64,000 bases of DNA from Bacteroidota bacterium (GTDB taxonomy: Bacteria > Bacteroidota > Ignavibacteria > Palsa-1295). The notes under the pieces were generated by a model. The model made no database searches, had not been told where the DNA came from, and saw only the letters and a list, made by a program, of their open reading frames with translations. Shown piece by piece: positions 1 through 64,000 of this stretch. The stretch covers positions 22,612 to 86,611 of the forward strand of contig JAJPIO010000011.1 in the NCBI GenBank assembly GCA_021324735.1. The letters run 5' to 3'. How positions within the stretch are numbered: position 1 is the first letter of the stretch; the number at the start of each line of letters is the position of its first letter. The translations under genes and the position numbers were made by a program.

Positions 1-375
1 AGCTACAATGCGTATCTGGTAGAGAAACGCGATCAGAATGGCGATCTCCGTTCATTTGTATTTGGCGGCGATACCGGCTATATCCAAACGTTTCGCCAGA
101 TCGGTGAGCGTATGCGAAACGAAGGACGCGAGATCGACTGCGCTATTATGCCGATCGGTACCTATAATCCATGGGTCCAAACGCATTGCAATCCCGAGCA
201 AGCGTGGCGCATGACACAAGAGATGAATGCTCGCCGAATTGTGCCGGTACACTGGAATACCTTCACGCAATCTTCGGAACCGCGACATGAGCCGATGCAC
301 TGGTTGCGTGCGGTCGTGGATTCACGCGACTCGATCGCTCTTAACGATCACGGGCAGACCTGGAGTACGACGTAA
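1..375 (+). CDS. C-terminal fragment of an MBL-fold metallo-hydrolase; the gene begins upstream of the window
   Basis: Frame 1 is open from base 1 and is in frame with ORF 112..375. Motifs ...GGDTGY...CAIMPIGTYNP...HCNPEQA...VPVHW are typical of metallo-beta-lactamase-fold hydrolases. Stop at 373-375. Confidence 0.55.
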   Translation, partial: SYNAYLVEKRDQNGDLRSFVFGGDTGYIQTFRQIGERMRNEGREIDCAIMPIGTYNPWVQTHCNPEQAWRMTQEMNARRIVPVHWNTFTQSSEPRHEPMHWLRAVVDSRDSIALNDHGQTWSTT

Positions 376-407
376 CACGCTTGCACTCCATCCTAAAGAT
401 CCTAAGA

Positions 408-2729
408 CTAAGCCTTTACTTTTGCCGCCTCTTTATATAGCGTCTCTACATACTCATTCAGCATGCGCTCGCTCGAAAAGCGAGGCAGGATCGTTGCAAT
501 GGACGATTTAGCGATCTCGAGCCACTTATGGGGTATACCATCCGATTCTTTATCGTAGTAGCTTGGGATGATCTCGTGTTGCAAGATATCATACATTTTC
601 GCGGCGTCCGCCCAGTCCTGATCGTCCTGCGAACCTTCGGTTGCACCGTCGACGCCCCATCCGTTTCGAGTCCCAAGCGTTGAGGATGGAGCACTTTCGT
701 AAGCTTCCATCCACCAGCCATCCAGCACGGAAAAATTTGGTACGCCATTGATAGCGGCTTTCATGCCGCTGGTACCCGATGCTTCCAGTGGCGCTTTGGG
801 GTTGTTCATCCACACATCGACACCACGAACGAGGTATTTCGCCGAATGCATACCGTAGTTCTCGATAAAGGCGATACGTCCGTTGAACGCAGGGTCCTGC
901 GCATGCTGCCAGATCTCACGGATAAGATATTTACCGCCATCATCGGCAGGGTGTGCTTTACCACTAAAAACGATCTGTATTGGGCGAAGGGGATCGCTAA
1001 CTAATTGCTTGAGGCGGTCCAGGTCCTTAAAGATAAGGGTCGCTCGCTTATAGGTTGCGAACCTACGTGCAAAGCCGATCGTCAGAATACTGGGGTCGAG
1101 CAAGAGACCGCTCGGTACAAACAGATTAGGATTGTATCCATCCCCTAACCATTTGCGCCGCGCACGATCGGTAATAAAGCTAAAAAGGCTCGTCTTCAGT
1201 ATTTGTCGAACCCGCCACAAACTTTCGTCGGGTATAGAGAATATTCGTTGCCAATAGTCATCGTCGGCCAGATGCTCGCGCCAGTCTTCGCCCATCTCCT
1301 TGGAGAAGAACATCTCCATTTCCGGAGCGAGCCACGTCGGAATGTGAACACCATTCGTTACCGACGACAATGTTGATGGACGAAGAACGAAGGAAGATCG
1401 GTCCCTGCTTTTATCCTCATTCGGTTTCGTTATACTTTCACCATCATCCTTACTCACTAAGGTCGGCCACATTTCGGCTGTTACTTCGCGATGTTTTTTG
1501 CTGACGGCATTCACCCGACCGGCAAGATTCATCGCAAGGGCGGTCATATTGAATGCGCCATCATGTTCTCCAAGCGAGAAGAACTCTTGCTTGTTCATTC
1601 CCAGCTGCGGCCAGTAATGCCAAAAGTAGCGCTCGATCAGGTCCATCGAGAAGGCATCGTGACCGGCCGGTACGGGAGTATGCGTCGTAAAGACCGAGCA
1701 CTCTCGAACGCTGTCGATCGCGGCCTGCGTGGATAGTTGCGGACGAGCCTTCTGCGCAGCACCGTTGCTCGAACTCGAACCATTGCTCGAACTCGAACCA
1801 TTGCTCGAGCCATTGAGATGCGTAAGCTCACTTCCCGTTGGCTGTTCAGGGCGTTGAGCGAGAAGTTCTCGAAGCCTCTCCAGAAACATAAATGCAACGT
1901 GGCCTTCATTTGCATGCCATACGTCCGGATGAAGCCCTAATGCCCGCACGACGCGCACCCCACCAATACCGAGTGCGATCTCTTGCCGCAGGCGATATTC
2001 ACGGTCGCCACCATAGAGTCGCGTTGTGATCTCGCGATTCCACGGTTTATTCTTCTCGACGTTCGAATCCATCAGATAGATCTTCGTCCGGCCGCATCGG
2101 ATCAGCCAGACTTGAAGATGCAGGAGATCATCCGGACTTTCGAGCGGGATCTCCACCATCAGTGGCTCGCCGCTGGGCAAATACGCTCGCTCGATCGCTA
2201 CATTCGCCACGTCGAGATCGGCATAGTGTGCGATCTGATCGCCCTCGGCCGATATTTCTTGTTCGAAATAGCCTTTCGGATACATGAATCCGACGGCCGT
2301 AAAATTAAGCCCCTGGTCGCTTGCTGTTTTGGCATGGTCACCGGAGAGTATTCCTAATCCTCCGGAATAGATCGGAAGACTGCCGTGCAGTCCATACTCC
2401 GCCGAGAAATAAGCGACGCTCGGTGAGTTATCCAATGTATGCTCTCCACCCTCCAGACCCAATAAATAATCATCGAAGAGTTTCATCACGTGCTCGTAGT
2501 GAGCGAGAAATGTCGGGTCCTTCGAGAGGCGCTCGAGACGGTCGGGCGTGACCTCGTGAAGCATTCGAACCGGATTGTGATCGCTTTGCCGCCATAACCT
2601 CACGGAGACCGATCGGAAAAGCATTCGCGCTTCCGGTGACCAGCTCCACCATAAGTTATGGGCAAGTTCTTCTAAGCGGGCAATCGCAGTAGGCAACCGT
2701 GAGGGTTGAAGAGGGCTTTGGTCAGGCAT
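408..2729 (-). CDS. glgP: Alpha-glucan (glycogen/maltodextrin) phosphorylase, GT35 family, PLP-dependent
   Basis: 773-aa ORF. EASGTSGMKAAINGVPNFSVLDGWW places the PLP-lysine motif near the C-terminus. Length and the N-terminal domain fit the alpha-glucan phosphorylase subfamily. Confidence 0.9.
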   Translation of the reverse strand: MPDQSPLQPSRLPTAIARLEELAHNLWWSWSPEARMLFRSVSVRLWRQSDHNPVRMLHEVTPDRLERLSKDPTFLAHYEHVMKLFDDYLLGLEGGEHTLDNSPSVAYFSAEYGLHGSLPIYSGGLGILSGDHAKTASDQGLNFTAVGFMYPKGYFEQEISAEGDQIAHYADLDVANVAIERAYLPSGEPLMVEIPLESPDDLLHLQVWLIRCGRTKIYLMDSNVEKNKPWNREITTRLYGGDREYRLRQEIALGIGGVRVVRALGLHPDVWHANEGHVAFMFLERLRELLAQRPEQPTGSELTHLNGSSNGSSSSNGSSSSNGAAQKARPQLSTQAAIDSVRECSVFTTHTPVPAGHDAFSMDLIERYFWHYWPQLGMNKQEFFSLGEHDGAFNMTALAMNLAGRVNAVSKKHREVTAEMWPTLVSKDDGESITKPNEDKSRDRSSFVLRPSTLSSVTNGVHIPTWLAPEMEMFFSKEMGEDWREHLADDDYWQRIFSIPDESLWRVRQILKTSLFSFITDRARRKWLGDGYNPNLFVPSGLLLDPSILTIGFARRFATYKRATLIFKDLDRLKQLVSDPLRPIQIVFSGKAHPADDGGKYLIREIWQHAQDPAFNGRIAFIENYGMHSAKYLVRGVDVWMNNPKAPLEASGTSGMKAAINGVPNFSVLDGWWMEAYESAPSSTLGTRNGWGVDGATEGSQDDQDWADAAKMYDILQHEIIPSYYDKESDGIPHKWLEIAKSSIATILPRFSSERMLNEYVETLYKEAAKVKA

Positions 2730-2859
2730 CGTGGTAAGAGTGTTGCGTCAATAATGGATGGCCGCGCCTTGAACAACATTTAAAGAAAGATAGTATCGTC
2801 TCCAAATGCAGCCACACGACCATTGAACTTAGCGACAGACGACAGCAATTATTCTTCCA

Positions 2860-3054
2860 TTATCCTTCTTTACGCGTCCCATTCGTTCGATTTTGCATCT
2901 CTTGAATTTCCAGCCAGAGCTCAAAAAGCTTGTCGTTCGGAGTAAAATTCTTCTTCGGACATGCGATCAAAAATTGTTCTTCCAAGGTGATGAGTTGATC
3001 GCGCTCGCGGTCGGTTGTTGGCCAAAATAGAGCGTTTTTCAAATAATTTTCCAT
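2860..3054 (-). CDS. Hypothetical small protein (64 aa)
   Basis: ORF lying upstream of glgP on the same strand. No recognisable motifs. Confidence 0.2.
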   Translation of the reverse strand: MENYLKNALFWPTTDRERDQLITLEEQFLIACPKKNFTPNDKLFELWLEIQEMQNRTNGTRKEG

Positions 3055-3238
3055 TCTTCGAAAGAGTCAAGCTGATGACGGATCCAGCTTTTTGCTTTTT
3101 ATCAGCTTATTTCACCTCTTTCCATTCAACTGCAATACCGCTAACTACCTGATAAGAAGACAGTTAGAGCTGTAAATTAATAAAGCCTTCGCATAGGGCT
3201 TCTTGTCATTAATCCTGCCTGGGGTGGGGAGAAGAATA

Positions 3239-3285
3239 GAAAACCGAAATAATAGAAAAGACCCGCATCGTACCGGATGCGGGTC
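3239..3285 (-). terminator. Rho-independent terminator candidate (minus strand)
   Basis: Perfect 10-bp inverted repeat GACCCGCATC-gtaccg-GATGCGGGTC at 3260-3285. On the minus strand it is followed by a T-rich tract (TTTTCTATTATTTCGGTTTTC). Confidence 0.45.
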
Positions 3286-3544
3286 CTACCGTTTAACGGA
3301 ATTGGATAAAGGTTTCTCAGAATGCCGAACAACCAAATCCAACCAGCAGAACTGAGTGTCATCCTCCTAAGAGAAAGACGAAAGTTGGCAACGCTCCCTT
3401 AACGCTAAATTATCAATGGTGTTCCGATAAACGATTTTCTTAATATAGGATTTGCCTCATACACTTCTCACTAAACATTAAATAGCGACATAATTTAACC
3501 AATAAGTATATATTAAACATTAAATTTACTAATTTTATCCACAA

Positions 3545-3994
3545 TTGGGAACTAATTTTGACCTTTTTGTTGTTATATTAATGTTGATTTTCTTCCTTAA
3601 GAAAAATATGCTTAAATTACATCAAATCTCCCCTCTTAAATTCGGTCGGTCATCTAATGCTCTTCCCATTGAAGACTCGTTCGAAGACACTACTTCCTAT
3701 GCCGACGAGCCCCTATTCGAAGATAACTTCGATGAATTACAGGACCTCGATGAGGATGATCTCGATCATTACGACGATGCATTCCCCTTCTCGGAAGGTG
3801 ATCTCCGCTTTCTGCGGGACTTCATTCTGAGCTCTGCCACCTACGTGGAAGAGCTGGAATCTCTCGTCTGTGATAGCTCGGAGGATTTCTGGGAAGCGCG
3901 TGAACATGCATATCGCATTGTCACTGCGGCGCTTATTAATTACTTCCTCTATGAGATGGAAGAGACAGCCTCCGAAGCAGACTACCGAGACTAA
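3545..3994 (+). CDS. Highly acidic hypothetical protein; first gene after the AT-rich island boundary
   Basis: ORF of 149 aa, or 128 aa if translation starts at MLKLHQ (3609). About 30% D/E (EDSFEDTTSYADEPLFEDNFDELQDLDEDDLDHYDD...). It is preceded by a 200-bp AT-rich promoter-like stretch and sits directly upstream of the large terminase, co-oriented with it. Confidence 0.5.
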   Translation: MGTNFDLFVVILMLIFFLKKNMLKLHQISPLKFGRSSNALPIEDSFEDTTSYADEPLFEDNFDELQDLDEDDLDHYDDAFPFSEGDLRFLRDFILSSATYVEELESLVCDSSEDFWEAREHAYRIVTAALINYFLYEMEETASEADYRD

Positions 3995-4081
3995 CCCTAA
4001 GCACAACCCAGGACTTCTCGGACCTCGGGTATTGCATTATCGTGACCCGTAGGTCCGGGGAAGTCCAACAAATCTTCTCTT

Positions 4082-5674
4082 ATGCCTAAGAAAAACCACC
4101 AAAATAAAGCTGGCCCTAAAAGCAAACCAAAAAATAAGGCAGACCCCAAACCAAAACGAACCGAAATTGAAACAGAACGAAATAAAGAACCGCCTCTCGA
4201 TCCGGTCACTCTCGATCTTCCGTCCTTCGCCGAAAAACTTCTCGATGTTCAATGCTGGCAAAAAATGCGTGAGATCTTCGATCTTGTAGAACGCGGCGAG
4301 CGCAAAATTTTAGTGCGCAGTTGCAACGGCGCTGGCAAAACCACCGCACTCGCCGCCATCTGTAATTGGTATTTTACTCACTACGATGATTCGATCGTAT
4401 TGACCACTGCTTCATCGTGGATTCAAGTACGAAGAAATCTCTGGGGCGAAATTCGACGACAAGCACGAAAGGGAAGGCTGTATTTGGATAAGGATATTAT
4501 TCGCGGCCCGACGAGCGTGCAAGCAAGCGACAAACATTTTATGATCGGCATTTCGCCGAATATCCCGGAGAACGCGATGGGCTTTCATGCACCGCACATG
4601 CTCATCGCTGTGGATGAAGCGACCGGGATCGATCACGAGATCGTGACCGCACTTCTCGGTAATCTCAGCAGCACCAATTCACAGATCGTCATGATCTGCA
4701 ATCCCATCGATAAAGATTCATATCCCTATGAAGCCGAACGCTCCGGTGAATGGAAGGTCGTTTCTATTTCCGCCTTCGATCATCCGAATGTGGTAGAGAA
4801 TTGCGAGGTCATTCCGGGTGCGGTCACCCGCGAGTGGATCGAGGACAGCGTTCGCGCATGGTCGTTCGAAGTGACTCCCGATGCATCCGAACCGCTTACA
4901 ACGCTACAGATCCCGTGGACCGACAAATGGTACCGGAGTAATGCGCCCGTTCAGGCTCGCATACTTGGCGAGTGGGCTCAGCTCGAGTCTGCAGGATTTA
5001 TTCCGATCGAACTCATCGAACGCAACGTGCGGAAAACACCATCCCTGTTTGGAGAACCTCATCATCAACCCTCTTCCGACACACGGCCACGAATGCGCGT
5101 TATGGGCGTTGATATTTCTCGCGGTGTTGGCAGGGATGCGACGATCTACGCATACTTCGATGTCGTCCCGGATGGACCTGATGTGCAGCGGCAGTTTCTC
5201 AGGACCTACGGTGATGACCTCATGCGAACTGCGGATCGGATACGGACGGAATACGAAAACGCTAAAGCACAAGGTATCGAACTTGTTATTGCGCTCGATG
5301 ATACTGGCTTAGGAGGCGGCGTGAGCGACCGATTGAAACGCATTGACATACCGTTCTTTCCGGTAAACTTCTGTCAAAGGCCGCACGGCTTTATTCGAGG
5401 TAAAGATATTGCGAACGCGAAAGCCGAAATGTTTTTCATTCTTCACGATGAACTGCTCGAAGGCAAAATTCAGATCGTCGACCTGCCGCGATTCCATCAG
5501 GAGTTATCTTCCATTCGCCTGGATGTAAGTAAAACTTCAACGGCCTACAAAATGGAAGACAAAGAGGAAACCCGCAAGCGCCTCCATCGTTCACCCGATT
5601 ACGCCGATGCTACGGCGCTCGCGCGATATGCTCTCTGGCTTCACAAATATTCGAAGAAGAATTGGTTGCTCTGA
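4082..5674 (+). CDS. terL: Phage terminase large subunit (ATPase plus RNaseH-like nuclease) with a Lys/Pro-rich N-terminal extension
   Basis: Walker A motif VRSCNGAGKTT and Walker B motif LIAVDEATGI. The C-terminal nuclease region contains MGVDISRGVGRDATIYAYFD and ALDDTGLGGG acidic residues. The first ~60 aa are KKNHQNKAGPKSKPKNKADPKPKR. Confidence 0.85.
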   Translation: MPKKNHQNKAGPKSKPKNKADPKPKRTEIETERNKEPPLDPVTLDLPSFAEKLLDVQCWQKMREIFDLVERGERKILVRSCNGAGKTTALAAICNWYFTHYDDSIVLTTASSWIQVRRNLWGEIRRQARKGRLYLDKDIIRGPTSVQASDKHFMIGISPNIPENAMGFHAPHMLIAVDEATGIDHEIVTALLGNLSSTNSQIVMICNPIDKDSYPYEAERSGEWKVVSISAFDHPNVVENCEVIPGAVTREWIEDSVRAWSFEVTPDASEPLTTLQIPWTDKWYRSNAPVQARILGEWAQLESAGFIPIELIERNVRKTPSLFGEPHHQPSSDTRPRMRVMGVDISRGVGRDATIYAYFDVVPDGPDVQRQFLRTYGDDLMRTADRIRTEYENAKAQGIELVIALDDTGLGGGVSDRLKRIDIPFFPVNFCQRPHGFIRGKDIANAKAEMFFILHDELLEGKIQIVDLPRFHQELSSIRLDVSKTSTAYKMEDKEETRKRLHRSPDYADATALARYALWLHKYSKKNWLL

Positions 5675-5678
5675 GTTT

Positions 5679-5850
5679 GTAGCCGTAGTTCGTAGCCGTA
5701 GCCTTCAGGCTACGCCGTAGGAATAGGCACCCTTACAAATCGTGCGAAGAATCTTCGATGTTCACCAATTGACAACCGTGTTGGCTTCCCACAGCCGCAA
5801 GCTAAAGCATGCGGCTACAATTCGTAGCCGTAGCCTTCCTAAAGCATGAA
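5679..5850. repeat. Dispersed intergenic repeat R1 (~135-bp family; contains hairpins CGTAGCC-ttca-GGCTACG and CCGCA-agctaaagca-TGCGG)
   Basis: About 75% identical over ~135 bp to 7337-7475 (R3). The core ccccacagccgcaagctaaagcatgcggctacaatt is identical to 6575-6612 (R2). Confidence 0.7.
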
Positions 5851-5871
5851 AAGCGAGAACGGCTTATGACG

Positions 5872-6348
5872 TTAGTTCGGCGCGATGAGGTAGCGAATAC
5901 TGCCTTGTATCTGGACGGAATCGTCGGGTAGTCCAACAGGCGACTGAATTGCAGTGATGGAGAATACGGTCGTATTGCCGGTATTGCTTGTCGGTGTGGG
6001 TGCGAAACTCACACCCCACCAGCCATCGCTCGCCTCCTGTGGTATCACATCGTAGCCAGAAGGTGGCGGAGGGTCGAACGTCATCACCATCGGTGGCTTT
6101 CCATCCGCACGTTTGGCCGGATCCGCCCACCTAAAATAAAGGCGGTAGAGCGTGGTGCAGTCACCTGCGGCCTTCGGAGACTTGAGGGTATAAGCCGCGG
6201 TGTATGAGATTGTAGTATTTAGTTGAGCGGTCTGAATATCGCCGCTGCAATCATCCGGAGGCGCGACGTTCCCGCTCGAATCATGACAACTGATATTCGT
6301 GAGCACCAGGACGGCGAGCACACACATATACAACAGAAGACGTTTCAT
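5872..6348 (-). CDS. Lipoprotein of unknown function (moron-like), paralog 1
   Basis: Signal peptide with a lipobox (MKRLLLYMCVLAVLVLTNISC). Shares the motif Y..YFRWADPAKRADG..PP with the downstream paralog. Confidence 0.55.
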   Translation of the reverse strand: MKRLLLYMCVLAVLVLTNISCHDSSGNVAPPDDCSGDIQTAQLNTTISYTAAYTLKSPKAAGDCTTLYRLYFRWADPAKRADGKPPMVMTFDPPPPSGYDVIPQEASDGWWGVSFAPTPTSNTGNTTVFSITAIQSPVGLPDDSVQIQGSIRYLIAPN

Positions 6349-6574
6349 ACAACCTCCGACAAGAAAAAAATGACAACTCTCAGAGCAAATATACAATGCT
6401 ACTTAATGGGCAGTGCAAAAAATCAGGATGGACAGTTGTCAAAACATATAACAAAGGCCGGTAAGGACGTGCGTTCAGCGGAGCCCGCGCGCGTGAGCGC
6501 AGTCGAAATCGGTACACAACCATAATGATGCTCGCAAACGCCGGGCTCGATATGTGGCAGATAACATTACCCGC

Positions 6575-6612
6575 TCCCCACAGCCGCAAGCTAAAGCATG
6601 CGGCTACAATTT
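6575..6612. repeat. Repeat R2 (core hairpin unit of the R1/R3 family)
   Basis: Exact copy of the R1 core ccccacagccgcaagctaaagcatgcggctacaatt. It ends in TACAATTTG. Confidence 0.65.
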
Positions 6613-6621
6613 GCGGCGACG

Positions 6622-7158
6622 CTACTTCTTCGGGAAGTTATTGTAAAAATAAATTCGGCAGACGATCTCTGTGCTATCGATGGCGGCGGCCTCCCAGTCG
6701 AGCCGGCAACCAACATAATACTGCGTAGTGGGATAACCGCTGTTCTTATTACCGATGTTGAAATCGATCACCCACCAATCTCCCATAATGAGATTTCCAT
6801 TAGCATCCATAACCGTATCACGACGAAACACGGGCGCGGGATGTGGAAAGTAAGCAAACTCGGCCAGCGGCTGAAAGGCATGCTCCAAATTTAGGAGCGG
6901 TGGCATATCGTTATCGATCGCGCGCTTGGCTGGATTCGCCCATCGAAAGTTGAAGATATACTCGGCTTCACAATCGTTGCGGGCCGTTGGCGTTTGAAGT
7001 TCGAAAAATTCGCCGTTATTATGTATGACCTTCTGAGCGATCACGTAATGCCCGCCCCCGCAATCGTCATTAACCGTAGCTTCCGAACCGGTTTTGCACG
7101 CCGAGAGCGCCATCGCAGTTAGCAGAAGAGAAAAGCGAACCATGCTATGAGTATTCAT
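6622..7158 (-). CDS. Lipoprotein of unknown function (moron-like), paralog 2
   Basis: Signal peptide plus lipobox (LLLTAMALSAC). The motif YIFNFRWANPAKRAIDNDMPP is paralogous to the 5872..6348 product. Confidence 0.55.
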   Translation of the reverse strand: MNTHSMVRFSLLLTAMALSACKTGSEATVNDDCGGGHYVIAQKVIHNNGEFFELQTPTARNDCEAEYIFNFRWANPAKRAIDNDMPPLLNLEHAFQPLAEFAYFPHPAPVFRRDTVMDANGNLIMGDWWVIDFNIGNKNSGYPTTQYYVGCRLDWEAAAIDSTEIVCRIYFYNNFPKK

Positions 7159-7336
7159 AATACTCCTCCTTAAGTCAGAAGGAAAATGCGCAAGCTAAAT
7201 GCCCGCCCGAATTAGGCGTAAATCGCGATTGAAATGGGCACTCCGGCATCGTTAAGCGCTCGGATCTCGGAAGAATCTTACGGGAGGATTAAAAATCTTA
7301 AAAGCTACTCGATACACTTTTGGTGCAGCGGACAAA

Positions 7337-7475
7337 GTTCGTGGCCGTAGCCTTTTAGGCTACGCCGTGGGGAATAGGCATCATCACGAACCCTGCGAAA
7401 GATCTTGTGACGGGTACCAATGACAACCATATCGCTTCCCAACAAACGCAAGCTGAAGCATGCGCTACATCTATT
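7337..7475. repeat. Repeat R3 (full-length homolog of R1)
   Basis: Collinear with R1: GGCCGTAGCC-tttta-GGCTACGCC hairpin, then gaataggca...tgacaacc...cgcaagctgaagcatgcgctaca. Confidence 0.7.
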
Positions 7476-9138
7476 CGATGCATTTCGGAGGCCGTTGAAA
7501 ATTCGAATCTGTGGCGATACGCTCTTGAAACGCCCTCGCTATATCGCTATAATGTGGCGAGCGGGTATCAACGAAGAATTCAAGCTCGTACAGATAGGGC
7601 ACGAGTGCAATAGGCACATAATTCCGAAATTCCGGGGACTGAGCCAACAGTGAATATTGTGATCCAATTAACCCGTGTCCTTCTTCAAAAATAGACTGAC
7701 ACGTATCCTGTGTATTTGTTCTGGGTATGAGTGGCAATATAATGAGGTCCGGTTTTTTCTCTACAATGAAATCGATAACCTGCTGCACATATTTGGCGTG
7801 GGCGATCTCATTCGTGTTAAGGCCGACGGGATCGATATGCCGAAGCTCCGAATAATACGGCAGTTCACCAGCATCAGCCCATGCCAAAGTGATTGAATCA
7901 TGCTGGGGAATGGCCCGCAACATTGTAGCAACTTCGAGATACGTATCGCGATCCGACTTAAGCCAACCGCGTGGTATTCGCATGAAACCCGTAGCAGCCA
8001 CAAACACCGCAATAACGAGAATCCCAAGCACTGTTGCACCACTCATGCGGAGCGCACCCAATCGCCAACAGGAAAGCTTTCGGGCGATACTCCCTGCCCC
8101 CGGTGCGGCAAGGCAAAATAGAATCGCTTCGATCGAAAGCGTGAATCTCCCATACCCGGCCTGCAGAAGATGCGAGAAAAGATAAAACGTGCTGAGCAAC
8201 ACGCACCACAAGAGTGCGCTACGAAGAACCGGGATGCGCCAAATGGCTCGAATACCTAGTATGGCAGGAATAACGAGAATGAGCGTCCGAATGTAAAATC
8301 TTCCGATCGTACCATAGCCCGGGAAAATGCGGCCGAGAAGTGTTTGCGAGGGTGCGGCCGACTGGACAACCTTCACATAGAACGAGTTCGGAAGCAAGTT
8401 GCCAAAATACCATAGCTTCCATAGTGCATATAATATCAACGGCGCAACAAAATAAGCGGCGAAGCTTCGCACCGTTGCACCTCGATCCTCAACTTGTTTT
8501 TGGAACAGGGCAACAAAGAGGAGAACAACACCTAACAGCGCACCCTCTGGTCGCACAAGAGCGGTCAGCGTTGCGAAAACAAATGCGGCATTAAGCCGAC
8601 CCGCTGAAAATGCCCATAGGGCGAACAAGAGCAGCATCACAAATACACTTGATTCGAGGCCGCTGTATGCGTTCATCCACGTCCAGGGATCGAGCAAGAA
8701 CAACACTGAAATCACTAGTGCAACTTTCCGCGCAAACAGAGACAGCGAGCCGGTTTGGATCGAAGCCAGGACCGGGAGAATAATACGATAGATCGCTATC
8801 GCCGACAAGCAAACTGCCAAGACGCCAATAAGCTGCGATACAAGGAGAAGATTAGATCCAAGCGCACTAAATGGCACCAGCAATAGCATATAGAGGAAAT
8901 TGGTGTAGCCTTCCGTATGAGCACCACCGGCATTCCATACGATACCAAGACCTTGTGCTACGTGCTGCGAGTATCGAAAGGTGATATAAGTATCATCGAG
9001 CACATACCCCATTCGCACGGGCCACCACAGCGTCCCAACCAGCAACGCGATCGTAACAAGTACGAACGACGAATTACGCGCAACGAACGGTAATTCGTCG
9101 CGCTTCGGGACTTCCACTTTCGTCGTCACATCTAACAT
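7471..9138 (-). CDS. Polytopic membrane protein, GT-C-fold glycosyltransferase-like (ArnT/PMT/arabinofuranosyltransferase-like)
   Basis: 555 aa with at least 10 predicted transmembrane helices. The N-terminal first-loop motif DDTYITFRYSQHVAQGLGIVWN resembles the DD-containing first extracytoplasmic loop of GT-C glycosyltransferases. It has a large C-terminal soluble domain. Confidence 0.6.
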   Translation of the reverse strand: MLDVTTKVEVPKRDELPFVARNSSFVLVTIALLVGTLWWPVRMGYVLDDTYITFRYSQHVAQGLGIVWNAGGAHTEGYTNFLYMLLLVPFSALGSNLLLVSQLIGVLAVCLSAIAIYRIILPVLASIQTGSLSLFARKVALVISVLFLLDPWTWMNAYSGLESSVFVMLLLFALWAFSAGRLNAAFVFATLTALVRPEGALLGVVLLFVALFQKQVEDRGATVRSFAAYFVAPLILYALWKLWYFGNLLPNSFYVKVVQSAAPSQTLLGRIFPGYGTIGRFYIRTLILVIPAILGIRAIWRIPVLRSALLWCVLLSTFYLFSHLLQAGYGRFTLSIEAILFCLAAPGAGSIARKLSCWRLGALRMSGATVLGILVIAVFVAATGFMRIPRGWLKSDRDTYLEVATMLRAIPQHDSITLAWADAGELPYYSELRHIDPVGLNTNEIAHAKYVQQVIDFIVEKKPDLIILPLIPRTNTQDTCQSIFEEGHGLIGSQYSLLAQSPEFRNYVPIALVPYLYELEFFVDTRSPHYSDIARAFQERIATDSNFQRPPKCIE

Positions 9139-9202
9139 TTGAGAGACATACTAACGCATCCTTCTTCTAATTCATCATTCATAATTCATCATTTCCTATG
9201 AC

Positions 9203-10507
9203 ATGAACCTCAATCTTGGAAAATACTCACTCACATTAAAACGAACGAAGCCTCCGAGCGCACAAGAACGCGCGCAGGCAAGCAGTGTCGGGAGCGGCTT
9301 GTTGCCGTGGCCGCCAGGCGGCGTGCCGGCGGTCTATCCCTCGGCTCGCGAAGATCTCGTCGAAAATTTCCAGCAAATTCGCGAGACCGTTGCTATTTGC
9401 ATGCACGCTCGAAGCGAGGCGATCGGGCGAGGGAAATTTCATGCCCTCGACAGATCCGGTAACGGACCACGGGTAAAAGGTAACGGACCGCGGGTAAAGG
9501 GTAAGGATCCGGCTCAACTAAGCCTTTTCCCATCTCCCTTGTCTAGCGACCATCCTCTATCGAAGCTTCTCGCGAATCCGAATCCGCTCTTCGACATGAG
9601 CGATCTGCTCGAGCTGTCGAGCCAATGGCTCGATGCGACGGGCAATTCGATCTGGTTAAAGGTACGCGATGGCAACGGTACCGTCGTTGAGCTATGGCCC
9701 GCAAGCTCGCTTTCGTTCATCATCGATCGCGGCAACGACGGACTTCCGCTCTCGTACCGCTTCCTGCCTTCGAATACCATCATTCCGGCAAACGATGTCA
9801 TTCATATTCGGCGCCCGGATATTCGGATGAGCCCGTTCTTCGGTCACGGCGTAATTTCGGACATCCTCGATACTGCCAAAGCCGATACGGCGGTCCGTCT
9901 TTTTCAATCTCGATTTTTCGAGAACGACGCATGCCCACGAGCGGTGCTCCGCTGGCCGCCAGGGGCACTTATGACGCAGGACGAAATGGACCGACTTCGC
10001 AATGCATGGGAATCGAAATACGCCTCACCGGCGAACGCAGGGCGCATCGGAATACTGCCGGATGGCGGCGAAGTGCAGCTGCTCGGCTCCGGCGCGAAAG
10101 AGCTCGATTTCTCGCGCTCGAAAGAAGAGCTCCGCAATGCTATTCGCGAGGCGTTTCGCGTACCGAAAATATTTTTTGGCGATACCGATAATGTCAATCT
10201 TTCGAATGCGGAAACGAGCTATTCGGTCTTCATGCGCGATGTCGTCGATCACGCGCTTGCCAAACATGCGCAGGCGCTTACGCGCGGATTAGCCGCGGAA
10301 TTCGAATCACCCGATCGCCCGGCTGGAAATATCATCATCGAGCATGAATCGCTCGTGACCGAATCCGACGATCGATTCCTCGCTCGTGTAGCGGAGCTAA
10401 AACAAGCGATGACGATCGACGAACAGCGGGCCCTTGTGGGACTCACTCCGCTCTCCAATGGCCGCGGCAACGCCTTTATTCTTGGAAATCAGATCATTGC
10501 TCCATAA
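9203..10507 (+). CDS. Phage portal protein (HK97-family-like)
   Basis: 434-aa ORF in the terminase-portal-protease-capsid order. The central and C-terminal regions are portal-like. It contains an 18-bp tandem repeat encoding GNGPRVKGNGPRVKG. Confidence 0.8.
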   Translation: MNLNLGKYSLTLKRTKPPSAQERAQASSVGSGLLPWPPGGVPAVYPSAREDLVENFQQIRETVAICMHARSEAIGRGKFHALDRSGNGPRVKGNGPRVKGKDPAQLSLFPSPLSSDHPLSKLLANPNPLFDMSDLLELSSQWLDATGNSIWLKVRDGNGTVVELWPASSLSFIIDRGNDGLPLSYRFLPSNTIIPANDVIHIRRPDIRMSPFFGHGVISDILDTAKADTAVRLFQSRFFENDACPRAVLRWPPGALMTQDEMDRLRNAWESKYASPANAGRIGILPDGGEVQLLGSGAKELDFSRSKEELRNAIREAFRVPKIFFGDTDNVNLSNAETSYSVFMRDVVDHALAKHAQALTRGLAAEFESPDRPAGNIIIEHESLVTESDDRFLARVAELKQAMTIDEQRALVGLTPLSNGRGNAFILGNQIIAP

Positions 10508-10508
10508 T

Positions 10509-11069
10509 ATGAATATCCTCCACAAACAACTGATCGCAACCTCGGTCGATACTGCGCCATTGCCACACTCCGTTCGCAAGGACGGCAACATGAACCCTCG
10601 TCAGCGGTGGCTAAAGATGGCGACCGGCGACGTCGACCGAGCCGGTGACATTATCGTGATCGCCGGAATCGAGGCGGATAACTTCCTTAAGAATCCCCAA
10701 TTCCTCTGGCAGCACGGCGCGTCCGGCTCGCTCATCAATACGATCGGCCGCATTCTACAATTAGTACAAGCCGAGAATGCGCTCTATGCTCTCGCCGAAT
10801 ATGCGTCCGCCGAGCTATCACCGCTTGCCGAACAAGTCTATCAAATGGATGTGGCTGGCCTGCTGCCTGCCAATTCGATCGGCTTTCGTCCGCTTGAATA
10901 CGAAGCGAATGAGTTCGGCGGATTCACTTTCACCAAATGGGAGCTCGTCGAATGCTCCAAAGTCGAACTGCCGATGAATCCAAATGCAGTGGACAACGGA
11001 GAGTGGAGAATGGAGAACTCTCTCTCTTCGGGTTCTGCAGATCTTGCAGTCGTTTGGCTGCTCCAATAA
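10509..11069 (+). CDS. Prohead maturation protease, HK97 family (peptidase U35)
   Basis: DRAGDIIVIAGIEADNFLKNPQFLWQHGASGSLINTIGRI matches the U35 signature (D..GD.i..GAF...L...P.LLW.H....PIG). The start codon overlaps the portal stop (TAATATG). Confidence 0.7.
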   Translation: MNILHKQLIATSVDTAPLPHSVRKDGNMNPRQRWLKMATGDVDRAGDIIVIAGIEADNFLKNPQFLWQHGASGSLINTIGRILQLVQAENALYALAEYASAELSPLAEQVYQMDVAGLLPANSIGFRPLEYEANEFGGFTFTKWELVECSKVELPMNPNAVDNGEWRMENSLSSGSADLAVVWLLQ

Positions 11070-11141
11070 ATGCGATACGTATCTGATAAGCAACGTATCC
11101 CAATTCTCCATTCACCACTCTCCATTCTTCATTTTTTTTAT

Positions 11142-11210
11142 GAGCGTAAGCTAAAGCATACGCCTACGAATTCACCCCTACGAGCGTAAGCTGAAGCTTA
11201 CGACTACCAC
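11142..11210. repeat. Repeat R4 (two tandem hairpin units of the R-family)
   Basis: GCGTA-agctaaagca-TACGC and CGTAAGC-tgaa-GCTTACG. Stems stay paired through compensatory substitutions relative to R1-R3. It lies between the protease and capsid genes. Confidence 0.65.
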
Positions 11211-11231
11211 ATTTCTCTTTAGTTTTTTCCA

Positions 11232-12497
11232 ATGAATATCAACGAACAAGACAACACCATCACCGCAACACGCGACGAATTCAATACCATCATCGACAAA
11301 GCGCTCGACCGAAAACTCAAGTCAATCCCGGATCGAAGCGCCATAACTGCGCTCAGTTCTAAGTCCTCAGTTCTTAGTTCTGAATCGGGAATATCTCCAT
11401 CACTCGGGAGCACTCAGGACTCAGCACTTAGCGCTAAGATTCAGAAGACATTTCGATTCTTCAATGCTGTAGCGCAGAACGATCATGCCACACTGCGATC
11501 GATCATGCAGAGTTACGAGCCGGAATACGTTCGTACACTTTCGCCGCAGGTCGAAGGAACGGCCTCTGCCGGTGGCTATCTCGTGCCACCGGAATTCTAC
11601 TCCGATGTTCTCTTCCTGCTGAACGAATACGGCTTCGCACGTAAGTATTGCGCGCAGATCCAAATGTCGTCGAACGTGCTGAATGTATCGACGCTCACCG
11701 GCAAGCCCTCCGTTTCGTGGGTAAGCGAGACCAGCACGATCCCAACCAGCAAAGGCACCTTCGGACGCCTCACGCTCACCGCGCAAAAGCTGGCAGCCAT
11801 CTATCCGATCTCTAACGAACTCCTGCAGGACGCGAATGTCGATGTCTACAATACGATTCTTCGCATCTTTGTCGAAGTTTTCGGCGCGGAGGAAGATACC
11901 CAGGTCTTCCGCGGCGTTGGCTCTCCGTTCACCGGCATTCTCAACACCGACGGAGTATCGACCACTTATTTAGGCGCAAGCTCGACCTCCGGTAAAACGA
12001 AATATACTGATATCACGCTCGACGATCTCATCAATCTCGTTCAGTCGATCGGTCCGGCGCAGCAGCGCGACGCCGTGCTCTTTGTCGAGCAAAACACGCT
12101 CACCGATCTTCTCAAGAAAAAGGATTCGCAGAGCCGCTACTTGTGGGATATTGCAACGTCGAACGACCCACAGATTAGTGGCGCGAATGGATTCAGCGCA
12201 ACGAACCTGAAATTCCACGGATATCCGGTGGTAGCGCTGCCAAACGGAGTTATCATCGAGAGTTATGATGGCTCGAGCCACCCGAGCACACCATTCGCAC
12301 TCTTCGGCAACCTCAAGACAGCCGGCTGTTGGCTTGGCTCGCGCGGCGGAATGGAAATGCGTATTTCCTACGACGCTTCCTCCGATAACATGAACGCCTT
12401 CACCAACGATCTGCAGCTTCTCCGTGTGACGGAACGCATTGCCTTTGGCGTCGGCCAGCCGGGATACCTTGCGGTGCTTTCAACGAGTGCGTCGTAA
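11232..12497 (+). CDS. Major capsid protein, HK97 fold, with an N-terminal delta/scaffolding-like region
   Basis: 421 aa. The motif SAGGYLVPPEFYSDV is characteristic of HK97-family capsid proteins. The N-terminal ~100 aa are predicted helical and fit a delta domain. The gene follows the protease. Confidence 0.85.
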   Translation: MNINEQDNTITATRDEFNTIIDKALDRKLKSIPDRSAITALSSKSSVLSSESGISPSLGSTQDSALSAKIQKTFRFFNAVAQNDHATLRSIMQSYEPEYVRTLSPQVEGTASAGGYLVPPEFYSDVLFLLNEYGFARKYCAQIQMSSNVLNVSTLTGKPSVSWVSETSTIPTSKGTFGRLTLTAQKLAAIYPISNELLQDANVDVYNTILRIFVEVFGAEEDTQVFRGVGSPFTGILNTDGVSTTYLGASSTSGKTKYTDITLDDLINLVQSIGPAQQRDAVLFVEQNTLTDLLKKKDSQSRYLWDIATSNDPQISGANGFSATNLKFHGYPVVALPNGVIIESYDGSSHPSTPFALFGNLKTAGCWLGSRGGMEMRISYDASSDNMNAFTNDLQLLRVTERIAFGVGQPGYLAVLSTSAS

Positions 12498-12500
12498 CCT

Positions 12501-13082
12501 ATGCCTACTTTTACTTCTCCAGTGACCGTCGCCGATCTGCAGACGTATCTGCGAGACGTCTCGACGGACACGACCCTTCTCGGCTTTTACCAAACGCTGC
12601 TCGATACCGCGACCGAATCGGTCTACACCTGGCTCGACCGCGATTATACGGCGCTTGCAACGAAGACCGATCGCTTCTGGGGCGATGATACCGAGTTCTA
12701 CGCCCCGCATTATCCCGCGGGCAGCTTCGTGAGTTGGAGCTATATCGATATGAACGGCTTCGTCACCAGCCTCGACATTAGCGATCTCCTCATTCGAGCC
12801 AATGGCTATCTCGTGCAGGCAAAAACAAAGCGGTTCGTTTCGGGCGCAGAACATGCGATCACGTACAAGCAGCCCGCCACGCTCGTATGCCCGGAAACCG
12901 TAAAGCAGGTGATCGTCGAGATCGCAGCCCAGCTCTTCGATGAGAGCAATCAAGGCGCCGGCACACGCGGACTCTTATTGGCTACATCCAACGATGGCAT
13001 AAGCACCGATCGTGAGCGCTTCCTCGACCTCTCGGAGCGACACAAAGAAATGCTCCGGCCTTACAAACGCTATCCGGTCTAA
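12501..13082 (+). CDS. Head-tail connector/adaptor (gp6-like) with extra C-terminal sequence
   Basis: The N-terminus VTVADLQTYLRDVSTDTTLLGFYQTLLDTATESVYTWLDRDY matches the gp6-like connector pattern. At 193 aa it is about twice the usual length. Located directly after the capsid gene. Confidence 0.55.
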   Translation: MPTFTSPVTVADLQTYLRDVSTDTTLLGFYQTLLDTATESVYTWLDRDYTALATKTDRFWGDDTEFYAPHYPAGSFVSWSYIDMNGFVTSLDISDLLIRANGYLVQAKTKRFVSGAEHAITYKQPATLVCPETVKQVIVEIAAQLFDESNQGAGTRGLLLATSNDGISTDRERFLDLSERHKEMLRPYKRYPV

Positions 13083-13163
13083 CAATGCTGAAGGATGGAT
13101 TATAAACGGCGAGAGAAGCTCTCACAACCGATCATAATTCATCCTTCCTAATTCGCAATTCCC

Positions 13164-13607
13164 ATGACAAGAGAACTTCTCTTCTTCAATAACTTCGAGA
13201 CACAATTTGGCGAGTTTAGCGGGTGGCGTTCGCTTGCCGAGCAACGCGGTGTGAAAGATCTTGCACCCGGCGATTATCCTGGCTTCGAGGTCACTCCGGG
13301 CGAAGCCCGATATACCGAATACGATACCTACGGACATCCCTATGGCGGCGAGCAGGATTTTACGCTTCGCATCGTCTTCGCGCATCCGCAGTGTGCATTC
13401 CAACCGGTGCGTACGATGCACGCGGAGTTCGTCTCGCTCGTCGAGCAGTTTTTTACCGGCGGATACATCTCGCCAACGCTCGATCTCAGCGATCGCGCGC
13501 GGATCAATGGTATCACACTGCTCAAGATCGAATCACCGGTCACGAATAAGATCGCCACGCATACCACCATCATTGTGCGAGCACAATACTCGTTCACATT
13601 AATATAA
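13164..13607 (+). CDS. Hypothetical phage structural or head-completion protein
   Basis: 147-aa ORF co-oriented in the morphogenesis operon. It is preceded by the conserved ATAATTCATCCTTCCT upstream motif. No recognisable domain. Confidence 0.45.
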   Translation: MTRELLFFNNFETQFGEFSGWRSLAEQRGVKDLAPGDYPGFEVTPGEARYTEYDTYGHPYGGEQDFTLRIVFAHPQCAFQPVRTMHAEFVSLVEQFFTGGYISPTLDLSDRARINGITLLKIESPVTNKIATHTTIIVRAQYSFTLI

Positions 13608-13644
13608 AACAGAAGACGGAGTGATGAATGGTGAGTGATGAACG

Positions 13645-14178
13645 GTGAATGATACTTTCCGGCGACGCCTATTTCAGCCTACCTTTACCCTTACCCTTTA
13701 CCCCATACCCTACTCTATCCTCTGTCATCTATCCACTACCCTGATGACCAATCTCTTTCTTCGGTATCGCATGACCGATACCGACCCGTGGACCACATTT
13801 CCGGACATCACCAGCGCGTTTCCCGGTCAGCCTACGGGCAGCTTGCCGGTCTCTTCCACGACCATCGCAAGTGAGCCGCTTACCGTCGAGCCCGGCGCTG
13901 GTGGACAACTCTATCTCGAATTCCCTACCACCGACGACGACCATCTTGCCCTGCGGGTAACATGCCCGCCTATTCCTCTCGCGTTAGCAACGACGATCCT
14001 AACATTCCTCATGCAATATCGTCTTGCGCCATCGCATGAAGCAAAGCACGAGCGGTTCGGGCAAGGTGGCTTCATCAGTGCTTCACTTTCGCTCATCAAA
14101 GCGCAGGAGCGCAATGGCATGCTGCATTTGGAGTTTCGCCTTGTAGCAACGATGAACGATGCTCTAATCAACTTCTAA
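13645..14178 (+). CDS. Hypothetical phage protein; the start codon may be internal (13744 or 13771)
   Basis: ORF in the operon with no motif. Alternative in-frame ATG codons lie closer to a plausible N-terminus. Confidence 0.4.
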   Translation: MNDTFRRRLFQPTFTLTLYPIPYSILCHLSTTLMTNLFLRYRMTDTDPWTTFPDITSAFPGQPTGSLPVSSTTIASEPLTVEPGAGGQLYLEFPTTDDDHLALRVTCPPIPLALATTILTFLMQYRLAPSHEAKHERFGQGGFISASLSLIKAQERNGMLHLEFRLVATMNDALINF

Positions 14179-14179
14179 T

Positions 14180-14794
14180 ATGCTCTATACTCTCTTATTA
14201 CTCGCACTCTCGCCCACCACGTCCGTCGAGCAAGCGGTACAACACGCTTTAGCAGCGGATTCCCTCGCAGCCCGGCAAACAATGCTCGTTCCTTTTCGCG
14301 AAGAGATCGACCGTGCGGCCGCAAAATACACACTGCCCTCTTCGCTTATTGCTGGTGTTATACAGGAAGAATCTCGCTTCGATGAATGGGCGACGAGAAG
14401 CGAACCCGGTTATCTCGCGAACAAACGCATTCGGCATGAAGCGATACGCTGGGCGCGCGTGCATCCCGGCAGCGCGACCGCACTCACCGAACTCAACGAT
14501 CGCTCCCGATCGTACGGCCTCATGCAGATCATGGGTGAGACCGCACGGCAGCAGGGCTGCTCAATGCGGTTCCTCGCTGAACTCTACATGCCCGACAGCG
14601 CTATCGATCACGGTGCGCGATTACTGAAACGCCTTATCCTTCGGTATCACGGCGATACACTTTCGGCTATCAGCGCGTATAACCAGGGCAGTGCACGTAA
14701 GCGGCGCGGCACATTCGCTAATGCTCGTTATGTCTATCGGGTAACCGTCGCATGGCGCGCGTACGATACTCTCTTCCGGAAAGGAGATGAGTAA
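14180..14794 (+). CDS. Lytic transglycosylase (SLT domain) with signal peptide
   Basis: Catalytic motif AGVIQEESRFD, plus GLMQIMG and SAYNQG. Has an N-terminal signal peptide. Confidence 0.8.
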   Translation: MLYTLLLLALSPTTSVEQAVQHALAADSLAARQTMLVPFREEIDRAAAKYTLPSSLIAGVIQEESRFDEWATRSEPGYLANKRIRHEAIRWARVHPGSATALTELNDRSRSYGLMQIMGETARQQGCSMRFLAELYMPDSAIDHGARLLKRLILRYHGDTLSAISAYNQGSARKRRGTFANARYVYRVTVAWRAYDTLFRKGDE

Positions 14795-15291
14795 TGCAGA
14801 TCAAATGGCAATATGCAGCAGCGCTCGTTGGCATTGCTTTCTTCATTGGTGTGCTGATCTCTTACAGAAGCTCTGCACCAACAACCAACGGCATCTCACA
14901 CGAGAAGCAAGTCTACCGGATGAGATTTGACACTGCGAAAACAACTGTGGCTGTGCCAGTGGGACGCATACGACTACGAGGACCGATGGCGCACAAACTG
15001 GCTGCTGATTCTACAACAAGCATCGCGTGCTTAGATACTATTCTGAGAATGGATACTACGGCCTTAGCGCCGGATACCCTCTCTGTTTGTTTTGCGCGAG
15101 ATACCTTCTCACTTCGGTTGGGCTTTAGCCCGAGGCAGAAAGAAGTATCGGTGCCGTATATCGCACACGATACATTCTACTCGCAGATCGATACGATCCG
15201 TATTGCCGGGGGAAGCTCGCGAGCGTGGTACGATGATGCGCTTATTATCATCCTTTCTATTGCCGCAGGAATAATTCTGGGACGGCTATAA
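14794..15291 (+). CDS. Membrane protein with N- and C-terminal transmembrane helices (possible lysis accessory)
   Basis: Translationally coupled to the transglycosylase (TAATG overlap). Transmembrane helix at residues 8-24 and a C-terminal helix ALIIILSIAAGIILGRL. Confidence 0.45.
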   Translation: MQIKWQYAAALVGIAFFIGVLISYRSSAPTTNGISHEKQVYRMRFDTAKTTVAVPVGRIRLRGPMAHKLAADSTTSIACLDTILRMDTTALAPDTLSVCFARDTFSLRLGFSPRQKEVSVPYIAHDTFYSQIDTIRIAGGSSRAWYDDALIIILSIAAGIILGRL

Positions 15292-15325
15292 GAATGCGAT
15301 AAAAAGCATAGCCATAAAAAGAGAA

Positions 15326-15354
15326 CGGGTAACGAGCATATCACTCGTTACCCG
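15326..15354. terminator. Bidirectional intrinsic terminator between the head module and the convergent cargo gene
   Basis: Perfect 11-bp inverted repeat CGGGTAACGAG-catatc-CTCGTTACCCG, flanked by T-rich or A-rich tracts on both sides. Confidence 0.6.
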
Positions 15355-15378
15355 CTTCTTATTTGCGTTACTTAACCT

Positions 15379-18300
15379 TTAATCCTTCTGCAGGATAAAC
15401 TTACGAATGACCGTATAACCGTTCATCGTAATGCGCGCGAAGTACGTGCCTTCGGACATATTCTGCGTCGGAATGGAGAGCGTATGTTCGCCCTTCTCCA
15501 TCGGGCCATTTGCAATCTGCGAAACCGAAGCACCGAGCAAGTCAACCACATCGACCGAGACGTTCGCTTCGAGGTTCGTCGTGAATTTCAGCGTAGCCGC
15601 ACTCGAGCCTTTATGTGCCGGATTCGGAATGACCTCGATGCCCTGCATCGGCTGTAGCTTGCCTTGCAACGCGATCATCATGATCGAATCCGAACATGTA
15701 AGATTGAGTCGGACTGGCACTACGTCGCCAGCCGATTGAGCAGACATGCTGCAACGACCAAAGTTTGGATCGGACTGGTTGAACGCCGATTGGCCAATGC
15801 TAACCGTACCTTGGTCAGTATTACTGATGGAAGGCACCATTGTAACTGTCGCAAGATCGGAATTCGCTGGAAGACCAGTATTGGGAATACCTGTAATCTT
15901 GATTACCATTGGTCCCGTCGCACTAGTCGATTGATCAGCTGCAGTTGCAACGCTTTGTATCGGCTTGTTCCTCGTTAAAATACCGGTTGGATACTGAAGC
16001 TGAATTGTGAGATCCGTCGCACCAGTACCTGCTGGTATCGGCTCAACATTAATGATTTTAAAGACCGCCTGTTGTACGCCATCCACTCTAATCGGCATTG
16101 CATTCGATGAAGCATCGAGTGCCAATCCAAGATGAATATTATACTGTGAGCCCGTCGTCACACCAATTAGATGCAGCGTCACTGTTCCGTGATCGGTATT
16201 GATAGTTAGTATATCGTTATCGCTACCGGTTGCATCGGGATTGTATTGTAAAGTGATCTGAATGGATTGACCACTGGTTAACGTGACGGGACCCGTAAAC
16301 CCGCTCAGTGAGAACTTACTTCCGCCTGCCAACGACACATTGTTAACGATCACGGTACCGTTATTCGCAGTTATCGTATAGGTCTTTTTCAATATCACAC
16401 AACGCGGTGTCGAGTAATTACTATCGAGCGGTTGCGGCCCGAGCGTAAATGTCGTCACCTGATGCGTCGAGCAATCGCGGAAGGTTACCGAATACGGCTC
16501 CGTGATCGTGCGGCCGCTGATATCTGTCAGTGTGATCGTGCCGGAAAGCGTCTGTCCAACAGTACCGGTAAAGTGTACTGTAAAGACCTGGTTACTGCCG
16601 GTATTGATCGTCACTGGAAGCGTCGGGCTTGCGAGGCTTACCCCACTACCAGCCGCGAAGGTCTGAATGATGAACGGCAAGCAATCGCCGCCATTAGCGA
16701 CCGTAAACGTGAGATCGGTATCGCCACACGGGTTAGCCGCGAGCGCCGTCGGAAGTACGTTGGAGACGATCGAAGGAGGCAATATTTTACCGATCACCGT
16801 GAAGGATGTGCTCGGCGCCTCTTGTCCGCCAGTGCTCGTAACCCCAAACGTGATCTGGTCGGTATCGCTAGCTCCGTTTACAGTAGTATCCGAAAGCGAT
16901 TGCGGCTTCAGACACACCGTAAAGTGCAGCGAGTCCTTTGCACGGATCGTATCATTGTCAAGCGTTACCCGGAACGCCGCATGGGTCGGTCCCGTCAGGA
17001 GCCGGATGAGGCCAGGCGTACACGAGGTATTCAGTATCGTACCGCGAATACAGTTCGAATCGCAATAGCGGATCGTGCCAAGAGCTAACGTGTCCGGTCC
17101 ACCGATTGAGGCGACTACACCGGTTATGCAATGTGCGTGCATACCAATGATCTGCGGTCCTTTGGTATCTTCCGCATACGTCAGGACGATACTTCCGGTG
17201 TTATCCTGATCGCTGCCCGTGCAGGAGCACGGAATATAGCGAATCGTGATCGCCGTATCGTGGCCAGGTTTGAGTGAGAACGGCAGCGTCGGTCCCGACA
17301 CCATTTGGAAATTCGAAGCGCCCGTCAACTGGATCTTCGTCAATGTGAGCGGCACGCAGACCGGGCTGATCTTTAGCGTTCGCGTTTGTGACGAATCACA
17401 GCAACTGACCCCTCCAAATTCGATCTTACTGGGGCTTACCGCCCCTTCATACGTAATAGCATTTTGAACATTGAATGAGACCGAGATAGAGGTATCAAAG
17501 TGTTCAACAGAGGCACACTGAGTACCAGTGGTCCCGACATTGAAATGGAATGTAAAGGTCGCGTTATGCTGTCCCGGATCACACTTGGGAATAAGTACCG
17601 GTATCTTGAGCAGATTATATGGTCCGATCTTGATCGGGAAGTGCAAGGGCGGCTTCGACCCAAGGCTATCGATCTGGAAGTAACTGCCCTGCGGACCTGT
17701 AACGTCGATACCTTGCAAGATAATGGTATCGCAGGTCGTATTGAGGAAGTAGACCGCTGAATCATGGATCGAGCAGCAGTCTTTTACATTCTCGTTGAAC
17801 CCTCGAAGTGTTACGCCAACCGTCGTCGTCGTTACACCGGTCACACTGAAGCTAGTCCCGACAAAGGTGGTATCGCATCGTGCTCGCACGTTAACACCAA
17901 TGCTGGGCGCTTGACCAGGCGTCCTTCGTAGAGTGCCAGCAAAGTACACGTGTACATCGGCGCAATCGCCAGGTCCTAAACGGAAGGGCGTTGACGGCGC
18001 AAGTAACTGGATGATACATTGATCGCCGGTAACATCGAATCCGTCGACCTGCATGTTTTCACAACAACTTTGATTACAGATCTGGAGGACGGTATCAAGC
18101 TGAGTACACGCTGGCTCTCGAATATTGATCTTATTCGGAACAGCAGTAATTTTCGATGCAACACCAGCGCCAGTCACGTGGACAATAGTATCTACCGGTA
18201 CGCCATTACGAGTAAAATGGAAATGGTAATCTGCCGCATCGGACGACGGTGTTGTCGGTCGATATTGAATATCGATCGACGTGCTAACTGGAAGCGACGG

Positions 18301-19614
18301 AACCGCCGGAGCACACAGGGGGAATGGCGTTGTGAGCACCGCCGAAAACGTATCTGTTGCAATATTGCCTAACGGAACGATCGAATCACCTACGAGCGAC
18401 GGATTGGTTGCGCAATTACAACCAAAGACGTGCACCATCGTATCGATACGGAAGCAACCGGCTGTCCTAAAGTTGATCGTATCAGGCCAGATATGGATGT
18501 CCGGCGAGGTCGGACGGGTTGCGGTATAGACGATCTTGTACTGAAAGCTCCATACTTTCGTCGGCGATACATAGAATCTGGTATCGACATTCGGGAATGG
18601 CGATGACGTCTTCGAACCGAGCGGCGCCCAGTTCTTTCCATCATCGACCGAAAACCACATTCCGCCGCCGCCAATGGAGTCATATTCGACCGCAGCGAAC
18701 ATCGCACAGGCGTCGCCCGCCATCGATTCGGTCATGGTGTCGAGGCAGAACGCTGCCTGCGGGAAGAATCCGTATCCGTAACTATCGGACTCCTGTACGC
18801 CGCCTACGCACGGCTGAATAGTAGCGCATGTATTATTATGCGCACCAAAATAACGTGGTGTACCAGCCACAGCCATTGGCTGCCATGACTCATAATAGGT
18901 ATTGGTCCTCGTCCAGGTATTTCCACCATCGGTGGTGCGCTTCCACCAGTTAAAGGGACCAAAGCAGCCGGAGCCATCCGTAGCGACGATACCATTACTA
19001 GCATCGCTGAAGGCAAAGCCGGTATAATATTTTGCGGTATCCGCGCGAGTCCATGTCGTGCCCTGATCGGTCGACTTCATCAATCCCGAATCCTGGCTAC
19101 TGACCAGTAAGAGACCGCTCGTGGCGTTGTAGTAGATACCCCGGCAATTCGTCGGTGCACCAGTAATGAAATTCCATGTTGAGCCGGCATCAGTGGTCAA
19201 GAGGACACCGGAAGCCGGTGGTAACGTTGCACCATACACGGCCGCAAAGCCCGTATTTGCATCCACCCACGCAAAGTCCGTTACCCATCCAGAGGTCCAA
19301 CTGCTGGTATTGGTAATGGTCGAAGGGGTCCATGTCGAACCTTCGTTCTTCGTGAACTGGATATCCATACCGTCGCTCAGGTAACCGTTCTGCGGCACAC
19401 CGCTGACGCGTGGTGCACTTGCAGCATCGTTAAATTTAAGGACGCGGATGGTATCGTTAAACGTCGTCGCAAGCGGAGACCACTGAGCGCGCAGTGAACT
19501 CGAAAACGACAGAAGAAGACTAACAGCGAGTAAGAACGCAAAGCGATGGATCGTGCGAGAAGCACGATGCGAAGCAGAAGGAAGGAATACTGAGGATAGT
19601 AACTGATTTCTCAT
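15379..19614 (-). CDS. Giant secreted T9SS cargo protein with an N-terminal BNR-repeat beta-propeller
   Basis: Repeated S/T-x-D-x-G-x-T-W motifs (TKNEGSTW, TDAGSTW, STDQGTTW, TTDGGNTW, SVDDGKNW). A C-terminal ~80 aa T9SS sorting domain ends ...EGTYFARITMNGYTVIRKFILQKD. The likely start is MRNQLL at 19614, which precedes a signal peptide; the ORF is open to 19746. Confidence 0.8.
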   Translation of the reverse strand: MRNQLLSSVFLPSASHRASRTIHRFAFLLAVSLLLSFSSSLRAQWSPLATTFNDTIRVLKFNDAASAPRVSGVPQNGYLSDGMDIQFTKNEGSTWTPSTITNTSSWTSGWVTDFAWVDANTGFAAVYGATLPPASGVLLTTDAGSTWNFITGAPTNCRGIYYNATSGLLLVSSQDSGLMKSTDQGTTWTRADTAKYYTGFAFSDASNGIVATDGSGCFGPFNWWKRTTDGGNTWTRTNTYYESWQPMAVAGTPRYFGAHNNTCATIQPCVGGVQESDSYGYGFFPQAAFCLDTMTESMAGDACAMFAAVEYDSIGGGGMWFSVDDGKNWAPLGSKTSSPFPNVDTRFYVSPTKVWSFQYKIVYTATRPTSPDIHIWPDTINFRTAGCFRIDTMVHVFGCNCATNPSLVGDSIVPLGNIATDTFSAVLTTPFPLCAPAVPSLPVSTSIDIQYRPTTPSSDAADYHFHFTRNGVPVDTIVHVTGAGVASKITAVPNKINIREPACTQLDTVLQICNQSCCENMQVDGFDVTGDQCIIQLLAPSTPFRLGPGDCADVHVYFAGTLRRTPGQAPSIGVNVRARCDTTFVGTSFSVTGVTTTTVGVTLRGFNENVKDCCSIHDSAVYFLNTTCDTIILQGIDVTGPQGSYFQIDSLGSKPPLHFPIKIGPYNLLKIPVLIPKCDPGQHNATFTFHFNVGTTGTQCASVEHFDTSISVSFNVQNAITYEGAVSPSKIEFGGVSCCDSSQTRTLKISPVCVPLTLTKIQLTGASNFQMVSGPTLPFSLKPGHDTAITIRYIPCSCTGSDQDNTGSIVLTYAEDTKGPQIIGMHAHCITGVVASIGGPDTLALGTIRYCDSNCIRGTILNTSCTPGLIRLLTGPTHAAFRVTLDNDTIRAKDSLHFTVCLKPQSLSDTTVNGASDTDQITFGVTSTGGQEAPSTSFTVIGKILPPSIVSNVLPTALAANPCGDTDLTFTVANGGDCLPFIIQTFAAGSGVSLASPTLPVTINTGSNQVFTVHFTGTVGQTLSGTITLTDISGRTITEPYSVTFRDCSTHQVTTFTLGPQPLDSNYSTPRCVILKKTYTITANNGTVIVNNVSLAGGSKFSLSGFTGPVTLTSGQSIQITLQYNPDATGSDNDILTINTDHGTVTLHLIGVTTGSQYNIHLGLALDASSNAMPIRVDGVQQAVFKIINVEPIPAGTGATDLTIQLQYPTGILTRNKPIQSVATAADQSTSATGPMVIKITGIPNTGLPANSDLATVTMVPSISNTDQGTVSIGQSAFNQSDPNFGRCSMSAQSAGDVVPVRLNLTCSDSIMMIALQGKLQPMQGIEVIPNPAHKGSSAATLKFTTNLEANVSVDVVDLLGASVSQIANGPMEKGEHTLSIPTQNMSEGTYFARITMNGYTVIRKFILQKD

Positions 19615-20020
19615 AAGGGGACCAGACAAAATTGCTGGAGAAAATGAACACGAATCTCTAATGCTTAGCCGCGGTAAGACAGAACGGAATCCGACCACGT
19701 GCGGCTTAACAAAAAAGCAACATGAAACAGATGAGATAAATCTCACCCGTTAAATCGCTACAAATATACGATTTAGGCCGCTCGGTGACCCATTAACGCG
19801 TTTTTTGGAAGATTTACGACACATGGGAATGCCTCCTTTATAAGCTATGGCCAGGCTGCATCAATGACACAAAAGGCTACATGCCTAAAAAACGCACAGT
19901 CCGGCTGAAGCGGCAGTAACCCTCATAATGGAGGACACACAAAAGAGAAATAGGTAACCGGGTTATGACCAATTTGGCCAGGCGTTTTTTAGCAATTTTT
20001 ACCGAAAACCCGATCAGCGA

Positions 20021-21964
20021 TCAGCTTACCGGCTGAGGTTGCGGTTTTTTTGCGCGGACGAGCTCTTTTACCTTTTCACGGATCCCCTCCCGATTCAGCC
20101 CGCACTCGGCCAGAAGCGAAGCTGGCGCACCATGTTCGATAAAACGGTCAGGAAGGCCTAAAACGAGCGGATGCGGAATGGAGGACGTGGGATGCTCCGC
20201 CTGATAACTGGCAAGATATTCGGCCACAGCAGATCCAAAACCACCTTGGACCACATTCTCCTCCAGCGTGACGATATACTTAAAGCGAGCTGCCAAACCC
20301 TGTAACAGCGCTGTATCCAGTGGCTTAACGAACCTGGCGTTTGCAACGGCTACCGAAATACCTTCGCGTTCGAGATCGCCGGCGGCCGTTAGGGCATCAT
20401 AAAGCAACGGCCCCGCTCCGACAATAACGACGTCCTTGCCGTCGCGAAGCATCTCTCCTTGTCCGATCGGGATCGAGCGAAAGCCTTCATCCGCAAGTGG
20501 GACGCCGATCCCGGTACCACGAGGATAACGGATCGCGATGGGACCCGAGACTTGAGATGTAGCGGTGTAAAGCATATCTCTCAACTCCTGCTCGTCCTTC
20601 GGGACCATAATGGTCATGTTCGGAATAAGGCGGAGATAGGAAAGATCGAATGCGCCGTGGTGGGTCGGTCCATCGGCACCGACGAGCCCGGCACGGTCCA
20701 TCGCGAAGATGACCGGCAAATTCTGCAGTGCTACATCGTGAATGATCTGATCGAACGCACGCTGACTGAACGTCGAATAGATCGCGCAGACCGGAGTGAA
20801 GCCTTCGGTCGCCATGCCGGCCGCGAACGTCACAGCGTGTTGCTCCGCAATACCGACATCGAAGAATTTTTCCGGCAATTCTTTTTGCAGGAAGTTAAGT
20901 CCGGTCCCATCCGGCATAGCGGCGGTAATACCAACCACTTTCGGATTGATCTTGCAAATCTCGACGAGTGCTTTGCCAAATACTTTCGTGTATTCCGGAG
21001 GCTGCGGAGCCGTTACCGGCTTCGCGATCGCCGCGCCGGTGATCTTATCGAACGCACCAGAAGCGGCATGATACTTTTGAACGTGCGACTCTGCCGGTGC
21101 ATAGCCTTTGCCCTTCTCCGTGATAACATGAAGAAGTAGCGGCCCTTTTTGATCCTTGAGAAAATTCAGCGTCTCGACGAGCTTGACAACATTGTGCCCG
21201 TTGATCGGGCCAAAATATTTGAAGCCCAGCGCTTCGAACATCATGCCCGGCGTCATGACGGCCTTCATGCCGTCGACAAGCTTGGAACCGGCGGAGCGGA
21301 GCCGGTCGTGACCGTCCAGTTTATCCCATACCTGATCCTTGAATTTGCGGACCGTTGGGTTCGTGATGAGCGCGTTAAAATATTCGTGCAACGCCCAGAC
21401 GTTCGGCGCGATCGACATGCGATTATCATTCAGGATGACGATCACATCTTTCTTCAACATGCCACAATTATTCAGCGCTTCATAGGCGATACCGCCGGTC
21501 ATCGAGCCATCGCCGATGACAGCAGCTACTTTGTAATCCTGGCCAGCAAAATCGCGTGCGGTGGCAATGCCGAGCGCAGCACTGATGGAGGTCGATGCAT
21601 GGCCGGCGCCAAACACATCGTACTCGCTCTCGTCACGTTTAAGGAATGGCGCAAGTCCATCCTTCTTTCGAATCGTATTGAGCTGTGCTTTGCGGCCCGT
21701 AAGAATTTTGTGCGGATAACCCTGGTGGCCGACATCCCAAACGACTTTATCCTTCGGCGTATCGAGCGCATAGTGAAGCGCCACGGTAAGTTCGACGACG
21801 CCGAGGCCAGCCCCGAAATGCCCCCCCGTCTGGGAGATCGTATCGATCAAATATTCGCGGACGTCCGCGCAAACGCCCCGGAGGTCGCTGACCGGATACT
21901 TGCGTAAATCGGCCGGAAAATCGATGTTTTTGAGGAAGGGGTAGGAGTCGAACGCTATGCTCAT
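20021..21964 (-). CDS. dxs: 1-deoxy-D-xylulose-5-phosphate synthase
   Basis: 647 aa. The N-terminus LKNIDFPADLRK...GGHFGAGLGVVELTVALHY and the thiamine-diphosphate and transketolase-like domains are canonical DXS. Confidence 0.95.
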   Translation of the reverse strand: MSIAFDSYPFLKNIDFPADLRKYPVSDLRGVCADVREYLIDTISQTGGHFGAGLGVVELTVALHYALDTPKDKVVWDVGHQGYPHKILTGRKAQLNTIRKKDGLAPFLKRDESEYDVFGAGHASTSISAALGIATARDFAGQDYKVAAVIGDGSMTGGIAYEALNNCGMLKKDVIVILNDNRMSIAPNVWALHEYFNALITNPTVRKFKDQVWDKLDGHDRLRSAGSKLVDGMKAVMTPGMMFEALGFKYFGPINGHNVVKLVETLNFLKDQKGPLLLHVITEKGKGYAPAESHVQKYHAASGAFDKITGAAIAKPVTAPQPPEYTKVFGKALVEICKINPKVVGITAAMPDGTGLNFLQKELPEKFFDVGIAEQHAVTFAAGMATEGFTPVCAIYSTFSQRAFDQIIHDVALQNLPVIFAMDRAGLVGADGPTHHGAFDLSYLRLIPNMTIMVPKDEQELRDMLYTATSQVSGPIAIRYPRGTGIGVPLADEGFRSIPIGQGEMLRDGKDVVIVGAGPLLYDALTAAGDLEREGISVAVANARFVKPLDTALLQGLAARFKYIVTLEENVVQGGFGSAVAEYLASYQAEHPTSSIPHPLVLGLPDRFIEHGAPASLLAECGLNREGIREKVKELVRAKKPQPQPVS

Positions 21965-22073
21965 TTGGTATCGGTAACGAGTAAGCGTAACGAGGCTTTG
22001 GCCGGATTAGTGGCCTGTTGAACAGGGGATTTTTTGAGGCCTGAAGATGTGTGAAAACCGGCCCCCTGAACGG

Positions 22074-22340
22074 CTAGAACAGGTCCTCGTTCTCGAAAAT
22101 ATCGTTACCCTGGACCTTCTCGCCTGCTGTCTCTTCGTGTATGGCAGCAAGCTTCTCGACCTTCAGTTCGGCTTCGGCCAGCACCTCTCGCAGCTTTGCA
22201 GAGAGCGCCATAGCCTCCTCGTAGAGCGACAGCATCTCGCTGAGCGGCACATTGCCCTGTTCCAGCTTATCGACGATAGCCGTCATGCGCTCGAAATCGG
22301 CTTCGAAGGTTTGGATGGGCTTGGATTCTTTCTTGGCCAT
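22074..22340 (-). CDS. xseB: Exodeoxyribonuclease VII small subunit
   Basis: 88-aa helical protein (FEADFERMTAIVDKLEQGNVPLSEMLSLYEEAMAL) directly downstream of xseA. Confidence 0.85.
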   Translation of the reverse strand: MAKKESKPIQTFEADFERMTAIVDKLEQGNVPLSEMLSLYEEAMALSAKLREVLAEAELKVEKLAAIHEETAGEKVQGNDIFENEDLF

Positions 22341-22387
22341 AATAAAAAGGCGAACAATTCTGTCGAATTAATAGCTCTCGACGCCGA

Positions 22388-23734
22388 TCAATCAAACCTC
22401 ACCGTGATCCTGCCATCCGCAAAAACAAGGATGCCATTCTTCTCACCGGCCGAGAGAAGTTTTTCGAGACGTGGTATAATCTCGCCATCGGCTGACTCGA
22501 GCGCAGTAAAGCCACGGTCGAGCACGCGATCAGGATTCATCGCCGAAAGTTTTGCGGTATCGCGTTCGAGCTGAAGACGAAATCGCTCGACGCCATGACG
22601 CATTGCGCGGCTTACTTGTGAAGTCATTCTATCGACATCATTCTTTCGATCCCCGATCGTCGCCTTCATGGAAGCCAGCAGCGTTGCAGGATCAGAAAGA
22701 GTCTCCACTTCCTGCCTCCGCATCGCAAGTTCGTGCGAGACCGTCCGCATGATCGCACTGGTCGAACCATCGATAATATTTTCCAACTCGCGGCGATGCG
22801 GTGTAGCAAGTTCGGCGGCTGCGGTCGGCGTCGGTGCACGAAGGTCGGCTACAAAATCCGCGATCGTCAGATCGACCTCGTGCCCAACCGCACTTATGAC
22901 CGGAATCTTCGAAGCGAAGATCGCTCGGGCTACGGCCTCTTCGTTAAAGCACCATAGGTCTTCGAGCGAACCACCGCCGCGCCCGACGATCAGCACATCA
23001 GGCCGAGGATAATTACGAGTGGAGAATGACGAATTATGAGTTTGCGCCTCATTCGTCATTCGTAATTCGTCATTCGTAACTCCCCGTTCGTCATTCGGAA
23101 TTAAGTTAAATTCCTGTATCGCTCTTGCAATCTCTAACTCCGCACCCACGCCCTGCACAGCAGCCGGACGTAGAATTACATTCACCACCGGATACCGCCG
23201 GCGAAGGCAGGTCAGGATATCATGCAGCGCAGCGCCATTCTCGCTCGTGACGATACCGATCGTTCGCGGAAATCGTGGAATCGGACGCTTGCGGCTCTCC
23301 TCAAATAACCCTTCCGCCGAAAGCTTTGCGTACAGTTCTTCATAGGCCCGCTGAAGCTCACCAATACCCGAGGGCCGCACCTGGAAAACGTCGAGTTGGT
23401 AATTGCCACGCGGCGGGTAGACCGTCAGCCGGCCGCGGCAAACCACCTTCATCCCATCCTTAAGTTGGAAATTGAGCGGACGGCTTTTCCAGAAAACAGA
23501 CGATATTTGGGCTTCGGAGTCTTTGAGCGTCCAATACCGGTGGCCGGAGCGATGATCGATAAAGTTGGAGATCTCGCCTTCCACAACCACATCTGTAAAT
23601 GAACCCTCCAGCAGGCTTCGAATGGCCTTTGTAAGGCCCGTGACACTCAGTGTCGCTTCGGACTCCTCGCGCCCCCGCTCCGACTCGATAAATCCGGCGG
23701 AAGGCTGTTTCATCATTGGTCGCATTGTGGCCAT
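22388..23734 (-). CDS. xseA: Exodeoxyribonuclease VII large subunit
   Basis: N-terminal OB fold followed by the conserved RPDVLIVGRGGGSLEDLWCFNEE block. Contains an in-frame low-complexity insertion encoded by CATTCGT-type repeats at about 23030-23100. Confidence 0.9.
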   Translation of the reverse strand: MATMRPMMKQPSAGFIESERGREESEATLSVTGLTKAIRSLLEGSFTDVVVEGEISNFIDHRSGHRYWTLKDSEAQISSVFWKSRPLNFQLKDGMKVVCRGRLTVYPPRGNYQLDVFQVRPSGIGELQRAYEELYAKLSAEGLFEESRKRPIPRFPRTIGIVTSENGAALHDILTCLRRRYPVVNVILRPAAVQGVGAELEIARAIQEFNLIPNDERGVTNDELRMTNEAQTHNSSFSTRNYPRPDVLIVGRGGGSLEDLWCFNEEAVARAIFASKIPVISAVGHEVDLTIADFVADLRAPTPTAAAELATPHRRELENIIDGSTSAIMRTVSHELAMRRQEVETLSDPATLLASMKATIGDRKNDVDRMTSQVSRAMRHGVERFRLQLERDTAKLSAMNPDRVLDRGFTALESADGEIIPRLEKLLSAGEKNGILVFADGRITVRFD

Positions 23735-23792
23735 GTAAGGAGGAAATCAGCGCCCGGTAAGGGTAAGTTCGCGCCAATGGTGAATTTCTCGA

Positions 23793-23843
23793 AAAATCAG
23801 CAATGATCTCTCGGGAAATCAGTGTAATCTCTCAAGAAATCAG
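23793..23843. promoter_or_regulatory. Three direct repeats of GAAATCAG spaced ~21 bp apart in the divergent xseA / cargo-gene promoter region
   Basis: gAAAATCAGcaatgATCTCTC, gAAATCAGtgtaATCTCTC and gAAATCAGcgatttt at 23793, 23815 and 23836. The helical-phase spacing suggests a regulator binding array. Confidence 0.35.
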
Positions 23844-23951
23844 CGATTTTGAAAAATGGAAGATGGCTACGTTACCTTTGACCCCTATTTTTGTCATCTT
23901 TTAGTACATTCCGTTCAACTTTTATTGTAACCGGCGCAAGAATTCCCGTTC

Positions 23952-26900
23952 TTGCTCGATGGGGGTTGTATGCATATTAAACACATTGTAGCATTCTTAG
24001 CGGTCCTCTTTGCTGCCACCGTAGTCGAGTCTCAAACGATCACAGGCAAGATCAGTACGACCATGTCGAAGCAAATACACGACCCATCTTATTCGATGGG
24101 TCGGGATTACTGGTTTGCACTCATTCAAAATGGTTTTGATCAACCGGGCAAGTATTATCGGGTCTACATCACCTCACAGCATAATACAACGGCCTACGTC
24201 CAGCTCTCAAGTGGAATCGTAACAACCGTGCCTGTAGGAGCCTACAAAATAGGAGCCGTCAATGTACCTCTTGGCTGGGAAATGAAGTCCAGCAGTATTA
24301 TTGAACAGAAGGCGATTCACGTATGGTCGAATGACGCGGATCTTCAGTGCTGTGTAATGTCGCATAGTCCATACACTTCGGACGGCTTTAATTGCATTCC
24401 GACCATAGGCTGGGGCACCGATTATGTTGTGGCCGGATACAACGCGCTATACTATAACTATCTTAACTATACCTACGATTACCCTTCCGAGTTTACCATC
24501 GTTGCTGACCAGGACAACACCACTATCACGATCACTCCTTCTTGCGATCTTCGGCATTCATCTGTGTATCCGGCCAATAACACCATCGTTGGCTATCCTA
24601 AAGGTGTACCGTTTACTATCAAACTCGATCGTCGGCAATCCGTCCAATTCCAGTCGCTCAAGGCCGATACTACATTTGGTTTTGACGTCACTGGTACCAT
24701 CATTCATTCGAATATGCCTGTAGGGGTCGTGGCAGGCTCTTCATGCGCAGAGATACCGGACGGTTATTCCTACTGCGATCACGTCTGCGAAATGATCCAT
24801 CCGGTGCGCTCGTGGGGGCAAACCTATTACACAACCAGCTTTGGGCAGCCCAGTAGCGCTCCGTCACACGATTTTGCAATGTATCTCCTTGTCTCATCAA
24901 AAGCGAACCAGACGATCTACCGGCAGGACGCTGTTATGGGCGTCCATACGGAATGCACGATCGCAAGGAAGTATGGTACATTTTGGGCTGAAGAACAACT
25001 ATCTAATAAGTGGTTCAGCGATGCTCCATTCCTACTTATGGAATACAGCAACAGCGCCACCTATCCTGACGACTCAACCGCCAAGGGCGACCCATCCGAA
25101 GTAAGAATAACGCCTCGCGAGAATTTCACGAGAACGGTCGTCCTTCAAACGCCGGTGAATGTTGGCTCGCAACCCGCGTATGATAATTATGCGAACGTCA
25201 TTGTGCGTACCAATGACGAGCGTAATACAATATTTGATGGTGCTCGTATTCAAATGTATACTCGCCAACCGATCGATGATACGTTCGAAGCGTTCGTGGT
25301 CCCTCACATCCAACCGGGCGCGCACGTTATAACCGGAGATACGCTTGGCGTGGGAGTGTATGTGTATGGTTACGGCTATAATGAGACCTTCGCATGGGGC
25401 ACGCCTGGATTTTTAGGCACTTACCGTTCACCAGATACGATACCTCCGCAAGCGGTCGTAGTAGGTTCATGCACTGAGGGTAGAATCCATATTGCAGATT
25501 CCGGAAATATGAACGGCATCGCTCAATCGCAGCTTGCCTATATCCGACTCGATACCGATTACAACATGGCGTATCTGCCAAACCCTTATCCAAACTGGAT
25601 CGATGGAGCCGGATTGGATACGTCCGGATATAGCTACTATGTCGTAGATCCGACGAAGCCCGCTATTCTTGGTGTCTCCGTCTTCGATATGGCCGGAAAT
25701 CGGACAACGATCACCAGCAGCTATGCGACCCAGCTTGCGGAAGCACGCCCGCCCCTTCTCGATATTGGCGTCACGACCGGACCGCGCATTTATGGTTATG
25801 ACACGCTGGTCAATACGGGTACTGTCCCGTTCGCTTTTACGACCTTAAAGCTACTTTACGGGAATGTTGGCTTCCGGATCGATAGCTTTAACACCGCACC
25901 GCTTGCGGTTGGTGAACGCCGCTTGATCAAGATATCCTTCGGACCCATTTCTACTCACAACACCGTCGATACGCTTCTCTTTGGTGACGATTGCGGTCCG
26001 TTAAGCCGGGTTGCTTTATTAGGTAATGGTGGCGCTCCCGATTTTTGGGTAGCCGATGCCGTGTGGCATAATGTGCCATACGGTCCGCCGGCGTTGAATG
26101 ATTGGATAGAAAAAGCTGCTGCGATTCACAATGCATCCAGGACCGATATCCTTCACATTAACCGACCGGCATGGGATGATACGGTGCACTTTGTTCTGAT
26201 CCCTGGCCAAATATTTCCGCGCACTATACCCCCACAAGGGGTCGACAGCGTGCAATTTTGGTACGCTCCAACGGATTTGAATGGCAACACTGCTATCGCA
26301 TCGTGGACATCCGAAGAGGTATTCGACCAGAATGGCTCGGTAAGCATTCGACAAAATAAACTGATCGGTAACGCAATTGCTTCTGAGATTCACTTTGGCG
26401 GTAGTATCGATACGACGCTTAACTGCTCGCATGATTCCTTAATAACATTAGCATTCGTTATTTCGAATGGCGGTCAATTATCAACCCTTTTGCGACGCGT
26501 AATTCTTACCAACACTGCCGATCTTATTCGCATAATTGGGCATGACATGCATGGCAGCACTTGGGATCCGACCAGCCAACAGCAAGTCCTTTTCCCTGGT
26601 GACTTTGATACTATCTTTATCTACGTTCCTACTCAACCAAACGTCGATCGCACCATCTCGACGGCTCTGGTTGCTCTCGGCAACGGGGATACTCTTGCGG
26701 AGCCGGTTACAGCAACGGTCCACCTTGCATATCACACCGCGATGACAGTCGCACCAGTGACGTTTGGCCCTCTGCCGTATAACTCGATTGCAGACACACA
26801 GGAGTTCGTAGTAAGAAACTATGGCTCGACGCCGATCACATACGATACCATTTATATCGACCCCACAAGCTCGTCCGGCGCCGCATTTTCGATCTCGATC

Positions 26901-27317
26901 CCGGTGGATTTCCCAGTTACACTTAACAGCAATGATGTACTGCTCGGAACAATACGGTTTGATCCATCTCGATTTAATGAGTCCTTACAGACGGCGAACA
27001 TACACTTCGTTTCCGACAAGTGCAATGATACAAACGTAGTTCTGACGGCCTATCTTACTGGCGCTGGGGTTAACGAATCAGAAGCAATCGAAGATAATCT
27101 TTCAATAGATATTAATGGGCATATACTAATGTTCCACTCCTCGGACCACCAATCCGCAAAGCTCGAACTCTTTGATGTATTAGGTGATGAAGTACATCTG
27201 AGTGAGATCGAAGCAAATACCCCTGTCGATGTTTCATCGCTTATTAGCGGTGTTTACTTCTATCGACTGGATATCGGAGGCCACTCTAAAACAGGAAAGC
27301 TCCTTATTAGGAAGTAA
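23952..27317 (+). CDS. T9SS-secreted large protein, paralog family member A
   Basis: Signal peptide (MHIKHIVAFLAVLFAATVVESQ). T9SS C-terminal domain ...ISGVYFYRLDIGGHSKTGKLLIRK. Shares the blocks GRDYWFA, KAIHVWSNDADL, GWGTDYVVAGY, PSEFTIV, FDMAGNRT with the next two genes. Confidence 0.8.
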   Translation: MLDGGCMHIKHIVAFLAVLFAATVVESQTITGKISTTMSKQIHDPSYSMGRDYWFALIQNGFDQPGKYYRVYITSQHNTTAYVQLSSGIVTTVPVGAYKIGAVNVPLGWEMKSSSIIEQKAIHVWSNDADLQCCVMSHSPYTSDGFNCIPTIGWGTDYVVAGYNALYYNYLNYTYDYPSEFTIVADQDNTTITITPSCDLRHSSVYPANNTIVGYPKGVPFTIKLDRRQSVQFQSLKADTTFGFDVTGTIIHSNMPVGVVAGSSCAEIPDGYSYCDHVCEMIHPVRSWGQTYYTTSFGQPSSAPSHDFAMYLLVSSKANQTIYRQDAVMGVHTECTIARKYGTFWAEEQLSNKWFSDAPFLLMEYSNSATYPDDSTAKGDPSEVRITPRENFTRTVVLQTPVNVGSQPAYDNYANVIVRTNDERNTIFDGARIQMYTRQPIDDTFEAFVVPHIQPGAHVITGDTLGVGVYVYGYGYNETFAWGTPGFLGTYRSPDTIPPQAVVVGSCTEGRIHIADSGNMNGIAQSQLAYIRLDTDYNMAYLPNPYPNWIDGAGLDTSGYSYYVVDPTKPAILGVSVFDMAGNRTTITSSYATQLAEARPPLLDIGVTTGPRIYGYDTLVNTGTVPFAFTTLKLLYGNVGFRIDSFNTAPLAVGERRLIKISFGPISTHNTVDTLLFGDDCGPLSRVALLGNGGAPDFWVADAVWHNVPYGPPALNDWIEKAAAIHNASRTDILHINRPAWDDTVHFVLIPGQIFPRTIPPQGVDSVQFWYAPTDLNGNTAIASWTSEEVFDQNGSVSIRQNKLIGNAIASEIHFGGSIDTTLNCSHDSLITLAFVISNGGQLSTLLRRVILTNTADLIRIIGHDMHGSTWDPTSQQQVLFPGDFDTIFIYVPTQPNVDRTISTALVALGNGDTLAEPVTATVHLAYHTAMTVAPVTFGPLPYNSIADTQEFVVRNYGSTPITYDTIYIDPTSSSGAAFSISIPVDFPVTLNSNDVLLGTIRFDPSRFNESLQTANIHFVSDKCNDTNVVLTAYLTGAGVNESEAIEDNLSIDINGHILMFHSSDHQSAKLELFDVLGDEVHLSEIEANTPVDVSSLISGVYFYRLDIGGHSKTGKLLIRK

Positions 27318-27334
27318 GGAGCTTCAAATGGCTT

Positions 27335-29710
27335 ATGGGGAAAACCCCGGCAAACTTTCAATTCAACGCTGATATGAAACACCTTATCTTTGTCTTCTTG
27401 CTGTTAGCACTTGCGATCTCTAATGTCTCGGCGCAATCGGGATTTCGGGAGACGGTAACGCAATCGAAACGAAGCCAGTCCCAGATCCTGGGTCGTGACT
27501 TTTGGTTTGCACCCATACAGAATGATCCCGATACCACTCAGAAGCTTATTCGGCTTTTTATTGCGTCACCAAATGATGCGACTGTATACATCGAGGTTGG
27601 AACACTGCACGATTCGCTTCAACTGCGGGCGAACTGGACCGCGACATACAATCTCCCCTTATGGACGGAATTGAAGTCAAGTGGAATTTCGGAGAAGAAG
27701 GCTATTCATGTATATTGCACGTTTCATTCGATTGCGGTTACTGCATTCTCCACCGTTGCTTTCTCAGGTGAACGCACTATTGCATCGATTAGCGGAGATG
27801 CGTTTCTTCCGATCCCAACTCAAGGGCTCGGTACTGATTATGTTATAGCTGCATGTCCGGCACCTTCCGGTGTAAATGCTGGCGACAATCCTTCGGAGTT
27901 CACGATCTCAGCACCTTACGACAGCACCGCGATCGATATCACACCGACCGCTGATCTGCGCTTATCATCGTCGTACCCGGACAATGACGTTGCTGCTGTA
28001 TTCCCTGCGGGTAAGCAATTTAGAATTGTCTTAAACAAAGGGGAAGCGATTCAGTATCAAACAAATGTGCCCAACACCGCTAAGCTTGTCGATGTATCTG
28101 GTACCAGCGTTTACTCGAATAAGCCGATCGCTATTGTTGCCGGTGCGATGAATACGCAATTCTGGGACCACAATTATGCTGACAATGTTAGTGAAATAGT
28201 GCCATCGTTCCCCATGTGGGGTAAAACATATTATTCTACGCCCATTTCAGGTGGATGGGATACGTACACTCTTATTTCATCCAAACCTAACCAAACAATT
28301 TACCGTACGACGTGCACGAGTCCTCTTAGAGATACATTCGTCATTCCGACAAAGAATGGAGTATTCCATGTTCAAGAGCAGGATGGGAGCAAGTGGACAA
28401 GCGATGCGCCATTCCTTCTTTCGCAATTCGCAAATAGCGATGGTAAGTATGGCAGTCAACTTTATACTAATCCATTTGCCTATACCTCGGGCCTTATCCT
28501 GACACCAGAAGAGAGCTTTACTGATTCAGTCACTGTAGCTGCTCCCTTAAGCGATTCGTTAGTAGCGTGCGCAAGTTTAGCAAGCTTTATTGCTCACCCA
28601 ACCAGCGTTACCACCGATCCGCCTCAATCTCTTAAAACCTGGCAGTGCTCAACCGGGCCGTATGAAGCCGCTTCTTCTTCATCCAATTATTGGAGCAAAT
28701 TGCAAAGGATGAGCTCAGTATTTCCATTCGATGTATTCGTTACAGGTAGCTCCGGTCCATCGCGTTTTTCATTTTCGTATCCAGCCTTCACGAACGTGGT
28801 GGCTATTGGATTGACTGATAGTCTTTCGCCAACCCCTCAATTTGAGAGTAATGATATTTGCATTCATGCTACGCTCGTCGACTCCACCTCCGGTATTGCG
28901 ACCATCGAACTTGATAGCATTTCGAATTTCACCTTTGCTCTCGATCCATCGTTCGAAATTGGTACGAATATGAAGGCCAGCTTCGTTGATTTTTGCGCTA
29001 TCGATAGCCTCAAGACCGGATATGCATCCTTTCACGCATATGATATGGCTGGTAATCGTACTCAGATATCGATCTCCTACATCAAGCCAACTTTTTCGAG
29101 CCGAGGTTTTTTTGCTGAGACGAAGAATTTCGATACTGTCCTTGTAGGTACTCAAAAGACTCTGCCACGCCTAACGATAACGGATACATCAACCGTCTAT
29201 CCGATCACGATCAATAATGTCTGGACCAATAATGAGGCCTTTATCTTCGATGGCTCACGATCGGAAAATAAATTGCCGATCACACTGACGCCTGGCATTT
29301 CTCATACCTTCTCAATCTCATTTCACCCTACGGAGGCGCGGACGTATGTAGGCGCGATCTCTATCGCTGATGGCGGTGATGTTCCGGCTCAAAGTGTAAG
29401 TATTTCCGGCATTGGTTATACCCAGGGGTCGAATGCAGTCAATACTCTTGGCTCCGGGTTCTATTGTAACATCTCGCCAAACCCTGCGGGAGAAATGGTG
29501 ACCGCACAATTTGGCCTCACGCAGCAAGCAGTTACATCGTTTAGCCTTTATGATCTTCTCGGCAACACCGTCTACTCCTGGCGAGGTGAAGAAGAGGCTG
29601 GCGATCATTTACAGCAATTTGATCTTGGTCACCTTAAGCGTGGTACTTACTTCTGGCGGTTCGAGTCGGGGAGTCAGACGGCCTCCGGTAAGCTCGTGCT
29701 CGATAAATAA
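27335..29710 (+). CDS. T9SS-secreted large protein, paralog family member B
   Basis: Signal peptide. T9SS C-terminal domain ...GTYFWRFESGSQTASGKLVLDK. Paralogous blocks GRDFWFAPIQND, GLGTDYVIAA, PSEFTISAPYDSTAIDITPTADLR, YDMAGNRTQISISY. Confidence 0.8.
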   Translation: MGKTPANFQFNADMKHLIFVFLLLALAISNVSAQSGFRETVTQSKRSQSQILGRDFWFAPIQNDPDTTQKLIRLFIASPNDATVYIEVGTLHDSLQLRANWTATYNLPLWTELKSSGISEKKAIHVYCTFHSIAVTAFSTVAFSGERTIASISGDAFLPIPTQGLGTDYVIAACPAPSGVNAGDNPSEFTISAPYDSTAIDITPTADLRLSSSYPDNDVAAVFPAGKQFRIVLNKGEAIQYQTNVPNTAKLVDVSGTSVYSNKPIAIVAGAMNTQFWDHNYADNVSEIVPSFPMWGKTYYSTPISGGWDTYTLISSKPNQTIYRTTCTSPLRDTFVIPTKNGVFHVQEQDGSKWTSDAPFLLSQFANSDGKYGSQLYTNPFAYTSGLILTPEESFTDSVTVAAPLSDSLVACASLASFIAHPTSVTTDPPQSLKTWQCSTGPYEAASSSSNYWSKLQRMSSVFPFDVFVTGSSGPSRFSFSYPAFTNVVAIGLTDSLSPTPQFESNDICIHATLVDSTSGIATIELDSISNFTFALDPSFEIGTNMKASFVDFCAIDSLKTGYASFHAYDMAGNRTQISISYIKPTFSSRGFFAETKNFDTVLVGTQKTLPRLTITDTSTVYPITINNVWTNNEAFIFDGSRSENKLPITLTPGISHTFSISFHPTEARTYVGAISIADGGDVPAQSVSISGIGYTQGSNAVNTLGSGFYCNISPNPAGEMVTAQFGLTQQAVTSFSLYDLLGNTVYSWRGEEEAGDHLQQFDLGHLKRGTYFWRFESGSQTASGKLVLDK

Positions 29711-29763
29711 GACTGAATTCCGGCTGAATTAGCCGCAATAAAGATATTTTACACCAGAGCTGT

Positions 29764-29796
29764 AACTCGGAGCCGTGTTCCGAGTTTTAGTTTTGG
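29764..29796 (+). terminator. Intrinsic terminator after paralog B
   Basis: AACTCGGA-gccgtgt-TCCGAGTT hairpin followed by TTAGTTTTGG. Confidence 0.55.
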
Positions 29797-29868
29797 CATG
29801 GTTAACTCTACTCCGTTGTTACAGAGATCCAAGGTCCAACCCGATTTTGACAATTATCTCGTATCCCT

Positions 29869-32265
29869 ATGTTACCCCGACTTCGCGGCACCATCGGTGC
29901 TGCACTATTGTGTGCCCTCTTTACTCACTATTCTAACGCTCAATCGCTGTTCCACGATACGGCGTATCATTATAAGGCGGATCTTACCTCCGTTCAGGGA
30001 CGCGAGTTCTGGTTTGCGCCACCGGCGCTCTTCGCAGTACCCTCGGGCAAATATTATGAGCTTTGCATTTCAGCCCAGAAGAACACGACGGTCCACGTAG
30101 TATGTGGTAGCTGGCAAACAACAGCGGCCGTCAAGGCAGGCATCACAACCGCGATCTCACTACCGCTCACGCAAGAGCTTAAGACGAGTGGTATCGTCGA
30201 AAAAAAGGCGTACCACGTTTGGTCAGACGATGCGGACCTCGACGTAATTCTCGCCGCCGATATTCCCTCTCAAGCCGGCGATGTAATGCATATTCTGCCC
30301 ACCTACGCACTTGGTACTGATTATGTCGTTGCCTCGTATCCCGCGCTTTTTATGGGCGGTGGTAATTCGCAATATGATTATCCATCGGAGTTTACGATCG
30401 TTGCCCAGCACGATAGCACGGTCGTGACCATCTTGCCTTCAACGGACATGCGGCAGGAAACGGAGATCGTGCCGAGTCCGGATCACATCGCGTACGCTCA
30501 TGGTCAACAATTTACGGTCGAACTGCACCGTGGGCTAGCGGTACAGTATAAAACGGTTACGTCGCAATCTCCGGATTACGATGTAAGCGGTACAGTAATT
30601 CACTCGACCTATCCCGTCGCCGTGATAGGCGCTTCTATGCGCGCATACGTACCGGTTGGATATCCGCACTTTGACTATGTCGCTGATATGGTCCCGCCGA
30701 TACGCTCATGGGGGAAAACGTATTATTCGATGCCGTTCTACCAGCCGGCAGGCGTGTCCAATCATGATGCGAGCTCTTTCCTTATCATCGGCACCAAGGC
30801 TGGTCAAAATATTTATCGTTACGATCAGGCTTCGGGCGATCAAGTTCTTGCATTGCTCGATAAGCCGTACGATATTTCATACGCTCCTGATATCAGCAAG
30901 CCGAGCCTATGGCATAGCGACGCACCGTTCCTGCTTGTGCAGTATATCAATAGCGCTACGTATCCCGATAGTCTGCTAAAAGCGAAAGGCACTCCGGCAA
31001 TGATGGTGTTGCCACCAGTCGAAGAGTTTGGAACGACCGCCACGCTTCAACCGCCTCTCAAAACGGCGACGTTCAATTCAGACATTGCAATGTACGTTAA
31101 TATCATTGCGAGTGACGATGCTACAACGGTCACCTTCGACGGACAACGCATCAATAGCTGGTATAAGCGACCCATCGATGGTAAGTATTCGATCTATCGG
31201 GGTGTAAGCGTTGCACAGGGGCCGCACGTCGTTAAATCCGATAAGCCGGTAGGAGTATATGCTTACGGGTATTCGAACGCGACATCGGGCGAAAGTATCG
31301 GTTATCCGGCCCAGAACGGGCTCATCGCTCTGCCAGGCTCGGATACGACCGGACCTACGATCGCCTGGGAGAACGGAACCGGTTGCGGCCATGCTACTAT
31401 TCGCGACGAGGTGTCTGGTCTCTCTCATTTCCGCGTTGATACGATCGCGAATATGACCTCGACCCGTGACACCCTCTATATGGCTGGCGATAGCACCCGT
31501 GAAACCTATCTCGATGCGTGCCTTATCGATGCTGGTAAGAATGGCTTTCTTCGGCTTACCGCCTTTGATATGGCCGGAAATCGGAGCGTAAGCGAATTTA
31601 CCTATACCGCACCAACATCAACGACTCTTAAACCGGGCTTTACCTTAGCGGCATCATCGTTCGATACCGTTCGCGTTGGCACAACGAAGACGCTTGCTCT
31701 CGCTATTCTCACGGATACCTCCTCCATCTGGCCGATCACCTTCGACAGCATTTGGACCGATAACGCAGCATTTACAAGCTACCAGAATGGACTTCCCTTG
31801 ACACTCCTTCCTGGATCGAGCGATACGCTCGGCATTAGCTTTACGCCGACCAAAAACAATATTTACTCGGCATTCCTGTATGCTCATAGCCCATCTGTAG
31901 GGACGCAGAAGGCGGCCCTCCATGGCAGTGGCTATAGCTCGGATGCCGTGAGCACACCCGTTGATGATCCTTCAGCATGGCTTGCAAGCGGTTCTGGTAA
32001 TTTGTTCTTACTCCCTCCTTCACCAAATCCAACTTCCAGCGAGCTCTCTATCGCTTATGCACTCCGCAGCACTTCAACGGTATGGTTCGGACTCTATTCA
32101 TGCACTGGCGAGCTCGTCTACTCATGGAAAGAAGCTGCCCAGCAAGCTGGAATACATAGTCAAACGTTTAATTTGAACGCTCTTCCAAATGGAGGTTACT
32201 TCTACCGCTTGGAAGCAAACGGTGAGAGCAAGATAGGAAAGATCGCAGTAAAGAGGCGAAAGTAA
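29869..32265 (+). CDS. T9SS-secreted large protein, paralog family member C
   Basis: Signal peptide. T9SS C-terminal domain ...GGYFYRLEANGESKIGKIAVKRRK. Paralogous blocks GREFWFAPP, ALGTDYVVASY, PSEFTIVAQHDSTVVTILPSTDMR, FDMAGNRSVSEFTY. Confidence 0.8.
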   Translation: MLPRLRGTIGAALLCALFTHYSNAQSLFHDTAYHYKADLTSVQGREFWFAPPALFAVPSGKYYELCISAQKNTTVHVVCGSWQTTAAVKAGITTAISLPLTQELKTSGIVEKKAYHVWSDDADLDVILAADIPSQAGDVMHILPTYALGTDYVVASYPALFMGGGNSQYDYPSEFTIVAQHDSTVVTILPSTDMRQETEIVPSPDHIAYAHGQQFTVELHRGLAVQYKTVTSQSPDYDVSGTVIHSTYPVAVIGASMRAYVPVGYPHFDYVADMVPPIRSWGKTYYSMPFYQPAGVSNHDASSFLIIGTKAGQNIYRYDQASGDQVLALLDKPYDISYAPDISKPSLWHSDAPFLLVQYINSATYPDSLLKAKGTPAMMVLPPVEEFGTTATLQPPLKTATFNSDIAMYVNIIASDDATTVTFDGQRINSWYKRPIDGKYSIYRGVSVAQGPHVVKSDKPVGVYAYGYSNATSGESIGYPAQNGLIALPGSDTTGPTIAWENGTGCGHATIRDEVSGLSHFRVDTIANMTSTRDTLYMAGDSTRETYLDACLIDAGKNGFLRLTAFDMAGNRSVSEFTYTAPTSTTLKPGFTLAASSFDTVRVGTTKTLALAILTDTSSIWPITFDSIWTDNAAFTSYQNGLPLTLLPGSSDTLGISFTPTKNNIYSAFLYAHSPSVGTQKAALHGSGYSSDAVSTPVDDPSAWLASGSGNLFLLPPSPNPTSSELSIAYALRSTSTVWFGLYSCTGELVYSWKEAAQQAGIHSQTFNLNALPNGGYFYRLEANGESKIGKIAVKRRK

Positions 32266-32346
32266 AGAGATAAAAATAAAATTAGCCCTTCCAACTTGGA
32301 AGAGCTAATTCGTAAATGCGAAGAATTGTGCTCTCGTCTAGAGTAT

Positions 32347-33213
32347 CTACTCTTTCGCTATTACCACGCTTTTCGATTCGGTACCGCCTGCGGTCGAGGC
32401 ATCGACTCGGACCAACATTACGCCCTTCGCTTGTGTCAGGCCGCTCAGGTCGATGATATTTTCGCCAGCGATGCCACTTTTCATCTCTCGGAAAACCTCG
32501 CGGCCTGTTACATCGTAGCCGGTGATCGTCATGCGTGCCGACTCCAAGAGTGTGACCGCGAGAGCACCGCGATCGATCATTGGATTCGGGTACGCTGTCA
32601 GCGATTCGATCACACCAGCGGACGATGAAGCGCCATCCGCTACACTCGCGTTAGGGATCACCGGCCGCATATTGTAAAAGATCGTGAGTACCGCCGTCTG
32701 CCAGTTCTGGTAATCGTGGTTATCGGATATATTATTTGAGACCGAAATAACGAACGGGGGATTCGTCGAAAGGTCGAGTAGTGTACCCGAGTTTGCGCTC
32801 GGGGGCGTGATCAGGATACCGGTGATCGGCAATTTGATCTGCTCCGGATTCCACGTCAGTTGTACGGGATAGGTCCCGCCGTAGATATGGAATTTATACT
32901 GAAGATAAAACGAATCGGTCGTCGGCTTTGGCTGAATAAGCACGTGCGTACCGAGATAATCCTTCGTCGGATACTCGATGTAAGCAAGGAAGTCTTCGCC
33001 TAAAGGGGGGCCAAGATTGGGCACCTCGTCCTCGCCAAACGCGGTATCATCGAAGGCCTTTGCACGCGGATCGAAGCCGAACCACAATGCAGTATCGACG
33101 GTCGCAGAGTTTTGGATCCGCAGCCGTAGCGCGAACTCTGGCGTTAAGTGCTGCGCATGCACTATTAGCGGCGCGACGAGAAGAAGTGATAGAATCAGCA
33201 GTCGTTTCATCAT
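32347..33213 (-). CDS. Secreted protein with a probable T9SS C-terminal domain (288 aa)
   Basis: Signal peptide MMKRLLILSLLLVAPLIVHAQ. The C-terminal ~80 aa have a T9SS-sorting-domain-like pattern (…TGYDVTGREV…GVMLVRVDASTAGG…KSVVIAKE). Confidence 0.65.
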   Translation of the reverse strand: MMKRLLILSLLLVAPLIVHAQHLTPEFALRLRIQNSATVDTALWFGFDPRAKAFDDTAFGEDEVPNLGPPLGEDFLAYIEYPTKDYLGTHVLIQPKPTTDSFYLQYKFHIYGGTYPVQLTWNPEQIKLPITGILITPPSANSGTLLDLSTNPPFVISVSNNISDNHDYQNWQTAVLTIFYNMRPVIPNASVADGASSSAGVIESLTAYPNPMIDRGALAVTLLESARMTITGYDVTGREVFREMKSGIAGENIIDLSGLTQAKGVMLVRVDASTAGGTESKSVVIAKE

Positions 33214-33284
33214 AGATCCCTGGCCTTAATAAGTAAAGTTACTGGCCGTAAAATGTAACCTTTGAAATAGCTTATACGGAGCTT

Positions 33285-33338
33285 TGAGCCTTTACTAAAA
33301 GCTCAAAGCGGAGACCACTTATAGAAGCAGTCTCCGCT
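33285..33338 (-). terminator. Intrinsic terminator downstream of the 33419..36343 gene
   Basis: 9-bp stem AGCGGAGAC...GTCTCCGCT followed on the minus strand by TTTGAGCTTTTAG. Confidence 0.5.
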
Positions 33339-33418
33339 CTGAATAACTCCTGTTGTCGAGGCTTGTTACACCTCAACCCCGAGCCTAAGGCTTACGCCGT
33401 TGGCTCATCCTTTCTCAC

Positions 33419-36343
33419 TTAGTGAGAAAGGGTCATGTGCTGGGTCTGGACGAAGTTGCCAGCCTTCAGCGTGTAATAGTAGGTGCCGGCCGGCAGGTTC
33501 GAGCCATCAAAGATAGCCTCGTGCGGACCCGCGCTAACTACGCCATTGACGAGCGTCGAGACGACCTCACCAAGCGCGTTGTAGACTACGAGCGATACTA
33601 CAGACTCCTGTGGGAGCGTGTAGGTGATCTTCGACGTAGCATTGAACGGATTCGGCTGGTTCTGCTCGAGCGAGAAGCCAACCATGTTCGAGCCAACGCC
33701 TTCCTGCTTCTCAGCAATGCGAACCTGCGTCGTCGTCGGATCGGAGATCGTGACGATACCATTGTTCGTCGCCGTGCCAATGACCTTACCGTTCATATCG
33801 GTGACTTCGACCGAACCGCTGAGATTCGTGAAGTTCATCGTGACCGGGAAGTTCGAAGCATGCAGGTTGACCACATACGAGCTATGGTTGTAGCTGGCCA
33901 TACCGCTGTTGGTCGCGAAGCGAGCATCGAAGGACTGGAACTGGTTCGGCATTTCGAACTGGCCCTCAGGAATCGACGTCGTTACATGACCGAAGTAAAG
34001 GTTCTGACCATTCTGCTCTGCATCGCGAACATAGACGTTCGTAAGCTGACCGATCACGTTCGAGCGATCGTTGCTCTTGCCTGCCCAGTTGGAAGAACCG
34101 CCTTTGGCGATCTCCTTGTGACCGGTCAGGTTGTAATAACCGGAGTAGTCAACCTTGATAAAGTAACCCTTACCAGGTGTAAGGAAGCCAGTTTGGTCAT
34201 AACCATGCTGCGGCGTGAACTCCCACACGTAGTCGTTCGTAAGGAGCGACGGTACCTGGGTCGAACCCTGGTTCGGTGTGAAGTTGATATCAGTTACGGT
34301 GCTAACACCGCTCGTTGCGCCAACCGTGTTCCAACCCTGCTGGATCTTCACATTGCTGACTTGGTATGATAACGTACCGGCTACGATACCGTCGTTTCCG
34401 ATGAAATCGCCGTAACGAATCATGTAACCACGACCGAACTCGAGCAGATTAGCTGCAGGCTGGAACCAGCCGCTCTGTGAACCATACGCGAATGGCGGGG
34501 TGACCGCATTCGGGAAAATGATGCTTGCATCTGGGTTCGGTACTACGACCGGAAGCGAAATGAGCGTCCAGCTAAATGGCTTCAGGAAGGTCGCAATGTT
34601 TGCGATCGTCGCCGGCGTGTAGTAAATGTAGAAGTGATCGATGCGGTGGTCGTTGATCGTGACGCAACGCATGTTGTTCTGATCGAGCGTGGCCTGACGC
34701 AGATCGATACCCTGTTCGCCACCATTGAGTGTGAACTTGAGCACGATGCGACCGCCAGCCGGGAAGTCCGAAGGATCGACACAGACCTTCACCGGATAGC
34801 AATTGACATTGCCCGGGTTGAAGTTGACCTGATAGATCAGGGTCGTGTCCGTGTTTGGAGAACGAATGTCGCGGGTAAGACCAACGAAGTTCGGATCCTG
34901 GAATTGAACGTCAGCACTCGGATTAAGCGGCTTGAAGTACGCATAGCACCGGCCAAGAGTATCGAAGTTCGTAATATCCGACGTCATTACTTTGCTCTCG
35001 CCATAGAGAACATCGATGCCTTCCGTTGCACCGGCGCCTGTACCGAAGGTCAGAACGTTCGTGCAAACCGGTGAGCAGCTATTCGAAATGTTCAGACGAA
35101 TACCCGTACCACTTGCGGTCGGCTCGTTCGGAGCGGCCAAGCGGACGAAACGAACATGAAGCTTGAGTGGCGAATTCGAGGCGCCATAGCTCTGGAAGGT
35201 TACCGTTGCGTAGTATACTCCAGGAGCAAGGTTCTGCGGATTGCCTACCGTCATAAAGATATTACGTACCTGCGAACCGAAGCTCGTCGTATAATCGATA
35301 GCGTCGTTCGGAAGGAACAAGGTATCTGTTCCACCCGGAGCATTCTCGTTCACCGTAAGCCATTGCTGGTCGGACGATATTAGTACGTTATCGATCTCGG
35401 TATTACCGACAGCGTCACTGACCTGTATAGAACGGGTGACCGTACCGCCAGAGACCGTTGGATCGTAGACGAGGTCCACGAGAAGCGAATCATTGGCGTC
35501 ATCGATCTGACCGATCTGTGAAAGCGGCTTGAGCAAGAAGGCCGGCTGTGCCGTAATCTGTACAAGACCGTAACCCTTCTTCGAGGCACCGAACGTACCA
35601 ATACCACCGCCAAAGTTGCCGTGCGTATAATCCAGCGACGGACCACCCGGAGCATTGATCAGCGAATCGCCAACATGATCGTTGAAGCGAGCGGAGTCGA
35701 GGTGAATTTCACCCGCGTTAACCGCGCTTACGACGACCTTGAAACGAAGCCAGAGCAAAACACCATTGTGCTCGGAGCAACCCGAATCGGCCGAGTTGTT
35801 AAGTGGAAGCGGCACCGAACTCGCACCAGCGATACGGATCACATGACGATACGGATTCGTCGGATCATTCGCTTGCTGATCGCTCCACTGTACGAAGAAC
35901 GTCTTGGCAAGCGCCGTGTCCTTCGCCTGTGGGCCGGTCAATACGATCGGTGAACCGTGGCCGGTATCGAGCACCATCGCTTGCGTCAGGTACCAGAACT
36001 GAAACTCGAAGCTCCGGATCGGCTCCAGGTGCTGGCCAAAGTGCTGGCCATCATTGTTTGGGTTGTAATTGGTATCGGCCTCGTTGTAAATCCATACTGG
36101 AACGAGGAAGTACCGATCTCCACCGGCTCCCGGACCCGGTACCCGTTCGATACCATCCGGCATGCAATGGAAATTGCGTAGGGAGAGCGTCGGATACATC
36201 CGAAGTTGTTGGCTTCGGACCGACGACACTCCCGCGAGCAGCACGAGGACCGCTATCACGGTCGTTGCCCATGAGCTGTAAAGCTTGCGCATGGCCTTAT
36301 TCTCCTTAATTGTAAAATTGTTAGGGTTCATCATACCTGACAA
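33419..36343 (-). CDS. Large secreted T9SS cargo protein (974 aa)
   Basis: Signal peptide after internal start M18 (MRKLYSSWATTVIAVLVLLAGVSSVRSQ). T9SS C-terminal domain ...AGTYYYTLKAGNFVQTQHMTLSH. Confidence 0.8.
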   Translation of the reverse strand: MSGMMNPNNFTIKENKAMRKLYSSWATTVIAVLVLLAGVSSVRSQQLRMYPTLSLRNFHCMPDGIERVPGPGAGGDRYFLVPVWIYNEADTNYNPNNDGQHFGQHLEPIRSFEFQFWYLTQAMVLDTGHGSPIVLTGPQAKDTALAKTFFVQWSDQQANDPTNPYRHVIRIAGASSVPLPLNNSADSGCSEHNGVLLWLRFKVVVSAVNAGEIHLDSARFNDHVGDSLINAPGGPSLDYTHGNFGGGIGTFGASKKGYGLVQITAQPAFLLKPLSQIGQIDDANDSLLVDLVYDPTVSGGTVTRSIQVSDAVGNTEIDNVLISSDQQWLTVNENAPGGTDTLFLPNDAIDYTTSFGSQVRNIFMTVGNPQNLAPGVYYATVTFQSYGASNSPLKLHVRFVRLAAPNEPTASGTGIRLNISNSCSPVCTNVLTFGTGAGATEGIDVLYGESKVMTSDITNFDTLGRCYAYFKPLNPSADVQFQDPNFVGLTRDIRSPNTDTTLIYQVNFNPGNVNCYPVKVCVDPSDFPAGGRIVLKFTLNGGEQGIDLRQATLDQNNMRCVTINDHRIDHFYIYYTPATIANIATFLKPFSWTLISLPVVVPNPDASIIFPNAVTPPFAYGSQSGWFQPAANLLEFGRGYMIRYGDFIGNDGIVAGTLSYQVSNVKIQQGWNTVGATSGVSTVTDINFTPNQGSTQVPSLLTNDYVWEFTPQHGYDQTGFLTPGKGYFIKVDYSGYYNLTGHKEIAKGGSSNWAGKSNDRSNVIGQLTNVYVRDAEQNGQNLYFGHVTTSIPEGQFEMPNQFQSFDARFATNSGMASYNHSSYVVNLHASNFPVTMNFTNLSGSVEVTDMNGKVIGTATNNGIVTISDPTTTQVRIAEKQEGVGSNMVGFSLEQNQPNPFNATSKITYTLPQESVVSLVVYNALGEVVSTLVNGVVSAGPHEAIFDGSNLPAGTYYYTLKAGNFVQTQHMTLSH

Positions 36344-36421
36344 CTAATTCATTTTCAAACACTTTGTTACATCCTCGCTGAAGGATGTTTGTTCTTTCTA
36401 TGGCTATCGCTATCGTTCAAG

Positions 36422-37633
36422 TTACCGCTCGATCACGAGCATCGCTCTGATCCTCTCGTGCTGACTTCCGCTTTCGGCGATCACCTGATAAACACCAGGC
36501 GATAGATCAGCCGGCACCTGCCATGTCGTCGATGTCCCGTCCCACGAATACAGCGGGCGTCCCAGTACATCGAATACACCGATCGTTAGCATTCCTTCGA
36601 AGCCGCTTGCTTCGATCCGCACCGAACTCGTCGCCGGATTTGGATAGATCTCAAGCTTCGTACTCTGACCCTCTTCGATCGCTACACTGCTGGGCGCGCT
36701 GCCTTTTAAGCAGATCGAACCAGCAGTATACACCGTATTACCGATCAGTGCATCGCTGTTTGTCGGACGAAGAGAAACATCGCTCAGCGTCTCGCAAACA
36801 GTATCTAAACCGACCAGCCCGACAAACGGAAGTGCGATCAGCGTGTCACCACCGAATAGCACATCTGATACCGCATGAACCGAGATCGAAACTGCACGAC
36901 GGCCACCCATGAGGGCCGTACTATGCATGCTATCGACCACAAGCTCCGCTGCCTTTCCTGCAAGTGCACCAGATAACGAAAGCACTGTGCTATCATACGT
37001 GAATGACAGTACCGCACTTCGCATCCTCGCACCCGAAAGATTGGACGCGATCACCGGCAGCCTAAAGGGGACTGAATCCGGGCTATACCCTTGGGTAACA
37101 CCCTTTACGTCAACGGATGGTGTTGTTAGCACCACATGTCCCGCGGCTGTTGCTGTTCTGATCCATCCATCCTGCGTCGTTACTTGATCTACGTTTTCAG
37201 AAGCATCGAATAAGACGAAGGATGAATCCCAGTGAATGAATGCTGTATCTGCAAGCTGGTGATTGACTCGGAATTTGATCCGGAAAAGAACCGGATTCGA
37301 CAAGTCGATCTCCGATTGCCCTCGTGCGGTAATTCCCAGATGACTGCTCGTCGTATCGAAGAACATTCCCGAAGCGGTCCCCGCCAGATCGTATTCGACC
37401 GGATAGATCTCGGTCGTATCGTAGGAGAATCGCGCCTGAAAGTAATTGATAGTGTGAGCGTGGGTAGAAGTAAACGAGTAATACACGTTCACGGCTACCG
37501 TATCACCTGCCTTTGCCGTTACCGTGTCGAAGCGAATATGAAAGACGTTTTGCGCTTTCACCGATTCGGCACTACTAACCAGAAACAGGGTCATGAGAAC
37601 CACTCGAATGAGCAGCCTCATATTCTTAGCCAT
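36422..37633 (-). CDS. Secreted T9SS cargo protein (403 aa)
   Basis: Signal peptide MRLLIRVVLMTLFLVSSAESVKAQ. T9SS C-terminal domain ...PGVYQVIAESGSQHERIRAMLVIER. Confidence 0.75.
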   Translation of the reverse strand: MAKNMRLLIRVVLMTLFLVSSAESVKAQNVFHIRFDTVTAKAGDTVAVNVYYSFTSTHAHTINYFQARFSYDTTEIYPVEYDLAGTASGMFFDTTSSHLGITARGQSEIDLSNPVLFRIKFRVNHQLADTAFIHWDSSFVLFDASENVDQVTTQDGWIRTATAAGHVVLTTPSVDVKGVTQGYSPDSVPFRLPVIASNLSGARMRSAVLSFTYDSTVLSLSGALAGKAAELVVDSMHSTALMGGRRAVSISVHAVSDVLFGGDTLIALPFVGLVGLDTVCETLSDVSLRPTNSDALIGNTVYTAGSICLKGSAPSSVAIEEGQSTKLEIYPNPATSSVRIEASGFEGMLTIGVFDVLGRPLYSWDGTSTTWQVPADLSPGVYQVIAESGSQHERIRAMLVIER

Positions 37634-37695
37634 AGTTTTTCAAAGAACGATACGTGAATGGGTGGCACTCCTGAGCGCCACCCAAGCGAGTATTA

Positions 37696-39630
37696 TCAAC
37701 GGACGACCTGCATCTTCACGGTCTGCGTGAAGCTCGGGGTCACCAGCTGATAGTAGTATAATCCGGTTGCAACCAAGTTGCCGGAGGCATCGCGGCCATC
37801 CCAGTCAACTGTGTTGTGGCCCGCTGCGCGGCCTTCGTCGGCTACGAGCGTGCGAACTTCATGGCCCAGCATATCAAAGACGCGGACCGTAACATTCTCA
37901 GACTGTGCGAGATCGAAGCCGATCGTCGTATGGCCAGCGGCCGTGATGACGAATGGATTCGGCACGTTCTGGTCGAGCGAGCTCGTACCAGCCGTTGCAT
38001 TTTCGCCGCCAAGCTTGAGTGCTACATGCGAGGATGCCATATCGACGTCGTTCGATTGAACGTCCGTCATATCGAATTCGAGATTGCCATTCGCCGGCTT
38101 CGAGAACTCGAGATATCCGATCGTCGAGCCATTTTCGAAATTACCGCTCGTTGCAAGAGCAACGCGGCCCAGCGTAGCATTCGACGCCATGATCGTGCCT
38201 TCCGGAGAACGTGTTCCGACCAGCTGCACGCCATTGGCTTCGAGACCCTTCAAATTCATTTCTACCGAAAGAGCGCCATTCACACTGCCGCGGACCGTAA
38301 GCGGTACGAGCACCGTGTTACCATTCACACGCGCGTTCGATGGATCTGCAACGATACCCGAAACGTCGGTCGAGTGAATGTCGGACGACTTATATCCGGG
38401 CACCGGAAGCGGGAGCGGCCACGGCAATACCGCGAGCTTACCTGCAAGGTACATCATGATATAAGCAGCGTCGTACGACGTTACATAGTAGAAGTATGCG
38501 CCATAGGTCGGGTTATAAACGCGACCGTTGTGGTTCGCATCGCCGTGGAACGCGTTGCGGCCTTCGACGCTATCGAGCGGAATGCCATTGGCGCGCGACG
38601 TAAGAATAAGATTCGCGTCTGCGAGCGTAACAAAGCGGTTCTGGAAACGACGTACGTTTGGATCGCTGCTGGTCACCTGTGTAAGGTCAGCATCGCCATC
38701 ACCCCACTGGCTGAAGATCGCGCGGCCGTTCGGTACAAGCTGGATAGCACGACCTGGCAAGCAGGTTGCCGGCGGCCAGCAATCCGTACGACGCGTAACG
38801 TTCAAGCGGGTCGAATCACCATTGAATGCGGAGGTCGGGAAGAGCGCATTGATATGCGTGAATCCAACCGAGTCTTCTGCACCAACGGCTGCACCGACCG
38901 TCGTAACGGTACCGGTGGTACCGATCGGTCCGTACTGGAATTCGAAGGTGGCACGGTCGTCCGGATTCGCTTTATCGTTCGCCATCGGGTTCTCAAGGAT
39001 CCGAAGCTGGAACGATGCGATCGAATTCGGATTCGTCTTATCGTTGATGTTGAGGTCGCGCCATTCCACCGTAAAGGTATGAATGAACGAGAATGGCTTT
39101 GCATTCGGGTTCGGATCCGGTACTGACGTGGTCAGGTACGAGATGCGCGACGGATGATAACCCGGCTCGAGCGTACGATAATAGTGGTCGCCCCAGTATG
39201 GTGCGATCGTATTATTCGGCGTAATCGAGCTGAATAAAGTATTATTGTTGGCCGGGGTAACGGGGATCGGCTGAATACCACAGGTAACCCAACCATTGAC
39301 GTTCACATTGACTGTGTTGTAGTCATTCCCGTTGTAGTTGTACGTAAATCCGACCGGGATTCCATTGGCTGTGCCATCATCGTGATCGATAAAGCCGGCA
39401 AAGTTATAGAACTGGTCGGCCGAGATCAGTGTGGCACCAGCGAGTGGATTGTAAAACTCGTTGACGTACTGCACTGTATAATTCGCCCAGAGCGGCTGAA
39501 CGCCGAACTGCTGAGCGTGTGCCTTCGGCGTTACGCCGAGAACACTCACCGTCACGACGGCCAGCGCGACGAATAACCGTTGATAAAGTTTCATGGGTCT
39601 AATACTCCTTGAAAGTTGACGTATTAACAC
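37696..39630 (-). CDS. Secreted T9SS cargo protein (644 aa)
   Basis: Signal peptide (MKLYQRLFVALAVVTVSVLGVTPKAHAQ). T9SS C-terminal domain ...TGLYYYQLVTPSFTQTVKMQVVR. Confidence 0.8.
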   Translation of the reverse strand: MLIRQLSRSIRPMKLYQRLFVALAVVTVSVLGVTPKAHAQQFGVQPLWANYTVQYVNEFYNPLAGATLISADQFYNFAGFIDHDDGTANGIPVGFTYNYNGNDYNTVNVNVNGWVTCGIQPIPVTPANNNTLFSSITPNNTIAPYWGDHYYRTLEPGYHPSRISYLTTSVPDPNPNAKPFSFIHTFTVEWRDLNINDKTNPNSIASFQLRILENPMANDKANPDDRATFEFQYGPIGTTGTVTTVGAAVGAEDSVGFTHINALFPTSAFNGDSTRLNVTRRTDCWPPATCLPGRAIQLVPNGRAIFSQWGDGDADLTQVTSSDPNVRRFQNRFVTLADANLILTSRANGIPLDSVEGRNAFHGDANHNGRVYNPTYGAYFYYVTSYDAAYIMMYLAGKLAVLPWPLPLPVPGYKSSDIHSTDVSGIVADPSNARVNGNTVLVPLTVRGSVNGALSVEMNLKGLEANGVQLVGTRSPEGTIMASNATLGRVALATSGNFENGSTIGYLEFSKPANGNLEFDMTDVQSNDVDMASSHVALKLGGENATAGTSSLDQNVPNPFVITAAGHTTIGFDLAQSENVTVRVFDMLGHEVRTLVADEGRAAGHNTVDWDGRDASGNLVATGLYYYQLVTPSFTQTVKMQVVR

Positions 39631-39728
39631 TCTTGTTCGTCTGACTTATTTTGTTCGTCTGTCTTATGTCTCGTACTGACTGCCGCGACGACTGCCTAAA
39701 CAATCGCCGCAGCAGCCAAACGTTACAC

Positions 39729-42700
39729 TTATTTCGCTACCTTTTCGAACGACATCTTCACCGAAGAGGTAAACGAACCTGCCGTCATGTGAGCGATGTA
39801 CGAGCCTTCCGGAACGGTCGCGCCACTGGCGTCCGTACCATCCCACGTCACCGGATAAGAACCCGGATCAAGCTGCTCGTTGACAAGGGTACGAACCAGC
39901 GTGCCCTTGAGGTCATAGATATCGATCCGGACGTTCGAGCGCTCGGCGACCGCGAAGTTCAAGGTCGTTGCGCTGGCAAACGGATTCGGATAGTTCGGCT
40001 CGAGCGCGAAGGTCGGCTTCTGACCCTGATCGCCTACGCCAGCACCAGCCGGCACGAAGACGATAAGTGCATTGGTCAGGCCCTGATCGCGAATCTCCAA
40101 GCACATCGAGTCGGAGCCCATCGAGCGCCACGTGTACAAGCTGTTGTCGATGATACGTGCACCGCTGAACATGTTGATGTCGAACTCACCACGGTTACGC
40201 GGATTTCTCAGCATGAACCGGCCGGTGTTGAACGGCGTCGTCAGGTTCTTCGGATCGAGGCACGACGGCTTCCAGCAGATCTCGATCGGATAGAGACTAC
40301 CCGCACCGCCAGACTCGTTACCGGCCTGGAACACGACCTGCCACGTAATGAGCGACGACTGGTTCGTGTCGCTGCGTACGTCGACGGTAGTACCTTCGAG
40401 TTTACCACCGAGCGGTAGTATCCAACGTGCATCGAATGCACTGGTCGGAGGAGCCGGAGCGACTTCGTATTCGCAATACTGAATATCAAGCGAATCGTGT
40501 CCGAACGGTCCTGCACCGAAGCAGAGTATCTGAGCATCCTGCAACGGATGGAGCTGCGTTACTGCATTCGATACGGTGATCGCGCACTCGAACTTCGGCG
40601 TGTTGCCGACGTGTACCGCGTAGGTAAGCGTATCGACGTTACCCGTCGCATCCGTTACTTTGAGGCGGATGTACTCTGGTGCCGGCGGATTATTGAAGAA
40701 GTACGTATTGTCTTCATCGTAATGTCCGCAGACCTGCAGTGTGATCGTGTCGTTCTTCAACTGTCCGTTGATGGTACCAGGTGTTACCGTAATACGTGGA
40801 TCGAGCGATACGACTGTAAGCGTCTCTTTCGCGCACGTGTCACGGAGCAGGTCAAGATCGGAGACCTTAACACTGTCGCAGAACTGCTGATGGTTCATCA
40901 CGCAGAGCTGGCCTGGGCCACGGAAGAAGCTCGGAAGATGAGCGACCGAATCAACAGCAATGTTGAACGTCTTCCATGTTGTAAGCTGGCACTGGTCGCT
41001 GACGATAACCGTAACCTGGACGGAGTCGCCGCAGACACCCGCGAAGCGCGGAGCATCTGTAATACCCGGGATACCAGTGAGCACACCCGAGAACGGATCG
41101 ATCTTGAGCCACGATGGCGTATGACCGACCAGCGAGTCACGACCAACCTTATAAAGACCGTCACGGTAGACTACCTTTGACTGCCCCTGATAGAGAAGCG
41201 TATAGGTGTGGTAGTCAGCTACGTTCGGATCGGTGATCGCAATACGATTGATCTTCTGCGGATCCTGGAAGTTCAGGCTGTAATCAACACCTTCCTTAGC
41301 ATTCGGAAGCGCAGTCGTAATGATCGTCGGCGCAAAGTTAACCGGTACCGGCCAGCGCTGGAGCGCCTTGCCTGTGTGACCGTCATGCGCCTGGACCGCT
41401 GCGATCGTATCGAGGTTCAACTCGCCATTGACCTGCGGGGTCGGAGTGAGCAAGCCCACTGCGGTAGCCGAGTCAATACGAACGTTGATGATACCACGCT
41501 GCTGGAATGCTGCGCTGGAATCAACCGGCACATAGTTGCCACCGCTCGGATAGACCATCCACGACGGACGCGTCGGGAAGCTGTAGTTTGTACGGCCAAA
41601 GCGGAAGTCCCACGCTGGCGACATTGTACGGCCGGTATCCTTTGCCGTCGGAATCATTTCTGCCGCGGCAGCCGAATCCTCGAGCTCATCATCCGTCTGA
41701 AGATCGAACGAGTAGCGGAGCGAATCCGTAAGGTTCGCCGCGCACGGACGCTGATCGACATTCAGGAAGCGCGGAAGGCTATCCATGACGATGATGCGGA
41801 AATGATAGGTGCTCGAGGTCGAACGGACGCACAGCGTATCGCTGAGGAATCCACCGGTCGTGCAGTTCATGTACGGCGGGAATGTCCACATGCTAAGGCT
41901 TGCGCTATCCGGGCCAAGTAAGCCTGGGAATGCATTGAGCAATCCACGCTCGGACGCGAAGTTCGGCGGGAAGTTGGTCGCGGTCACCGTTAGCGCCTCG
42001 CCACCCGGTACTACGTCCGGATTGTGTGGCTGACCGGTGAGCAGGATATACCCGTTCGAGCCCGTGATGTTCTGATTAAAGATCGTCGTCGCTTTCAACC
42101 AGTGGTTAAGACGAATGTGAGCCTGGAGCGCGCGCAAGGTATCTGCAAGATATTGACCCTGTGCGTTTGCCGGTACCGCCTCACCTGCAATGAGGTCTGG
42201 CGTTACGCTAAGTGCAAGCTGCGTATAGTTACCCTGGTTAAAGAGGAAACGCGGATCGTAGAAATTATTCGGATCGTAGCCCGCCACGCGGAAGAGCGTG
42301 TGTGCCGGATCGCTCGCATCGTAGTTAACGTCCTCGTGTACAAAGCGTACGTTCGGGTTGTACGGATCGTTCTGAAGGTTCGTGATATCCGCTACGAAGC
42401 TCGGCGGAAGCACGTCACCGATGGTGAACTGAAGACCATGCGTGATCGCATAGGCTGCACCATATTTCCACAGGTGGGTGCGGCTAATAACAAGGATGTG
42501 ATCGCCAGGACGTACTGGAAGCGTATGATAACGCTCACCAGCGTACCAGGTCGTCGTACCAGTGACACCCTGCGTGCAGACGGTATCGCCGGAGGTTGTA
42601 CCCTGCATATCGGCAAGCGACAACTGATACTCGCGGCCAGCCAACGCTGCGCTATCTTCGAGCATCGAGGCACGCTGCACTTCATCGAACGTCATTTGCG

Positions 42701-45700
42701 ACGGACGGAGAAGCGACAGAGTATAGAGTGTCTGCTGGCGGAAGTTAGCATGGCGCTTCGCGATCGACGAATCCGGTACAAAGTCAAGACGTCCCTGATA
42801 GGTCTGCTGCGGGCCATTGCCTTCATCAACCATCGTCTCCTTCAAGTTCACACGGACGAACTCGTTCGTGTTTTGATTGAAGACCATGAAGACGGTGTAG
42901 TTACGAGCGTACGCATCGCGGTTCGAATCGGCAGCACTGACGTCAGCCTGCAGGAACAGCGGATATCCGATCGGATGTGGTCCAACGAAATCGGTCTGGT
43001 TAAGATCGATCTTCTGGACGTACGTCGCATTGGTATCGAAAATATTACGGGTAAAGCGATGGAGCTTTACAACATCGTTCGGAATACCGAGCGAGAATGC
43101 CTCAGCCGGAGCAAGGCGTCGGAACGCATAGTCCGCGACCTTCATGTCTGTGCCCTTATCGAAGAGGTCATAGACGCGGCCTTCCATGAGGAGCGTATCC
43201 GGGATCGTACCGATCTGAACTGGTGTGTAACCAGCCGGCGGATTACGGTTCGGCTCATAGACATTCGTGAAGCAACCCTTATAATAATCGATAAAGAAGG
43301 TTGCTTGCTGCGGACCTGTTGGCGGATGGATCTCCGTGATCACACTCGGTCCAGTCTCGCCCCAGAAGTTACCGCGAAGCGTATCAGCACCGCTGCGTCC
43401 TACGATCGGAGAGACCGGCAGGCGCAGGATGTAACGCGCTGTGTTATCATAGATAGCATCGCCACGCGAGTTCGTCTCGTACGATGGGAGCGAACCTTCG
43501 AAGTCGGCCCAGATCGTAGCACCGGCATTGACATCACCAGGATTCGAGATACCGGAAGCATCGAGATCGACATGGAGCGATGACTGCGATGACGCATGGT
43601 TGTTCGCGATCAAGCACTGGTTCGACATAAGCTTGAGGTCATAGCGATCGGACCAAATGGCCGAACCGGAATAGGCCTCGTTGCCTTCGAAACGAACGCG
43701 GCTAAAGAATGTCGAATCGAGCGGAATAAGCGGGTTGTCCGGCGGGGTCGTGATCTGAATAAAGATACCACCACCACGGCCGTGAGCAACGCCATTGGAA
43801 TAGTTATAAAGCTGAGCAGAGTCCGGTCCGAGGATTACGCGGTTATCGAGGAACCGGGTAAGCTCGCGCGGATCATATGGGAATGGGGTCGCTGCGGTAT
43901 CGCGAGCGATCTTTACATTCTGTGCATTGTACTCATTCTCAGCAAAGAAGCGGTTATTGGCCGTTCCGTTGATCGAAATAGCATCGACGATAGCAACGGC
44001 ACCGCCATTACCACCGACAACCGTATTGCTATTGTACTCGACCGCAAACGACGAGTCGCGCATACCGACGAACTCAGCACCGCCACCCTGTACGGTCATG
44101 CCGTAAAGGTTACCACGGTTCGGACCACCCGTTGGGTTCAAACGAGCGTCGAACGGATTGACCGAGTTCTGAAGGTGTAATGCACGGCGCTCCTGAAGAT
44201 CCGGTGCGCCACCGGCAAAACCATCGAGATAGATACTACCGCCGCCCTCACCCGCGAGGTTATTGAAGAAACGGACGCGCAGTTCGACAGAGTCGATACC
44301 GCCCGGCCACGGGAAATTCTGAGGAGCAAGATAGCCCGTGATGAATACCTGGTTCGGCGAGTAGATCGCACCACCGACCAAATACGCTACGTTACCATTA
44401 AACTGAACAAGTCCGGAATCGCGTACCGGGCCAACGAAGCCAGGCATGAACGGCACGATGTGCTCGGCGTCGATATTAAGACGTGGAGCAAGCGCCGGAC
44501 TGGAGCCATACAAGAAATCGAGATTGATCGCACCGCCCTTACCGGCTACGTTACCGGCGAAGGTGGCCATCTTGAGGATCGTAAGACCCGGAAGACGATC
44601 GTTGCCATTCGCACCAGGACCAGAAGGCACCTGGCTCGGATTGCCGGAGGTCGCGCTTACTGCGATAGCACCACCCCATGTATTAGCATCGGTATTAGCA
44701 ATCGCGGAGTCATTGTTGAATGTACAATTTGCGATCGTAAGCGCCGTGTTGCTGCCAACATAAATAGCACCACCCTTTGCGAAGTTCGGGCTCGTACCCG
44801 ATGTCGGTCCCAGCGTATTGTTCGCTGTGCAACGCTCGAAGAGCATTGTGTTCATCGTCGCCGTAAAGGAGGTCGTACCGACACTGAACGGGGTATAACC
44901 TAACGTCGCCGTGATGAAGTTAGCCGAATTAAAGGATGAACCATTGGACGCCATGTAAATAGCACCGCCGAGAGCCATTGCATCGGTCGGAAGCGGAGCT
45001 ACTTCATTATTATAAGCTCGGGTATCGCGAATGGTAAGACGGCATACCTGGCCGTTAGCGAGCGCGAGACGACCATCATCAGCAGGCGTAAAGCCGACCG
45101 GCGACTGAAGGAATGCGAACGCACCACCGCGGAACGACGTCTGGCAGCTATCGACGATAGCATCGTAGATATAGGTCTTACGAGACATCGTTGCGATAAC
45201 GCCGCCGTTACCATTGAAGGCATTATTCATGGCCGCATCAAAGGCCGCATCGGTCGGGTCGAGCGACGGGCTGTATAACAGCGTCTGATCGACCGTATTC
45301 CGTTTACGGAAATTGACGAAGCGGACGTTGGCGAAGAACGCCGAGTCCGAATTCGGAAGAATCAAGAAGTGACCCCACTCATGGGATGTATCACTGATCG
45401 GCATACCGCGGAAGAGGATCCGGCGGTTAAAACCAGTGAACCCGTTGGCGATGATTTTACCGCCGGTCGAGTCGATAATGCGGCTATTCGGCAAGAACCA
45501 CACTTCCGCACCTTCCATGATCTGGAGTGTACCGGCAACATCATAGTTACCAGCGATCTCATAGATCGTGTCAGTTGCGGAGTTACCCGGGGTACGCGGA
45601 AAGAAGACTTTCGTCTTACCGGCCGACAAATACCCGGAAACGGGCTGCAGGGTCTGTGCCTGAGTTTGGCCAACGAATGCCGCAAGGCCGAGAAGCACAA

Positions 45701-45724
45701 TTAAAGCAGTCAAGTATCGATGCA
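39729..45724 (-). CDS. Giant (~2000 aa) T9SS-secreted adhesin-like protein with PMP/beta-helix-type repeats
   Basis: Many GGAI(Y/A) and FxxN repeats (GGAIYMASN, GGAIAVSAT, GKGGAINLDF, GGAIYSPNQ), as in polymorphic membrane protein or parallel beta-helix adhesins. T9SS C-terminal domain ...EGSYIAHMTAGSFTSSVKMSFEKVAK. Probable start is MHRYLTALIVLLGLAAFVGQTQAQ at 45724; the ORF is open to 45869. Confidence 0.8.
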
Positions 45725-45990
45725 TACTACCTCCATAAGTGAGGAACGAAGACCGGCGCCGCTGAGCCATTCCTGGTCCATTCGCGCGGTCCGTAAACGA
45801 AAATAAACTTTCCTGGTCGCCGCCCCTTTCGTTGCGGGCTCCCGATGGGGCAAAGTCAATTAGTCGCATGTGTCCAGTTATCTATAAAAAACCAATTCGG
45901 TTTCTACTTCAATAGCTTCGACGCCTCTGCACTGTTATTTGCAGATTTGCCAAAGCTTCTCCAAATACACTCTTCTATTACCAAGCGCTG

Positions 45991-46722
45991 TTACAGCTCG
46001 ACGTTAAACTTTAGCAGCTCGCGCCTGGCGGCATCATCAAACTGACTATTCGGATAATCGGCTGCCAACTGACGATAGATGCGAATTGCATCGTCGTTGC
46101 TTTTGGCAGCAGCATCATCGCGTGCAGCGCTTAGCAAATAATCGGCCGCCAACGGATTGGTCATATCACGTTTCGCTGCCGACTCAAATAACTTCGCTGC
46201 TTCGAGTTTGTTACCTTTATGTTCTAAAATTGCTGCTTTTCCTGCGTCGATCGATGCCTGAATGATCGGATAATCGCTTGACGCATTATCAAAAGCTTTA
46301 CTCGCACTATCGTACTTACCAAGTGCATAGTAGGAATTGCCGAGCAACAGGGCCGCCTGACTGCCGGCCGGCGTCGATCCAAACTCTTGTGCGATATAAC
46401 GAAGACCGAAGATCGGCTCGCCATCGATGCGGCGGGATTTATCTCCGTCGATCGCATGGCGGTAATCGCCACCGAAATAATACATTTCGACGCGAGAGAG
46501 ATAGGTATCGGCACGATCGGCATTCGCTTTACGCTGACCGGCCCACCACCAGAGCCCTACCACGATCGCAACAATAACGACAGCAACACCGGAAAGCACT
46601 CGCTGATTATTGCGAGCCCATTCCCGGCCATTCTCATAACGCAGCAACAGCTTCTCGGTCGAGCTTAGCCGCTCTGCGCCTGGTTGTTTTATTTCTGCTA
46701 TCTCTCGTTGCGAACGGATCAT
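45991..46722 (-). CDS. Membrane-anchored TPR-repeat protein (YfgM/YbgF-like)
   Basis: N-terminal transmembrane helix (VLSGVAVVIVAIVVGLWWW) followed by TPR-like helical repeats. Confidence 0.65.
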   Translation of the reverse strand: MIRSQREIAEIKQPGAERLSSTEKLLLRYENGREWARNNQRVLSGVAVVIVAIVVGLWWWAGQRKANADRADTYLSRVEMYYFGGDYRHAIDGDKSRRIDGEPIFGLRYIAQEFGSTPAGSQAALLLGNSYYALGKYDSASKAFDNASSDYPIIQASIDAGKAAILEHKGNKLEAAKLFESAAKRDMTNPLAADYLLSAARDDAAAKSNDDAIRIYRQLAADYPNSQFDDAARRELLKFNVEL

Positions 46723-46822
46723 CCGTTATATCAAAAAACTTTCTTTATTCAACTGCTCGGCAAACGCTTCACGCTGGCCATTTCCACTGGTCCCAAGTCA
46801 TGGGCTCACGATCGAATGAAGC

Positions 46823-46896
46823 GCGCCCGGAAGGACTCGAACCCTCAGCCTTTGGAACCGGAATCCAACGTTCTATCCAGTTGAACTACGGGCGCC
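46823..46896 (-). tRNA. tRNA-Arg (anticodon CCG)
   Basis: Manual fold gives acceptor GCGCCCG/CGGGCGC, D-stem GTTC/GAAC, anticodon stem TTGGA/TCCAA with loop TTCCGGT (anticodon CCG), and T-arm GAGGG-TTCGAGT-CCTTC. Discriminator is G. No encoded CCA. Confidence 0.85.
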
Positions 46897-47289
46897 TAAC
46901 CATTTGCCGCATCCACCAGAAGTGAATGCGCTAAGCGCTGTCACACTTCAGAACGCCGGAAAAATGCCTGCTTCGATCTTTTTCTCGAAACAGACATCCG
47001 CTTTTTCAAAGTACGATTGCTTCAGAAGCAAGCGCTGGAAGGCTGTTTTCAGCGCTCCATGACCGAAAGTGGAAATCCGGCACAAGATACTGCGGCAAAT
47101 ATACGAACGGATTTTGCAGTATCCGTAAAACGACGTTTGCTTTACGCATGAGCTTCCGAACAGAAACATTCGAAACCACACTTGTTTGCAGCCACGCCCG
47201 GCCGAATTCGACTATCCGGTGTGAAGCACCGAAATAATTACCCGTTTCTAATTTTGTTACACCTCGTCTGAATCTTTTTTCAAACTCTA

Positions 47290-47625
47290 GAGACTTCCTG
47301 AAAACTATCAACCTGAACCTGGATTCTCAGGATTATGCTGATTTTGAGGATCGATCCGAAGAATTTCTTTGGATTTCACTCCCAATTCGCCAATTCCTGA
47401 ACTTTCGGGTTATGCAGATTGCTCCAGTCAATATCCCCGATGGCTCCTTAGCTTTGCTATTGGCCAGCGGATATATTGAGCGGAGCGAACAAAGAGTCAC
47501 CCTAAGTCACCTGTCTCGTTAGAGACCTGCCCCTATGGCAACCTAAAGCGTCCTGACCTTTCGGCCAGCTCTTCGTTCGACATCCGCATGCCCACTCTTC
47601 AATTAATAATTAAGACTTAAGAATG
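47290..47625 (-). ncRNA. rnpB: Candidate RNase P RNA (rnpB); low confidence
   Basis: The minus strand reads ...GCCGAAAGGTCAGGACGC...TTGCCATAGGGGCAGG...CAGGTGACTTAGGGTGAC... This resembles the conserved GGAAAGUCCGG...CCAUAGGGCAGG...AGGGUGAAAGGGUG blocks of bacterial RNase P RNA. It lies in a 780-bp gap with no convincing ORF. No full fold was verified. Confidence 0.3.
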
Positions 47626-47667
47626 AATAGACTGACCCGTAGTCCTCTATTAATTCTTAATTCCTAA

Positions 47668-48180
47668 TTACACTTTGCCTTTGCCCCATTCGACTACTTC
47701 TAATCGAACACGGCCGAGGCCGGCTCGCTCGATACCAATAGCTCGTGCGGCCGCGTAGGTCAAGTCAATAATGCGCTCCGGTTTTACCGGCCCACGATCA
47801 TTGATGCGCACCGTCACACTTGCATGTGTTGCCAAATTCGTTACGCGGACCTTCGTCCCGAACGGAAAATGACGGTGCGCTGCAGTCAACTTCGAGTTGT
47901 CAAAGATCTCCCCGTCCGAGGTGCGGCGTCCCTGAAAATCGTTAGAATAGTAGGACGCAACCCCTTCTTCGGTAGCCAGCGTGGTCATCACCGGCCGAAC
48001 GGCACATGAACTGACGAGAGACGATAAGGCGACGAGCGCCACGATCGCAACTCCGAATCGCACCTGAGGTAAGGTTACCCGTTGACCCCTGGCTTGCCGC
48101 CATCCTAACAGATGCCGGCGGACGATCAACCGCCCTCCTGGCGAGAGTGCATTCATGTCCATTTCAAATGTACCACACAA
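47668..48180 (-). CDS. rlpA: RlpA-like double-psi beta-barrel lipoprotein (septal-ring lytic transglycosylase family)
   Basis: GVASYYSNDFQGRRTSDGEIFDNSKLTAAHRHFPFGTKVRVTNLATHASVTVRINDRGP matches the RlpA DPBB signature. A signal or transmembrane segment is present. Confidence 0.75.
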   Translation of the reverse strand: MCGTFEMDMNALSPGGRLIVRRHLLGWRQARGQRVTLPQVRFGVAIVALVALSSLVSSCAVRPVMTTLATEEGVASYYSNDFQGRRTSDGEIFDNSKLTAAHRHFPFGTKVRVTNLATHASVTVRINDRGPVKPERIIDLTYAAARAIGIERAGLGRVRLEVVEWGKGKV

Positions 48181-48342
48181 AGATACAATGAAAAATATGA
48201 GAAGTCAAGAGGTTACTTAAAGTATTTTATTAGGTCCGCACTTTTCCCCACAAATTGCCACATTTTAATTGAAAATTAATCTAATAGAAACACCAATTCC
48301 CCCTTTTGGAGGGGAATTGGTGCTCGATAAACCGAAGAAGGA

Positions 48343-51300
48343 TTAGTGCAATACGGACAATGCCGCATGTGCATGATTGCCGGAATTGTCTATAATATCG
48401 ATATTATAGATTCCCGACGGCCAACTCTGGATATTAAGAGGAAGACCGTTCGAAGCCTCCTGACTTGCTATTGCTGTTCTGGTCAGATAGGTTTGTCCCA
48501 GCAAGTTTGTGACATTCAACTGTTGAATATCATCGCTGAGGCCATTAACGATGGCTGTCGTTGAAGCGGCCGCTGGATTTTGTGTGAGTTCGATTGCGAA
48601 AGTACCGATCGCTGTCGAGCCCGGATTCTTTTTAAGGCCGCAACCTGGTCCTCCATAAGTACCGCTATTGCCCCACCAATGCGGAAGGTTAATAGGCCAC
48701 TGACCTGCAATATTCGACACTAATGCGGTCAGCAATACCGCACTACCTATTTGTGTAGGCGAAGCCGGTTCCACATAACGAACTTCAGTACCCGCAATTA
48801 GGTATGGATCGAGAATGTCGGTAGCGTACCCTGGTGTTATCGACCATGTACCTAAGGGCAATGTCGTTGGTGCTGCCATCGAACCGGCAGCGGGAGTAAG
48901 CACCAATGGCATGTAAGACCAATTCATGTAAATTGGCATAACAGATTTATCGTCCCAGGTCAAAGCCGGCACGGGCCCCCAATCTCCTGGAGGCGTTCCT
49001 CCCTGGGCGATAATGTTCGCCAATTCAGGCGTCATATAATAGAGTGGTATCACGCGATTAATGCGAGCGATCGCACTCGTCTGCGCCGTATTGACATAAT
49101 CAAGACAGGTCGCAATTGGACCAAGCTTATCATTATAAGTGACGCATCGAAGATCCTGTGCATTCGTATTTGCAAAGACGGCGAGCTTACCTGCGATCTG
49201 AGGTTCCGTCGGATCGGGACCTGCCACTAATGCAGGGTTTATTACTCGAGCATAAATATTGCTTTGCAAATAAGTATTATTTCCACCATGCGACGTACTG
49301 CCGCCTGTACGTATTTGTTCTAAGCTCCACATGGTCTGATAATACCCGGTGAGACCATACGTCGGAGGAGTTGCACCCCCAATAGTCGGCGTCGGCTGAT
49401 AGAGGTCATAAGCTTCCGCTTCATAAATGCACATGATCCAATTATTCGGATTCGAGTAATGGAATGTGCTATCATACGGGTAGCCACTGCCTTTTGCATC
49501 AAACGATATAAGCTTTGGCCGGCGCTGCATGAACCCATACATGCTCCACTTTGCATCGTCCATAGTCCAGGCAACCGAACAGGTTGGGAGGGTTGGGGTC
49601 GGATCAGGTGAAGGAATATCCATCGTCACAGGCGGAATTGTGAGATTAAGATTTAAATTCTCAAGCCTGATCGGATGTAATCCATTTGTGGTCGTGGCAT
49701 CGTGATCGAATGCGAGCGTAATCAGATTAGTATTGTCCGGATTAGCGATCGCATCCGGATGATGTGCCTCTTCGTTTGTGCCAGTGAGGCTAACACAGGT
49801 AGGTGCGGTAATTACCGTACCGCTTCCCATGTAATCGGTAGCATAGATACGACGCGGTAGAGCCGGCGTCCCAATGCCTTCGTCTTCCCAAGCAACACAA
49901 ACCCAATTGGGAGCACCACCCGAAGCAACACAGGCATTGCCGCGATGATTGATATTCCCATATCGCCACATTGTGCTACCACTCCAGGTCGCACCTGTAG
50001 TAGAGTTTACACCAGAAAGTGCAATACCCGATTGATTCCCAGGCGTATTAGCGATCGGTGTTTCCCGCCAAACTATATACGCGCCTGTATTACCGGGATT
50101 GGGATCGTAACAAGCACGAACCTGATCGATCGAGTATCCACTCATAGGATTGGTGTTAGCAGGCTGAACCGTAGTAGCCCAAACGCGTGAAGCGCCACTA
50201 AATGCTATTGCTTCGAGCTGTCCAGCGGTATTCTGTCCGGGAGTAGTGTAATTGCTTCCGTAGACAAACACGTTATTGCCGGTCGCTGGATCGGGGACGA
50301 CGGCCCAATTGCGGAACCACATATTTACAGCACCGGGCCCATTATTTTCAAAGTCGATAGGCCCCCAGGGATCCGGTGTGATCGTTCCCGTAAAGAGATC
50401 GATGGTAACGTCTTCGTAAGTTGTCAGGTAGGTAGAGACGCCCGCCGGAAATTCGTGAATGTAGGTGACCAGCGCGGTGTAATCGCCCGTAGAACCATCA
50501 TAATAGATTGCACACTTCGGCTGATAAAATGATTCACGCGGATCGCTGCGCAACGAACTCGTGAGATTCCAGCTTGCACCAGAAACAAAGAAAGAACCGC
50601 CACGACCTAGTATAATATCGGAGGTTCCATTCTCCTGTATTTCACTATACACGGTAGCCGTCACTGAATCGTACGCAGCTGTATAGGGGTCGATTTCCCA
50701 TGTGTTGTTATCTACAGGTGCATTCACTTGTGACGTTAAATACGGATAGATACCACCGATCGTCCAGGAGGAGAAATCATAGGTTTGATCCTCCATATCT
50801 GCTAAGCGGCTTTCATCGGTTTCGGGATCGACAAGATCGGTGTAGCGATCACTCCAGGTATACGGTACTCCCGCTCCCATCAATTGCTGGTAGTTAACAA
50901 CACAGAAATTGGACGATGTTGCGGAAGCTGTAAAATATGCTCCATTATATCCTCGAACATTCTCCGTCACGACTGGCGAAGTACCAGCAAAGGTAAATGG
51001 AGATAACGATAGCGCAAAAATATCCAGAACTCCATTAATGGGAGTCGTACCGCTATAATCCGGCACCGCCAAATATTCCCAATTCCCATTTACGTTACCG
51101 AACCCTTTGAAGTTTGGAGAGTTGATCGGTATCGGCGTCGCGGCAGGAGGCTGTACTGCGCTGGTGCCTGCGGAGAATGTCGTAAAGTAATCTGCATTAA
51201 GATGGTAGATGCCACCACCGGCATCCATAGTCCATGTAGCAACAACATCTTCCTGCGCCGGCCCAGTAGAAACAAGGCGCTTACTCAGTGAACATGGATA

Positions 51301-52629
51301 TCCGAGAGTAGTTGTTCCTGGAAACGATCGAAGAAAGGCCGTCATGACACCTGATGTCAGCACATATCCATTCAAATGCGGTACATCGGCACCTCCGGAA
51401 TAATCCTGGTAGAGAAATACCGCTGCACCCTGATACATATAATTAGAGTAACCACGGCAATCTTCCATGTAAAATTCGCAATGTGTTGCTTGATCGAGGG
51501 GTGCTGAAGAAAGCCGCGAGCCACCGGGCGGAAGGCTCAACACATATAGTGCGGTGCTTCCCTGTACCGTAATGCACGCGGGAGTTGCACCGCCTGTACT
51601 TAAATAGGTGTAGTCATCTCCCCAAGCCATGTCGTATTGCTGGAGATCCTCATTCCATTTAATGATGGGACACCACTTATGGCTTGACAAACTCGCTGCA
51701 TCGATCTGCGCCATAGGACCGCCAGCCGGCCAATTGGTAACAAGCGCTGTATTGAAATGCGACGCCCAAATTTGATCGTAACTCGTGAAGCCTCCGAGGT
51801 TATTGCGAATAAGAACGGCAGCACCGACATTACCTCCGGCATCATCTGTTGCTAACGAAAGCTCGTGAATATCTCCGAGAGCACCTGGATTACCGATCGG
51901 AACCGTCACAACCGTCGCAGCCGTACCGATTGAATTTCCGGCAACATTGAAATAGCAGGCCGTGACCTGGCAACCGGTACCATATTTTAACTCCTTCCAA
52001 GCAATAAATAGATTGCCATTCGAAGCAACTACAATTCGTGGCATCGAGCAGGTACCCACATGTGCATCCAATTGAACTGGATAACCGCTTCGGATCGCAC
52101 CCGTGGCCGGGTTAATACGCCATAGAGCTACACCGATATAATTTTCGACGTATTTCGCATTACCGGCCGGATCGGTACAGTGATGCTGAATAGGCTGGCT
52201 TACATCCCCGTTTGCGATGAGGCCTACTACAAACATATCCTGAGGGTTCAATGTAGTACCCGCACCAGCAATAACGGATGCTAAATTATCATCCGGCTGT
52301 CCATATGGAACGACCAAACCCCAACGAATATCGGTATAAGGAGCAACGCCTGTTGGAGTACCAAAATTTTCCGTACCCCAGCGATATGTTAATGGCCCTG
52401 ATCCGGTATAAGGTACCCAATCCGTATTAAGTGGTGGATTAACACCATTTCCAGAAGCGACCCATTCATCATACGAAGATGGTGATTGGGCTTGCCCAAA
52501 AACCTGAGAATGCGCCAATTGGGATGATCCAAGAATTAACAGGAACATAATTACTATCGCTGAGCGATAGCCGATCTTTTCCAGCGGAGGCTTAAAAGAT
52601 CGAATCTGTAAGAAGCGATCTGCTTTCAT
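48343..52629 (-). CDS. Giant (1428 aa) T9SS-secreted protein
   Basis: Signal peptide (IVIMFLLILGSSQLAHSQ). C-terminal T9SS sorting domain ...SGIYNIDIIDNSGNHAHAALSVLH. No recognisable catalytic motif. Confidence 0.8.
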   Translation of the reverse strand: MKADRFLQIRSFKPPLEKIGYRSAIVIMFLLILGSSQLAHSQVFGQAQSPSSYDEWVASGNGVNPPLNTDWVPYTGSGPLTYRWGTENFGTPTGVAPYTDIRWGLVVPYGQPDDNLASVIAGAGTTLNPQDMFVVGLIANGDVSQPIQHHCTDPAGNAKYVENYIGVALWRINPATGAIRSGYPVQLDAHVGTCSMPRIVVASNGNLFIAWKELKYGTGCQVTACYFNVAGNSIGTAATVVTVPIGNPGALGDIHELSLATDDAGGNVGAAVLIRNNLGGFTSYDQIWASHFNTALVTNWPAGGPMAQIDAASLSSHKWCPIIKWNEDLQQYDMAWGDDYTYLSTGGATPACITVQGSTALYVLSLPPGGSRLSSAPLDQATHCEFYMEDCRGYSNYMYQGAAVFLYQDYSGGADVPHLNGYVLTSGVMTAFLRSFPGTTTLGYPCSLSKRLVSTGPAQEDVVATWTMDAGGGIYHLNADYFTTFSAGTSAVQPPAATPIPINSPNFKGFGNVNGNWEYLAVPDYSGTTPINGVLDIFALSLSPFTFAGTSPVVTENVRGYNGAYFTASATSSNFCVVNYQQLMGAGVPYTWSDRYTDLVDPETDESRLADMEDQTYDFSSWTIGGIYPYLTSQVNAPVDNNTWEIDPYTAAYDSVTATVYSEIQENGTSDIILGRGGSFFVSGASWNLTSSLRSDPRESFYQPKCAIYYDGSTGDYTALVTYIHEFPAGVSTYLTTYEDVTIDLFTGTITPDPWGPIDFENNGPGAVNMWFRNWAVVPDPATGNNVFVYGSNYTTPGQNTAGQLEAIAFSGASRVWATTVQPANTNPMSGYSIDQVRACYDPNPGNTGAYIVWRETPIANTPGNQSGIALSGVNSTTGATWSGSTMWRYGNINHRGNACVASGGAPNWVCVAWEDEGIGTPALPRRIYATDYMGSGTVITAPTCVSLTGTNEEAHHPDAIANPDNTNLITLAFDHDATTTNGLHPIRLENLNLNLTIPPVTMDIPSPDPTPTLPTCSVAWTMDDAKWSMYGFMQRRPKLISFDAKGSGYPYDSTFHYSNPNNWIMCIYEAEAYDLYQPTPTIGGATPPTYGLTGYYQTMWSLEQIRTGGSTSHGGNNTYLQSNIYARVINPALVAGPDPTEPQIAGKLAVFANTNAQDLRCVTYNDKLGPIATCLDYVNTAQTSAIARINRVIPLYYMTPELANIIAQGGTPPGDWGPVPALTWDDKSVMPIYMNWSYMPLVLTPAAGSMAAPTTLPLGTWSITPGYATDILDPYLIAGTEVRYVEPASPTQIGSAVLLTALVSNIAGQWPINLPHWWGNSGTYGGPGCGLKKNPGSTAIGTFAIELTQNPAAASTTAIVNGLSDDIQQLNVTNLLGQTYLTRTAIASQEASNGLPLNIQSWPSGIYNIDIIDNSGNHAHAALSVLH

Positions 52630-52919
52630 AGCTATGTTAATGATTAAGGGGGACGTGCAAACCTTCTTGAATTATCCCAGAAAATCGCGGCTTACACGTC
52701 CAGCAACTACAAGAGCGATTCACCGGAAATCAGCCTGTTCTGCACAGGCGGAGATAATATCTATGGACATTTCTATAGCGCGACGAAGGTGACACGGGCT
52801 ATGGTCTACCTCGAACCAGATCGACGCATTATCTAAAGAGCTGCTTCTGACATTATCCTTGAACAAATCTATACTGTTAGCTCTTATATTGGCTACTTAG
52901 TGGACTACTCATTTTTTCA

Positions 52920-54596
52920 TTGCTCTTGAAAAAACTTATGGGAGTTTCTCCTGCCGTCCTTCGCGCCCAAATTGCTCGGACGAAAAATATCGAGAAAAGA
53001 ATTGATTTACAGTTTCAACTGGGATCTGCCTTATTCTACTGTGATGTGGAAGAAGCAAACAAAGAAATGACTCGTATGTATGATGAGTATGCATCTTCTG
53101 GTAATGCCCGGGGTCTATCTGCATCGTTAATAATAATGGGAAGAATTTCTTTGATAGATGGGGTGCTTACTGAAGGTTTGGAAAAACTCCATCAGGCTAA
53201 AGAATATGCAGAATTATCGTCCGATCCCAAGCTTCATTCTGAATCGTTGTGGGCAATAGCCCTTGCAAACCGAAGTTTAGGAAATTATAGAGAAGCGTTA
53301 TCGAATGCAATTCAAGCAGCATTTATCCAGGAGCAACATGGGTATCATCGCGAACGATGTCGTTCCTTGTATACTATTTCACAAACCTATGTCTATCAAT
53401 CCGATTATAAATCAGCGCTGCAATATGCACTTGAAGGGTTAAATTGCTCTCGTTCCATTGGAGATCTAGGGTCAGAGGCAATGCATTTGGCCGGCTTAGG
53501 GAATATTAATTTGTCGTTACAGAATACGGATGCTGCAATAGAATACTTTGAAGCGGCATTGAAGCTCGATCAAACCGTAAATAATATTAGCGGAATAGCA
53601 GTAGATATAGGAAGCCTTTGTACAGCCTACATTAATGCAGCGAAGTGGGAAACGGCTCTTTCGTATGCAAAAAGAGCGGAGGAATTGGCAATAAAGGATA
53701 TAAACAGTAATTTATTAACCCATTGCTATTTTGATACAGCTCGTGCCCATTTTGGAACTGGTGATCTGACGTTGACCGAAGAATTTCTAAATAAGGCGAT
53801 TGAAGTTTCACAGAAAGTTGGATATCAGTATATTCTTCGAGCTTGTTTTAAACTACTGGGAGACGTTCGCGCCGCTCAGGGAGAATTAATACAGGCCAAG
53901 CAATTATATGAAAAAGCATTGGCGTCGTTCGACGGGAATGATGATATTGCCCATCAGATAGAAGTCCTGACAAGCTTAAGCAAACTGTGCGAAGCAGAAA
54001 AAGACTTAGCCAACGCCCTCCTGTATCAAAAGCGGCTTGCCGATGCCAAGGTATTCGAGACTCGGCAAAAGAATCATCGTGAGATCGTCCTAATGCAGGT
54101 GCAGGTCGATACAGCGCTTCTGGAGCAGGAACGAGAAAGCTATAAGGTCAAAGCCATGCAGGCGATGGAAGCGTTCGAACGGAAGACGCGCGAATTAAGT
54201 GAGGTCTCGGTACACCTTGCGCGGCGAAGGGATCTATTGACCGCTCTGCTCACCGATCTTACCGGTTTAGAAAAAAATTTCTCCTCCCGCGAATTGCATA
54301 ACATCCGGAAAAAGATCAATACAGAACTCAGCACCGGTCAGCAAATAGAGCGCGTCGATGAGATACTGTCAAAACTCGAGCCTGGGTTTTTAACTCAGCT
54401 TAAAGCAAAGCACCCTGAGCTTTCAAAAACAGAATTAAAAGTCTGCTTGCTTCTGAAGTTAAACTTACAGACCCCGGAGATCGCTAATCTGCTGTTAACG
54501 TCTGAGCGCACGATCGAAAATCATCGACTGCACATTCGAAAAAAGATAAAAATTCTCGCGAAGCAGTCACTTCAGGAATATTTGAATTCGCTGTAA
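52920..54596 (+). CDS. Transcriptional regulator with TPR repeats and a C-terminal LuxR/GerE-type helix-turn-helix
   Basis: Multiple TPR-like repeats, a coiled coil, and the C-terminal TELKVCLLLKLNLQTPEIANLLLTSERTIENHRLHIRKKI LuxR helix-turn-helix signature. Confidence 0.8.
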   Translation: MLLKKLMGVSPAVLRAQIARTKNIEKRIDLQFQLGSALFYCDVEEANKEMTRMYDEYASSGNARGLSASLIIMGRISLIDGVLTEGLEKLHQAKEYAELSSDPKLHSESLWAIALANRSLGNYREALSNAIQAAFIQEQHGYHRERCRSLYTISQTYVYQSDYKSALQYALEGLNCSRSIGDLGSEAMHLAGLGNINLSLQNTDAAIEYFEAALKLDQTVNNISGIAVDIGSLCTAYINAAKWETALSYAKRAEELAIKDINSNLLTHCYFDTARAHFGTGDLTLTEEFLNKAIEVSQKVGYQYILRACFKLLGDVRAAQGELIQAKQLYEKALASFDGNDDIAHQIEVLTSLSKLCEAEKDLANALLYQKRLADAKVFETRQKNHREIVLMQVQVDTALLEQERESYKVKAMQAMEAFERKTRELSEVSVHLARRRDLLTALLTDLTGLEKNFSSRELHNIRKKINTELSTGQQIERVDEILSKLEPGFLTQLKAKHPELSKTELKVCLLLKLNLQTPEIANLLLTSERTIENHRLHIRKKIKILAKQSLQEYLNSL

Positions 54597-54609
54597 TTCG
54601 TAATCTTTA

Positions 54610-55728
54610 TTACAAATACTCCGTCATCTGATGACGCTTTAGGTAATCGACGACATCGCGGACGCCCTGCGCCTGATCGCGCTTGGTAATGAGGATCGCA
54701 TCGCCGGTATTGATGACGACGGCGTCCGTCATGCCATAGGTGGCTATGAGTTGATCGTTGCGTGAGATGATGAGGCAGCCACGCGAATTGCGAGCAACTA
54801 CATGATTGCCGACGAGCACATTGTTCTCGAGGTCCTTCTCGCTGAGGCGGTAGACCTCATCCCAGCTCCCAACATCACTCCACCCTAATGCGCCGGCGCG
54901 GAGCACGTACACGTTCGGGGCTTGCTCCATTACACCATAGTCAATTGAGACGCCGCGGATAGTGCTGTATGCTTCTTTCAGCTTAGCGGCAAAATCGGGA
55001 GCGGTATGCGGGGGCACACGATCGATTAGCTGCATGATCTCCGGCGTGTATTCGTGCATCGCTTTTTCGATCGCATCGACACGCCAAACGAACATGCCGC
55101 TATTCCACAGGAAGTCTCCGCTCTCGACAAAACGCCGGGCCGTATCGACGTCCGGTTTTTCGGCAAAGCGTTTCACCGAAAAGACATCGCGCAATTCGAA
55201 CTCCGAAAAATGCGGAAGCTCTTTTTGCGATGGCAAATGCTCGTCATCAAGTTGGATATAGCCAAAACCGGTCTCGGGTCGCGCAGGATGAATGCCGACT
55301 GTGATGAGCGAACGGGTATCGACCGCCAGGCGCGCAGCCAGCTTCATCAGCCGCGCGAATTCCGATTCGTTACGGATGACGTGATCGGCCGGAAGGACGA
55401 TCATCACCGAGTCGCCGCCGTTCGATTCGCGAATGATCTTCGCACCGAGCGCGATGCACGTGGCGGTGTTGCGGCCAAACGGTTCGGATATAATATTCTG
55501 CTTTGGCAGGTCCGGCAACTGCCGTTCGAGCTCCGCGCGCTGGACTTCGTTGGTGACGACCAGCGTGTCGCCGATATCGGCGAAAAGTTTTGTGCGAGCG
55601 ATCGTCGCCTGGATGAGGGATATCCCAGGGGTGACGACATCGAGGAGCTGCTTCGGACGTTGGGCCCGGCTTTCCGGCCAGAATCGTGAGCCGACTCCGC
55701 CTGCCATTATGAGAACGCTTATTTTCAA
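54610..55728 (-). CDS. manC: Mannose-1-phosphate guanylyltransferase (GDP-mannose pyrophosphorylase)
   Basis: N-terminal nucleotidyltransferase motif LIMAGGVGSRFWPESRAQRPKQLL and a cupin-like C-terminus. Confidence 0.9.
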   Translation of the reverse strand: MKISVLIMAGGVGSRFWPESRAQRPKQLLDVVTPGISLIQATIARTKLFADIGDTLVVTNEVQRAELERQLPDLPKQNIISEPFGRNTATCIALGAKIIRESNGGDSVMIVLPADHVIRNESEFARLMKLAARLAVDTRSLITVGIHPARPETGFGYIQLDDEHLPSQKELPHFSEFELRDVFSVKRFAEKPDVDTARRFVESGDFLWNSGMFVWRVDAIEKAMHEYTPEIMQLIDRVPPHTAPDFAAKLKEAYSTIRGVSIDYGVMEQAPNVYVLRAGALGWSDVGSWDEVYRLSEKDLENNVLVGNHVVARNSRGCLIISRNDQLIATYGMTDAVVINTGDAILITKRDQAQGVRDVVDYLKRHQMTEYL

Positions 55729-55867
55729 CCTGGATTACGCTGATTGGATGGATTTACAGGATTGATTTTTCGGGATTGAATCCGGGATGTTTCGGTATCG
55801 ATCCGCAATGCAAAGTTACGGCGCTCCTGCCACCCGCAACCAGAACCGCAAGATTTTGCTCCGCCGC

Positions 55868-55902
55868 CGCAAAAAACAAAAATCCCCTCAGGTGGAGGGG
55901 AT
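55868..55902 (-). terminator. Intrinsic terminator (minus strand)
   Basis: ATCCCCTC-aggtg-GAGGGGAT hairpin followed on the minus strand by TTTTTGTTTTTTG. Confidence 0.5.
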
Positions 55903-55925
55903 TTTAAAACCAAGGATTAAACAGT

Positions 55926-56123
55926 TTATTGCTTTACGATCTTTACTGTTTGCGCCTCGCCATAGGCCGTTACTAAACGAGCGTAATAGGTGCCACTTGC
56001 CAGCAAAGAAATTACGAGTGAGACAATTAAAATATTATACATAGACAACAAACTTTGGCTGCAAACATACAAAGGATTTACCTCTCGCTTTCGCCTTTTT
56101 GCGACGAATTTGTGTACGCGCAA
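55926..56123 (-). pseudogene. Possible remnant of a T9SS C-terminal sorting domain (orphan fragment)
   Basis: The last ~25 aa (…ASGTYYARLVTAYGEAQTVKIVKQ) resemble the T9SS C-terminal domain endings elsewhere in the window. No upstream cargo body is present. The terminator lies immediately downstream. Confidence 0.3.
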
Positions 56124-56453
56124 TCTCTGATTGCGGCTGGCGATCCGGAGATCGCCAGCACACCGAGCGAGCAGGAACTTCGATATAGGTGCCTATTTGT
56201 TCACTACACTTCAAAGATAAATAATGCAGTCACATCTAAACCGTCGAGGACGGGCTCTTCGTGGGATGACCAACATAGCGCTCGATATGAAAAAATATGA
56301 ATGAAAAATTCATACTTGCCAAATGCGAATCAAATTCCATGGCAATTATGAATATTAAAAGAACAAACACAGAAAACGGGTGATGAAGGAGAGTGAAAAC
56401 ACTGAGTAAAGATTTGAAATCAATTAATCTCGGGGAATCGAGGTTAGAATTAG

Positions 56454-57596
56454 GTGCGCCTTAATTACTCGGAATGGAAGCCGGATGAAAGCCAGACGGC
56501 CGAAGATAAACTTCGGGCGCTCGTTCAGCTATTTAGTCAGCTCCTGCTGCAAACCTCCGGGGACGTCAACGAGGCGCTCGAATGGATGCGCTATCTGGAC
56601 GAGCAATATCATGTCTTCGGTCCGGACATGACGATGGACATGTTCATCGATAAGCTGAAGGAGATGGGGCTCGTCCAGGAAGACGAGAACGCACTGCTGA
56701 AGCCGACGAACAAGGCGATCCAGAACATCCGGCGCGATGCGCTGCTCGAGATGTTCCGCTCGCTGAGAAAATCGCCGACCGGCGCACACGATACTCCCCA
56801 TACGGGAAGTGGCATCGAGCGTACGCAGAATACGAAGAACTACACCTTCGGTGACACTGCAACGAACATCGACTTCACGCAGACGATCCAAAATGCGCAG
56901 AAACGCGCGTTGCGCGACGGCACTACGAATGGCGATCTTCACTCGGATGATTTCGATCTGGCAGAAGAAGATATCGAGATCTACGAGACGGAGCATCTAA
57001 CCTCCTGCGCAACAGTGCTCATGATCGATATTTCTCACTCGATGATCCTCTATGGCGAGGACCGCATTACGCCGGCGAAGAAAGTAGCGCTCGCGTTGAG
57101 TGAACTTATCAAAACGAAATTCCCGAAGGATCAACTCTACGTCGTGACCTTTGGCGATGACGCCGAGCTTATCACGTTAAGTGAATTGCCATTTTTGGAA
57201 GTGGGTCCGTATCACACCAATACTCGCGCAGGGCTTCGCCTTGCGCGGCAACTACTGAAGCGCTCGGGTAACGTCAATAAGCAGGTCTTTATGGTGACGG
57301 ACGGCAAGCCCTCCGCGATGTTCGAAGATAACGGACGACTCTATAAGAACTCGTTCGGCCTTGACCCGAAGATCGTAAATAAAACGCTCGACGAGGCGAT
57401 CGCTTGCAGGCGAGAGAAGATCACGATCTCGACGTTCATGGTCGCCCGCGATCCATATCTCATCAACTTCGTTGAAGAGCTAACGAAGGCTAATAAAGGC
57501 CGGGCGTATTATTCCGGCCTTAACGATCTCGGCCAGTTCGTCTTCGTCGATTACGTGAGGAATCGGAAAAAGAAGTATCCGGGTAGTAGAGATTAA
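56454..57596 (+). CDS. VWA-domain protein, CoxE/YehP-like
   Basis: MIDAS motif DISHSM (DxSxS), and the TDG motif in VFMVTDGKPSA. The N-terminal helical region is typical of CoxE-family VWA proteins. Confidence 0.8.
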   Translation: MRLNYSEWKPDESQTAEDKLRALVQLFSQLLLQTSGDVNEALEWMRYLDEQYHVFGPDMTMDMFIDKLKEMGLVQEDENALLKPTNKAIQNIRRDALLEMFRSLRKSPTGAHDTPHTGSGIERTQNTKNYTFGDTATNIDFTQTIQNAQKRALRDGTTNGDLHSDDFDLAEEDIEIYETEHLTSCATVLMIDISHSMILYGEDRITPAKKVALALSELIKTKFPKDQLYVVTFGDDAELITLSELPFLEVGPYHTNTRAGLRLARQLLKRSGNVNKQVFMVTDGKPSAMFEDNGRLYKNSFGLDPKIVNKTLDEAIACRREKITISTFMVARDPYLINFVEELTKANKGRAYYSGLNDLGQFVFVDYVRNRKKKYPGSRD

Positions 57597-57603
57597 AAAA
57601 ATC

Positions 57604-58320
57604 TCAATGCTTTGTTAAGTTAAATAGATACGATACCCCGAACGATGCAGTCGCAACGGGACCGTTGTTATCCGACGTATTGTGGCTTTGTTTTGGATCG
57701 AAGTACGGAAGCGGTGCATTCGCATCGGAGACAAGGTGGCTAAAGGCATACGATCCTTGGACAAGAAAGCGAAGCTGGCCATCATCATTTTGCCAGATCG
57801 GTATGGTTGCGCCAAGTCGTAGTTCAACGAGGAAATTCATCGCCGTAGCACCGACGGAAAATGATCCCGTTGGCTGGCCAGCTCCTTTCATTGTATCAGC
57901 ACTGTATCCAAGGGGAACGCCGAGGCCTAATCCAAGCTGAAAATCGCCGAGAAGAATGCTCGGGCGAATCGCGAAATAATTGAAGGTGTAACTATACTTA
58001 AAATTCTGATCGTCCTGCTTGTAAAAATCGAGCGAGCGGGCATCGTATCCCATATCGACCTGAGCCGAGATCAGATCGGTAATTCCAAAGAGGGCACTTG
58101 CTCCGCCGCTCCAGGCAAATTTGAAATCGGTCTTTGCACCGTTCGCAACACTTCCCGCATTAACGGCACCCCCGGCCGTGAAGAACGGTCCGAGCCAAAT
58201 GTTCTGGTCTTTACTTTGGGCAAAAGAAGCAGATGTTGCTGTGATTAATGCGATTGCAATAAGGACGATCTTTTTCATAACGTGTAGATTGACGATGGAA
58301 CACAGAGTGACAACGGTCAC
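57604..58320 (-). CDS. Outer-membrane beta-barrel (porin-family) protein
   Basis: Signal peptide MKKIVLIAIALITATSASFAQ. Alternating amphipathic beta strands rich in G/Y/F. Confidence 0.65.
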   Translation of the reverse strand: MTVVTLCSIVNLHVMKKIVLIAIALITATSASFAQSKDQNIWLGPFFTAGGAVNAGSVANGAKTDFKFAWSGGASALFGITDLISAQVDMGYDARSLDFYKQDDQNFKYSYTFNYFAIRPSILLGDFQLGLGLGVPLGYSADTMKGAGQPTGSFSVGATAMNFLVELRLGATIPIWQNDDGQLRFLVQGSYAFSHLVSDANAPLPYFDPKQSHNTSDNNGPVATASFGVSYLFNLTKH

Positions 58321-58371
58321 TCACTCATAGTCACTTGCAAATATAGCACATTCCGCCGAATGACAGAGGCG

Positions 58372-59154
58372 TTAATGCAAGATATCGAACTGGAAAGTAA
58401 TACCGGCTTGAATGCTTGGCAGCGGGCCCTGGCCCGGTGCAAACTTATCAGAGAAATGTTTGTAGCCTCGCGCATCAATAGTCGTATCGATGCTCGTGGT
58501 ACTGCTTACAAATTTCCCGAGGGGATAACTACCGCACACGACAGCATGCACGACACCGCTTTCTGTTTTAAGTATGGGAATAGAAAGCGTCCCGCGTAAT
58601 TCAGTGACCGTCGCAAGATCGCTCGTCTCCACATTCATGTTCGAGCTGTAATTCTGCACGGGCTGATCCGGATGCTGATAGCCGTTCACGATCTCGGTCG
58701 CACTGCCACTCATTGGAATTTCGAATGCCAGGCCGACCATGAGCCAGAAAATTCGAATCGACGGCTGCACGGAAATGTAACCGATGTTGAGATCAATGTT
58801 ATCGCTATCACCAGGATTTCCAAGATAGGCATCACGCGAATCGTAGAGTAAGCTGAGTCCCATCCCAAGCCAATTCGTGATCGTGCCATCGAAGAGCGCG
58901 CCAATGGAATAAGCGAAGCGTTGACTCGAATGCCACTCTGGCGGAAGATTTTGATTTTGCTGCGAGAATCCGCCAGTAAAATATGGACCGGCGGTCAGGT
59001 CCTTAAAAAACAGGAAGGTAGAAGTATCACGTGGGATCGTCGGTGGGGTGTATGGCTTGCGGGTTTGAGCATTTACCGAACCAACGCAGAGTAATAAGAA
59101 CAGAGTTACCGTCTTACAGGTATTCAACTTCCAGTTTACCATTCGTTTCATCAA
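58372..59154 (-). CDS. Outer-membrane beta-barrel protein (hypothetical)
   Basis: Signal peptide ...LFLLLCVGSVNAQ. The beta-strand pattern ends in ...FQFDILH. Confidence 0.55.
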   Translation of the reverse strand: MMKRMVNWKLNTCKTVTLFLLLCVGSVNAQTRKPYTPPTIPRDTSTFLFFKDLTAGPYFTGGFSQQNQNLPPEWHSSQRFAYSIGALFDGTITNWLGMGLSLLYDSRDAYLGNPGDSDNIDLNIGYISVQPSIRIFWLMVGLAFEIPMSGSATEIVNGYQHPDQPVQNYSSNMNVETSDLATVTELRGTLSIPILKTESGVVHAVVCGSYPLGKFVSSTTSIDTTIDARGYKHFSDKFAPGQGPLPSIQAGITFQFDILH

Positions 59155-60052
59155 ATATGAGCGTCCCCTCTTCCCCGGCGATCACGCTACCTTCAAGCGA
59201 CAGTTTTGAAACACGATCACCGGAGAGCTCGAAATTCACAGTCACGTACTCGCCGCTTTGGGTCAGCAAACGGATCGGCGCTTGAGGGATGCGTCCGGTC
59301 AATCGGGCAACTATTGCCGAACTCATACATCCGGTACCACATGCTAACGTTTCTCCTTCCACTCCTCGTTCGAATGTACGAATGCGAAGATATTTTTCTT
59401 CCCCGTCTTCGCGCACTTCAATGAAGTTAGCGTTCGCTCCGACCGGTGCAAATTCAGGATGCCATCGCAGCAAGCGACCGTAGTGCGCAACATCGAGCGA
59501 ATCGACACCACCACCACTCATGATTCCACCTTCGGCCTCTGTCTTCTTAAGGAAGGGTAGCCTATTTTGAAGTTCGTCGAAGAACACTACCACATGCTGG
59601 CTTCCAAGATCGACGTAGCCAGCTTTTACAGATGCATTATTTTCGACTGGAAGATCGAAGTTGAGGCGAATAACGGTAGGATCTTGAAAGTACACGCGAA
59701 CGTCGCCATTGGCAAGCACTTCTGCGCGATTGACAGCCCCCAATACCTCGAACTCGGTCTTTGCTTCTGTTGCAAAACCAAAATGCCCAGCGGCTTGAAC
59801 GGCACATCGAGAACCATTGCCGCACAACATCCCGGTCGAGCCATCGGGATTGTAAAAATCCATTCGGAATGGAGCAGACGAACTTTGATTGATGAGAATT
59901 ATACCATCGGCGCCAACACCTGTTTTGTAATCGCATGCCGCACGAACGAGCTTCTGCATTTCCTCTCTCGAAAGCGAGAGCGGATCTTCCCATGTATTCA
60001 TAACGACGAACGTATTACCGGCCGCCGTATAGCGCTGAAAGCTGTGCGTCAT
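59114..60052 (-). CDS. dapF: Diaminopimelate epimerase
   Basis: YNPDGSTGMLCGNGSRCAVQAA (first catalytic Cys) and ACGTGCMSSAIVA (second catalytic Cys). The start is taken at MTHSF (60052); the ORF is open to 60124. Confidence 0.85.
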   Translation of the reverse strand: MTHSFQRYTAAGNTFVVMNTWEDPLSLSREEMQKLVRAACDYKTGVGADGIILINQSSSAPFRMDFYNPDGSTGMLCGNGSRCAVQAAGHFGFATEAKTEFEVLGAVNRAEVLANGDVRVYFQDPTVIRLNFDLPVENNASVKAGYVDLGSQHVVVFFDELQNRLPFLKKTEAEGGIMSGGGVDSLDVAHYGRLLRWHPEFAPVGANANFIEVREDGEEKYLRIRTFERGVEGETLACGTGCMSSAIVARLTGRIPQAPIRLLTQSGEYVTVNFELSGDRVSKLSLEGSVIAGEEGTLIFDETNGKLEVEYL

Positions 60053-60190
60053 AGTAGTGTTAACACTGAATCTATATTTCCGTGCGATTGACCTAAATGA
60101 GTTTGTGCTCTCGGTTTTGAGCAAACATGCGTCAAAATTTCTTATTTTCGTACGTGTTGTTATTCCCCGTCATCTTTATTTTTTTAATCT

Positions 60191-60700
60191 ATGAAATTCG
60201 CTGTTAGAAATCTCTTGCTTTCATTATCGGTGATTGCACTTGCGCTGTTTGTGGTACCATCAGCACATGCACAGAAGAACGATCCGCCGAGTGGGAAATT
60301 TGGCATTGGCGCTTATGTCGCATCGGGTATACCAGGCATTCCAGTACCAAGCGGACTCTCCGGCACGTACGCCATTAATTCAGACATGCAAGTTGGTTCT
60401 TACCTTTCACTAGCAGTCGCAAGCAGTGATGGCGCAAGTGCTACTACTTTTTTATTGGCACCCTATTTTCGATATCTTTTTAATTCTACGGCAAGCCCAT
60501 ACGTCCAGGGAGGATTTTCGGTCATTACTGGCGGAGGTTCCACAACTGCGGGCATATTTCTGGGCGGCGGTCTTTCCTATTATATGAGCGAACATTTCGG
60601 CGTGCATACGGACGTAGATATTATCGATGTTGAATTTAGTCCATCCTCCGTGGTGTTCGGTTGGGCTAATTTACGTGCAGGCATGATGTGGTTCTTTTAA
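60191..60700 (+). CDS. Small outer-membrane beta-barrel protein (OmpW/OmpA-like 8-strand type)
   Basis: Signal peptide ...VVPSAHAQ. Ends in the aromatic terminus ...GMMWFF typical of outer-membrane proteins. Confidence 0.6.
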   Translation: MKFAVRNLLLSLSVIALALFVVPSAHAQKNDPPSGKFGIGAYVASGIPGIPVPSGLSGTYAINSDMQVGSYLSLAVASSDGASATTFLLAPYFRYLFNSTASPYVQGGFSVITGGGSTTAGIFLGGGLSYYMSEHFGVHTDVDIIDVEFSPSSVVFGWANLRAGMMWFF

Positions 60701-60832
60701 TTACCTCTTTACTTTTTTGAAAAAATGGCATGGCTTCCGCTATGCCATTTTTTATTGACGCAAATGAACACTTCGAAAAAGCACTGTTCGCACGCCCGTA
60801 CTGTTTAGCTCTTCCCAAAATTAATATTTCTC

Positions 60833-62047
60833 ATGTACGGAAAAGTCCAGCAAGAATTAGCCAGCGAACTCGCAGCCATCCGAGAAGCCGGCCTCTACAA
60901 GAACGAGCGCGAAATTACCACACCACAAGGTGTTGAAATTAAGGTAAAGGGACGCAAAGGGATCGTCCTAAACTTTTGCGCCAATAACTATCTCGGTCTC
61001 TCTTCCCATCCGAAGGTAATTGCGGCTGCGCATAAAACGCTCGATACTCATGGTTATGGTATGTCAAGCGTTCGATTTATCTGCGGCACGCAGGACTTAC
61101 ATAAAGAGCTGGAGAATGAAATATCCCACTTCCTGGGTACCGACGATACCATCCTCTACGTTGCCTGCTTCGATGCAAACGGCGGTGTCTTCGAGCCACT
61201 GTTCGGCGAAGAAGATGCGATCATTTCTGATGAGCTGAATCATGCATCGATCATCGATGGGGTGCGTCTTGCAAAGTCGAAACGCTATCGCTATAAACAC
61301 GCCGATATGAAGGATCTCGAGACACAGCTTCTTGAATCGCAGGCGCAGCGGCGTCGCGTGATCGTTACCGATGGCGTCTTCTCGATGGATGGAGATATAG
61401 CCAAGCTTTCGCAGATCTGCGATCTTGCCGAGCGCTACGAAGCGCTGGTGATGGTCGATGATTCACATGCAACTGGATTCGTTGGCAAAACCGGTCGAGG
61501 CTCGATCGAGCATGAGAATGTAATGGGCCGAGTCGATATCGTTACTTCGACCCTTGGCAAAGCTCTTGGCGGTGCCGCCGGTGGTTTTACCTCCGGTCGT
61601 AAAGAGATCATTGACATGCTTCGTCAGCGATCGCGTCCGTATCTTTTCTCGAATACGCTGCCACCGCCCATCGCCGGTGCTGCACTTGCGGTCATTCGGA
61701 TGCTTGAAGAGACAACTGAACTTCGCGATAAGCTCGAAGCAAACACGAAATACTTCCGTGAGAAGATGACCGCCGCAGGTTTTGATATCAAGCCAGGCAT
61801 TCATCCTATCGTACCGATCATGCTCTATGATGCTCCTCTTGCACAGCAATTTGCCTCACGCTTGCAGGACGAAGGCATCTATGTGACCGGCTTCTTCTAT
61901 CCCGTAGTAGCGAAAGGTCAGGCACGTATTCGTGTACAGATCTCCGCCGCTCACGAACGCCACCACCTCGATACTGCCATCGAAGCCTTTACAAAGGTTG
62001 GCGAGGAATTAGGAGTGCTGAAAGGTAAGGCTGAGGCGGTAGCGTAA
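60833..62047 (+). CDS. kbl: Glycine C-acetyltransferase (2-amino-3-ketobutyrate CoA ligase); a BioF-like alternative is possible
   Basis: The N-terminus [25 protein letters not shown] is characteristic of Kbl. PLP-lysine region [13 protein letters not shown]; here [13 protein letters not shown]. Confidence 0.85.
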
Positions 62048-62118
62048 AGACTTGACTTGGAAAATTAAAAGGCAGAGATAATTCGCTACCTTTTTCCTGG
62101 CATTTCTCTTGACTTAAT

Positions 62119-62508
62119 GTGTCTCATAATACAGTGAGCACCCCTCGTCATATACAGGTTTTTGCATGTCTGGCCATTCTGGCGATCGCCATCCAGGTGA
62201 ACTCGACGGCGTTCTCCATTTTGCTGTTTAAGCTCAACAGAAGCCAAATTTCGCAGACCGAGTGTGAGCGGAAGATGCCCCATTGTAACGGTCATTGCTA
62301 CCTGATGAAGCAGCTTGCAAAGACCGGGAATAATGAAAATGGCAGCCGCTCGACCGTACGAGAAACGCATATTGACGAACATTATCTGCCACAACCGTTA
62401 AATAATTTAACGGCCCTTCCTTTTTCCGAAGTTACAATCAATAAAAGCCTCTCCGATCAAACCTCATCCGGCTGGCCCTTCGCAGTTCTTCAACCGCCGC
62501 GCGCGTAA
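62119..62508 (+). CDS. Hypothetical small membrane protein with a Cys/His cluster
   Basis: Transmembrane helix VFACLAILAIAIQV, then a C-x8-HC-x2-HC motif (CERKMPHCNGHC). Alternative overlapping ORFs exist, so the call is weak. Confidence 0.2.
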   Translation: MSHNTVSTPRHIQVFACLAILAIAIQVNSTAFSILLFKLNRSQISQTECERKMPHCNGHCYLMKQLAKTGNNENGSRSTVRETHIDEHYLPQPLNNLTALPFSEVTINKSLSDQTSSGWPFAVLQPPRA

Positions 62509-62610
62509 TCAAGTCAGGTGCAAAGGGTATAGGGTGTCGTAAGAAGCTCTATCACTCACCCACGTCTAACCTTAGACTCTTTTCTATTTTCAACAAATTT
62601 TCATTCTCCT

Positions 62611-63564
62611 ATGAATGCGCGCGTTTATATAGTACTTTTAGTTTTGATTTTTCTTGCTGGGCCATTAAGTGCTCAGCCGATCGGAATCGTCAATGCCTGC
62701 GACTTTTGCATTGCTTCCCAAGGCATTTCACCACTTGAGATGGGACGTACGGGCCTTCGCTATGATGTCCGCTATCTTAAGCTATCCAAGGAATACAGCG
62801 ATGGTAAGCTCGTCGCAAACTCAAGCAACGAATCCGAAGAGTTCTTTACAAATCAATTCACTCTCTCATATCAACTTGCTTCGGATATTTCTTTGATAGA
62901 GATCGTACCGGTTGCAACGAAAACCGCCAGGATGAGTGAGACCGATATGAACTCGTCCGAAACCATCACCAACACTGGCTTCGGGGATGTGCTGTTGATC
63001 GGACGGTATAATCTATTTGCGGATCACTCGCTAACAACGACGAAGATCGTTGCAATGAGTGCGGGCTTAAAACTACCTACGGGCGGAACACACTTTCGCG
63101 ACGCAGCTGGGGAGATAGCTGACCCTGACATGCAACTCGGCACTGGCTCTCTCGATGCTGTGGTAGCAGCGAACGTACTGTATGGTACGCACGATCTTGC
63201 CGTTGCCTTTAATACCACTGCTACGTTTACTTCCAAAGGCGCGAATGGTCACCAGTACGGCAACAATGTAAATTATGATGCTACGGCAAGGTATCGCGTC
63301 TATTGTAAAATGGATGACTGCGCTCCTTCACTTTTCGCAACCGCCGGCATTATAGGCGAATGGCGAGCACATGAATTGCAGGACGGTGTTATAGATCCCA
63401 ACTCCGGAGGCAACGTTATTTACGTTGCGCCCGGTGTGCAAGCGTTTCTTTCGCAGTCTATCTCGTTCGAAGCTCGTTTCCAGCTACCGATCGTGCACGC
63501 ACTGAATGGCGATCAGTTAGGTGAGACTTATAAGATAGCGTCAGGGCTGCAGTATTTGTTTTAG
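62611..63564 (+). CDS. Putative outer-membrane beta-barrel protein (MetA-pathway/transporter-like)
   Basis: Signal peptide ...FLAGPLSAQ, a CDFC motif, alternating beta-strand pattern, and C-terminal ...LQYLF. Confidence 0.55.
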   Translation: MNARVYIVLLVLIFLAGPLSAQPIGIVNACDFCIASQGISPLEMGRTGLRYDVRYLKLSKEYSDGKLVANSSNESEEFFTNQFTLSYQLASDISLIEIVPVATKTARMSETDMNSSETITNTGFGDVLLIGRYNLFADHSLTTTKIVAMSAGLKLPTGGTHFRDAAGEIADPDMQLGTGSLDAVVAANVLYGTHDLAVAFNTTATFTSKGANGHQYGNNVNYDATARYRVYCKMDDCAPSLFATAGIIGEWRAHELQDGVIDPNSGGNVIYVAPGVQAFLSQSISFEARFQLPIVHALNGDQLGETYKIASGLQYLF

Positions 63565-63615
63565 TACTGTTTTATTCCCTGGGACCTCAGGGTTTCAGGG
63601 AATAACATTACGCGA

Positions 63616-64000
63616 TTAGCGCCAGCTTTCCTGCTCTACTTGTGTGCCATCGCTGACGAGCAAGATGGCTCCTTCCTTATCGGTCCGACATACTTTAGCA
63701 TTGCAGGTATACCACCGCTTCAACACCGCGGTGGCGGGATGTCCAAACCGATTATTTTCACCAACGGAGATCACAGCGTATTGCGGATTAGCCATTTGTA
63801 CAAATTCCTTAGATGAACTGGTCAAGCTACCGTGATGCGCCACCTTTACGACATTGGTATGAAGAAATGCTCCGTATGTCTCCAGCATTTCCTCTTCCTC
63901 GCTTCGTTCGACATCACCTAAGAAGAGAACGCTGGTATTTTTATAAACCAGCTTAAAAGCAAGCGTCCCGGCATTGATCGACTGGCCACCCGCAGCATAC
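63616..64000 (-). CDS. ComEC/Rec2-family protein, C-terminal MBL-like domain (partial; gene continues beyond the window)
   Basis: VAHHGSLTSSSKEFVQMANPQYAVISVGENNRFGHPATAVLKRW matches the ComEC C-terminal metallo-beta-lactamase signature. The frame stays open to the window edge. Confidence 0.65.
   Translation of the reverse strand, partial: YAAGGQSINAGTLAFKLVYKNTSVLFLGDVERSEEEEMLETYGAFLHTNVVKVAHHGSLTSSSKEFVQMANPQYAVISVGENNRFGHPATAVLKRWYTCNAKVCRTDKEGAILLVSDGTQVEQESWR

Follow-up and report, generated by a model that had tools for sequence, protein, structure and literature searches.

The window analysed here, a stretch of 64,000 nucleotides from a Bacteroidota bacterium (GCA_021324735.1, JAJPIO010000011.1:22612-86611), contains a cluster of phage-derived genes that is flanked by glgP, a gene for an MBL-fold protein, a T9SS cargo gene, dxs and xseAB (Table 1). 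The left edge of the cluster is AT-rich (GC 0.41-0.42 vs ~0.52 nearby), in agreement with the sharp junction that the initial annotation of this DNA had placed at 3400-3620. The right end is a hairpin, common to the cluster and the convergent T9SS cargo gene, with 15 pairs on the minus strand and 11 pairs on the plus strand and a T-rich tail after each; it scores as a terminator on both strands, as had been proposed for positions 15326-15354. Every gene listed in that annotation was recovered in its place.

Table 1. Features of the phage-derived cluster (positions in the window)
Feature	Position	Strand	Evidence or remark
Phage-derived cluster	3.6-15.3 kb (~11.8 kb)		Core order: small conserved protein, TerL, portal, S78 protease, HK97 capsid, adaptor, terminator-fold, tube-fold, SLT, two-TM protein
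Small conserved protein upstream of TerL	3608..3994	+	ORF opens at 3545, start probably 3608
TerL, large terminase (packaging ATPase and nuclease)	4082..5674	+	phrog_2 E 1e-25
Palindromic repeat element	5784..5822, 6573-6611, 7435-7473, 11133-11171, 11179-11207	+ (copy 1)	All copies at gene 3' ends or cassette junctions
Cassette lipoprotein 1	5872..6348	-	Lipobox ..NISC; paralogue of the 6622..7158 gene
Cassette lipoprotein 2	6622..7158	-	Lipobox ..LSAC; motif F(R)WA(N/D)PAKRA in common with the 5872..6348 gene
Cassette polytopic membrane protein, ~12 TM segments	7471..9138	-	Between TerL and portal in every nearer-clade locus
Portal	9203..10507	+	PF04860 E 1e-41; phrog_12 E 4e-48
Prohead serine protease, S78 (formerly U35)	10509..11069	+	PF04586 Peptidase_S78 E 3e-5; phrog_80 E 1e-12
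HK97-fold major capsid protein (MCP)	11232..12497	+	PF05065 E 3e-42, residues 114-416
Head-tail adaptor (head-completion/connector)	12501..13082	+	phrog_442 E 4e-9; weak TIGR02215 match E 0.011
Tail-terminator-fold protein (gpU / T5 p142 / RcGTA g8-like)	13164..13607	+	Match by fold only
Tail-tube-fold superfamily protein	13744..14178	+	Match by fold only; tube, Hcp, tube initiator, Dit N-domain or stopper-like
SLT-family lytic transglycosylase	14180..14794	+	PF01464 E 2.5e-18
Membrane protein, 165 aa	14794..15291	+	N-terminal TM and conserved C-terminal TM (..AWYDDAL..AAGII.GKL)
Bidirectional hairpin terminator	15324..15356	both	Right end of cluster

The packaging and head genes are typical of an HK97-type phage. 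In TerL, the Walker A (CNGAGKTT) and Walker B (LIAVDEATG) motifs and the three acidic motifs of the nuclease (GVDISRG, ALDDTGLGGG and SPDYADATA) are all conserved in comparison with the orthologues. The acidic small protein noted previously upstream of TerL is encoded by a real ORF; its N-terminus is acidic and variable, and conservation is confined to a helical C-terminal domain of ~55 residues. Orthologues of this gene, each directly upstream of TerL or portal, were detected at 8 loci in genomes and 7 in metagenomes, and the protein has no match in Pfam, PHROG or NCBIfam. No TerS is recognisable among the island ORFs, and we consider the small protein a candidate small terminase or regulator. 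The portal gene contains a 21-nt tandem duplication (9458-9499), and the true start of the protease gene, which is present in 24 of the 27 loci compared, is likely located one base past the portal stop. The capsid proteins form a tight family (60-82% identity) with an N-terminal extension of ~110 aa that presumably corresponds to a delta or scaffolding domain. By sequence, the best solved relative of the capsid protein is the RcGTA capsid (E 6e-13 over ~200 residues); the portal matches its RcGTA counterpart with E 5e-5.

The capsid gene is followed by the neck genes. The gp6-like connector of the initial annotation is a head-tail adaptor by its profile matches, and the HMM of this adaptor family also detects a gene located 3' of the capsid gene in the outgroup L033. 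Of the next two genes, previously described as encoding proteins of unknown nature, both are present, and their products are identified by fold as tail-proximal proteins, with a terminator fold and a tube fold, respectively; the start of the tube-fold gene is corrected from 13645 to 13744. The SLT protein has a short hydrophobic N-terminus, and its gene starts two bases past the stop of the tube-fold gene. The start of the gene for the 165-aa membrane protein, which has no family match in profile searches, in turn overlaps the SLT stop, and this gene always accompanies SLT. The translationally coupled pair is present in most lineages (SLT in the nearer clade, L013, L014 and L023) and is absent in five loci (L015, L017, L019, L020 and L026).

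No integrase, repressor, replication or tail gene was found in the 3.4 kb upstream and 24 kb downstream of the cluster in the window, and no primase, replicase, alpA-like gene, recombinase or HNH gene among the ORFs of the island and its flanks. Extending the search to the whole window and the surroundings of the 27 related loci yielded no integrase, replication, tape-measure, baseplate or fibre gene. No att-like direct repeat flanks the cluster, and the only tRNA in the window lies 31 kb away. Thus, the search of the flanks for integrase, att repeats and tRNA that had been proposed initially, together with the related-locus searches, bears out the absence of an integrase, repressor, replicase and recognisable TerS. 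The claim of a head-only, tail-less architecture holds for the tape measure, baseplate and fibres but not for the neck, given the terminator-fold and tube-fold proteins. The cluster does not show the set of features that characterises an intact or recently defective temperate prophage, namely integrase, att sites, an immunity repressor, a full tail and lysis set and a patchy distribution.

A terminator normally caps a tube that is built on a tape measure and a baseplate, so its presence without these partners is mechanistically odd and hints at tail genes elsewhere in the genome. The cluster could be the head-neck half of a complete GTA-like or defective-phage particle encoded in split loci, with the tape measure, distal tail, hub and fibre genes located elsewhere in these genomes. 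Both the terminator-fold and the tube-fold protein would normally work only with a tail, insertions of up to ~10 kb already part the core genes, which makes physical separation of a tail module plausible, and the RcGTA genes are likewise spread over several loci. However, no tail gene was detected in the 10 kb on each side of the 27 genome loci, nor in the 49 kb of downstream window sequence, and tape measure, distal tail/hub and receptor-binding genes were likewise not found at the locus or within 10 kb of it in these loci. Furthermore, it is documented for Alphaproteobacteria that clusters can genuinely lose their tail genes and keep the heads (PMC9254644). We regard such a split-locus particle as a serious but unlikely alternative.

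The core is interrupted between TerL and portal by a three-gene cassette on the opposite strand (5872-9138). The initial annotation recognised a moron cassette at this position; the cassette is real, and consists of two paralogous lipoprotein genes and a gene for a 12-TM membrane protein, none of which matches a phage family. The first lipoprotein has no homologue in the 27 loci and no Pfam, PHROG or PADLOC match, and a relative of the second is found in one metagenome locus (L037). Orthologues of the 12-TM protein, with 41-49% identity, are present in L001-L008 and L027; its sole family match, NF046093, is weak (E 0.0025, far under the family cutoff), and the protein may be a GT-C-like enzyme with a surface glycopolymer as its substrate. 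The 18-nt core of the palindromic repeat has four matches in the 64-kb window, all within the island, vs 0.05 expected. In the related loci, lineage-specific cassettes occupy most core-gene junctions and encode lipoproteins, T9SS cargo (Por_Secre_tail), an AbiL-like defence pair (PDC-M38A/B or AbiLi, E 7e-85 and 1e-46), C1q-like proteins and 23S_rRNA_IVP.

Exclusion morons classically encode lipoproteins or membrane proteins that modify the cell surface. Defence or candidate defence genes also lie within the cluster or adjoin it (PDC-M38/AbiL in L004 and L005, a TIR protein in L034). The cluster could be a domesticated satellite that serves as an anti-phage device: on infection, its capsids and neck proteins would compete for, cap or steal the tails or DNA of the invader, in the way PICIs interfere with their helpers, and the inserted lipoprotein, surface and Abi cassettes would add superinfection exclusion. 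The gene content also resembles the packaging module of cf-PICIs (bioRxiv 10.1101/2025.02.11.637232). Yet most of the cassettes are not recognisable as defence genes and no helper-sensing regulator was found, an XRE HTH regulator being present upstream of the cluster in the distant clade only. We consider this reading improbable.

The comparison of synteny across related genomes that had been suggested revealed a conserved locus. All 27 confirmed genome loci belong to Kapaibacterium, Ignavibacteriota or Bacteroidota MAGs, with one complete chromosome (OY969726.1) included, and the core gene order is identical in at least 27 Kapabacteria/Ignavibacteriota species. Host flanks are common to the nearer clade: a T9SS cargo gene is located downstream of the cluster in the window, L001, L003, L004, L005, L007, L011 and L027 and is followed by xseA in the window, L004, L005, L007 and L027; dxs is downstream in the window, L010 and L011, and glgP upstream in the window, L027 and L041. 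The flanks differ in the more distant clade, so a fixed position is established for the nearer clade only. TerL is not at its canonical place in L014, L018, L019 and L036, and L026 has an N-terminally truncated capsid gene and no detectable protease gene, in a data set where most genomes are MAGs and some are nanopore assemblies with frameshifts. The lack of TerL, protease or the SLT/membrane pair in some loci suggests that the function is perhaps not uniform, or that packaging is dispensable in some lineages.

Selection on the cluster was assessed by our own pairwise NG86 counting in three unsaturated pairs (L004/L005, L004/L007 and L003/L007), many other pairs being synonymously saturated. 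The same calculation gave dN/dS ranges of 0.11-0.19 for TerL and 0.09-0.14 for MCP. In the unsaturated pairs, the dN/dS of all core genes is ~0.1-0.25, compared with 0.10-0.12 for the flanking xseA-like gene: 0.08-0.12 for portal, 0.18-0.25 for the protease, 0.11-0.14 for MCP, 0.10 for the adaptor, 0.15-0.24 for the terminator-fold gene (u147), 0.07-0.10 for the tube-fold gene (u177, the ORF ending at 14178), 0.12-0.13 for SLT and 0.14-0.18 for the 165-aa membrane protein (tm165). In pairs with saturated dS, pN is still far under pS, loci without TerL included. The amino-acid divergence of the cluster matches that of host genes; for example, MCP is 90% identical where xseA is 85% identical. 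These observations bear on the notion of a decaying prophage remnant without present function, which would account for the loss of the tail, lysogeny and replication genes and for the loci without TerL, protease or SLT. The core genes, however, are intact in nearly all 27 species, and their dN/dS values overlap that of the xseA-like gene over evolutionary distances that largely saturate the synonymous sites. Intact genes maintained by purifying selection are incompatible with this reading, as a remnant evolving neutrally would have disappeared over such a time; we consider a remnant extremely unlikely.

The same holds for a mobile, capsid-forming satellite that happens to be integrated here. 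The cf-PICIs release DNA-filled capsids that have no tail and hijack the tails of phages (bioRxiv 10.1101/2025.02.11.637232). Compared with the criteria given in the methods of that work, the cluster fits in its size of ~12 kb (cf-PICI range ~10-18 kb) and in the lack of a complete tail, and it encodes its own TerL, portal, protease, capsid and adaptor. In contrast to cf-PICIs, which have an integrase, replication and regulation modules, HNH and TerS, the cluster is devoid of an integrase, recombinase, replication module, HNH and recognisable TerS, as well as of att repeats and a nearby tRNA. Moreover, cf-PICIs lack lytic genes whereas SLT and the membrane protein are candidate lytic genes, and cf-PICIs are mobile, with identical copies across species, whereas the cluster has the same chromosomal neighbours throughout the nearer clade and diverges along with the host genes. 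There is also no close relative in IMG/VR, where the best capsid relative is 33% identical. With no integrase, replication module or HNH, a fixed position and nothing close in IMG/VR, we reject the satellite reading, to which we assign a negligible probability.

The fixed position and an evolution as slow as that of a neighbouring housekeeping gene make the cluster look like a part of a phage kept for the host's own use. We conclude that it is rather likely to be a domesticated, GTA-like ('viriform'-like) phage head-and-neck element, fixed and vertically inherited in the Kapabacteria chromosome. Among the three readings entertained initially, synteny and dN/dS thus favour the domesticated or GTA-like one over the satellite and the remnant. 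Following published GTA/viriform criteria (bioRxiv 10.1101/2022.06.10.494566), the cluster comprises structural genes derived from a tailed phage (terminase, portal, S78 protease, HK97 capsid, adaptor, and terminator and tube folds) and evolves in concert with the host genome, without lysogeny or replication genes; a complete delivery apparatus is absent from the locus and from the 10 kb around it in the 27 loci. The criteria also call for particles that carry host DNA into other cells and contain no more than a fraction of the agent's own genes; with regard to packaging, the cluster shows intact TerL motifs.

Beyond the gene list, the mechanism can be sketched only from the predicted functions. 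The capsid protein would assemble on the portal, with the N-terminal extension serving as scaffold, the protease would mature the shell and TerL, with its intact ATPase and nuclease motifs, would load it with DNA. The adaptor, terminator-like and tube-like rings would then close the portal channel, so that the capsid ends in a short neck that is not continued by a tail shaft. Release may involve opening of the cell wall by SLT and the membrane protein. The particle might join a tail made elsewhere, by another host locus or a phage, or act without one. In the course of evolution, the core-gene junctions would have become landing sites for the lineage-specific cassettes encoding lipoproteins, T9SS-secreted proteins, the membrane protein of the glycopolymer type and the AbiL-like pair, so that the late operon was 'exploded' by insertions yet kept functional. 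A more far-reaching and rather unlikely reading is that Kapabacteria independently domesticated a phage head that forms DNA-filled capsids with a terminator/tube-like stub, for which the genome encodes no tail at all, that the particles are completed by foreign tails or deliver or expose their DNA otherwise, and that the conserved core genes also act as fixed homology arms around cassette hot spots. If so, relatives would swap surface, secretion and defence cassettes at these hot spots, which would account for the many variable opposite-strand genes and island-specific palindromic repeats in an old late operon.

With regard to known systems, the late operon of an ordinary HK97-type siphophage, exemplified by the 33%-identity capsid relatives on L031/L032, which belong to ordinary tailed phages, contains the same portal, protease and capsid Pfam families in the same direction but runs on into tube, tape-measure-sized and Dit genes, whereas the Kapabacteria cluster stops after the tube-fold gene. 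Likewise, RcGTA continues into tape measure, distal tail, hub and megatron genes, with fibres and spikes at other loci, none of which was found here; no stopper gene was identified either, unless the tube-fold protein takes that part.

By analogy, the nearest published counterpart is the head-only GTA cluster of alphaproteobacterial endosymbionts. In Holosporaceae/Rickettsiales, such clusters keep terminase, portal, protease, capsid and adaptor and lack tail parts; they are conserved in synteny, pass down vertically and evolve under purifying selection, and some clades keep the stopper and terminator (George et al., 2022, PMC9254644). The view that an architecture of this type had not been characterised in FCB-group bacteria agrees with our literature searches, the architecture itself having this precedent in Alphaproteobacteria. 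Both systems retain the head and packaging genes in a cluster that lacks tail components. The hosts differ, being free-living soil or peat bacteria of the FCB group rather than Alphaproteobacteria, and so do the clusters: in Kapabacteria, the neck proteins form a private family, opposite-strand cassettes interrupt the core, and SLT and the membrane protein are attached. Given the only distant sequence relation to RcGTA, the domestication of a phage head in Kapabacteria was probably an independent event.

The gene content proposed for the island in the initial annotation, as well as both of its borders, namely a sharp AT-rich left edge (GC 0.41-0.42 in the gap between glgP and orf149, the small ORF upstream of TerL) and a bidirectional terminator on the right, are borne out by ORF listing and family scans (see table). 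To the right of the cluster follow, in order, the gene of a 1455-aa T9SS cargo protein, dxs, xseB and xseA, and T9SS cargo genes run on past xseA to ~40 kb. No integrase or tail gene was detected by family scans among the genes downstream of the island up to that point, no direct repeats of att type were found at its flanks, and the sole tRNA of the window is located at 46.8 kb. An Rfam scan of window positions 1-24000 gave no match, and the Bacteroidetes-type TAnnTTTG box, which was sought upstream of the core genes, is absent. Two small ORFs and a strong terminator-like hairpin lie in the interval from glgP to the island.

Features of the phage-derived cluster in the window (W) and in related loci (L numbers); dN/dS values are from pairs with unsaturated synonymous sites
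Feature	Locus	Position	Strand	Match, length or context	dN/dS
glgP	W	408-2729	minus	left neighbour of island	
glgP-island gap	W	2730-3545			
Two small gap ORFs	W	2860-3054, 3177-3362	minus	no family match	
Gap hairpin	W	3258-3287	minus	strong, terminator-like	
orf149	W			small ORF, first in cluster, before TerL	
TerL	W	4082-5674		phrog_2, E 1e-25	
m174, m178, m555	W		minus	three genes between TerL and portal, without phage matches	
Cassette	W	5872-9138		the three preceding genes: two lipoproteins and a membrane protein	
Portal	W			PF04860, E 1e-41	0.08-0.12
Portal tandem duplication	W	9458-9499		21-nt unit	
Prohead protease	W			S78 (family once called U35), PF04586	0.18-0.25
HK97 capsid	W			PF05065, E 3e-42	0.11-0.14
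Head-tail adaptor	W			193 aa; phrog_442, E 4e-9	0.10
u147	W	13164-13607		after adaptor, without family matches	0.15-0.24
u177	W			after u147, without family matches; true length 144 aa	0.07-0.10
SLT	W			PF01464, E 2.5e-18	0.12-0.13
tm165 (membrane protein)	W			165 aa; hydrophobic segments at termini	0.14-0.18
Hairpin	W	15324-15356		terminator score on both strands	
T9SS cargo protein	W	15379-19746		1455 aa; convergent with island; BNR/Asp-box, ASH/Ig-like, Por_Secre_tail domains	
Three tandem paralogues	W	23952-32265		1121, 791, 798 aa; each with IgGFc_binding domain and T9SS C-terminal sorting domain	
xseA	W			flanking gene	0.10-0.12
Palindromic repeat	W	5784-5822, 6573-6611, 7435-7473, 11133-11171, 11179-11207			
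Palindromic hairpins	L004	777-844, 4143-4219, 4927-4999, 11987-12010			
Palindromic hairpins	L017	2020-2035, 4943-4958, 10522-10537			
G-poor leaders	W	9150-9202, 13115-13163, 13680-13743		also upstream of core genes in L001-L027	
Lipoprotein-like arrays	L015	3-1584			
	L017	273-4991			
	L018	7561-9110			
	L019	6118-9041			
	L021	2921-4998			
	L023	7067-9305			
	L026	5949-7868			
	L036	5749-8815			
PDC-M38A/B pair	L004, L005	L004 6046-7786; L005 5819-7572		AbiLi-like AAA_15 and DUF3226, between portal and protease; E 7e-85, 1e-46	
CAP12-PCTIR TIR protein and weak Y1 transposase match	L034	1385-2275, 3540-4100		just upstream of TerL, metagenome locus	
Small protein-portal junction, TerL-less	L014	3051-5849			
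	L018	5919-7520			
	L019	3905-5393			
	L036	3787-5260			

A scan that sampled one genome per GTDB species identified 27 loci, all in Kapaibacterium, Ignavibacteriota or Bacteroidota MAGs, one complete chromosome among them. By tBLASTn and ORF clustering, the core order is identical in every locus: small protein, TerL, portal, protease, capsid, adaptor, u147 and u177 (two genes without family matches), usually followed by the transglycosylase (SLT) and a membrane protein. The host flanks are shared within the nearer of the two clades of related loci, where the T9SS cargo gene lies downstream of the island in the window's locus, L001, L003, L004, L005, L007, L011 and L027, followed by xseA in the window, L004, L005, L007 and L027, and by dxs in the window, L010 and L011; glgP lies upstream in the window, L027 and a metagenome locus (L041). 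In L027, glgP is reversed relative to the window and still adjoins the island. The cargo gene keeps its position in eight species despite only ~29-34% identity, its product evolving much faster than the head genes.

Capsid amino-acid identity to the window (75-80%) is comparable with that of dxs (71-74%) and xseA (66-72%), and dN/dS ratios from our own Nei-Gojobori counts point to purifying selection on the cluster. The capsids form a tight family (60-82% identity), after which identity drops abruptly to 40% and 33%. In IMG/VR, no capsid relative exceeds 33% identity, and the relatives at that level belong to ordinary tailed phages, whose head genes are directly followed by those of tube and Dit; the closest cultured phage, an Oceanotoga phage, shows 28% identity, and its neck region is unannotated. 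The shared order and flanks, host-like divergence, purifying selection and absence of a close relative from IMG/VR make up a domesticated, vertically inherited pattern. Accordingly, we favor, with some reservation, a domesticated, vertically inherited phage head cluster with a neck stub over a prophage or a mobile satellite. With one core order across 27 loci, the synteny comparison proposed in the initial annotation indicates a conserved domesticated locus; a prophage would imply variable occupancy, and we reject this reading for a host-paced cluster, with shared flanks in the nearer clade, around which family scans detected no integrase. Among the other interpretations offered there, the domesticated head cluster agrees with synteny and selection, whereas a mobile satellite of the cf-PICI type does not fit a cluster that lacks mobility and in which no integrase, replication module or HNH was found.

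The identity of u147 and u177 was obtainable from structure prediction only. For neither protein was a sequence-level family found in PHROGs, where all orthologues were searched, in PDB profile searches or in NCBIfam, and word-indexed protein searches with a fused u147-u177 query or alignment returned only one or two proteins; an exhaustive HMMER search recovered only 33 representatives of u147 among 1.84 billion proteins. Alignments were built from this exhaustive search and from exact look-ups of locus translations. The AlphaFold2 model of u147, from an alignment of 26 of the 33 representatives, has a pLDDT of 93.7; that of u177, whose start was placed by alignment at 13744 (MTNLFLRYR...), giving 144 aa, was predicted from 12 sequences with a pLDDT of 80.9, and a BFVD fold search with it yielded no match at E <= 0.001. 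These models suggest that u147 represents a private terminator-fold family and u177 a tube-fold family, so that the order after the capsid would be adaptor, terminator-like and tube-like protein. The neck is thus predicted to extend one or two rings past the head, with u177 perhaps serving as a stopper, a single tube ring or a distal cap. The "head-only" architecture initially described holds insofar as no further tail gene was detected at the locus, but the predicted folds make it a head with a neck stub. A relationship of the adaptor to lactococcal receptor-binding proteins was also considered and rejected, the PDB profile matches being weak and probably spurious.

By analogy with the established pathway of HK97-type phages, a procapsid would build on the portal via the ~110-residue N-terminal extension of the capsid protein, the S78 protease would mature the shell, TerL would pack DNA into it, and the adaptor, terminator-like and tube-like rings would shut the portal channel. 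An encapsulin-like shell is not a suitable description, given that portal, protease and TerL are all present. In the window, SLT starts two bases past the stop of u177, and its own stop is overlapped by the start of tm165; this tight coupling suggests that SLT and tm165 belong to the head-neck module, where, speculatively, they might open the cell wall or release the particle. The filled capsid might join a tail made at another locus, pirate phage tails, as cf-PICI capsids do (bioRxiv 10.1101/2025.02.11.637232), or act tail-less.

In TerL, the Walker A (CNGAGKTT) and Walker B (LIAVDEATG) motifs and the three acidic motifs of the nuclease are present and invariant among orthologues; sequence searches found no solved relative. 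A TerS identity of orf149 was sought and not established. TerL is missing from its usual place in L014, L018, L019 and L036, where the small protein directly or almost directly abuts the portal and the other head and neck genes are intact; in the first three of these loci, capsid, portal and neck genes have pN far below pS. A metagenome scan with the TerL profile detected close relatives in the canonical context only. SLT and its partner membrane protein are missing from L015, L017, L019, L020 and L026, the last of which also has no detectable protease gene and an N-terminally truncated capsid gene. A divergent XRE regulator is found upstream of the cluster in the farther clade only.

Variable cassettes, for the most part encoded on the opposite strand, separate the core genes. 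Throughout the nearer clade, the interval between TerL and portal holds the gene of a 12-TM membrane protein with a weak match to a cell-surface glycopolymer family. In the farther clade, 2-8 paralogous lipoprotein-like genes of ~160-200 aa stand in tandem on the opposite strand, always between portal and protease (37 copies in the set, their number differing between species); their products have glycine-rich hydrophobic C-terminal halves and belong to no Pfam, PHROG or PADLOC family. Other cassette products include T9SS C-terminal-domain cargo, C1q-like proteins, a 23S_rRNA_IVP four-helix protein and one judged from its sequence to be dihydrofolate-reductase-like. Genes of defence type also occur within or beside the cluster, as the PDC-M38A/B pair in L004 and L005 and the TIR protein in L034 (see table). 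The span from portal to u177 ranges from a compact 5.0 kb in the window to ~10-11 kb elsewhere, and in L036 ~10 kb separate the capsid gene from the adaptor. An integron-like origin of the cassettes, although each has a hairpin at its 3' end, was rejected given the absence of an integrase and the mixed orientations. A phage late operon can thus be split by many unrelated genes yet stay under selection, a pattern that prophage and defence-island finders would misread.

A palindromic repeat with the core AGCCGCAAGCTAAAGCATGCGGCT has four matches in the 64-kb window versus 0.05 expected, all inside the island, and is always located at the 3' end of a gene or a cassette junction; hairpins of other species are built on different stems around this CTAAAG centre. 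Two copies lie in frame within TerL and portal of L004, both reading ..QNVAQTSVCDP..SQTKVCAT.., which we take to be reminiscent of Rickettsia palindromic elements. The repeat might be a mobile element, serve as a terminator or have a part in packaging. The variable portal loop that holds one of these insertions is, in the window, the site of a tandem duplication, GGTAACGGACC(A/G)CGGGTAAA(A/G), encoding GNGPRVK twice. Core genes that follow a gap are directly preceded by G-poor leaders of short tandem repeats, for example ttcatcattcataattcatcatt, and in other species ccactatccactctcaac, cttacttcttacc and aatccgcgtaatcc. The last 50 nt before portal, u147 and u177 contain 2-4 G; among 24 non-island genes of the window, one leader is equally G-poor (2 G) and the next lowest has 5 G. 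The core genes may share them as translational or regulatory leaders.

To our knowledge, only a handful of lineages have so far yielded GTAs or related domesticated phage particles. A literature search found no such clusters in Kapabacteria or Ignavibacteria, in line with the initial view that they are uncharacterised in T9SS-bearing FCB-group bacteria. The gene order parallels g1-g9 of RcGTA, the host of which belongs to a different phylum from Kapabacteria; among solved proteins, the capsid of RcGTA matches the capsid family best by sequence (E 6e-13), and the RcGTA portal matches the portal here (E 5e-5), both distant, family-level similarities. The closest published analogue is found in Holosporaceae and Rickettsiales, which keep GTA head or capsid genes without tails under purifying selection, some clades retaining a stopper and a terminator (PMC9254644). 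Selected head-only GTA versions are an unexplained puzzle, hitherto described in these alphaproteobacterial endosymbionts, and the Kapabacteria cluster adds a second, probably independent example of a tail-deficient phage head under selection, from free-living soil bacteria of the FCB group. Many carrier genomes are available for asking what tail-deficient particles do, and since the neck proteins u147 and u177 would mark the exact end of the particle, the question is testable by expression and cryo-EM. Together with the endosymbiont clusters, this second case suggests that a head and neck without a tail are a recurrent, selected outcome and not a stage of decay.

Follow-up and report, generated by a model that had tools for sequence, protein, structure and literature searches.

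Gene content of the head-gene cluster

The DNA analysed here (64 kb; hereafter the window) carries a set of phage-derived head genes on the plus strand. The genes for the large terminase (TerL; 4082..5674, plus strand; phrog_2, E=1.1e-25) and the portal protein (9203..10507, plus strand; PF04860, E=1.3e-41) are separated by an interruption of 3.5 kb, whose minus strand encodes a pair of paralogous lipoproteins and a polytopic protein of 555 aa. The corresponding open reading frames comprise 174 aa (5872-6396), 178 aa (6622-7158) and 555 aa (7471-9138). Because conserved homologs of all three exist elsewhere, we regard them as real genes rather than chance ORFs. An earlier interpretation of this DNA (the sequence-only reading) had described minus-strand genes splitting TerL from the portal, and the coordinates and gene content bear this out.

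Upstream of TerL lies orf149 (3545..3994, plus strand), which encodes an acidic protein with ~55 conserved residues at its C-terminus. It always precedes TerL, at a variable distance, and its C-terminal region is 71-78% identical in six related clusters (L090, L091, L093, L095-L097) and 43-51% identical in outgroup clusters. Searches of Pfam, PHROG and NCBIfam gave no match for orf149, which may be a candidate small terminase or regulator. Downstream of the portal gene follow, all on the plus strand, a prohead protease (S78; 10590..11069; PF04586, E=2.8e-5; phrog_80, E=1e-12), an HK97-type major capsid protein (11232..12497; PF05065, E=2.6e-42), a head-tail adaptor (12501..13082; phrog_442, E=4e-9), the conserved genes g147 (13164-13607) and g177 (13645-14178), an SLT lytic transglycosylase (14180-14794; PF01464, E=2.5e-18) and g165 (14794-15291; identity 43-47%), which encodes a conserved membrane-anchored protein. 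Note that the gene call for the protease is 159 aa long, with the longest ORF starting at 10434. TerL is 50-66% identical to the TerL of related clusters, and SLT identity among these is 54-70%; within the clade, identity reaches 57-72% for the portal, 70-81% for the capsid and 63-71% for the adaptor. Within the clade, the products of g147 and g177 show 48-57% identity, which drops to 26-35% for the outgroup; PHROG and PDB sequence searches returned no match, and the location of the two genes makes a role as head-completion or neck proteins possible. The conserved cluster closes with SLT and g165; next comes a convergent type IX secretion system (T9SS) cargo gene. The conserved order is thus orf149, TerL, polytopic protein, portal, protease, capsid, adaptor, g147, g177, SLT and membrane protein. 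Tail genes were recognised neither in the cluster nor in the rest of the 64-kb window, in agreement with the earlier description of a head-only capsid module; such genes may lie in other parts of the genome.

Each of the three minus-strand genes is followed by its own palindromic hairpin repeat. The first copy (5784..5822; core GYRAGCTRAAGCWTRCG) lies directly 3' of the first lipoprotein gene, a 97% identical copy (6573-6611) lies 3' of the second, and another (7435-7473) overlaps the stop codon of the polytopic protein gene. Two further copies (11133-11171 and 11179-11207) are located between protease and capsid. All 5 copies in the 64 kb fall within the cluster, with 0 expected. Promoter scans did not rise above background. 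The starts of the polytopic protein and portal genes diverge from an AT-rich intergenic region of 64 bp (9139..9202) containing TTCATCATTCA / TTCATAATTCA repeats. A similar TTCATCATTC-type motif occurs upstream of the portal gene in L003, L004, L006, L090 and L096, but conservation of the region is incomplete: about half of the loci carry MITE-like palindromes or insertions in its place.

The 555-residue protein is predicted to be a GT-C glycosyltransferase

The 555-aa protein (7471..9138, minus strand) comprises ~12 transmembrane (TM) helices, with an Asp-Asp (DD) pair at positions 48 and 49, and ends in an alpha/beta domain (residues ~397-555). Its AlphaFold (AF2) model has a pLDDT of 90.7 and a pTM of 0.91. 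The best Foldseek matches were AftB, ALG9, AftA, ALG12, STT3, ArnT and PglB, and each of the 19 PDB matches with E<=1e-3 is either a GT-C enzyme or a protein of that fold such as PIG-U of the GPI transamidase. The closest PDB structure is the mycobacterial arabinofuranosyltransferase AftB (9dlf/9dlh; E=5.6e-8, TM 0.54, ~18% identity). AftB was also the sole significant sequence match of the family profile (A1; E=1.9e-17, query positions 6-325), with the DD motifs aligned and the catalytic domain covered. The motif DDTYITFRYSQHVAQGLGIVWN (residues 48-69) follows immediately after TM1; among 49 homologs, D48 and D49 are conserved in at least 90%, and R55, Y56, E162, N251 and K256 are invariant. 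Pfam assigns the homologs to PIG-U, PMT_2 and Glyco_transf_22, and the label 'arabinofuranosyltransferase' that some carry at JGI is an automatic annotation. Structure prediction and structure search thus indicate that the protein has a GT-C fold, and it shows two features of the superfamily, a polytopic membrane domain (8-13 TM helices in such enzymes) and, in its first loop outside the cytoplasm, a conserved acidic motif (DD/DxD/ExD in the superfamily, DD here). The sequence-only reading, which had proposed a GT-C-like membrane glycosyltransferase from the DD loop, is confirmed in this respect. We refer to the protein as GT-C.

In all characterised GT-C enzymes, the sugar comes from a polyprenyl-phosphate carrier and is attached, on the periplasmic side, to a glycan or glycoprotein of the envelope. 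The same is expected of this inner-membrane enzyme: judged by its fold, its DD pair and its homology to AftB, it would use a polyprenyl-phosphate-linked sugar on the outer side of the membrane. We infer a role in surface-glycan modification as the most reasonable biochemical best guess. Like AftB, the protein combines a polytopic domain, a DD pair in the first outer loop and a C-terminal soluble domain; unlike it, the gene lies amid phage-derived genes, whereas AftB, at ~18% identity, is a housekeeping cell-wall gene. Donor and acceptor almost certainly differ from those of AftB (decaprenyl-phospho-arabinose and arabinan), since the host is a Gram-negative relative of the Bacteroidota without arabinogalactan. 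The broader GT-C family occurs in many phyla without phage association, and two paralogs (L007, L008) reside in host glycan loci together with PMT_2 GT-Cs and DegT.

The GT-C gene keeps a fixed position beside the portal gene

A GT-C ortholog was present in 17 of 17 related loci from different Kapabacteria MAGs, always between TerL and portal, on the opposite strand and beside the portal gene. When the search started from GT-C, all close orthologs in genome contigs (L004, L005, L006, L009) and in large contigs (L003, L095, L096, L097, L104) occupied this position. When it started from the portal, GT-C was found at every metagenome locus counted, that is, with a portal identity of >=57% and sufficient flanking sequence. 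In contrast, the outgroup clusters L101-L103, L092 and L094 (portal identity near 50%) have no GT-C between TerL and portal; in L101 this junction holds an S41 peptidase. The lack of GT-C in these distant sister clusters, together with its fixed position in the clade, therefore points to a single old capture followed by retention.

The cluster GT-Cs are monophyletic relative to the paralogs from host glycan loci, and their distances correlate with those of the portal (Mantel r=0.61, p=0.002), with the same sister pairs in both (L095-L096 and L006-L097). The trio of TerL, GT-C and portal is intact in L006 and L097 despite the protease and capsid genes having moved away from the portal, and across recombination events GT-C goes with the portal side. 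Based on its position in 17/17 loci, its monophyly and its co-divergence with the portal, GT-C is an ancient fixed member of the cluster and not a sporadic accessory. The conserved position could be explained by simple inherited synteny. Note that the TerL and portal trees conflict (L095 and L096 share 93% identity in the portal and 63% in TerL); therefore inheritance has not been purely vertical, and horizontal exchange or residual mobility is possible.

Despite remaining intact, catalytic residues included, GT-C has diverged at two to three times the pace of the head genes: the mean pairwise distance is 0.45 for GT-C, compared to 0.20 for the capsid and 0.27 for the portal. Between L090 and L084, TerL (87%), portal (85%) and capsid (85%) are highly similar, whereas GT-C is only 53% identical. 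GT-C type thus switches between nearly identical head modules. In two genomes (L004 and L104) the gene has been duplicated in place, giving tandem copies. Part of this divergence may stem from hidden paralogs that arose by tandem duplication, or from membrane proteins evolving faster in general. As far as sequence comparison goes, the pattern would fit a determinant of surface-glycan specificity under diversifying pressure.

The lipoproteins as probable lineage-specific cargo

The first lipoprotein (5872..6348, minus strand) belongs to a short subfamily. Its longest ORF extends to 6396 (174 aa), but the likely start is the ATG at 6348, giving a protein of 158 aa in agreement with the database protein P0123. 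The second (6622..7158, minus strand; family alignment A4) represents a long subfamily with an MPPL..EFAYFPH insert. Both signal peptides end in a conserved Cys, which in the second protein lies in an LSAC lipobox. BLASTP aligned the two with E=4e-10 and 36% identity over 59 aa spanning the FRWA(D/N)PAKRA core. Their overall identity is 24%, and they represent two old subfamilies of one family. Thus, of the earlier claim that they are clearly duplicated lipoproteins, the paralogy stands and a recent tandem duplication is rejected. The AF2 model of the first is an 8-stranded beta-sandwich (pLDDT 82), and the fold search gave generic beta-sandwich matches only.

Lipoproteins occupy the junction in 2 of the 17 clusters, the window and L086, the latter with the only homolog of the first lipoprotein in the same slot (35% identity). 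Another homolog, P0133, is located in ordinary host DNA. The nearest relatives of the second lipoprotein, P0125 (57%, on another contig) and P0135 (40%), likewise lie in ordinary chromosomal contexts without head genes. Elsewhere, the slot between the 3' ends of GT-C and TerL is empty or contains a toxin-antitoxin pair, a further GT-C or some other protein. The lipoproteins are lineage-specific cargo from a small, Kapabacteria-restricted beta-sandwich family whose members mostly reside elsewhere in host chromosomes. Comparison of related clusters thus separates the three genes that the sequence-only reading had treated as one unit: GT-C is always present and the lipoproteins are sporadic. The possibility that the cassette is host DNA also found without the capsid module applies to the lipoproteins but not to GT-C.

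Chromosomal setting of the cluster

More than 17 loci of the cluster were found, in Kapabacteria and Bacteroidota MAGs. No integrase, replication or lysogeny genes are present in the cluster, and between the flanking glucan phosphorylase and the T9SS gene there is no integrase, regulatory or replication module. In the window, L090 and L096 the cluster borders on glucan phosphorylase and ECH, and the T9SS cargo gene adjoins it in the window as well as in L090 and L004; the neighbouring glucan phosphorylase is only 63-66% identical across lineages sharing this chromosomal neighbourhood. The remainder of the 64-kb window consists of housekeeping genes. In L003, L009, L095, L096 and L097 host genes interrupt the head genes, whose identity is still 70-81%; insertions in other genomes include RibD_C, OMP, T9SS cargo and WD40 genes, and defence-like genes occur in variable slots. 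IMG/VR contained no relative of the portal or of GT-C. In a phage collection of 50,697 records there was no match to GT-C, and the best capsid match was just 28% identical. Pfam, NCBIfam and PHROG scans of the cluster ORFs detected no GtrA or GT2 partner, that is, no GtrA/GtrB-like proteins supplying a lipid-linked sugar donor. Taken together, gene content and context suggest a domesticated, GTA-like, tail-less head-gene cluster inherited by a group of Kapabacteria.

Comparison with known systems

We know of no gene transfer agent (GTA) with an embedded GT-C glycosyltransferase, and a literature search found none. Like FpGTA of Faecalibacterium, a compact, podovirus-like GTA (PMC12946183), and RcGTA, the Kapabacteria cluster is a phage-derived structural cluster without integration or replication genes that is clade-conserved, chromosomal and under purifying selection. 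In size it is similar to the main operon of FpGTA (about 10.5 kb; PMC12946183). Unlike GTAs, it has no recognisable tail or receptor-binding genes within it or close by, has received host-gene insertions in many genomes and is at most a putative producer of DNA-packaging particles.

The capsid-forming PICIs (cf-PICIs), which make tail-less capsids (bioRxiv 10.1101/2025.02.11.637232), share with the cluster a head-only set of terminase, portal, protease, capsid and connector proteins. However, cf-PICIs cross species and encode an integrase together with modules for regulation and replication; the Kapabacteria cluster has none of these genes and keeps its chromosomal neighbourhood across lineages. 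The gtrABC operons of Salmonella and Shigella phages glucosylate O-antigen and thereby modify a phage-receptor glycan (PMC3688519). They resemble the present case in placing a membrane glycosyltransferase among phage genes and in quick diversification with type switching. In contrast, GT-C here has no GtrA flippase or GtrB GT2 partner, does not lie beside int/att, is neither sporadic nor on a mobile prophage, and has no sequence relative in the phage records.

Origin and possible function of the interruption

We consider it probable, though far from certain, that the interruption is a composite of an old, fixed GT-C belonging to a domesticated GTA-like cluster and lineage-specific lipoprotein cargo. 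The GT-C gene would have been captured once, in the ancestor of one Kapabacteria clade, inserting between TerL and portal in a chromosomal cluster of HK97-type head genes devoid of tail genes, and would have been co-inherited since with the portal side. The lipoproteins would sit as cargo in the variable slot between the 3' ends of GT-C and TerL. Most plausibly, GT-C may set or mask a receptor on the cell surface that is used by phages or by the cluster's own putative particles, to which any functional tie of GT-C is hypothetical.

An alternative account, which we regard as somewhat unlikely, is that a host envelope-glycan GT-C landed between TerL and portal as a passenger and was kept by vertical inheritance, with no functional or regulatory tie to the cluster. 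The wide distribution of the family outside phages and the paralogs in host glycan loci agree with such an origin, as does the fact that the GT-C/portal intergenic region is not universally conserved. Moreover, unrelated host genes have entered the cluster elsewhere and, given the S41 peptidase at the same place in L101, the junction may simply tolerate insertions. However, only GT-C was kept in 17/17 loci where flanking synteny and the other junctions turned over, the trio held where protease and capsid separated from the portal, and GT-C tracks the portal side through recombination.

The proposal of the sequence-only reading, a recent moron cassette carried by a mobile satellite or prophage remnant that encodes heads only, with GT-C and the two lipoproteins acting together in superinfection exclusion or lysogenic conversion, is very improbable and largely ruled out by the distribution data. 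Several points speak for it: the orientation opposite to the structural genes, the hairpin after each gene, the GT-C enzymes of phage gtr operons that modify O-antigen receptors (PMC3688519), a head-only content like that of cf-PICIs (bioRxiv 10.1101/2025.02.11.637232) and the defence-like genes in variable slots of other genomes. Yet GT-C is universal in the clade, monophyletic and co-diverging with the portal, and the lipoproteins, from different old subfamilies, are not co-distributed with it. Mobility is not supported, given the lack of integrase, replication, regulatory and tail genes, the fixed neighbourhood with housekeeping neighbours shared in three lineages, the ordinary host genes inserted into the cluster in other genomes, and the absence of portal and GT-C relatives from IMG/VR and of GT-C relatives from the phage collection. 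GT-C enzymes tap the undecaprenyl-phosphate pool that cell-wall synthesis also uses, and the cluster ends in a conserved SLT and a conserved membrane-anchored protein. GT-C might hence act with SLT and g165 in envelope breaching or lysis, for example by consuming or diverting polyprenyl-phosphate-linked precursors on induction. We give this hardly any credence: to our knowledge no lysis system uses a GT-C, the gene lies on the opposite strand and distant from SLT, and fast type switching is unexpected for a lysis factor. The outgroup clusters lack GT-C at the junction, and SLT was not detected in their retrieved parts, so that these clusters say nothing on the pairing.

Beyond the composite of fixed GT-C and lipoprotein cargo that we favour, a wider but doubtful possibility is that Kapabacteria harbour a class-wide, tail-less domesticated phage-head system, perhaps a new kind of GTA-like or capsid-export element, of which the rapidly diversifying GT-C would be an integral, co-regulated part that writes a surface-glycan 'address'. 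If this were true, the address would decide which cells the particles or competing phages bind, and particle and receptor specificity would be inherited and type-switched as one unit.

Gene content of the head cluster

The window was mapped from an ORF listing combined with profile searches. Beyond a minus-strand glucan phosphorylase gene (408-2729), the plus strand encodes an acidic 149-residue ORF (orf149; 3545-3994), TerL (4082-5674; phrog_2, E=1e-25), the portal (9203-10507; PF04860, E=1e-41), an S78 protease (up to 11069), an HK97-type capsid (11232-12497), a head-tail adaptor (12501-13082), two genes without assigned function (g147 and g177; 13164-14178), an SLT transglycosylase (14180-14794) and a membrane-anchored 165-residue protein (g165; 14794-15291). 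TerL and portal are separated by a cassette of three minus-strand ORFs of 174, 178 and 555 aa (5872-6396, 6622-7158 and 7471-9138), encoding the lipoproteins lipo1 and lipo2 and a GT-C glycosyltransferase; the coordinates and gene description of the cassette in an earlier, sequence-only reading proved correct. A convergent minus-strand gene for a 1455-aa T9SS cargo protein (15379-19746) follows g165, and the remainder of the window encodes Dxs, exonuclease VII and further T9SS cargo proteins. Neither the ORF listing nor the profile searches revealed an integrase, a replication gene or a recognisable tail gene in the window. Profiles of g147 and g177 gave no match to PDB sequences, and PHROGs gave none for g147, orf149, g177 or g165. 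Note that 23952-32265 contains three paralogous T9SS cargo genes in tandem (1121, 791 and 798 aa), all of which combine an IgGFc_binding domain with a Por_Secre_tail sorting domain. Within the portal gene, a 21-nt tandem duplication (9458-9499) lies in the part encoding the variable N-terminal region and yields the peptide repeat GNGPRVK-GNGPRVK.

No att-like direct repeats were found on either side of the cluster; the search revealed instead an internal palindromic hairpin with the core GYRAGCTRAAGCWTRCG. One copy lies 3' of each cassette gene (5784-5822, 6573-6611 and 7435-7473), and two are arranged in tandem between protease and capsid (11133-11171 and 11179-11207). All five copies in the 64 kb fall within the head cluster (0 expected), and their stems co-vary. 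One more copy was seen in the related locus L091 (4779-4795). Other species carry different MITE-like palindromes at the corresponding intergenic positions. These palindromes, the hairpin included, probably represent intergenic repeats or terminators specific to each genome; an integron attC-like identity of the hairpin was rejected, as the repeats are short and there is no R' core and no integrase. The 64-bp divergent region between GT-C and portal contains TTCATCATTCA-type repeats, common to five other loci and absent from the rest. A role of this motif at further operon starts was considered, but it is not enriched in the window (4 matches versus 1.5 expected). Scans for sigma-70 promoters and terminators gave no signal clearly above background.

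The 555-residue protein is a GT-C glycosyltransferase

Because searches of Pfam, PHROGs and NCBIfam returned no usable match for the three cassette proteins, fold and profile comparisons were used instead. The 555-aa protein, itself without a hit in any of the three collections, has 174 homologs, mainly in Candidatus Kapabacteria and Bacteroidota MAGs, some of them with PIG-U, PMT_2 or Glyco_transf_22 domains. Residues D48 and D49, directly after TM1, are kept at 90% or more in an alignment of 49 homologs. The AF2 model was confident (pLDDT 90.7, pTM 0.91), and its top Foldseek matches in the PDB were AftB, ALG9, AftA, ALG12, STT3, ArnT and PglB; PIG-U, a GPI-transamidase subunit with the GT-C fold, was also among the matches. 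The family profile also matched AftB by sequence (E=1.9e-17), with the two DD motifs in register. The fold and the AftB match bear out the proposal that the membrane protein is a GT-C enzyme and rule out a transporter, the alternative named in the sequence-only reading.

GT-C is a fixed member of the head cluster

When one genome per GTDB species was scanned, close GT-C orthologs (43-46% identity) were found only in Kapabacteria-type MAGs. By tblastn, each lies on the opposite strand between TerL (50-63% identity) and portal (57-70%), with a capsid at 71-79% identity nearby. Further orthologs, on contigs of 0.06-1.9 Mb, have the identical TerL/GT-C/portal arrangement. A portal-based metagenome scan returned 11 loci, and GT-C occupied the same position in all metagenome loci with a portal identity of at least 57% and sufficient flanking sequence. 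Altogether, GT-C lies between TerL and portal in 17 of 17 loci.

Sister clusters with portals of ~50% identity (L101, L102, L103, L092 and L094) are likewise chromosomal and tail-less and have no GT-C. At the TerL/portal junction of L101 (8207-9910; portal 51% identity), a gene of the Peptidase_S41 (tail-specific protease) family stands in its place, and in L094 the junction is just a 1.1-kb gap. The presence of GT-C throughout one clade of clusters and its absence from these sister clusters point to a single capture in the ancestor of that clade, at a junction that is tolerant of insertions. An HTH_3 regulator is encoded divergently upstream in L101; it is also present in L102 and L103 and absent from the window.

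GT-C paralogs (31-38% identity) occur in the same genomes (L007, L008) within arrays of polytopic glycosyltransferases with a DegT aminotransferase, which are ordinary host glycan loci. In a distance tree, the copies from head clusters form a single clade against these paralogs. The arrays (L007:5125-14801, L008:3405-14802) comprise five to seven consecutive polytopic proteins of ~500-560 aa around the paralog, some of them PMT_2 GT-Cs and several without a Pfam match, with the DegT gene adjoining; they resemble large glycan loci with multiple GT-Cs, of a kind typical of these genomes.

The sequence-only reading had taken the cassette, GT-C included, for a moron carried by a head-only element. 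The place of GT-C in every locus counted, its descent as one clade and the resident nature of the cluster do not bear this out. Thus, the domesticated, tail-less head cluster in Kapabacteria chromosomes has GT-C as an ancient and fixed member.

A probably resident head cluster with signs of recombination

The neighbours of the cluster are shared by three lineages. Next to TerL, the window, L090 and L096 have a glucan phosphorylase gene (63-66% identity) and an enoyl-CoA hydratase gene, the phosphorylase being inverted in the window relative to the other two; on the far side of g165, a T9SS cargo gene follows in the window, in L090 and in L004. In other genomes the head genes are split by unrelated host genes (RibD_C, OMP beta-barrels, Ig-domain, WD40, T9SS cargo), and in L006 and L097 protease and capsid no longer adjoin the portal. 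Despite these interruptions the head proteins are strongly conserved (capsid mean distance 0.20). Queries of IMG/VR with the GT-C and portal alignments returned no close portal and no GT-C relative. A phage collection searched with GT-C likewise gave no relative, and the best capsid match there reached 28% identity. Stable neighbours, conserved head proteins and these search results are the signature of a resident domesticated cluster, not of a prophage or satellite.

A purely vertical history was considered for the cluster. However, portals are 93% identical in L095 and L096 with TerL at only 63%, and 88% versus 53% was found for L006 and L097; the TerL of L095 is nearest to those of L088 and L003. 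This discordance between the TerL and portal trees indicates some recombination or replacement of the TerL-side half, with a breakpoint at the variable slot between TerL and GT-C.

Several further rearrangements were observed. The metagenome loci L084 and L085 have identical similarity values to the window in TerL, GT-C, portal and protease and differ in their capsids (L084:10561 and L085:10003; 81% versus 76% identity to the window copy), as if two clusters that are nearly identical elsewhere had exchanged a capsid allele. In L003 (391-495) and L102 (16712-16810), a second copy of the last ~33-35 capsid codons lies 3-3.6 kb downstream of the intact gene, and the duplicates bracket inserted host genes (WD40, T9SS/BNR proteins); insertions thus seem to target and regenerate the capsid 3' end. 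In other genomes, variable slots of the cluster also contain defence-like genes (L003:15181-21794, L095:13148-14047, L097:9671-9946 and 14229-18256, L006:11651-12313), namely a methyltransferase with SLFN/AlbA and a ResIII nuclease, a CAP12/PCTIR TIR-domain protein, SMC_N with a methyltransferase, a GIY-YIG protein and a MazF-like toxin-antitoxin pair. This could make the cluster a hotspot for such cargo.

To our knowledge, domesticated phage-derived clusters (GTAs) have been well studied nearly exclusively in Alphaproteobacteria, and we know of no GTA-type cluster described for Kapabacteria or Bacteroidota relatives. GTAs, including the compact podovirus-like FpGTA (PMC12946183), are the nearest described analogues. 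Capsid-forming PICIs (bioRxiv 10.1101/2025.02.11.637232) are alike in gene content, but their integrase and replication functions are absent from the cluster.

The lipoproteins are local cargo

Both small cassette proteins carry a signal peptide of the lipoprotein type with a conserved Cys at its end, and they are similar to each other across the FRWA(D/N)PAKRA core (BLASTP E=4e-10). In the family alignment they belong to a short and a long subfamily, respectively, and share just 24% identity, ruling out a recent duplication. The family is small, with 15 proteins among 5.8 billion in a word-indexed search and 101 cluster representatives among 1.84 billion in an exhaustive HMM search.

The slot between the 3' ends of GT-C and TerL varies in content. 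It holds the two lipoproteins in the window, one lipo1-type lipoprotein in L086, the MazF-like pair in L006, a 202-aa protein in L003 and nothing in L005 and L095. Two genomes have a second tandem GT-C copy, on the TerL side in L104 and between portal and main copy in L004. The lipoprotein family members P0133, P0135 and P0125 are encoded in ordinary chromosomal contexts without head genes; P0135 and the window come from a common JGI sample. By the criterion that the sequence-only reading had set for its own refutation, the lipoproteins, previously counted as part of a moron cassette, are host DNA found outside capsid modules as well, and represent unrelated local cargo.

GT-C evolution and significance

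Pairwise distances of GT-C and portal were correlated (Mantel r=0.61, p=0.002), a link at least as strong as that between TerL and portal (r=0.42). GT-C and portal agree in clear sister pairs, indicating that GT-C moves with the portal side. With a mean distance of 0.45, GT-C has the highest evolution rate in the cluster; between L090 and L084 it is only 53% identical, with TerL, portal and capsid at 85-87%. The window copy is the deepest branch of the distance tree, at most 48% identical to every other copy. Every copy is of full length, with the catalytic residues preserved. Retention with rapid type divergence is typical of surface-glycan specificity genes, and the behaviour of GT-C fits this pattern. 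Part of the divergence could stem from hidden paralogy following duplication.

We consider it probable that an anciently captured, fixed and fast-diverging GT-C of surface-glycan specificity resides in a domesticated head cluster, with the lipoproteins as lineage-specific cargo. That GT-C is a long-term pure passenger would accord with its insertion-tolerant junction; we regard this explanation as rather doubtful. The strongest reading, an integrated unit of particle and receptor, we judge unlikely. The sequence-only interpretation, which had proposed superinfection exclusion or surface-glycan modification by a moron on a head-only element, is supported in part: we retain the glycan role as the best biochemical inference, which the evolutionary pattern fits, whereas a moron on a mobile element does not stand.

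In conclusion, GTA-like clusters themselves are known, and what is new is such a domesticated cluster with an embedded GT-C enzyme. The main value lies in the cluster family and its conserved enzyme, not in the moron idea: a tail-less head cluster is conserved across a whole uncultured lineage, with an envelope glycosyltransferase locked between terminase and portal. If GT-C is only a passenger, the locus would still document, as a dated case, how a gene was captured at a permissive junction, and would provide a useful marker for the cluster family. If GT-C is functionally tied to particles that the cluster may make, this would be the first capsid system with a fixed enzyme of its own for building or masking the receptor, with a bearing on how gene-transfer particles choose their recipients.

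Follow-up and report, generated by a model that had tools for sequence, protein, structure and literature searches.

The analysed window, a 64-kb stretch of Kapabacteria DNA, contains a phage-derived head module that encodes a terminase large subunit (TerL), a portal, a prohead protease and a major capsid protein on the plus strand, and three ORFs on the minus strand between the terminase and portal genes. The module was compared with three syntenic Kapabacteria loci, in which the portal is about 70% identical. An earlier note, made from the sequence of the window alone, had described the minus-strand genes as a moron cassette. The gene for the 555-aa membrane protein is conserved in the syntenic relatives and is thus not a moron; only the two small lipoprotein-like genes are lineage-specific and were not found in the relatives. 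A local alignment of the two lipoproteins covers 59 aa with an identity of only 36%, whereas the repeat copies described below are 97% identical; therefore, lipoprotein gene and repeat were not duplicated together.

Repeated hairpins occupy the gene boundaries of this module. The CGYAAGCTRAAGCWTRCG(N)CTAC core occurs five times in the 64-kb window, always on the plus strand and always between positions 5796 and 11207. The motif AAGCTRAAGC had five matches in the 64 kb, compared with 0.20 expected, and a search with a 19-nt core allowing up to three mismatches recovered the identical five plus-strand sites (5796-5818, 6585-6607, 7447-7468, 11145-11167 and 11185-11207), compared with 0.39 expected. 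With the filters off, a covariance model run over the entire window yielded exactly seven units with scores of 25 to 36 bits, namely the five right arms just listed and the left arms at 5689-5717 and 7338-7367, while the next-best match reached 10.7 bits. Thus, the four repeat sites of the earlier note are present at or near the positions it gave, and the last one consists of two units. The stem variants it quoted were correct when the window sequence was re-read, and the two long copies are indeed collinear over about 130 nt and both contain a second hairpin (CGTAGCC/GGCTACG). All seven units are confined to 5.5 kb of the approximately 70 kb of the source genome that are visible, and are thus clustered rather than dispersed. 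No further unit was found in the other approximately 64 kb of visible source DNA, and a metagenome scan with the window-specific flank retrieved a single unrelated contig and no additional copies from the source organism.

Table 1. Genes of the head module and repeat units in the window
Feature	Position	Strand	Details
Terminase large subunit (TerL)	4082..5674	+	phrog_2, 1.1e-25
REPIN 1, head-to-head REP dimer	5692..5818	.	between convergent TerL gene and lipoprotein ORF 1
REPIN 1, left unit		+	GTAG 5692-5695, C, CGTAGCC 5697-5703, loop TTCA, GGCTACG 5708-5714
REPIN 1, right unit		reads -	CGCAAGC 5796-5802, TAAA, GCATGCG 5807-5813, G, CTAC 5815-5818
Degenerate remnant	5824..5848	+	GTAGCCGTAGCCTTCCTAAAGCATG; covariance model 8.9 bits only
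Lipoprotein-like ORF 1	5872-6396	-	paralogous to ORF 2
Solo REP unit	6573..6607	-	stem 6585-6591, TAAA, stem 6596-6602, G, CTAC 6604-6607
Lipoprotein-like ORF 2	6622-7158	-	paralogous to ORF 1
REPIN 2, head-to-head dimer	7341..7468	.	
REPIN 2, left unit			GTGG 7341-7344, C, CGTAGCC 7346-7352, loop TTTTA, GGCTACG 7358-7364
REPIN 2, right unit			CGCAAGC 7447-7453, TGAA, GCATGCG 7458-7464, CTAC 7465-7468
555-aa membrane protein	7471..9138	-	~44% identity; between TerL and portal in 3/3 syntenic relatives
Portal	9203-10507	+	
Prohead protease	to 11069	+	
Solo REP unit	11145..11167	-	CGTAAGC TAAA GCATACG C CTAC
Solo REP unit	11185..11207	-	CGTAAGC TGAA GCTTACG A CTAC; perfect 7-bp stem
Major capsid protein	11232-12497	+	

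Read on the minus strand, a unit consists of GTAG, zero or one nucleotide, a stem and a TTYA loop; all seven units were scored as stems of 7 bp with loops of 4 nt, and the free energies of the hairpins range from -6.6 to -14.6 kcal/mol. The CTAC tag follows all five right arms at a distance of 0-1 nt, and the left arms are preceded, 1 nt off, by GTAG or GTGG. What had been taken for a constant 10-nt loop is in fact an A.A mismatch (A-T in the fifth copy), two G-C pairs and a URAA tetraloop, and these positions covary in other genomes. A proposed match to the Bacteroidetes -7 promoter motif TAnnTTTG also proved to be wrong, because TACAATTTG has three bases between TA and TTTG and is thus off by one; positions 6604-6614 read CTACAATTTGC, and no plus-strand gene lies downstream.

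The two dimers have lengths of about 127 nt each, and their spacers are about 70% identical. In REPIN 1, the spacer between the units comprises about 81 nt, and a partial GTAGCCGTAG at 5679-5688 lies ahead of the dimer, after the TerL stop codon (5672-5674). The remnant at 5824-5848 looks like an internally deleted REPIN in which the 5'-half of a left arm is joined to the 3'-half of a right arm. The solo unit at 6573-6607 also includes 12 nt of REPIN spacer, and 38 of 39 nucleotides are identical to 5784-5822. Each of the three minus-strand ORFs has one element at its 3'-end, 2, 14 or 53 nt past the stop codon, with a spacing of 0.8-0.9 kb between the elements. The minus-strand GTAG begins 2 nt past the stop codon of the 555-aa ORF in REPIN 2, and 14 nt past that of the ORF at 6622-7158 in the solo unit. 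The remaining two units are arranged in tandem, 40 nt start to start; the first one starts 75 nt past the stop codon of the protease gene and 24 nt separate the end of the second one from the capsid ATG at 11232. The orientation of the units relative to the upstream gene varies from site to site.

An alignment of 41 distinct units supported the view that the hairpin is upheld by compensatory change. All seven stem pairs had changed on both sides, 95% of the cells were paired, and none of 500 shuffles reached the observed covariation score. When the register of the alignment was slid, only 19-36% were paired. The tag was invariant or nearly so, and the sub-families differed by complementary stem changes, as is characteristic of REPs.

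The same family was found in many other genomes. A scan with the exact pattern GTAG N0-1 CGYAWGCTTYAGCTTRCG listed more than 118 loci, compared with about two calculated by chance. According to the record titles, the listed matches stem from about 20 phylum-level lineages, including Kapabacteria, Ignavibacteria, Omnitrophota, WOR-3 and Binatia. A REP core common to about 20 phyla is unusual; most described REP families are lineage-specific. In the family consensus, GTAG and 0-1 nt are followed by a 7-bp stem (CGCAnnC/GnnTGCG) that encloses a TTYA loop. Among the listed matches, the units are multi-copy, dispersed and mostly intergenic, and several loci can occur in a single genome, e.g. six blocks along one 5.1-Mb Terriglobia contig. 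The listed matches lie between unidirectional (41), convergent (23) or divergent (11) genes at a median distance of 30 nt past the upstream stop codon, and published REP distributions agree with this placement between genes and past stop codons (PMC3733652). A GTAG...TTYA partner arm, for which pairing was not required, was present within 110 nt for 56 of the 136 listed matches, and 44 of these arms had at least six of seven positions paired. Among close pairs in the list, 51 of 78 were oriented head to head.

In 113 of the 118 listed loci, no conserved neighbour gene was found within 3 kb. In the other five, a Y1 transposase adjoins the hairpins, compared with about 0.2 expected for a single-copy gene. 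Its gene lies between inverted units in three loci (L054, L107, L031), and arrays of units are present on both of its flanks in two (L029, L041). All three full-length proteins tested scored above the Pfam Y1_Tnp cutoff, and two of them reached 89 bits (cutoff 80) with the NCBIfam model NF047646, 'REP-associated tyrosine transposase' (RAYT), the third 69 bits. They have about 160 aa and contain HUH (DHLH), WQ and Y-x-x-x-NP motifs. In a PDB search with the hairpin-flanked RAYTs, E. coli TnpA-REP (4ER8) was the only match, with low identity and an E-value of 3.8e-5. RAYT homologues in Ignavibacteria and WOR-3 are likewise flanked by GTAG hairpins of this type. No RAYT gene was found in the window or in an additional 5.9 kb upstream.

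The repeats very probably are GTAG-tagged REPs, two of them arranged as REPINs with a conserved spacer and the others as solo or tandem units, plus one decayed remnant. By its described features, the family resembles the GTAG-tagged REP superfamily, which includes the E. coli REP/BIME and the Stenotrophomonas SMAG elements (Di Nocera et al. 2013, PMC3733652). Both are short imperfect palindromes with an unpaired GTAG/GTRG tag on one side, a stem of 6-9 bp and a small loop. Both fall into sub-families that are set apart by complementary changes in the stem, mostly form head-to-head dimers with conserved spacers, and lie just past ORFs where the neighbouring genes are unidirectional or convergent, with a few in-frame copies inside genes. 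The comparison covered these described features; the stem and loop found here have the sequence CGCAnnC-TTYA-GnnTGCG. Differences are the Kapabacteria host and the confinement of the copies to one 5.5-kb stretch. As in REPIN-RAYT systems, two inverted REPs and a spacer comprise about 130 nt, and in other genomes these hairpins lie on both sides of a cognate Y1/HUH transposase gene (Bertels & Rainey 2011, PMC3116915; Nunvar et al. 2010, PMC2817692). In contrast, the two arms are heterologous here (CGTAGCC versus CGCAAGC stems), and therefore the dimers do not form a long perfect hairpin. Vertical inheritance has been described as predominant for REPIN-RAYT systems, whereas many phyla contain this REP core. 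The tag, 0-1 nt from a short stem, resembles that of the short-REP RAYT subclass 2.5, whose described members come from Xanthomonads and Pseudomonads (Quentin et al. 2018, PMC6006769), and this motif resemblance, rather than a phylogeny, would place the RAYTs of the hairpin family in that subclass. The hairpin with a 5'-guide tetranucleotide and a Y1 HUH enzyme that would act on single-stranded DNA also recalls the subterminal hairpins of IS200/IS605 elements, but most hairpin pairs have no transposase between them and, in length, the units fall far short of an IS.

For E. coli TnpA-REP, both binding and cleavage of single-stranded DNA with a GTAG hairpin are known (Messing et al. 2012, PMC3479197). 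By homology to this enzyme (4ER8), a RAYT would bind the folded hairpin in single-stranded DNA, and the 5'-GTAG would guide its cleavage and strand transfer, such that the units could spread and rearrange. Recognition of the hairpin together with a GTAG guide would explain why the stem covaries while tag and loop are fixed. In the head module, the units would have settled in permissive spacers, just past the stop codon of TerL and those of the three minus-strand ORFs, as well as between the protease and capsid genes. In E. coli, REPs form 3'-hairpins that protect or attenuate the upstream mRNA. By analogy, transcribed units could be stable 3'-hairpins with such effects here as well; any such effect would be a by-product rather than a conserved function of the module.

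The clustering is perhaps no accident. It is conceivable, but rather unlikely, that REPINs are preferentially captured by, or used in, this vertically inherited head-only Kapabacteria module. The locus might be single-stranded or over-replicated during particle making and thus be favoured by a Y1 transposase acting on single-stranded DNA, or the hairpins might set transcript ends, and hence gene ratios, near the antisense genes and the protease-capsid junction.

We regard it as very unlikely that the repeats are a dedicated cis-regulatory element of the module, working through RNA (processing, anti-termination, attenuation) or as the binding site of a late-gene regulator, even though every copy in the approximately 70 kb seen lies within the module where one gene borders on the next, the protease-capsid junction among these places, and the hairpins are stable. 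The element is missing at the matching junctions of the three syntenic modules: in L128 and L129, no unit was found anywhere in the locus, and in L130 none was found in the corresponding intergenic slots, and two dimers lie in frame inside the TerL and portal genes. Instead, the relatives have different palindromic repeats in the slots 3' of TerL and between protease and capsid, or else, in L129, just a spacer of 48 nt. Among the listed matches, which come from about 20 phyla, the genes around the hairpin are unrelated, and only the RAYT recurs as a neighbour. The variable orientation relative to the upstream gene, and covariation within the half-sites, which speaks against a single sequence-specific duplex-binding regulator, also disagree with a regulatory role. 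Furthermore, Rfam yielded no gathering-score match in the whole window and, within 5650-7500 and 11060-11240, none with the threshold relaxed to E<=5.

It is similarly hard to believe that the units are intrinsic terminators or mRNA-end hairpins that are immobile and alike through local duplication only. Their positions directly past the stop codons of the minus-strand ORFs and their G+C-rich hairpins would suit such a role, but no T-run follows any unit on either strand, a terminator scan detected none of them, sequence and tag recur in distant phyla and flank RAYT genes, and L130 has in-frame units within coding sequences. The REP/REPIN explanation does allow for a terminator-like side effect. 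Least probable of all are integron-like (attC-like) sites that imported the minus-strand lipoprotein genes cassette by cassette: the spacing, with one element 3' of each ORF, and the two lineage-specific lipoprotein ORFs are reminiscent of cassettes, but the ends are GTAG/CTAC and not RYYYAAC/GTTRRRY core sites, the neighbouring proteins that were scanned did not include an integrase, the third 'cassette' gene (555-aa) is ancestral to the locus, the family is tied to Y1 transposases and not to tyrosine recombinases, and joint duplication of gene and repeat did not occur.

Together, the repeats are very probably ordinary mobile palindromes of the REP/REPIN type that are lodged in a chromosomal phage-derived head module of Kapabacteria, and not a control element of the module. 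Of the roles offered before, a MITE-like mobile repeat came nearest, although the idea that such a repeat brought in the moron found no support, whereas the module-specific ones (late-regulator site, anti-termination, processing site) do not fit, because the slots of three relatives lack the element and because, among the listed matches, the hairpin occurs in unrelated contexts across about 20 phyla. A generic REP-like element, which the earlier note had named as speaking against its own proposal, is essentially what was found, but the copies are clustered in the module within the 70 kb seen. A tempting candidate for a phage regulatory RNA is thereby removed and filed among the REP/REPIN elements. 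The spacers of a conserved phage-derived module are landing sites for palindromic repeat families that differ from lineage to lineage, and REP dimers are able to sit in frame within terminase and portal genes. These results leave the current understanding of REPs unchanged; they add, modestly, a REP hairpin core and a clade of RAYTs of about 160 aa across about 20 phylum-level lineages, including poorly studied groups. Horizontal dissemination of RAYTs has been reported (PMC6006769), and one REP core and RAYT clade across the approximately 20 phyla among the listed matches would argue for frequent horizontal spread of REPIN-RAYT systems.

The hairpin repeats are very probably REPs and REPINs of a family associated with RAYTs (REP-associated tyrosine transposases of the Y1/HUH type). 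One unit, or REP, consists of a GTAG tag, 0-1 nt and a 7-bp stem closed by a TTYA loop (for example GTAG-C-CGCAAGCTTTAGCTTGCG), and a REPIN is a head-to-head dimer of two units. The tag, the hairpin, the dimer form and the covariation were observed directly, as were the linkage to RAYT genes in other genomes and the presence of units at some syntenic loci and their absence from others.

In the 64-kb window, the sequence AAGCTRAAGC occurred five times, always on the plus strand, versus an expectation of 0.20, and a 19-nt core matched the identical five sites (0.39 expected), confirming the repeated hairpin copies described in the earlier note. Upon folding, each copy formed a URAA tetraloop on top of two G-C pairs, an A.A mismatch (an A-U pair in copy five) and an outer stem, with free energies of -6.6 to -14.6 kcal/mol; this structure replaces the constant 10-nt loop that had been proposed. 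Both long copies are collinear over about 130 nt and have in common a further hairpin, CGTAGCC-TTCA/TTTTA-GGCTACG, and 5784-5822 and 6573-6611 were identical at 38 of 39 positions. On the minus strand, every right arm read GTAG, 0-1 nt, 7-bp stem, TTYA and 7-bp stem, and the left arms had the equivalent form on the plus strand, with the tags GTAG at 5692 and GTGG at 7341. Both long copies are therefore dimers joined head to head, with outermost tags. The consensus fold of these two REPINs backed the terminal hairpins only, two sequences being too few to judge the spacer. A covariance model of the unit, of the kind that the earlier note had recommended for genome-wide searches, was run on the whole window with filters off, and it returned seven units at 25-36 bits, followed by a next best match of 10.7 bits. 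Apart from 6582-6610, every window unit had been used to train the model, so its score follows by construction, and the informative result is the absence of anything else above 11 bits. The window units all lie within 5.5 kb, and 5.9 kb of upstream DNA from a near-identical contig (ENA ERZ27279670 k141_336394, 99.99% identity to the window) contained no further unit.

Positions of repeat units and of other features in the window and in related loci
Feature	Sequence	Positions	Strand	Remarks
Core sites	window	5796-5818, 6585-6607, 7447-7468, 11145-11167, 11185-11207	+	matches to the core
REPINs	window	5692-5818, 7341-7468		head-to-head dimers, tags outermost
Solo unit	window	6585-6607		with 12 nt of spacer
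Tandem pair of units	window	11145-11167, 11185-11207
Decayed remnant	window	5824-5848
TerL	window	4082-5674
Lipoprotein-like ORFs	window	5872-6396, 6622-7158	-	each with signal peptide and cysteine
In-frame REP dimers	L130	7192-7264, 10261-10327		encode GG(A/S)QTKV(R/C)AT
Other small repeat families	L128	8208-8338, 11941-12089
Other small repeat families	L129	about 9850-9960
Other small repeat families	L130	8153-8204, 12127-12178, about 14200-14320, 15699-16546
A/T-rich heptad-like motif	window	9160-9200, 11104-11131, 10990-11017, 13618-13649
A/T-rich heptad-like motif	L129	9969-10011, 12286-12328
A/T-rich heptad-like motif	L130	9950-9991, 17804-17845, 18482-18523
tRNA-Arg (CCG)	window	46821-46895	-	sole Rfam or ARAGORN match in the window

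The related-genome search suggested earlier was carried out by matching the exact pattern GTAG N0-1 CGYAWGCTTYAGCTTRCG against a set with one genome for each species. It yielded at least 118 loci, where chance alone would give about 2 (596 Gb x 2 strands x 2 gap variants / (4^18 x 2^4)). Judged by their record titles, the matches listed span about 20 phylum-level lineages, including Bacteroidota (many Hymenobacter), Ignavibacteria, two Kapaibacterium MAGs, Planctomycetota, Acidobacteriota, Omnitrophota, Brevinematales, Binatia, Chloroflexota, WOR-3, Calditrichota, Zixibacteria, several proteobacterial classes and a CPR genome. In several cases one genome supplied many loci; a 5.1-Mb Terriglobia contig, for instance, had six blocks between 0.06 and 4.6 Mb. 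Only the hairpin and the tag, about 23-28 nt, are common to the window and the other genomes; the REPIN spacer is not. Tandem arrays of the REP unit with a 34-nt period were seen in a Bacteroidota MAG (L012, 155-244) and an Ignavibacteriae MAG (L070, 2898-3053). Viral contigs gave eight single matches to the hairpin pattern, approximately the calculated chance level, and a metagenome scan for the window-specific right-arm flank gave one unrelated 2.6-kb contig and no further copies from the source organism.

Among the matches listed, a partner arm GTAG...TTYA was present within 110 nt upstream in 56 of 136 hits when pairing was not required, and at least 6 of 7 positions were paired in 44 of these 56; 51 of 78 close pairs were head-to-head. 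Partner stems that were unlike the searched stem and yet paired included CGCAGGC/GCCTGCG, CGCAACC/GGTTGCG, CGCGGGC/GCCCGCG, CGCAGAC/GTCTGCG and CTCAACC/GGTTGAG. An alignment of 41 distinct units was built from the units of the window, the partner arms and the arms beside RAYT genes; it excluded six partner arms for being out of register or unpaired. Most non-window rows have dummy flanks in unpaired columns, which bias the flank positions of the covariance model and leave the pair counts unaffected. In this alignment, 95.1% of the cells were paired, changes on both sides occurred at all 7 pairs, and the covariation score was reached by 0 of 500 shuffles; slid registers were only 19-36% paired. 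In the other genomes the positions of the A.A mismatch and of the two G-C pairs covary, and the TTYA tetraloop is fixed. The pairing, the double changes, the shuffles and the slid registers thus support well a hairpin maintained by compensatory changes, as had been claimed.

When ORFs up to 3 kb from the 136 hits were clustered, no neighbouring gene proved to be widely shared among the matches listed, so that the hairpins do not represent IS ends. A small cluster encoded a protein of about 160 aa with HUH (MPDHLH), WQ and Y-x-x-x-NPV motifs. Pfam Y1_Tnp scored above the cutoff for three of its four members, the fourth being a 95-aa fragment below it, and NCBIfam NF047646 'REP-associated tyrosine transposase' matched two members at 89 bits (cutoff 80). 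The sole PDB match was E. coli TnpA-REP, 4ER8. Using tblastn, a RAYT gene was detected in 5 of the 118 loci listed, versus about 0.2 expected for a single-copy gene. At L054, L107 and L031, the gene has a GTAG-CGCAGGC-type unit on one side and a CGCAAGC-type unit ending in CTAC on the other, and these arms are the heterologous arms of the free dimers; RAYT homologues in Ignavibacteria and WOR-3 are likewise flanked by units of the GTAG hairpin type. This organization matches the published REPtron or REPIN-RAYT arrangement (PMC3733652; PMC6006769). The clade of about 160-aa RAYTs (DHLH, WQ and YI-x-NNPV motifs; loci L029, L031, L041, L054, L107 and L132-L136, proteins P0110-P0229) comprised 316 clusters at E<=1e-10, with hosts in Bacteroidota, Ignavibacteria, WOR-3, Desulfobaccales and Brevinematales and one conserved REP type in the flanks. 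This pattern suggests one REPIN-RAYT system that was spread widely by horizontal transfer. E. coli TnpA-REP recognises a folded hairpin in single-stranded DNA and requires the 5' GTAG for binding and cleavage (PMC3479197). By analogy, the RAYT would recognise the folded hairpin in single-stranded DNA and need the 5' GTAG, which would account for a tag and loop that are fixed beside a stem that covaries freely. The approximately 70 kb seen of the source genome contained no RAYT. At L067, another of the matching loci, a predicted membrane protein of 431 aa lies between two inverted units 1.4 kb apart and was not matched by the RAYT queries in tblastn.

The window units lie in a head-only phage-derived module in the order TerL, three minus-strand ORFs, portal, prohead protease, major capsid protein, head-tail adaptor, several small ORFs and an SLT-domain protein; no tail genes were recognised. 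The module (3545-15356) includes an S78 protease, an HK97-type capsid, an SLT transglycosylase and a small 165-aa ORF, and it ends, beside the convergent giant gene, in a strong bidirectional terminator-like hairpin (15324-15356; 11-15 bp, T-runs on both strands). It is syntenic in three other Kapabacteria assemblies (L128, L129 and L130), with portals about 70% identical, a giant protein of about 1,400 aa downstream in all four and a glycogen phosphorylase gene upstream in the window, L128 and L130. Judging by the source names of several portal homologues and by a Por_Secre_tail neighbour, the host belongs to Candidatus Kapabacteria. Viral contigs contained no capsid relatives. The module has the look of a domesticated element passed on vertically, comparable to a gene transfer agent or capsid-only element, and not of a recent prophage. 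Between TerL and the portal, a 555-aa membrane protein is kept in the three relatives (about 44% identity). The two small ORFs for lipoprotein-like paralogues align locally over 59 aa at 36% identity and match nothing in Pfam or PHROG; both are absent from all three relatives and are a lineage-specific insertion between TerL and this conserved membrane protein.

The module-specific regulatory role proposed for the hairpins fails on conservation and on context. Units of the window family were absent from L128 and L129 and from the corresponding spacers of L130, and elsewhere they occur in unrelated contexts; the hairpin units are not a conserved part of the module. In L128 and L130, the slots at the TerL 3' end and between protease and capsid hold an element of about 150 bp with the termini TGTCATCCTGAGCG.../...CGCTCAGGATGACA (= TGTCATCCTGAGCGRAG / CTCCGCTCAGGATGACA), and L129 has a different GTAG dimer after TerL and a protease-capsid spacer of just 48 nt. 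GTCATTCCCGCGAA...GGGAATGAC-type elements, CCCCTCCCGCAAGCGGGAGGGG palindromes and GTAGGGGCTAATGGCATTAGCCC units were also seen in the relatives' spacers. As the relatives gather other repeats in the same slots, the local clustering of the window units may reflect permissive spacers. In L130, two dimers of a sister sub-family (CRCAAAC/GTTTGYG) lie in frame within TerL and the variable N-terminal portal region; intragenic REPs are a known feature of the GTAG-tagged REP superfamily (PMC3733652). At the equivalent portal region, L128 has GTAG-GGGCGCATGGCAATGCGCCC units (10286-10350), and in the window 21 nt of this portal region are duplicated in tandem (9458-9499). The N-terminal loop of the portal seems to be a hotspot for inserts of this kind. 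The earlier match to the -7 promoter motif was not upheld, since TACAATTTG has a 3-nt spacer and TAnnTTTG requires 2 nt. Immediately upstream of the portal and capsid genes and of further genes of the module, several genomes have an A/T-rich heptad-like motif, ATTCATCATTCATAATTCATCATT and variants, which could be the true leader or regulatory motif shared within the module. In the window, the protease 3' end contains an inverted copy at 10990-11017 whose pairing partner is 11104-11131; the 28-nt arms are 86% complementary, lie 86 nt apart and have the protease stop codon between them. An attC-like site fails on the core sites, and in addition the locus had the third 'cassette' gene ancestrally. 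An intrinsic terminator is dismissed by the missing U-tract, and the element matched no Rfam family.

The units are placed close to gene ends. The minus-strand GTAG of the right arms is 2, 14 and 53 nt past the stop codons of ORFs 7471-9138, 6622-7158 and 5872-6396, respectively, and the first plus-strand GTAG is 4 nt past the TerL stop codon. Between protease and capsid, the tandem pair begins 75 nt past the stop codon of the former and leaves 24 nt to the ATG of the latter. In the other genomes, among the matches listed, 41 hits lie between unidirectional, 23 between convergent and 11 between divergent genes, with a median distance of 30 nt past the upstream stop codon, and published REP distributions agree with this placement (PMC3733652). 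Units directly past stop codons would form 3' hairpins in the transcripts and could protect or attenuate the upstream mRNA.

Follow-up and report, generated by a model that had tools for sequence, protein, structure and literature searches.

Three consecutive genes within a 64-kb stretch of DNA (the window) encode large, divergent proteins that all end in a type IX secretion system (T9SS) sorting domain, and an earlier note on this DNA reported their common N-terminal module as unrecognised and read the tandem copies as a sign of diversifying selection or antigenic variation. The locus thus raises the question of what the shared module is, how long ago the copies diverged, and what the proteins are likely to do. 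The genes are as follows:

23970..27317, + strand, gene 1 (g1), 1115 aa from the ATG at 23970; the open reading frame extended to the TTG at 23952 gives 1121 aa
27335..29710, + strand, gene 2 (g2), 791 aa, or 778 aa if the ATG at 27374 is used
29869..32265, + strand, gene 3 (g3), 798 aa

All three occupy one strand in the open reading frame list, and the ATG start of g1 is the choice of public gene calls. Independent assemblies from ENA and JGI contain the three genes as well, and their g3 sequence is identical; g3 is also present in a Logan assembly, and P0028 was identical to g1 by sequence comparison.

The three proteins are 31-36% identical to one another; a three-way alignment, in which the values were 31-34%, is collinear across the first ∼690 residues and then through the final ∼80, and the homology is well beyond chance (g3 vs. 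g1, E 1.6e-92; g2 vs. g3, E 9e-113), so that the earlier description of three collinear tandem paralogs was borne out. The shared motifs on which that description rested were found in every copy, but with small deviations from the quoted forms in g3: the GR(D/E)(Y/F)WFA motif begins with GRE in g3 and xGTDYV(V/I)A takes the form ALGTDYVVA there, whereas KA(I/Y)HV(W/Y) is exactly as quoted, and the three proteins all contain PSEFTI(V/S)A...D(L/M)R and (F/Y)DMAGNR. The most divergent copy is g2, which also has the lowest GC3 (0.466).

By profile match, the shared head is assigned to Pfam PF17517 (IgGFc_binding, alias FCGBP_N), a catalogued and widespread domain rather than a new module. Each protein passed the gathering threshold (25.6 bits) and spanned nearly the whole 297-position model in one stretch:

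24390..25370, + strand, PF17517 core of g1, residues 147-473 of the 1121-aa open reading frame; E 1.8e-51, 175.6 bits, model positions 4-297
27797..28747, + strand, PF17517 core of g2, residues 155-471; E 9.6e-30, 104.3 bits, model positions 1-297
30289..31269, + strand, PF17517 core of g3, residues 141-467; E 3.6e-52, 177.9 bits, model positions 4-297
29944..31323, + strand, extended FCGBP_N head of g3, residues 26-485, from the head model, the alignment of relatives, and Pfam

The module is therefore not the unrecognised one of the earlier note, which had also held that a common, well-characterised domain, such as a known glycoside hydrolase family, would make the triplication ordinary; the domain occurs widely and has been catalogued, but it is neither characterised nor a glycoside hydrolase family. 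One sequence search returned 3,751 cluster representatives of the PF17517-type family, and the domain was present in all 46 close homologs, those with a source name being Kapaibacterium/Kapabacteria or unclassified Bacteroidota MAG proteins. The locus is thus an ordinary member of a very common family and represents no new protein class. The conserved unit is nevertheless larger than the Pfam model, which covers only about two thirds of it: at ∼430-460 aa, it comprises PF17517 plus an N-terminal extension of ∼100 aa, a beta-sandwich carrying the GR(D/E)(Y/F)WFA motif. This head begins ∼20 residues past the hydrophobic signal sequence and is thus N-terminal in a secreted-type protein; relatives align to g3 query residues 17-445, and residues 141-189 and 274-318 of g3 form an internal repeat (hhalign probability 94.7%).

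In the full AlphaFold2 model of g3 (pLDDT 88.9), the fold is all-beta and residues 3-22 form an N-terminal helix. Whole-chain Foldseek against the PDB retrieved only generic Ig-repeat proteins (HYDIN, PorU, alpha-2-macroglobulin; TM ∼0.1) and said nothing about the head, which was therefore re-modelled alone (pLDDT 91.1, pTM 0.91) and is predicted to be one rigid all-beta module. In one whole-module search of the PDB and one of a viral library (BFVD), a scope at which sub-domain-level similarity could be missed, the head had no credible whole-module match in the PDB (best E 6.5e-4, probability 0.23, TM ≤0.16), and the sole real match in BFVD was an uncharacterised phaeovirus protein (TM 0.50). 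The weak fold matches from both were without exception to adhesin repeats, pilins, or lectin-like proteins. Sequence and profile searches of the PDB matched nothing at profile positions 1-575, and Pfam searches with the isolated g1 stalk, DxAGN domain, and N-terminal extension gave nothing significant.

Downstream of the head, the proteins consist of Ig-like domains and a C-terminal domain (CTD):

25758..27080, + strand, g1 stalk of ASH/choice-of-anchor-D Ig-like domains, residues 597-691, 689-806, and 923-1037 of the 1115-aa protein
31336..31623, + strand, g3 Ig-like domain with the FDMAGNR (DxAGN) motif; strands at residues 497-579, pLDDT about 90
31630..31944, + strand, g3 ASH/HYDIN/choice-of-anchor-D Ig-like stalk domain, residues 588-692; matched to HYDIN at E 5e-28 when the family profile was used
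27129..27308, + strand, g1 type A T9SS CTD; TIGR04183 36.4 bits, PF18962 28.4 bits
29471..29698, + strand, g2 type A T9SS CTD; TIGR04183 36.6 bits, PF18962 36.6 bits
32023..32253, + strand, g3 type A T9SS CTD; TIGR04183 25.0 bits, PF18962 32.9 bits, match to the 8glj_D CTD, modelled beta-sandwich at residues 725-794

The layout of g1 is a signal peptide, the FCGBP_N head, a DxAGN Ig-like domain, at least three ASH-type Ig stalk domains, and a type A T9SS CTD; g2 has the same architecture with a single stalk Ig domain. The stalk accounts for the extra length of g1 relative to g2 and g3 (∼330 aa). Its domains were found by jackhmmer with the g3 Ig domain, and a fourth probably lies in the gap at 806-923; a choice_anch_D match at 919-1021 fell below cut-off, and the similarity of the g3 DxAGN domain to DUF7743 was weak and sub-threshold. 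Structure and profile searches matched the stalk to HYDIN/ASH Ig domains and the CTD to solved T9SS CTDs. With cut-offs of 23 bits for TIGR04183 and 27 bits for PF18962, TIGR04183 scored above its curated cut-off in all three proteins, confirming the sorting domain that had been claimed at each C-terminus. At the other end, inspection identified a signal peptide in each protein, with a hydrophobic h-region followed by ESQ or AQS. Just past the signal peptide, Gln (Q25) is near-invariant across an alignment of 42 sequences, which fits the Bacteroidetes “Q-rule,” whereby Gln follows the cleavage site in signal peptidase I substrates.

The surroundings, which the earlier note had suggested might be a PUL-like or gliding-motility locus, are neither: the genes lie in a T9SS-cargo island, with at least nine CTD-bearing genes in the 64-kb window, and neither T9SS machinery genes nor gld or spr genes were found in that window. 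The neighbouring 1455-aa cargo contains a weak F510_1955 glycosylhydrolase-like/BNR region. Since no machinery gene is nearby, we infer T9SS secretion of the three proteins from the CTD alone. The lineage itself is placed in Bacteroidota.

Taken together, these features favour, with a probability of roughly 0.6, the interpretation that g1, g2, and g3 are anciently diverged T9SS cargo, surface-displayed binding proteins whose family has expanded in Kapaibacterium-like Bacteroidota. Each protein would be exported by Sec and would cross the outer membrane through the T9SS by means of its type A CTD. Although release instead of anchoring is known for some type A CTD cargos, display on the cell surface is most likely here, with a PorU-type sortase cutting the CTD and attachment to anionic LPS anchoring the protein. 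The FCGBP_N head (∼430-460 aa, all-beta) would then sit at the distal tip of a stalk formed by one DxAGN Ig-like domain and, in addition, a single ASH-type Ig-like domain in g2 and g3 or three to four of them in g1. There the head may bind an extracellular polymer or surface without acting as a catalyst, and the array would present a repertoire of heads differing in specificity and reach.

The head is read as a binder rather than a catalyst because Pfam, NCBIfam, and PDB sequence searches returned no catalytic family for it, because its weak fold matches are adhesin, pilin, or lectin-like proteins with no enzyme among those of meaningful probability, and because its partner domains are of adhesin or stalk types only. 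The best-surviving alternative, which we nevertheless consider unlikely, is that the head is an undescribed secreted enzyme, polysaccharide-degrading or proteolytic for example, whose paralogs differ in substrate range. The polar residues E111, K113, H116, D138, D182, R195, D238, D424, and H453 (g3 numbering) are kept across 150 diverse family members and might just as well make up a catalytic or metal site, T9SS islands commonly hold hydrolases, as the 1455-aa neighbour may illustrate, and one distant relative carries a dockerin; however, at 12 of the 52 highly conserved positions, H453 among them, g2 no longer keeps the family residue, and its open reading frame is still intact.

Across Kapaibacterium-like MAGs, 37 loci were found, and same-strand arrays of two to six full copies (L032, L006, L027, L011, L024, and others) are the norm for the family, although array size and content vary between genomes. 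Family members have one to five stalk Ig domains and lengths of 485-1498 aa, and distant relatives embed the module among He_PIG, SdrD_B, Big_9, PKD, cadherin-like, MG2, and dockerin domains. In the family tree, g1, g2, and g3 fall into three separate deep clades, with g2 on a long branch, and counterparts in other Kapaibacterium-like genomes are 52-54% identical to g1 and 55% identical to g3, compared with 31-36% among the three copies. Orthologs of g3 (47-55% identity) adjoin xseA and/or a T9SS cargo of ∼1400 aa in related genomes. A homolog search with g2 returned one weak match and missed its own cluster, whose representative is a 333-aa fragment, a result that is no evidence that g2 is an orphan.

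These relationships indicate that the triplication is old and the copies anciently diverged, as judged from sequence comparison, and they weigh against the second alternative, that of a recent triplication under diversifying selection, whether for antigenic variation or for phage or predator evasion. The predicted surface exposure of these tandem, divergent proteins, the differences in array size and content among genomes, and the long branch of g2 are all compatible with such selection. Synonymous differences between the paralogs are saturated, however (pS 0.77-0.84, beyond the Jukes-Cantor limit), and dN/dS between them therefore cannot be computed; synonymous sites would be saturated too in ortholog pairs at about 50% amino-acid identity. 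There were also no DNA repeats or gene-conversion tracts between g1, g2, and g3, which share only matches of 21-40 nt (73-86% identity), the longest two falling on codons of conserved motifs, and no relevant inverted repeats, invertible elements, or cassette-like repeats at the locus; inverted repeats were likewise not found at the boundaries of an apparent inversion. With saturated synonymous sites, no DNA repeats linking the genes, and gene sequences identical across independent assemblies, diversifying selection is unsupported here, and we regard it as distinctly improbable.

The literature searched turned up one study of bacterial FCGBP_N proteins, that of Lang et al. (2016; PMC4948705), and no experimental test of any of them. 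Lang et al. (2016) defined FCGBP_N and found it in 564 proteins of bacteria, chiefly gliding members of the Bacteroidetes and Myxococcales; the domain is usually N-terminal in a secreted protein and occurs with PKD, CHU_C, and SprB domains. The present proteins share with these the domain, its position as an N-terminal head after a signal peptide, multiple copies per genome, and the combination of Ig-like/PKD-type domains with a Bacteroidota C-terminal secretion domain. They differ in host lineage, since the 2016 list of groups did not include Kapaibacterium-like Bacteroidota; in the conserved unit, which extends ∼100 aa N-terminal of the Pfam model to reach ∼430-460 aa; in the stalk, which is of ASH/HYDIN-type and DxAGN Ig-like domains; and in the CTD, which belongs to type A and not to the CHU_C kind. 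Strict same-strand arrays of two to six FCGBP_N copies also appear not to have been described before. Least probable of all is that g1, g2, and g3 are SprB-like mobile gliding-motility adhesins, following speculation by Lang et al. (2016): like SprB and RemA of Flavobacterium johnsoniae they are predicted to be T9SS-secreted, repeat-rich surface proteins, and FCGBP_N is overrepresented among gliding Bacteroidetes and Myxococcales, sometimes with SprB and CHU_C (PMC4948705), but they are far shorter than SprB-class adhesins, lack SprB repeats and a lectin (SUEL) domain, have no gld, spr, or other motility genes nearby, and carry type A (TIGR04183) CTDs rather than the SprB-typical type B/CHU_C (CHU_C E 0.056, in g3 only).

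The products of g1, g2, and g3 also resemble T9SS type A CTD cargo such as that of Porphyromonas gingivalis, whose CTD proteins are anchored to A-LPS by PorU. Both combine a Sec signal peptide followed by Gln, a head plus Ig-like spacers, and a beta-sandwich CTD of ∼75 aa matching TIGR04183/PF18962, but the head here is unrelated to gingipains, hemagglutinins, and known T9SS enzymes. The N1 domain of human FCGBP belongs to a homologous family and is likewise N-terminal and secreted; in the human protein, which is part of gut mucus and involves no T9SS or Ig stalk, it is followed by 13 VWD-C8-TIL units, and mouse FCGBP lacks the FCGBP_N domain altogether. The IgG binding of human FCGBP that named the domain was not reproducible (PMC11796319). 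The ancient same-strand arrays with variable stalk length in Kapaibacterium-like genomes suggest that this little-studied lineage has a repertoire of surface binders. A more specific and rather speculative proposal is that the head, with a fold for which no structure has been solved, binds glycan or mucus-like polymers outside the cell, the Kapaibacterium arrays forming a surface “binding repertoire”; if so, its ligand would also reveal the role of the N-terminal domain of the animal mucus protein. FCGBP_N is without a solved structure in bacteria and in the human mucus protein, which gives compact bacterial versions their value, and g3, with one head, two Ig domains, one CTD, and a confident model, is a convenient target for structure and ligand work.

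The spacing of the genes bears on their expression. Only 17 nt separate g1 from g2, from which we infer that the two are probably co-transcribed as an operon, and 158 nt separate g2 from g3, which may have its own promoter; matches in a sigma-70 promoter scan did not exceed shuffled expectation, that consensus probably being inappropriate for Bacteroidota promoters. Consensus scans located two terminator-like hairpins:

29764..29786, + strand, terminator-like hairpin within the 158-nt g2-g3 spacer, a consensus match only
32279..32311, − strand, terminator-like hairpin, 15-bp stem, in the gap between g3 and the convergent gene for a 288-aa T9SS cargo, from the consensus scan only

The second hairpin, with its T-run on the minus side, directly fits termination of the 288-aa cargo gene, and it may also terminate g3 from the opposite side.

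The three neighbouring genes, referred to here as g1, g2 and g3, are consecutive open reading frames encoding paralogous T9SS cargo proteins; the earlier note had seen this feature correctly, and it is real. The ORF list places them as follows:

23952-27317, + strand, g1, 1121 aa from a TTG start
27335-29710, + strand, g2, 791 aa
29869-32265, + strand, g3, 798 aa

On the same contig, public gene calls begin g1 at ATG 23970, giving 1115 aa, and an alternative start at ATG 27374 is possible for g2. The g1-g2 gap is 17 nt, and a terminator-like hairpin lies within the 158-nt g2-g3 spacer. Three-way alignment gave identities of 31-34%, with collinear blocks covering, in the shorter proteins, residues 1 to about 690 and again the final ~80; E-values of 1.6e-92 (g3 against g1) and 9e-113 (g2 against g3) indicate, at the level of sequence, homology far beyond chance. 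The motifs first noticed are found in the three proteins with small deviations, both in g3 (GRE for GRD, and ALGTDYVVA). All three carry a type A T9SS sorting domain (CTD) above the curated cut-off (TIGR04183, 36.4, 36.6, and 25.0 bits for g1, g2, and g3, cut-off 23), and PF18962 was also matched at each C-terminal end. The array was found again in independent ENA and JGI assemblies; a short Logan contig carries g3 only. The samples in which this contig occurs are JGI 3300027965, ENA ERZ27279670, and SRR5579883.

The shared N-terminal module, or head, had been regarded as unrecognised, which holds for its function, still uncharacterised, and not for its identity: the domain is catalogued and common, and PF17517 (IgGFc_binding) was matched across the whole 297-position model (Pfam, E = 1.8e-51, 9.6e-30, and 3.6e-52 for g1, g2, and g3). 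This domain was defined as FCGBP_N, the starting point being the N-terminal part of human FCGBP, a mucus protein. It was recorded in 564 proteins of bacteria, chiefly Flavobacteria, Cytophaga, Sphingobacteria, and Myxococcales, and Labilithrix luteola has 103 copies; its usual place is N-terminal, alongside PKD, CHU_C or SprB domains (Lang et al., 2016, PMC4948705). The IgG binding from which it takes its name was not reproducible (PMC11796319). An exhaustive phmmer search of 1.84 billion cluster representatives with g3 residues 26-485 recovered 3,751 proteins at E ≤ 1e-3, 1,470 at ≤ 1e-10, and 118 at ≤ 1e-30. Most of these alignments covered query residues ~17 to ~445, so that the conserved evolutionary unit is about 430 aa, extending roughly 100 aa N-terminal of the Pfam model; the GR[DE][YF]WFA and KAxHV motifs are both located in this extension. 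The Pfam core itself repeats internally (g3 141-189 against 274-318, hhalign probability 94.7%).

An AlphaFold2 model of g3 built with a 42-sequence alignment was confident and all-beta (pLDDT 88.9, pTM 0.71), with the following predicted parts (g3 residues):

3-22, signal-peptide helix
~28-480, head
~497-579, Ig-like domain bearing FDMAGNR
~591-689, ASH-type Ig-like domain
~725-794, CTD sandwich

Modelled alone, the head reached pLDDT 91.1 and pTM 0.91 and is predicted to be one rigid body. Its structure is unsolved, which together with its uncharacterised function preserves part of the interest of the find. Only the stalk (HYDIN/ASH, E = 5e-28) and the CTD were matched in sequence and profile searches of the PDB; profile positions 1-575 drew no match. 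In Foldseek searches of the PDB, the whole g3 chain retrieved only generic Ig-repeat proteins (TM about 0.1), and the head alone gave no credible match (best E 6.5e-4, probability 0.23, TM ≤ 0.16), the weak matches being adhesin repeats, pilins, and bicupins. The only real match in the BFVD viral structure library was FirrV-1-C4 (Q6XLX4), an uncharacterised phaeovirus protein of Feldmannia irregularis virus a (TM 0.50, E = 6e-10); an FCGBP_N-like fold thus seems to be present in a virus of brown algae, a group that Lang et al. (2016) did not list.

We consider it probable (about 0.6) that g1-g3 are surface-binding proteins. They would first be exported by Sec, then pass through the T9SS, directed by the type A CTD, and be displayed on the cell surface, where the FCGBP_N head, carried at the end of an Ig-like stalk, may bind an extracellular ligand. 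The Gln after the signal peptide is near-invariant in the 42-sequence alignment, which fits the Bacteroidetes Q-rule, reportedly described by Bochtler and colleagues in 2018, of a Gln following the signal peptide. Two points stand against the surface-binding reading: the conserved polar residues of the head, which in g3 numbering are E111, K113, H116, D138, D182, R195, D238, D424, and H453, could form an active or metal site, and no experimental data on bacterial FCGBP_N members were found in the literature. That the head is instead an undescribed enzyme is unlikely; neither Pfam nor NCBIfam searches matched it to a glycoside hydrolase or other known enzyme family. Binding is favoured over catalysis by this result, by the adhesin-like character of the weak fold neighbours, and by the partner domains of distant head relatives (He_PIG, SdrD_B, Big_9, PKD, cadherin-like, MG2, and dockerin).

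The family is known and widespread, and tandem arrays are normal in this lineage. PF17517 was present in 46 of 46 close homologs, and those named are annotated as proteins of Candidatus Kapaibacterium, Kapabacteria or unclassified Bacteroidota MAGs, Kapaibacterium itself being placed in Bacteroidota by the NCBI taxonomy. Scanning a single genome for each species gave 37 family loci, often several per genome, all titled as Kapaibacterium, Ignavibacteriae/Ignavibacteriota, Bacteroidota/Bacteroidetes or unclassified-bacterium MAGs. With the family HMM applied to six-frame ORFs of these loci, same-strand tandem arrays were the rule: L032 has six full copies, L006 and L027 have four to five, L011 and L024 four, and L008, L013, L014, L021, and L030 three each. 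The g1-g3 locus is no more informative than thousands of others. Within the window the head occurred only in g1-g3, other T9SS cargos sharing just Ig/CTD parts. Across the family, proteins of 485-1498 aa carry 1-5 detectable ASH-type stalk domains (at least three in g1, one each in g2 and g3). The loop CPNIP...PYCDH has a pair of Cys residues in most members; g1 keeps the pair, and it is missing from g2 and g3.

Diversifying selection or antigenic variation, as the earlier note had suggested for the paralogs, is improbable. In a neighbour-joining tree of 68 full-length heads, g1, g2, and g3 fell in three separate deep clades at only 31-36% identity to one another, while g1 has counterparts at 52-54% identity in L008, L019, L010, L014, and L024, and a copy in L001 is 55% identical to g3. 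Synonymous divergence between paralogs was saturated (Nei-Gojobori pS 0.77-0.84), so dN/dS between them is not computable. Shared DNA was limited to matches of 21-40 nt, the two longest lying at the FDMAGNR and GTDYV codons, and the repeat comparison found no relevant inverted repeats. Together these show that the duplication is ancient and that each copy has since been conserved, which argues against recent diversifying or antigenic variation.

The outlier of the array is g2, a long branch at no more than about 32% identity to any other tree head. Its best database match was 37% identical over full length, with no closer relative in that search. Of 52 highly conserved positions, 12 differ in g2 from the family consensus (2 in g1 and 1 in g3); most of the 12 lie in the last third of the head, and the lost H453 (g3 numbering) is among them. 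The GC3 of g2, 0.466, is lower than that of g1 or g3 and compares with 0.57-0.65 for dxs, xseA, and the 288-aa and 974-aa cargos, the genes that flank the array most closely. A word-indexed homolog search with g2 gave one weak match and missed its own cluster, represented by a 333-aa fragment; negative results of this search do not equate to absence for such divergent queries.

Least probable of all is a SprB-like gliding adhesin. Lang et al. (2016, PMC4948705) speculated that the domain is linked to gliding. The 64-kb window contains neither SusC/D genes nor any for gliding or the T9SS machinery. Upstream of the array, on the opposite strand, are xseA, xseB, and dxs; downstream are T9SS cargos of 288, 974, 403 (with a cohesin domain), 644, and 2046 aa. 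In related genomes (L001, L042, L043/44, L005, and L007) a g3 ortholog stands alone, and after it come a ~1400-aa cargo and a phage-like cluster. In L042 this ortholog is, in addition, a close downstream neighbour of xseA, from which it is separated only by a 152-aa remnant similar to the Ig domain of g2. The lone ortholog and the remnant indicate that the content of the array is fluid from one genome to another and that g3 is its conserved anchor.

Genes for T9SS cargos form an island of about 30 kb (15379-46000), which comprises g1-g3, the five downstream cargos of 288 to 2046 aa, and a 1455-aa protein (BNR/F510_1955-like with choice-of-anchor D); a 1428-aa protein with a near-threshold CTD lies at 48343-52629. 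In the window the ~1400-aa cargo and phage-like cluster are on the far side of dxs-xseBA, whereas in L001, L042, and L043 they follow the g3 ortholog on the same strand, which implies that the dxs-xseBA-g1-g2-g3 segment (20021-32265) has probably been inverted or rearranged relative to those genomes; no long inverted repeats were found at the boundaries of the apparent inversion. The cluster (4082-15291, + strand), also seen in L001, L042, and L043/L044, is head-only, with large terminase, portal, protease, HK97 capsid, head-tail adaptor, lytic transglycosylase (SLT), and several unknown genes, and no recognised tail genes. The SLT block, with the capsid gene seen in L001 too, adjoins this T9SS cargo of ~1400 aa in a number of related genomes at only about 50% protein identity; this shared adjacency at such divergence suggests an element that is conserved and possibly domesticated (perhaps GTA-like) rather than a recent prophage.
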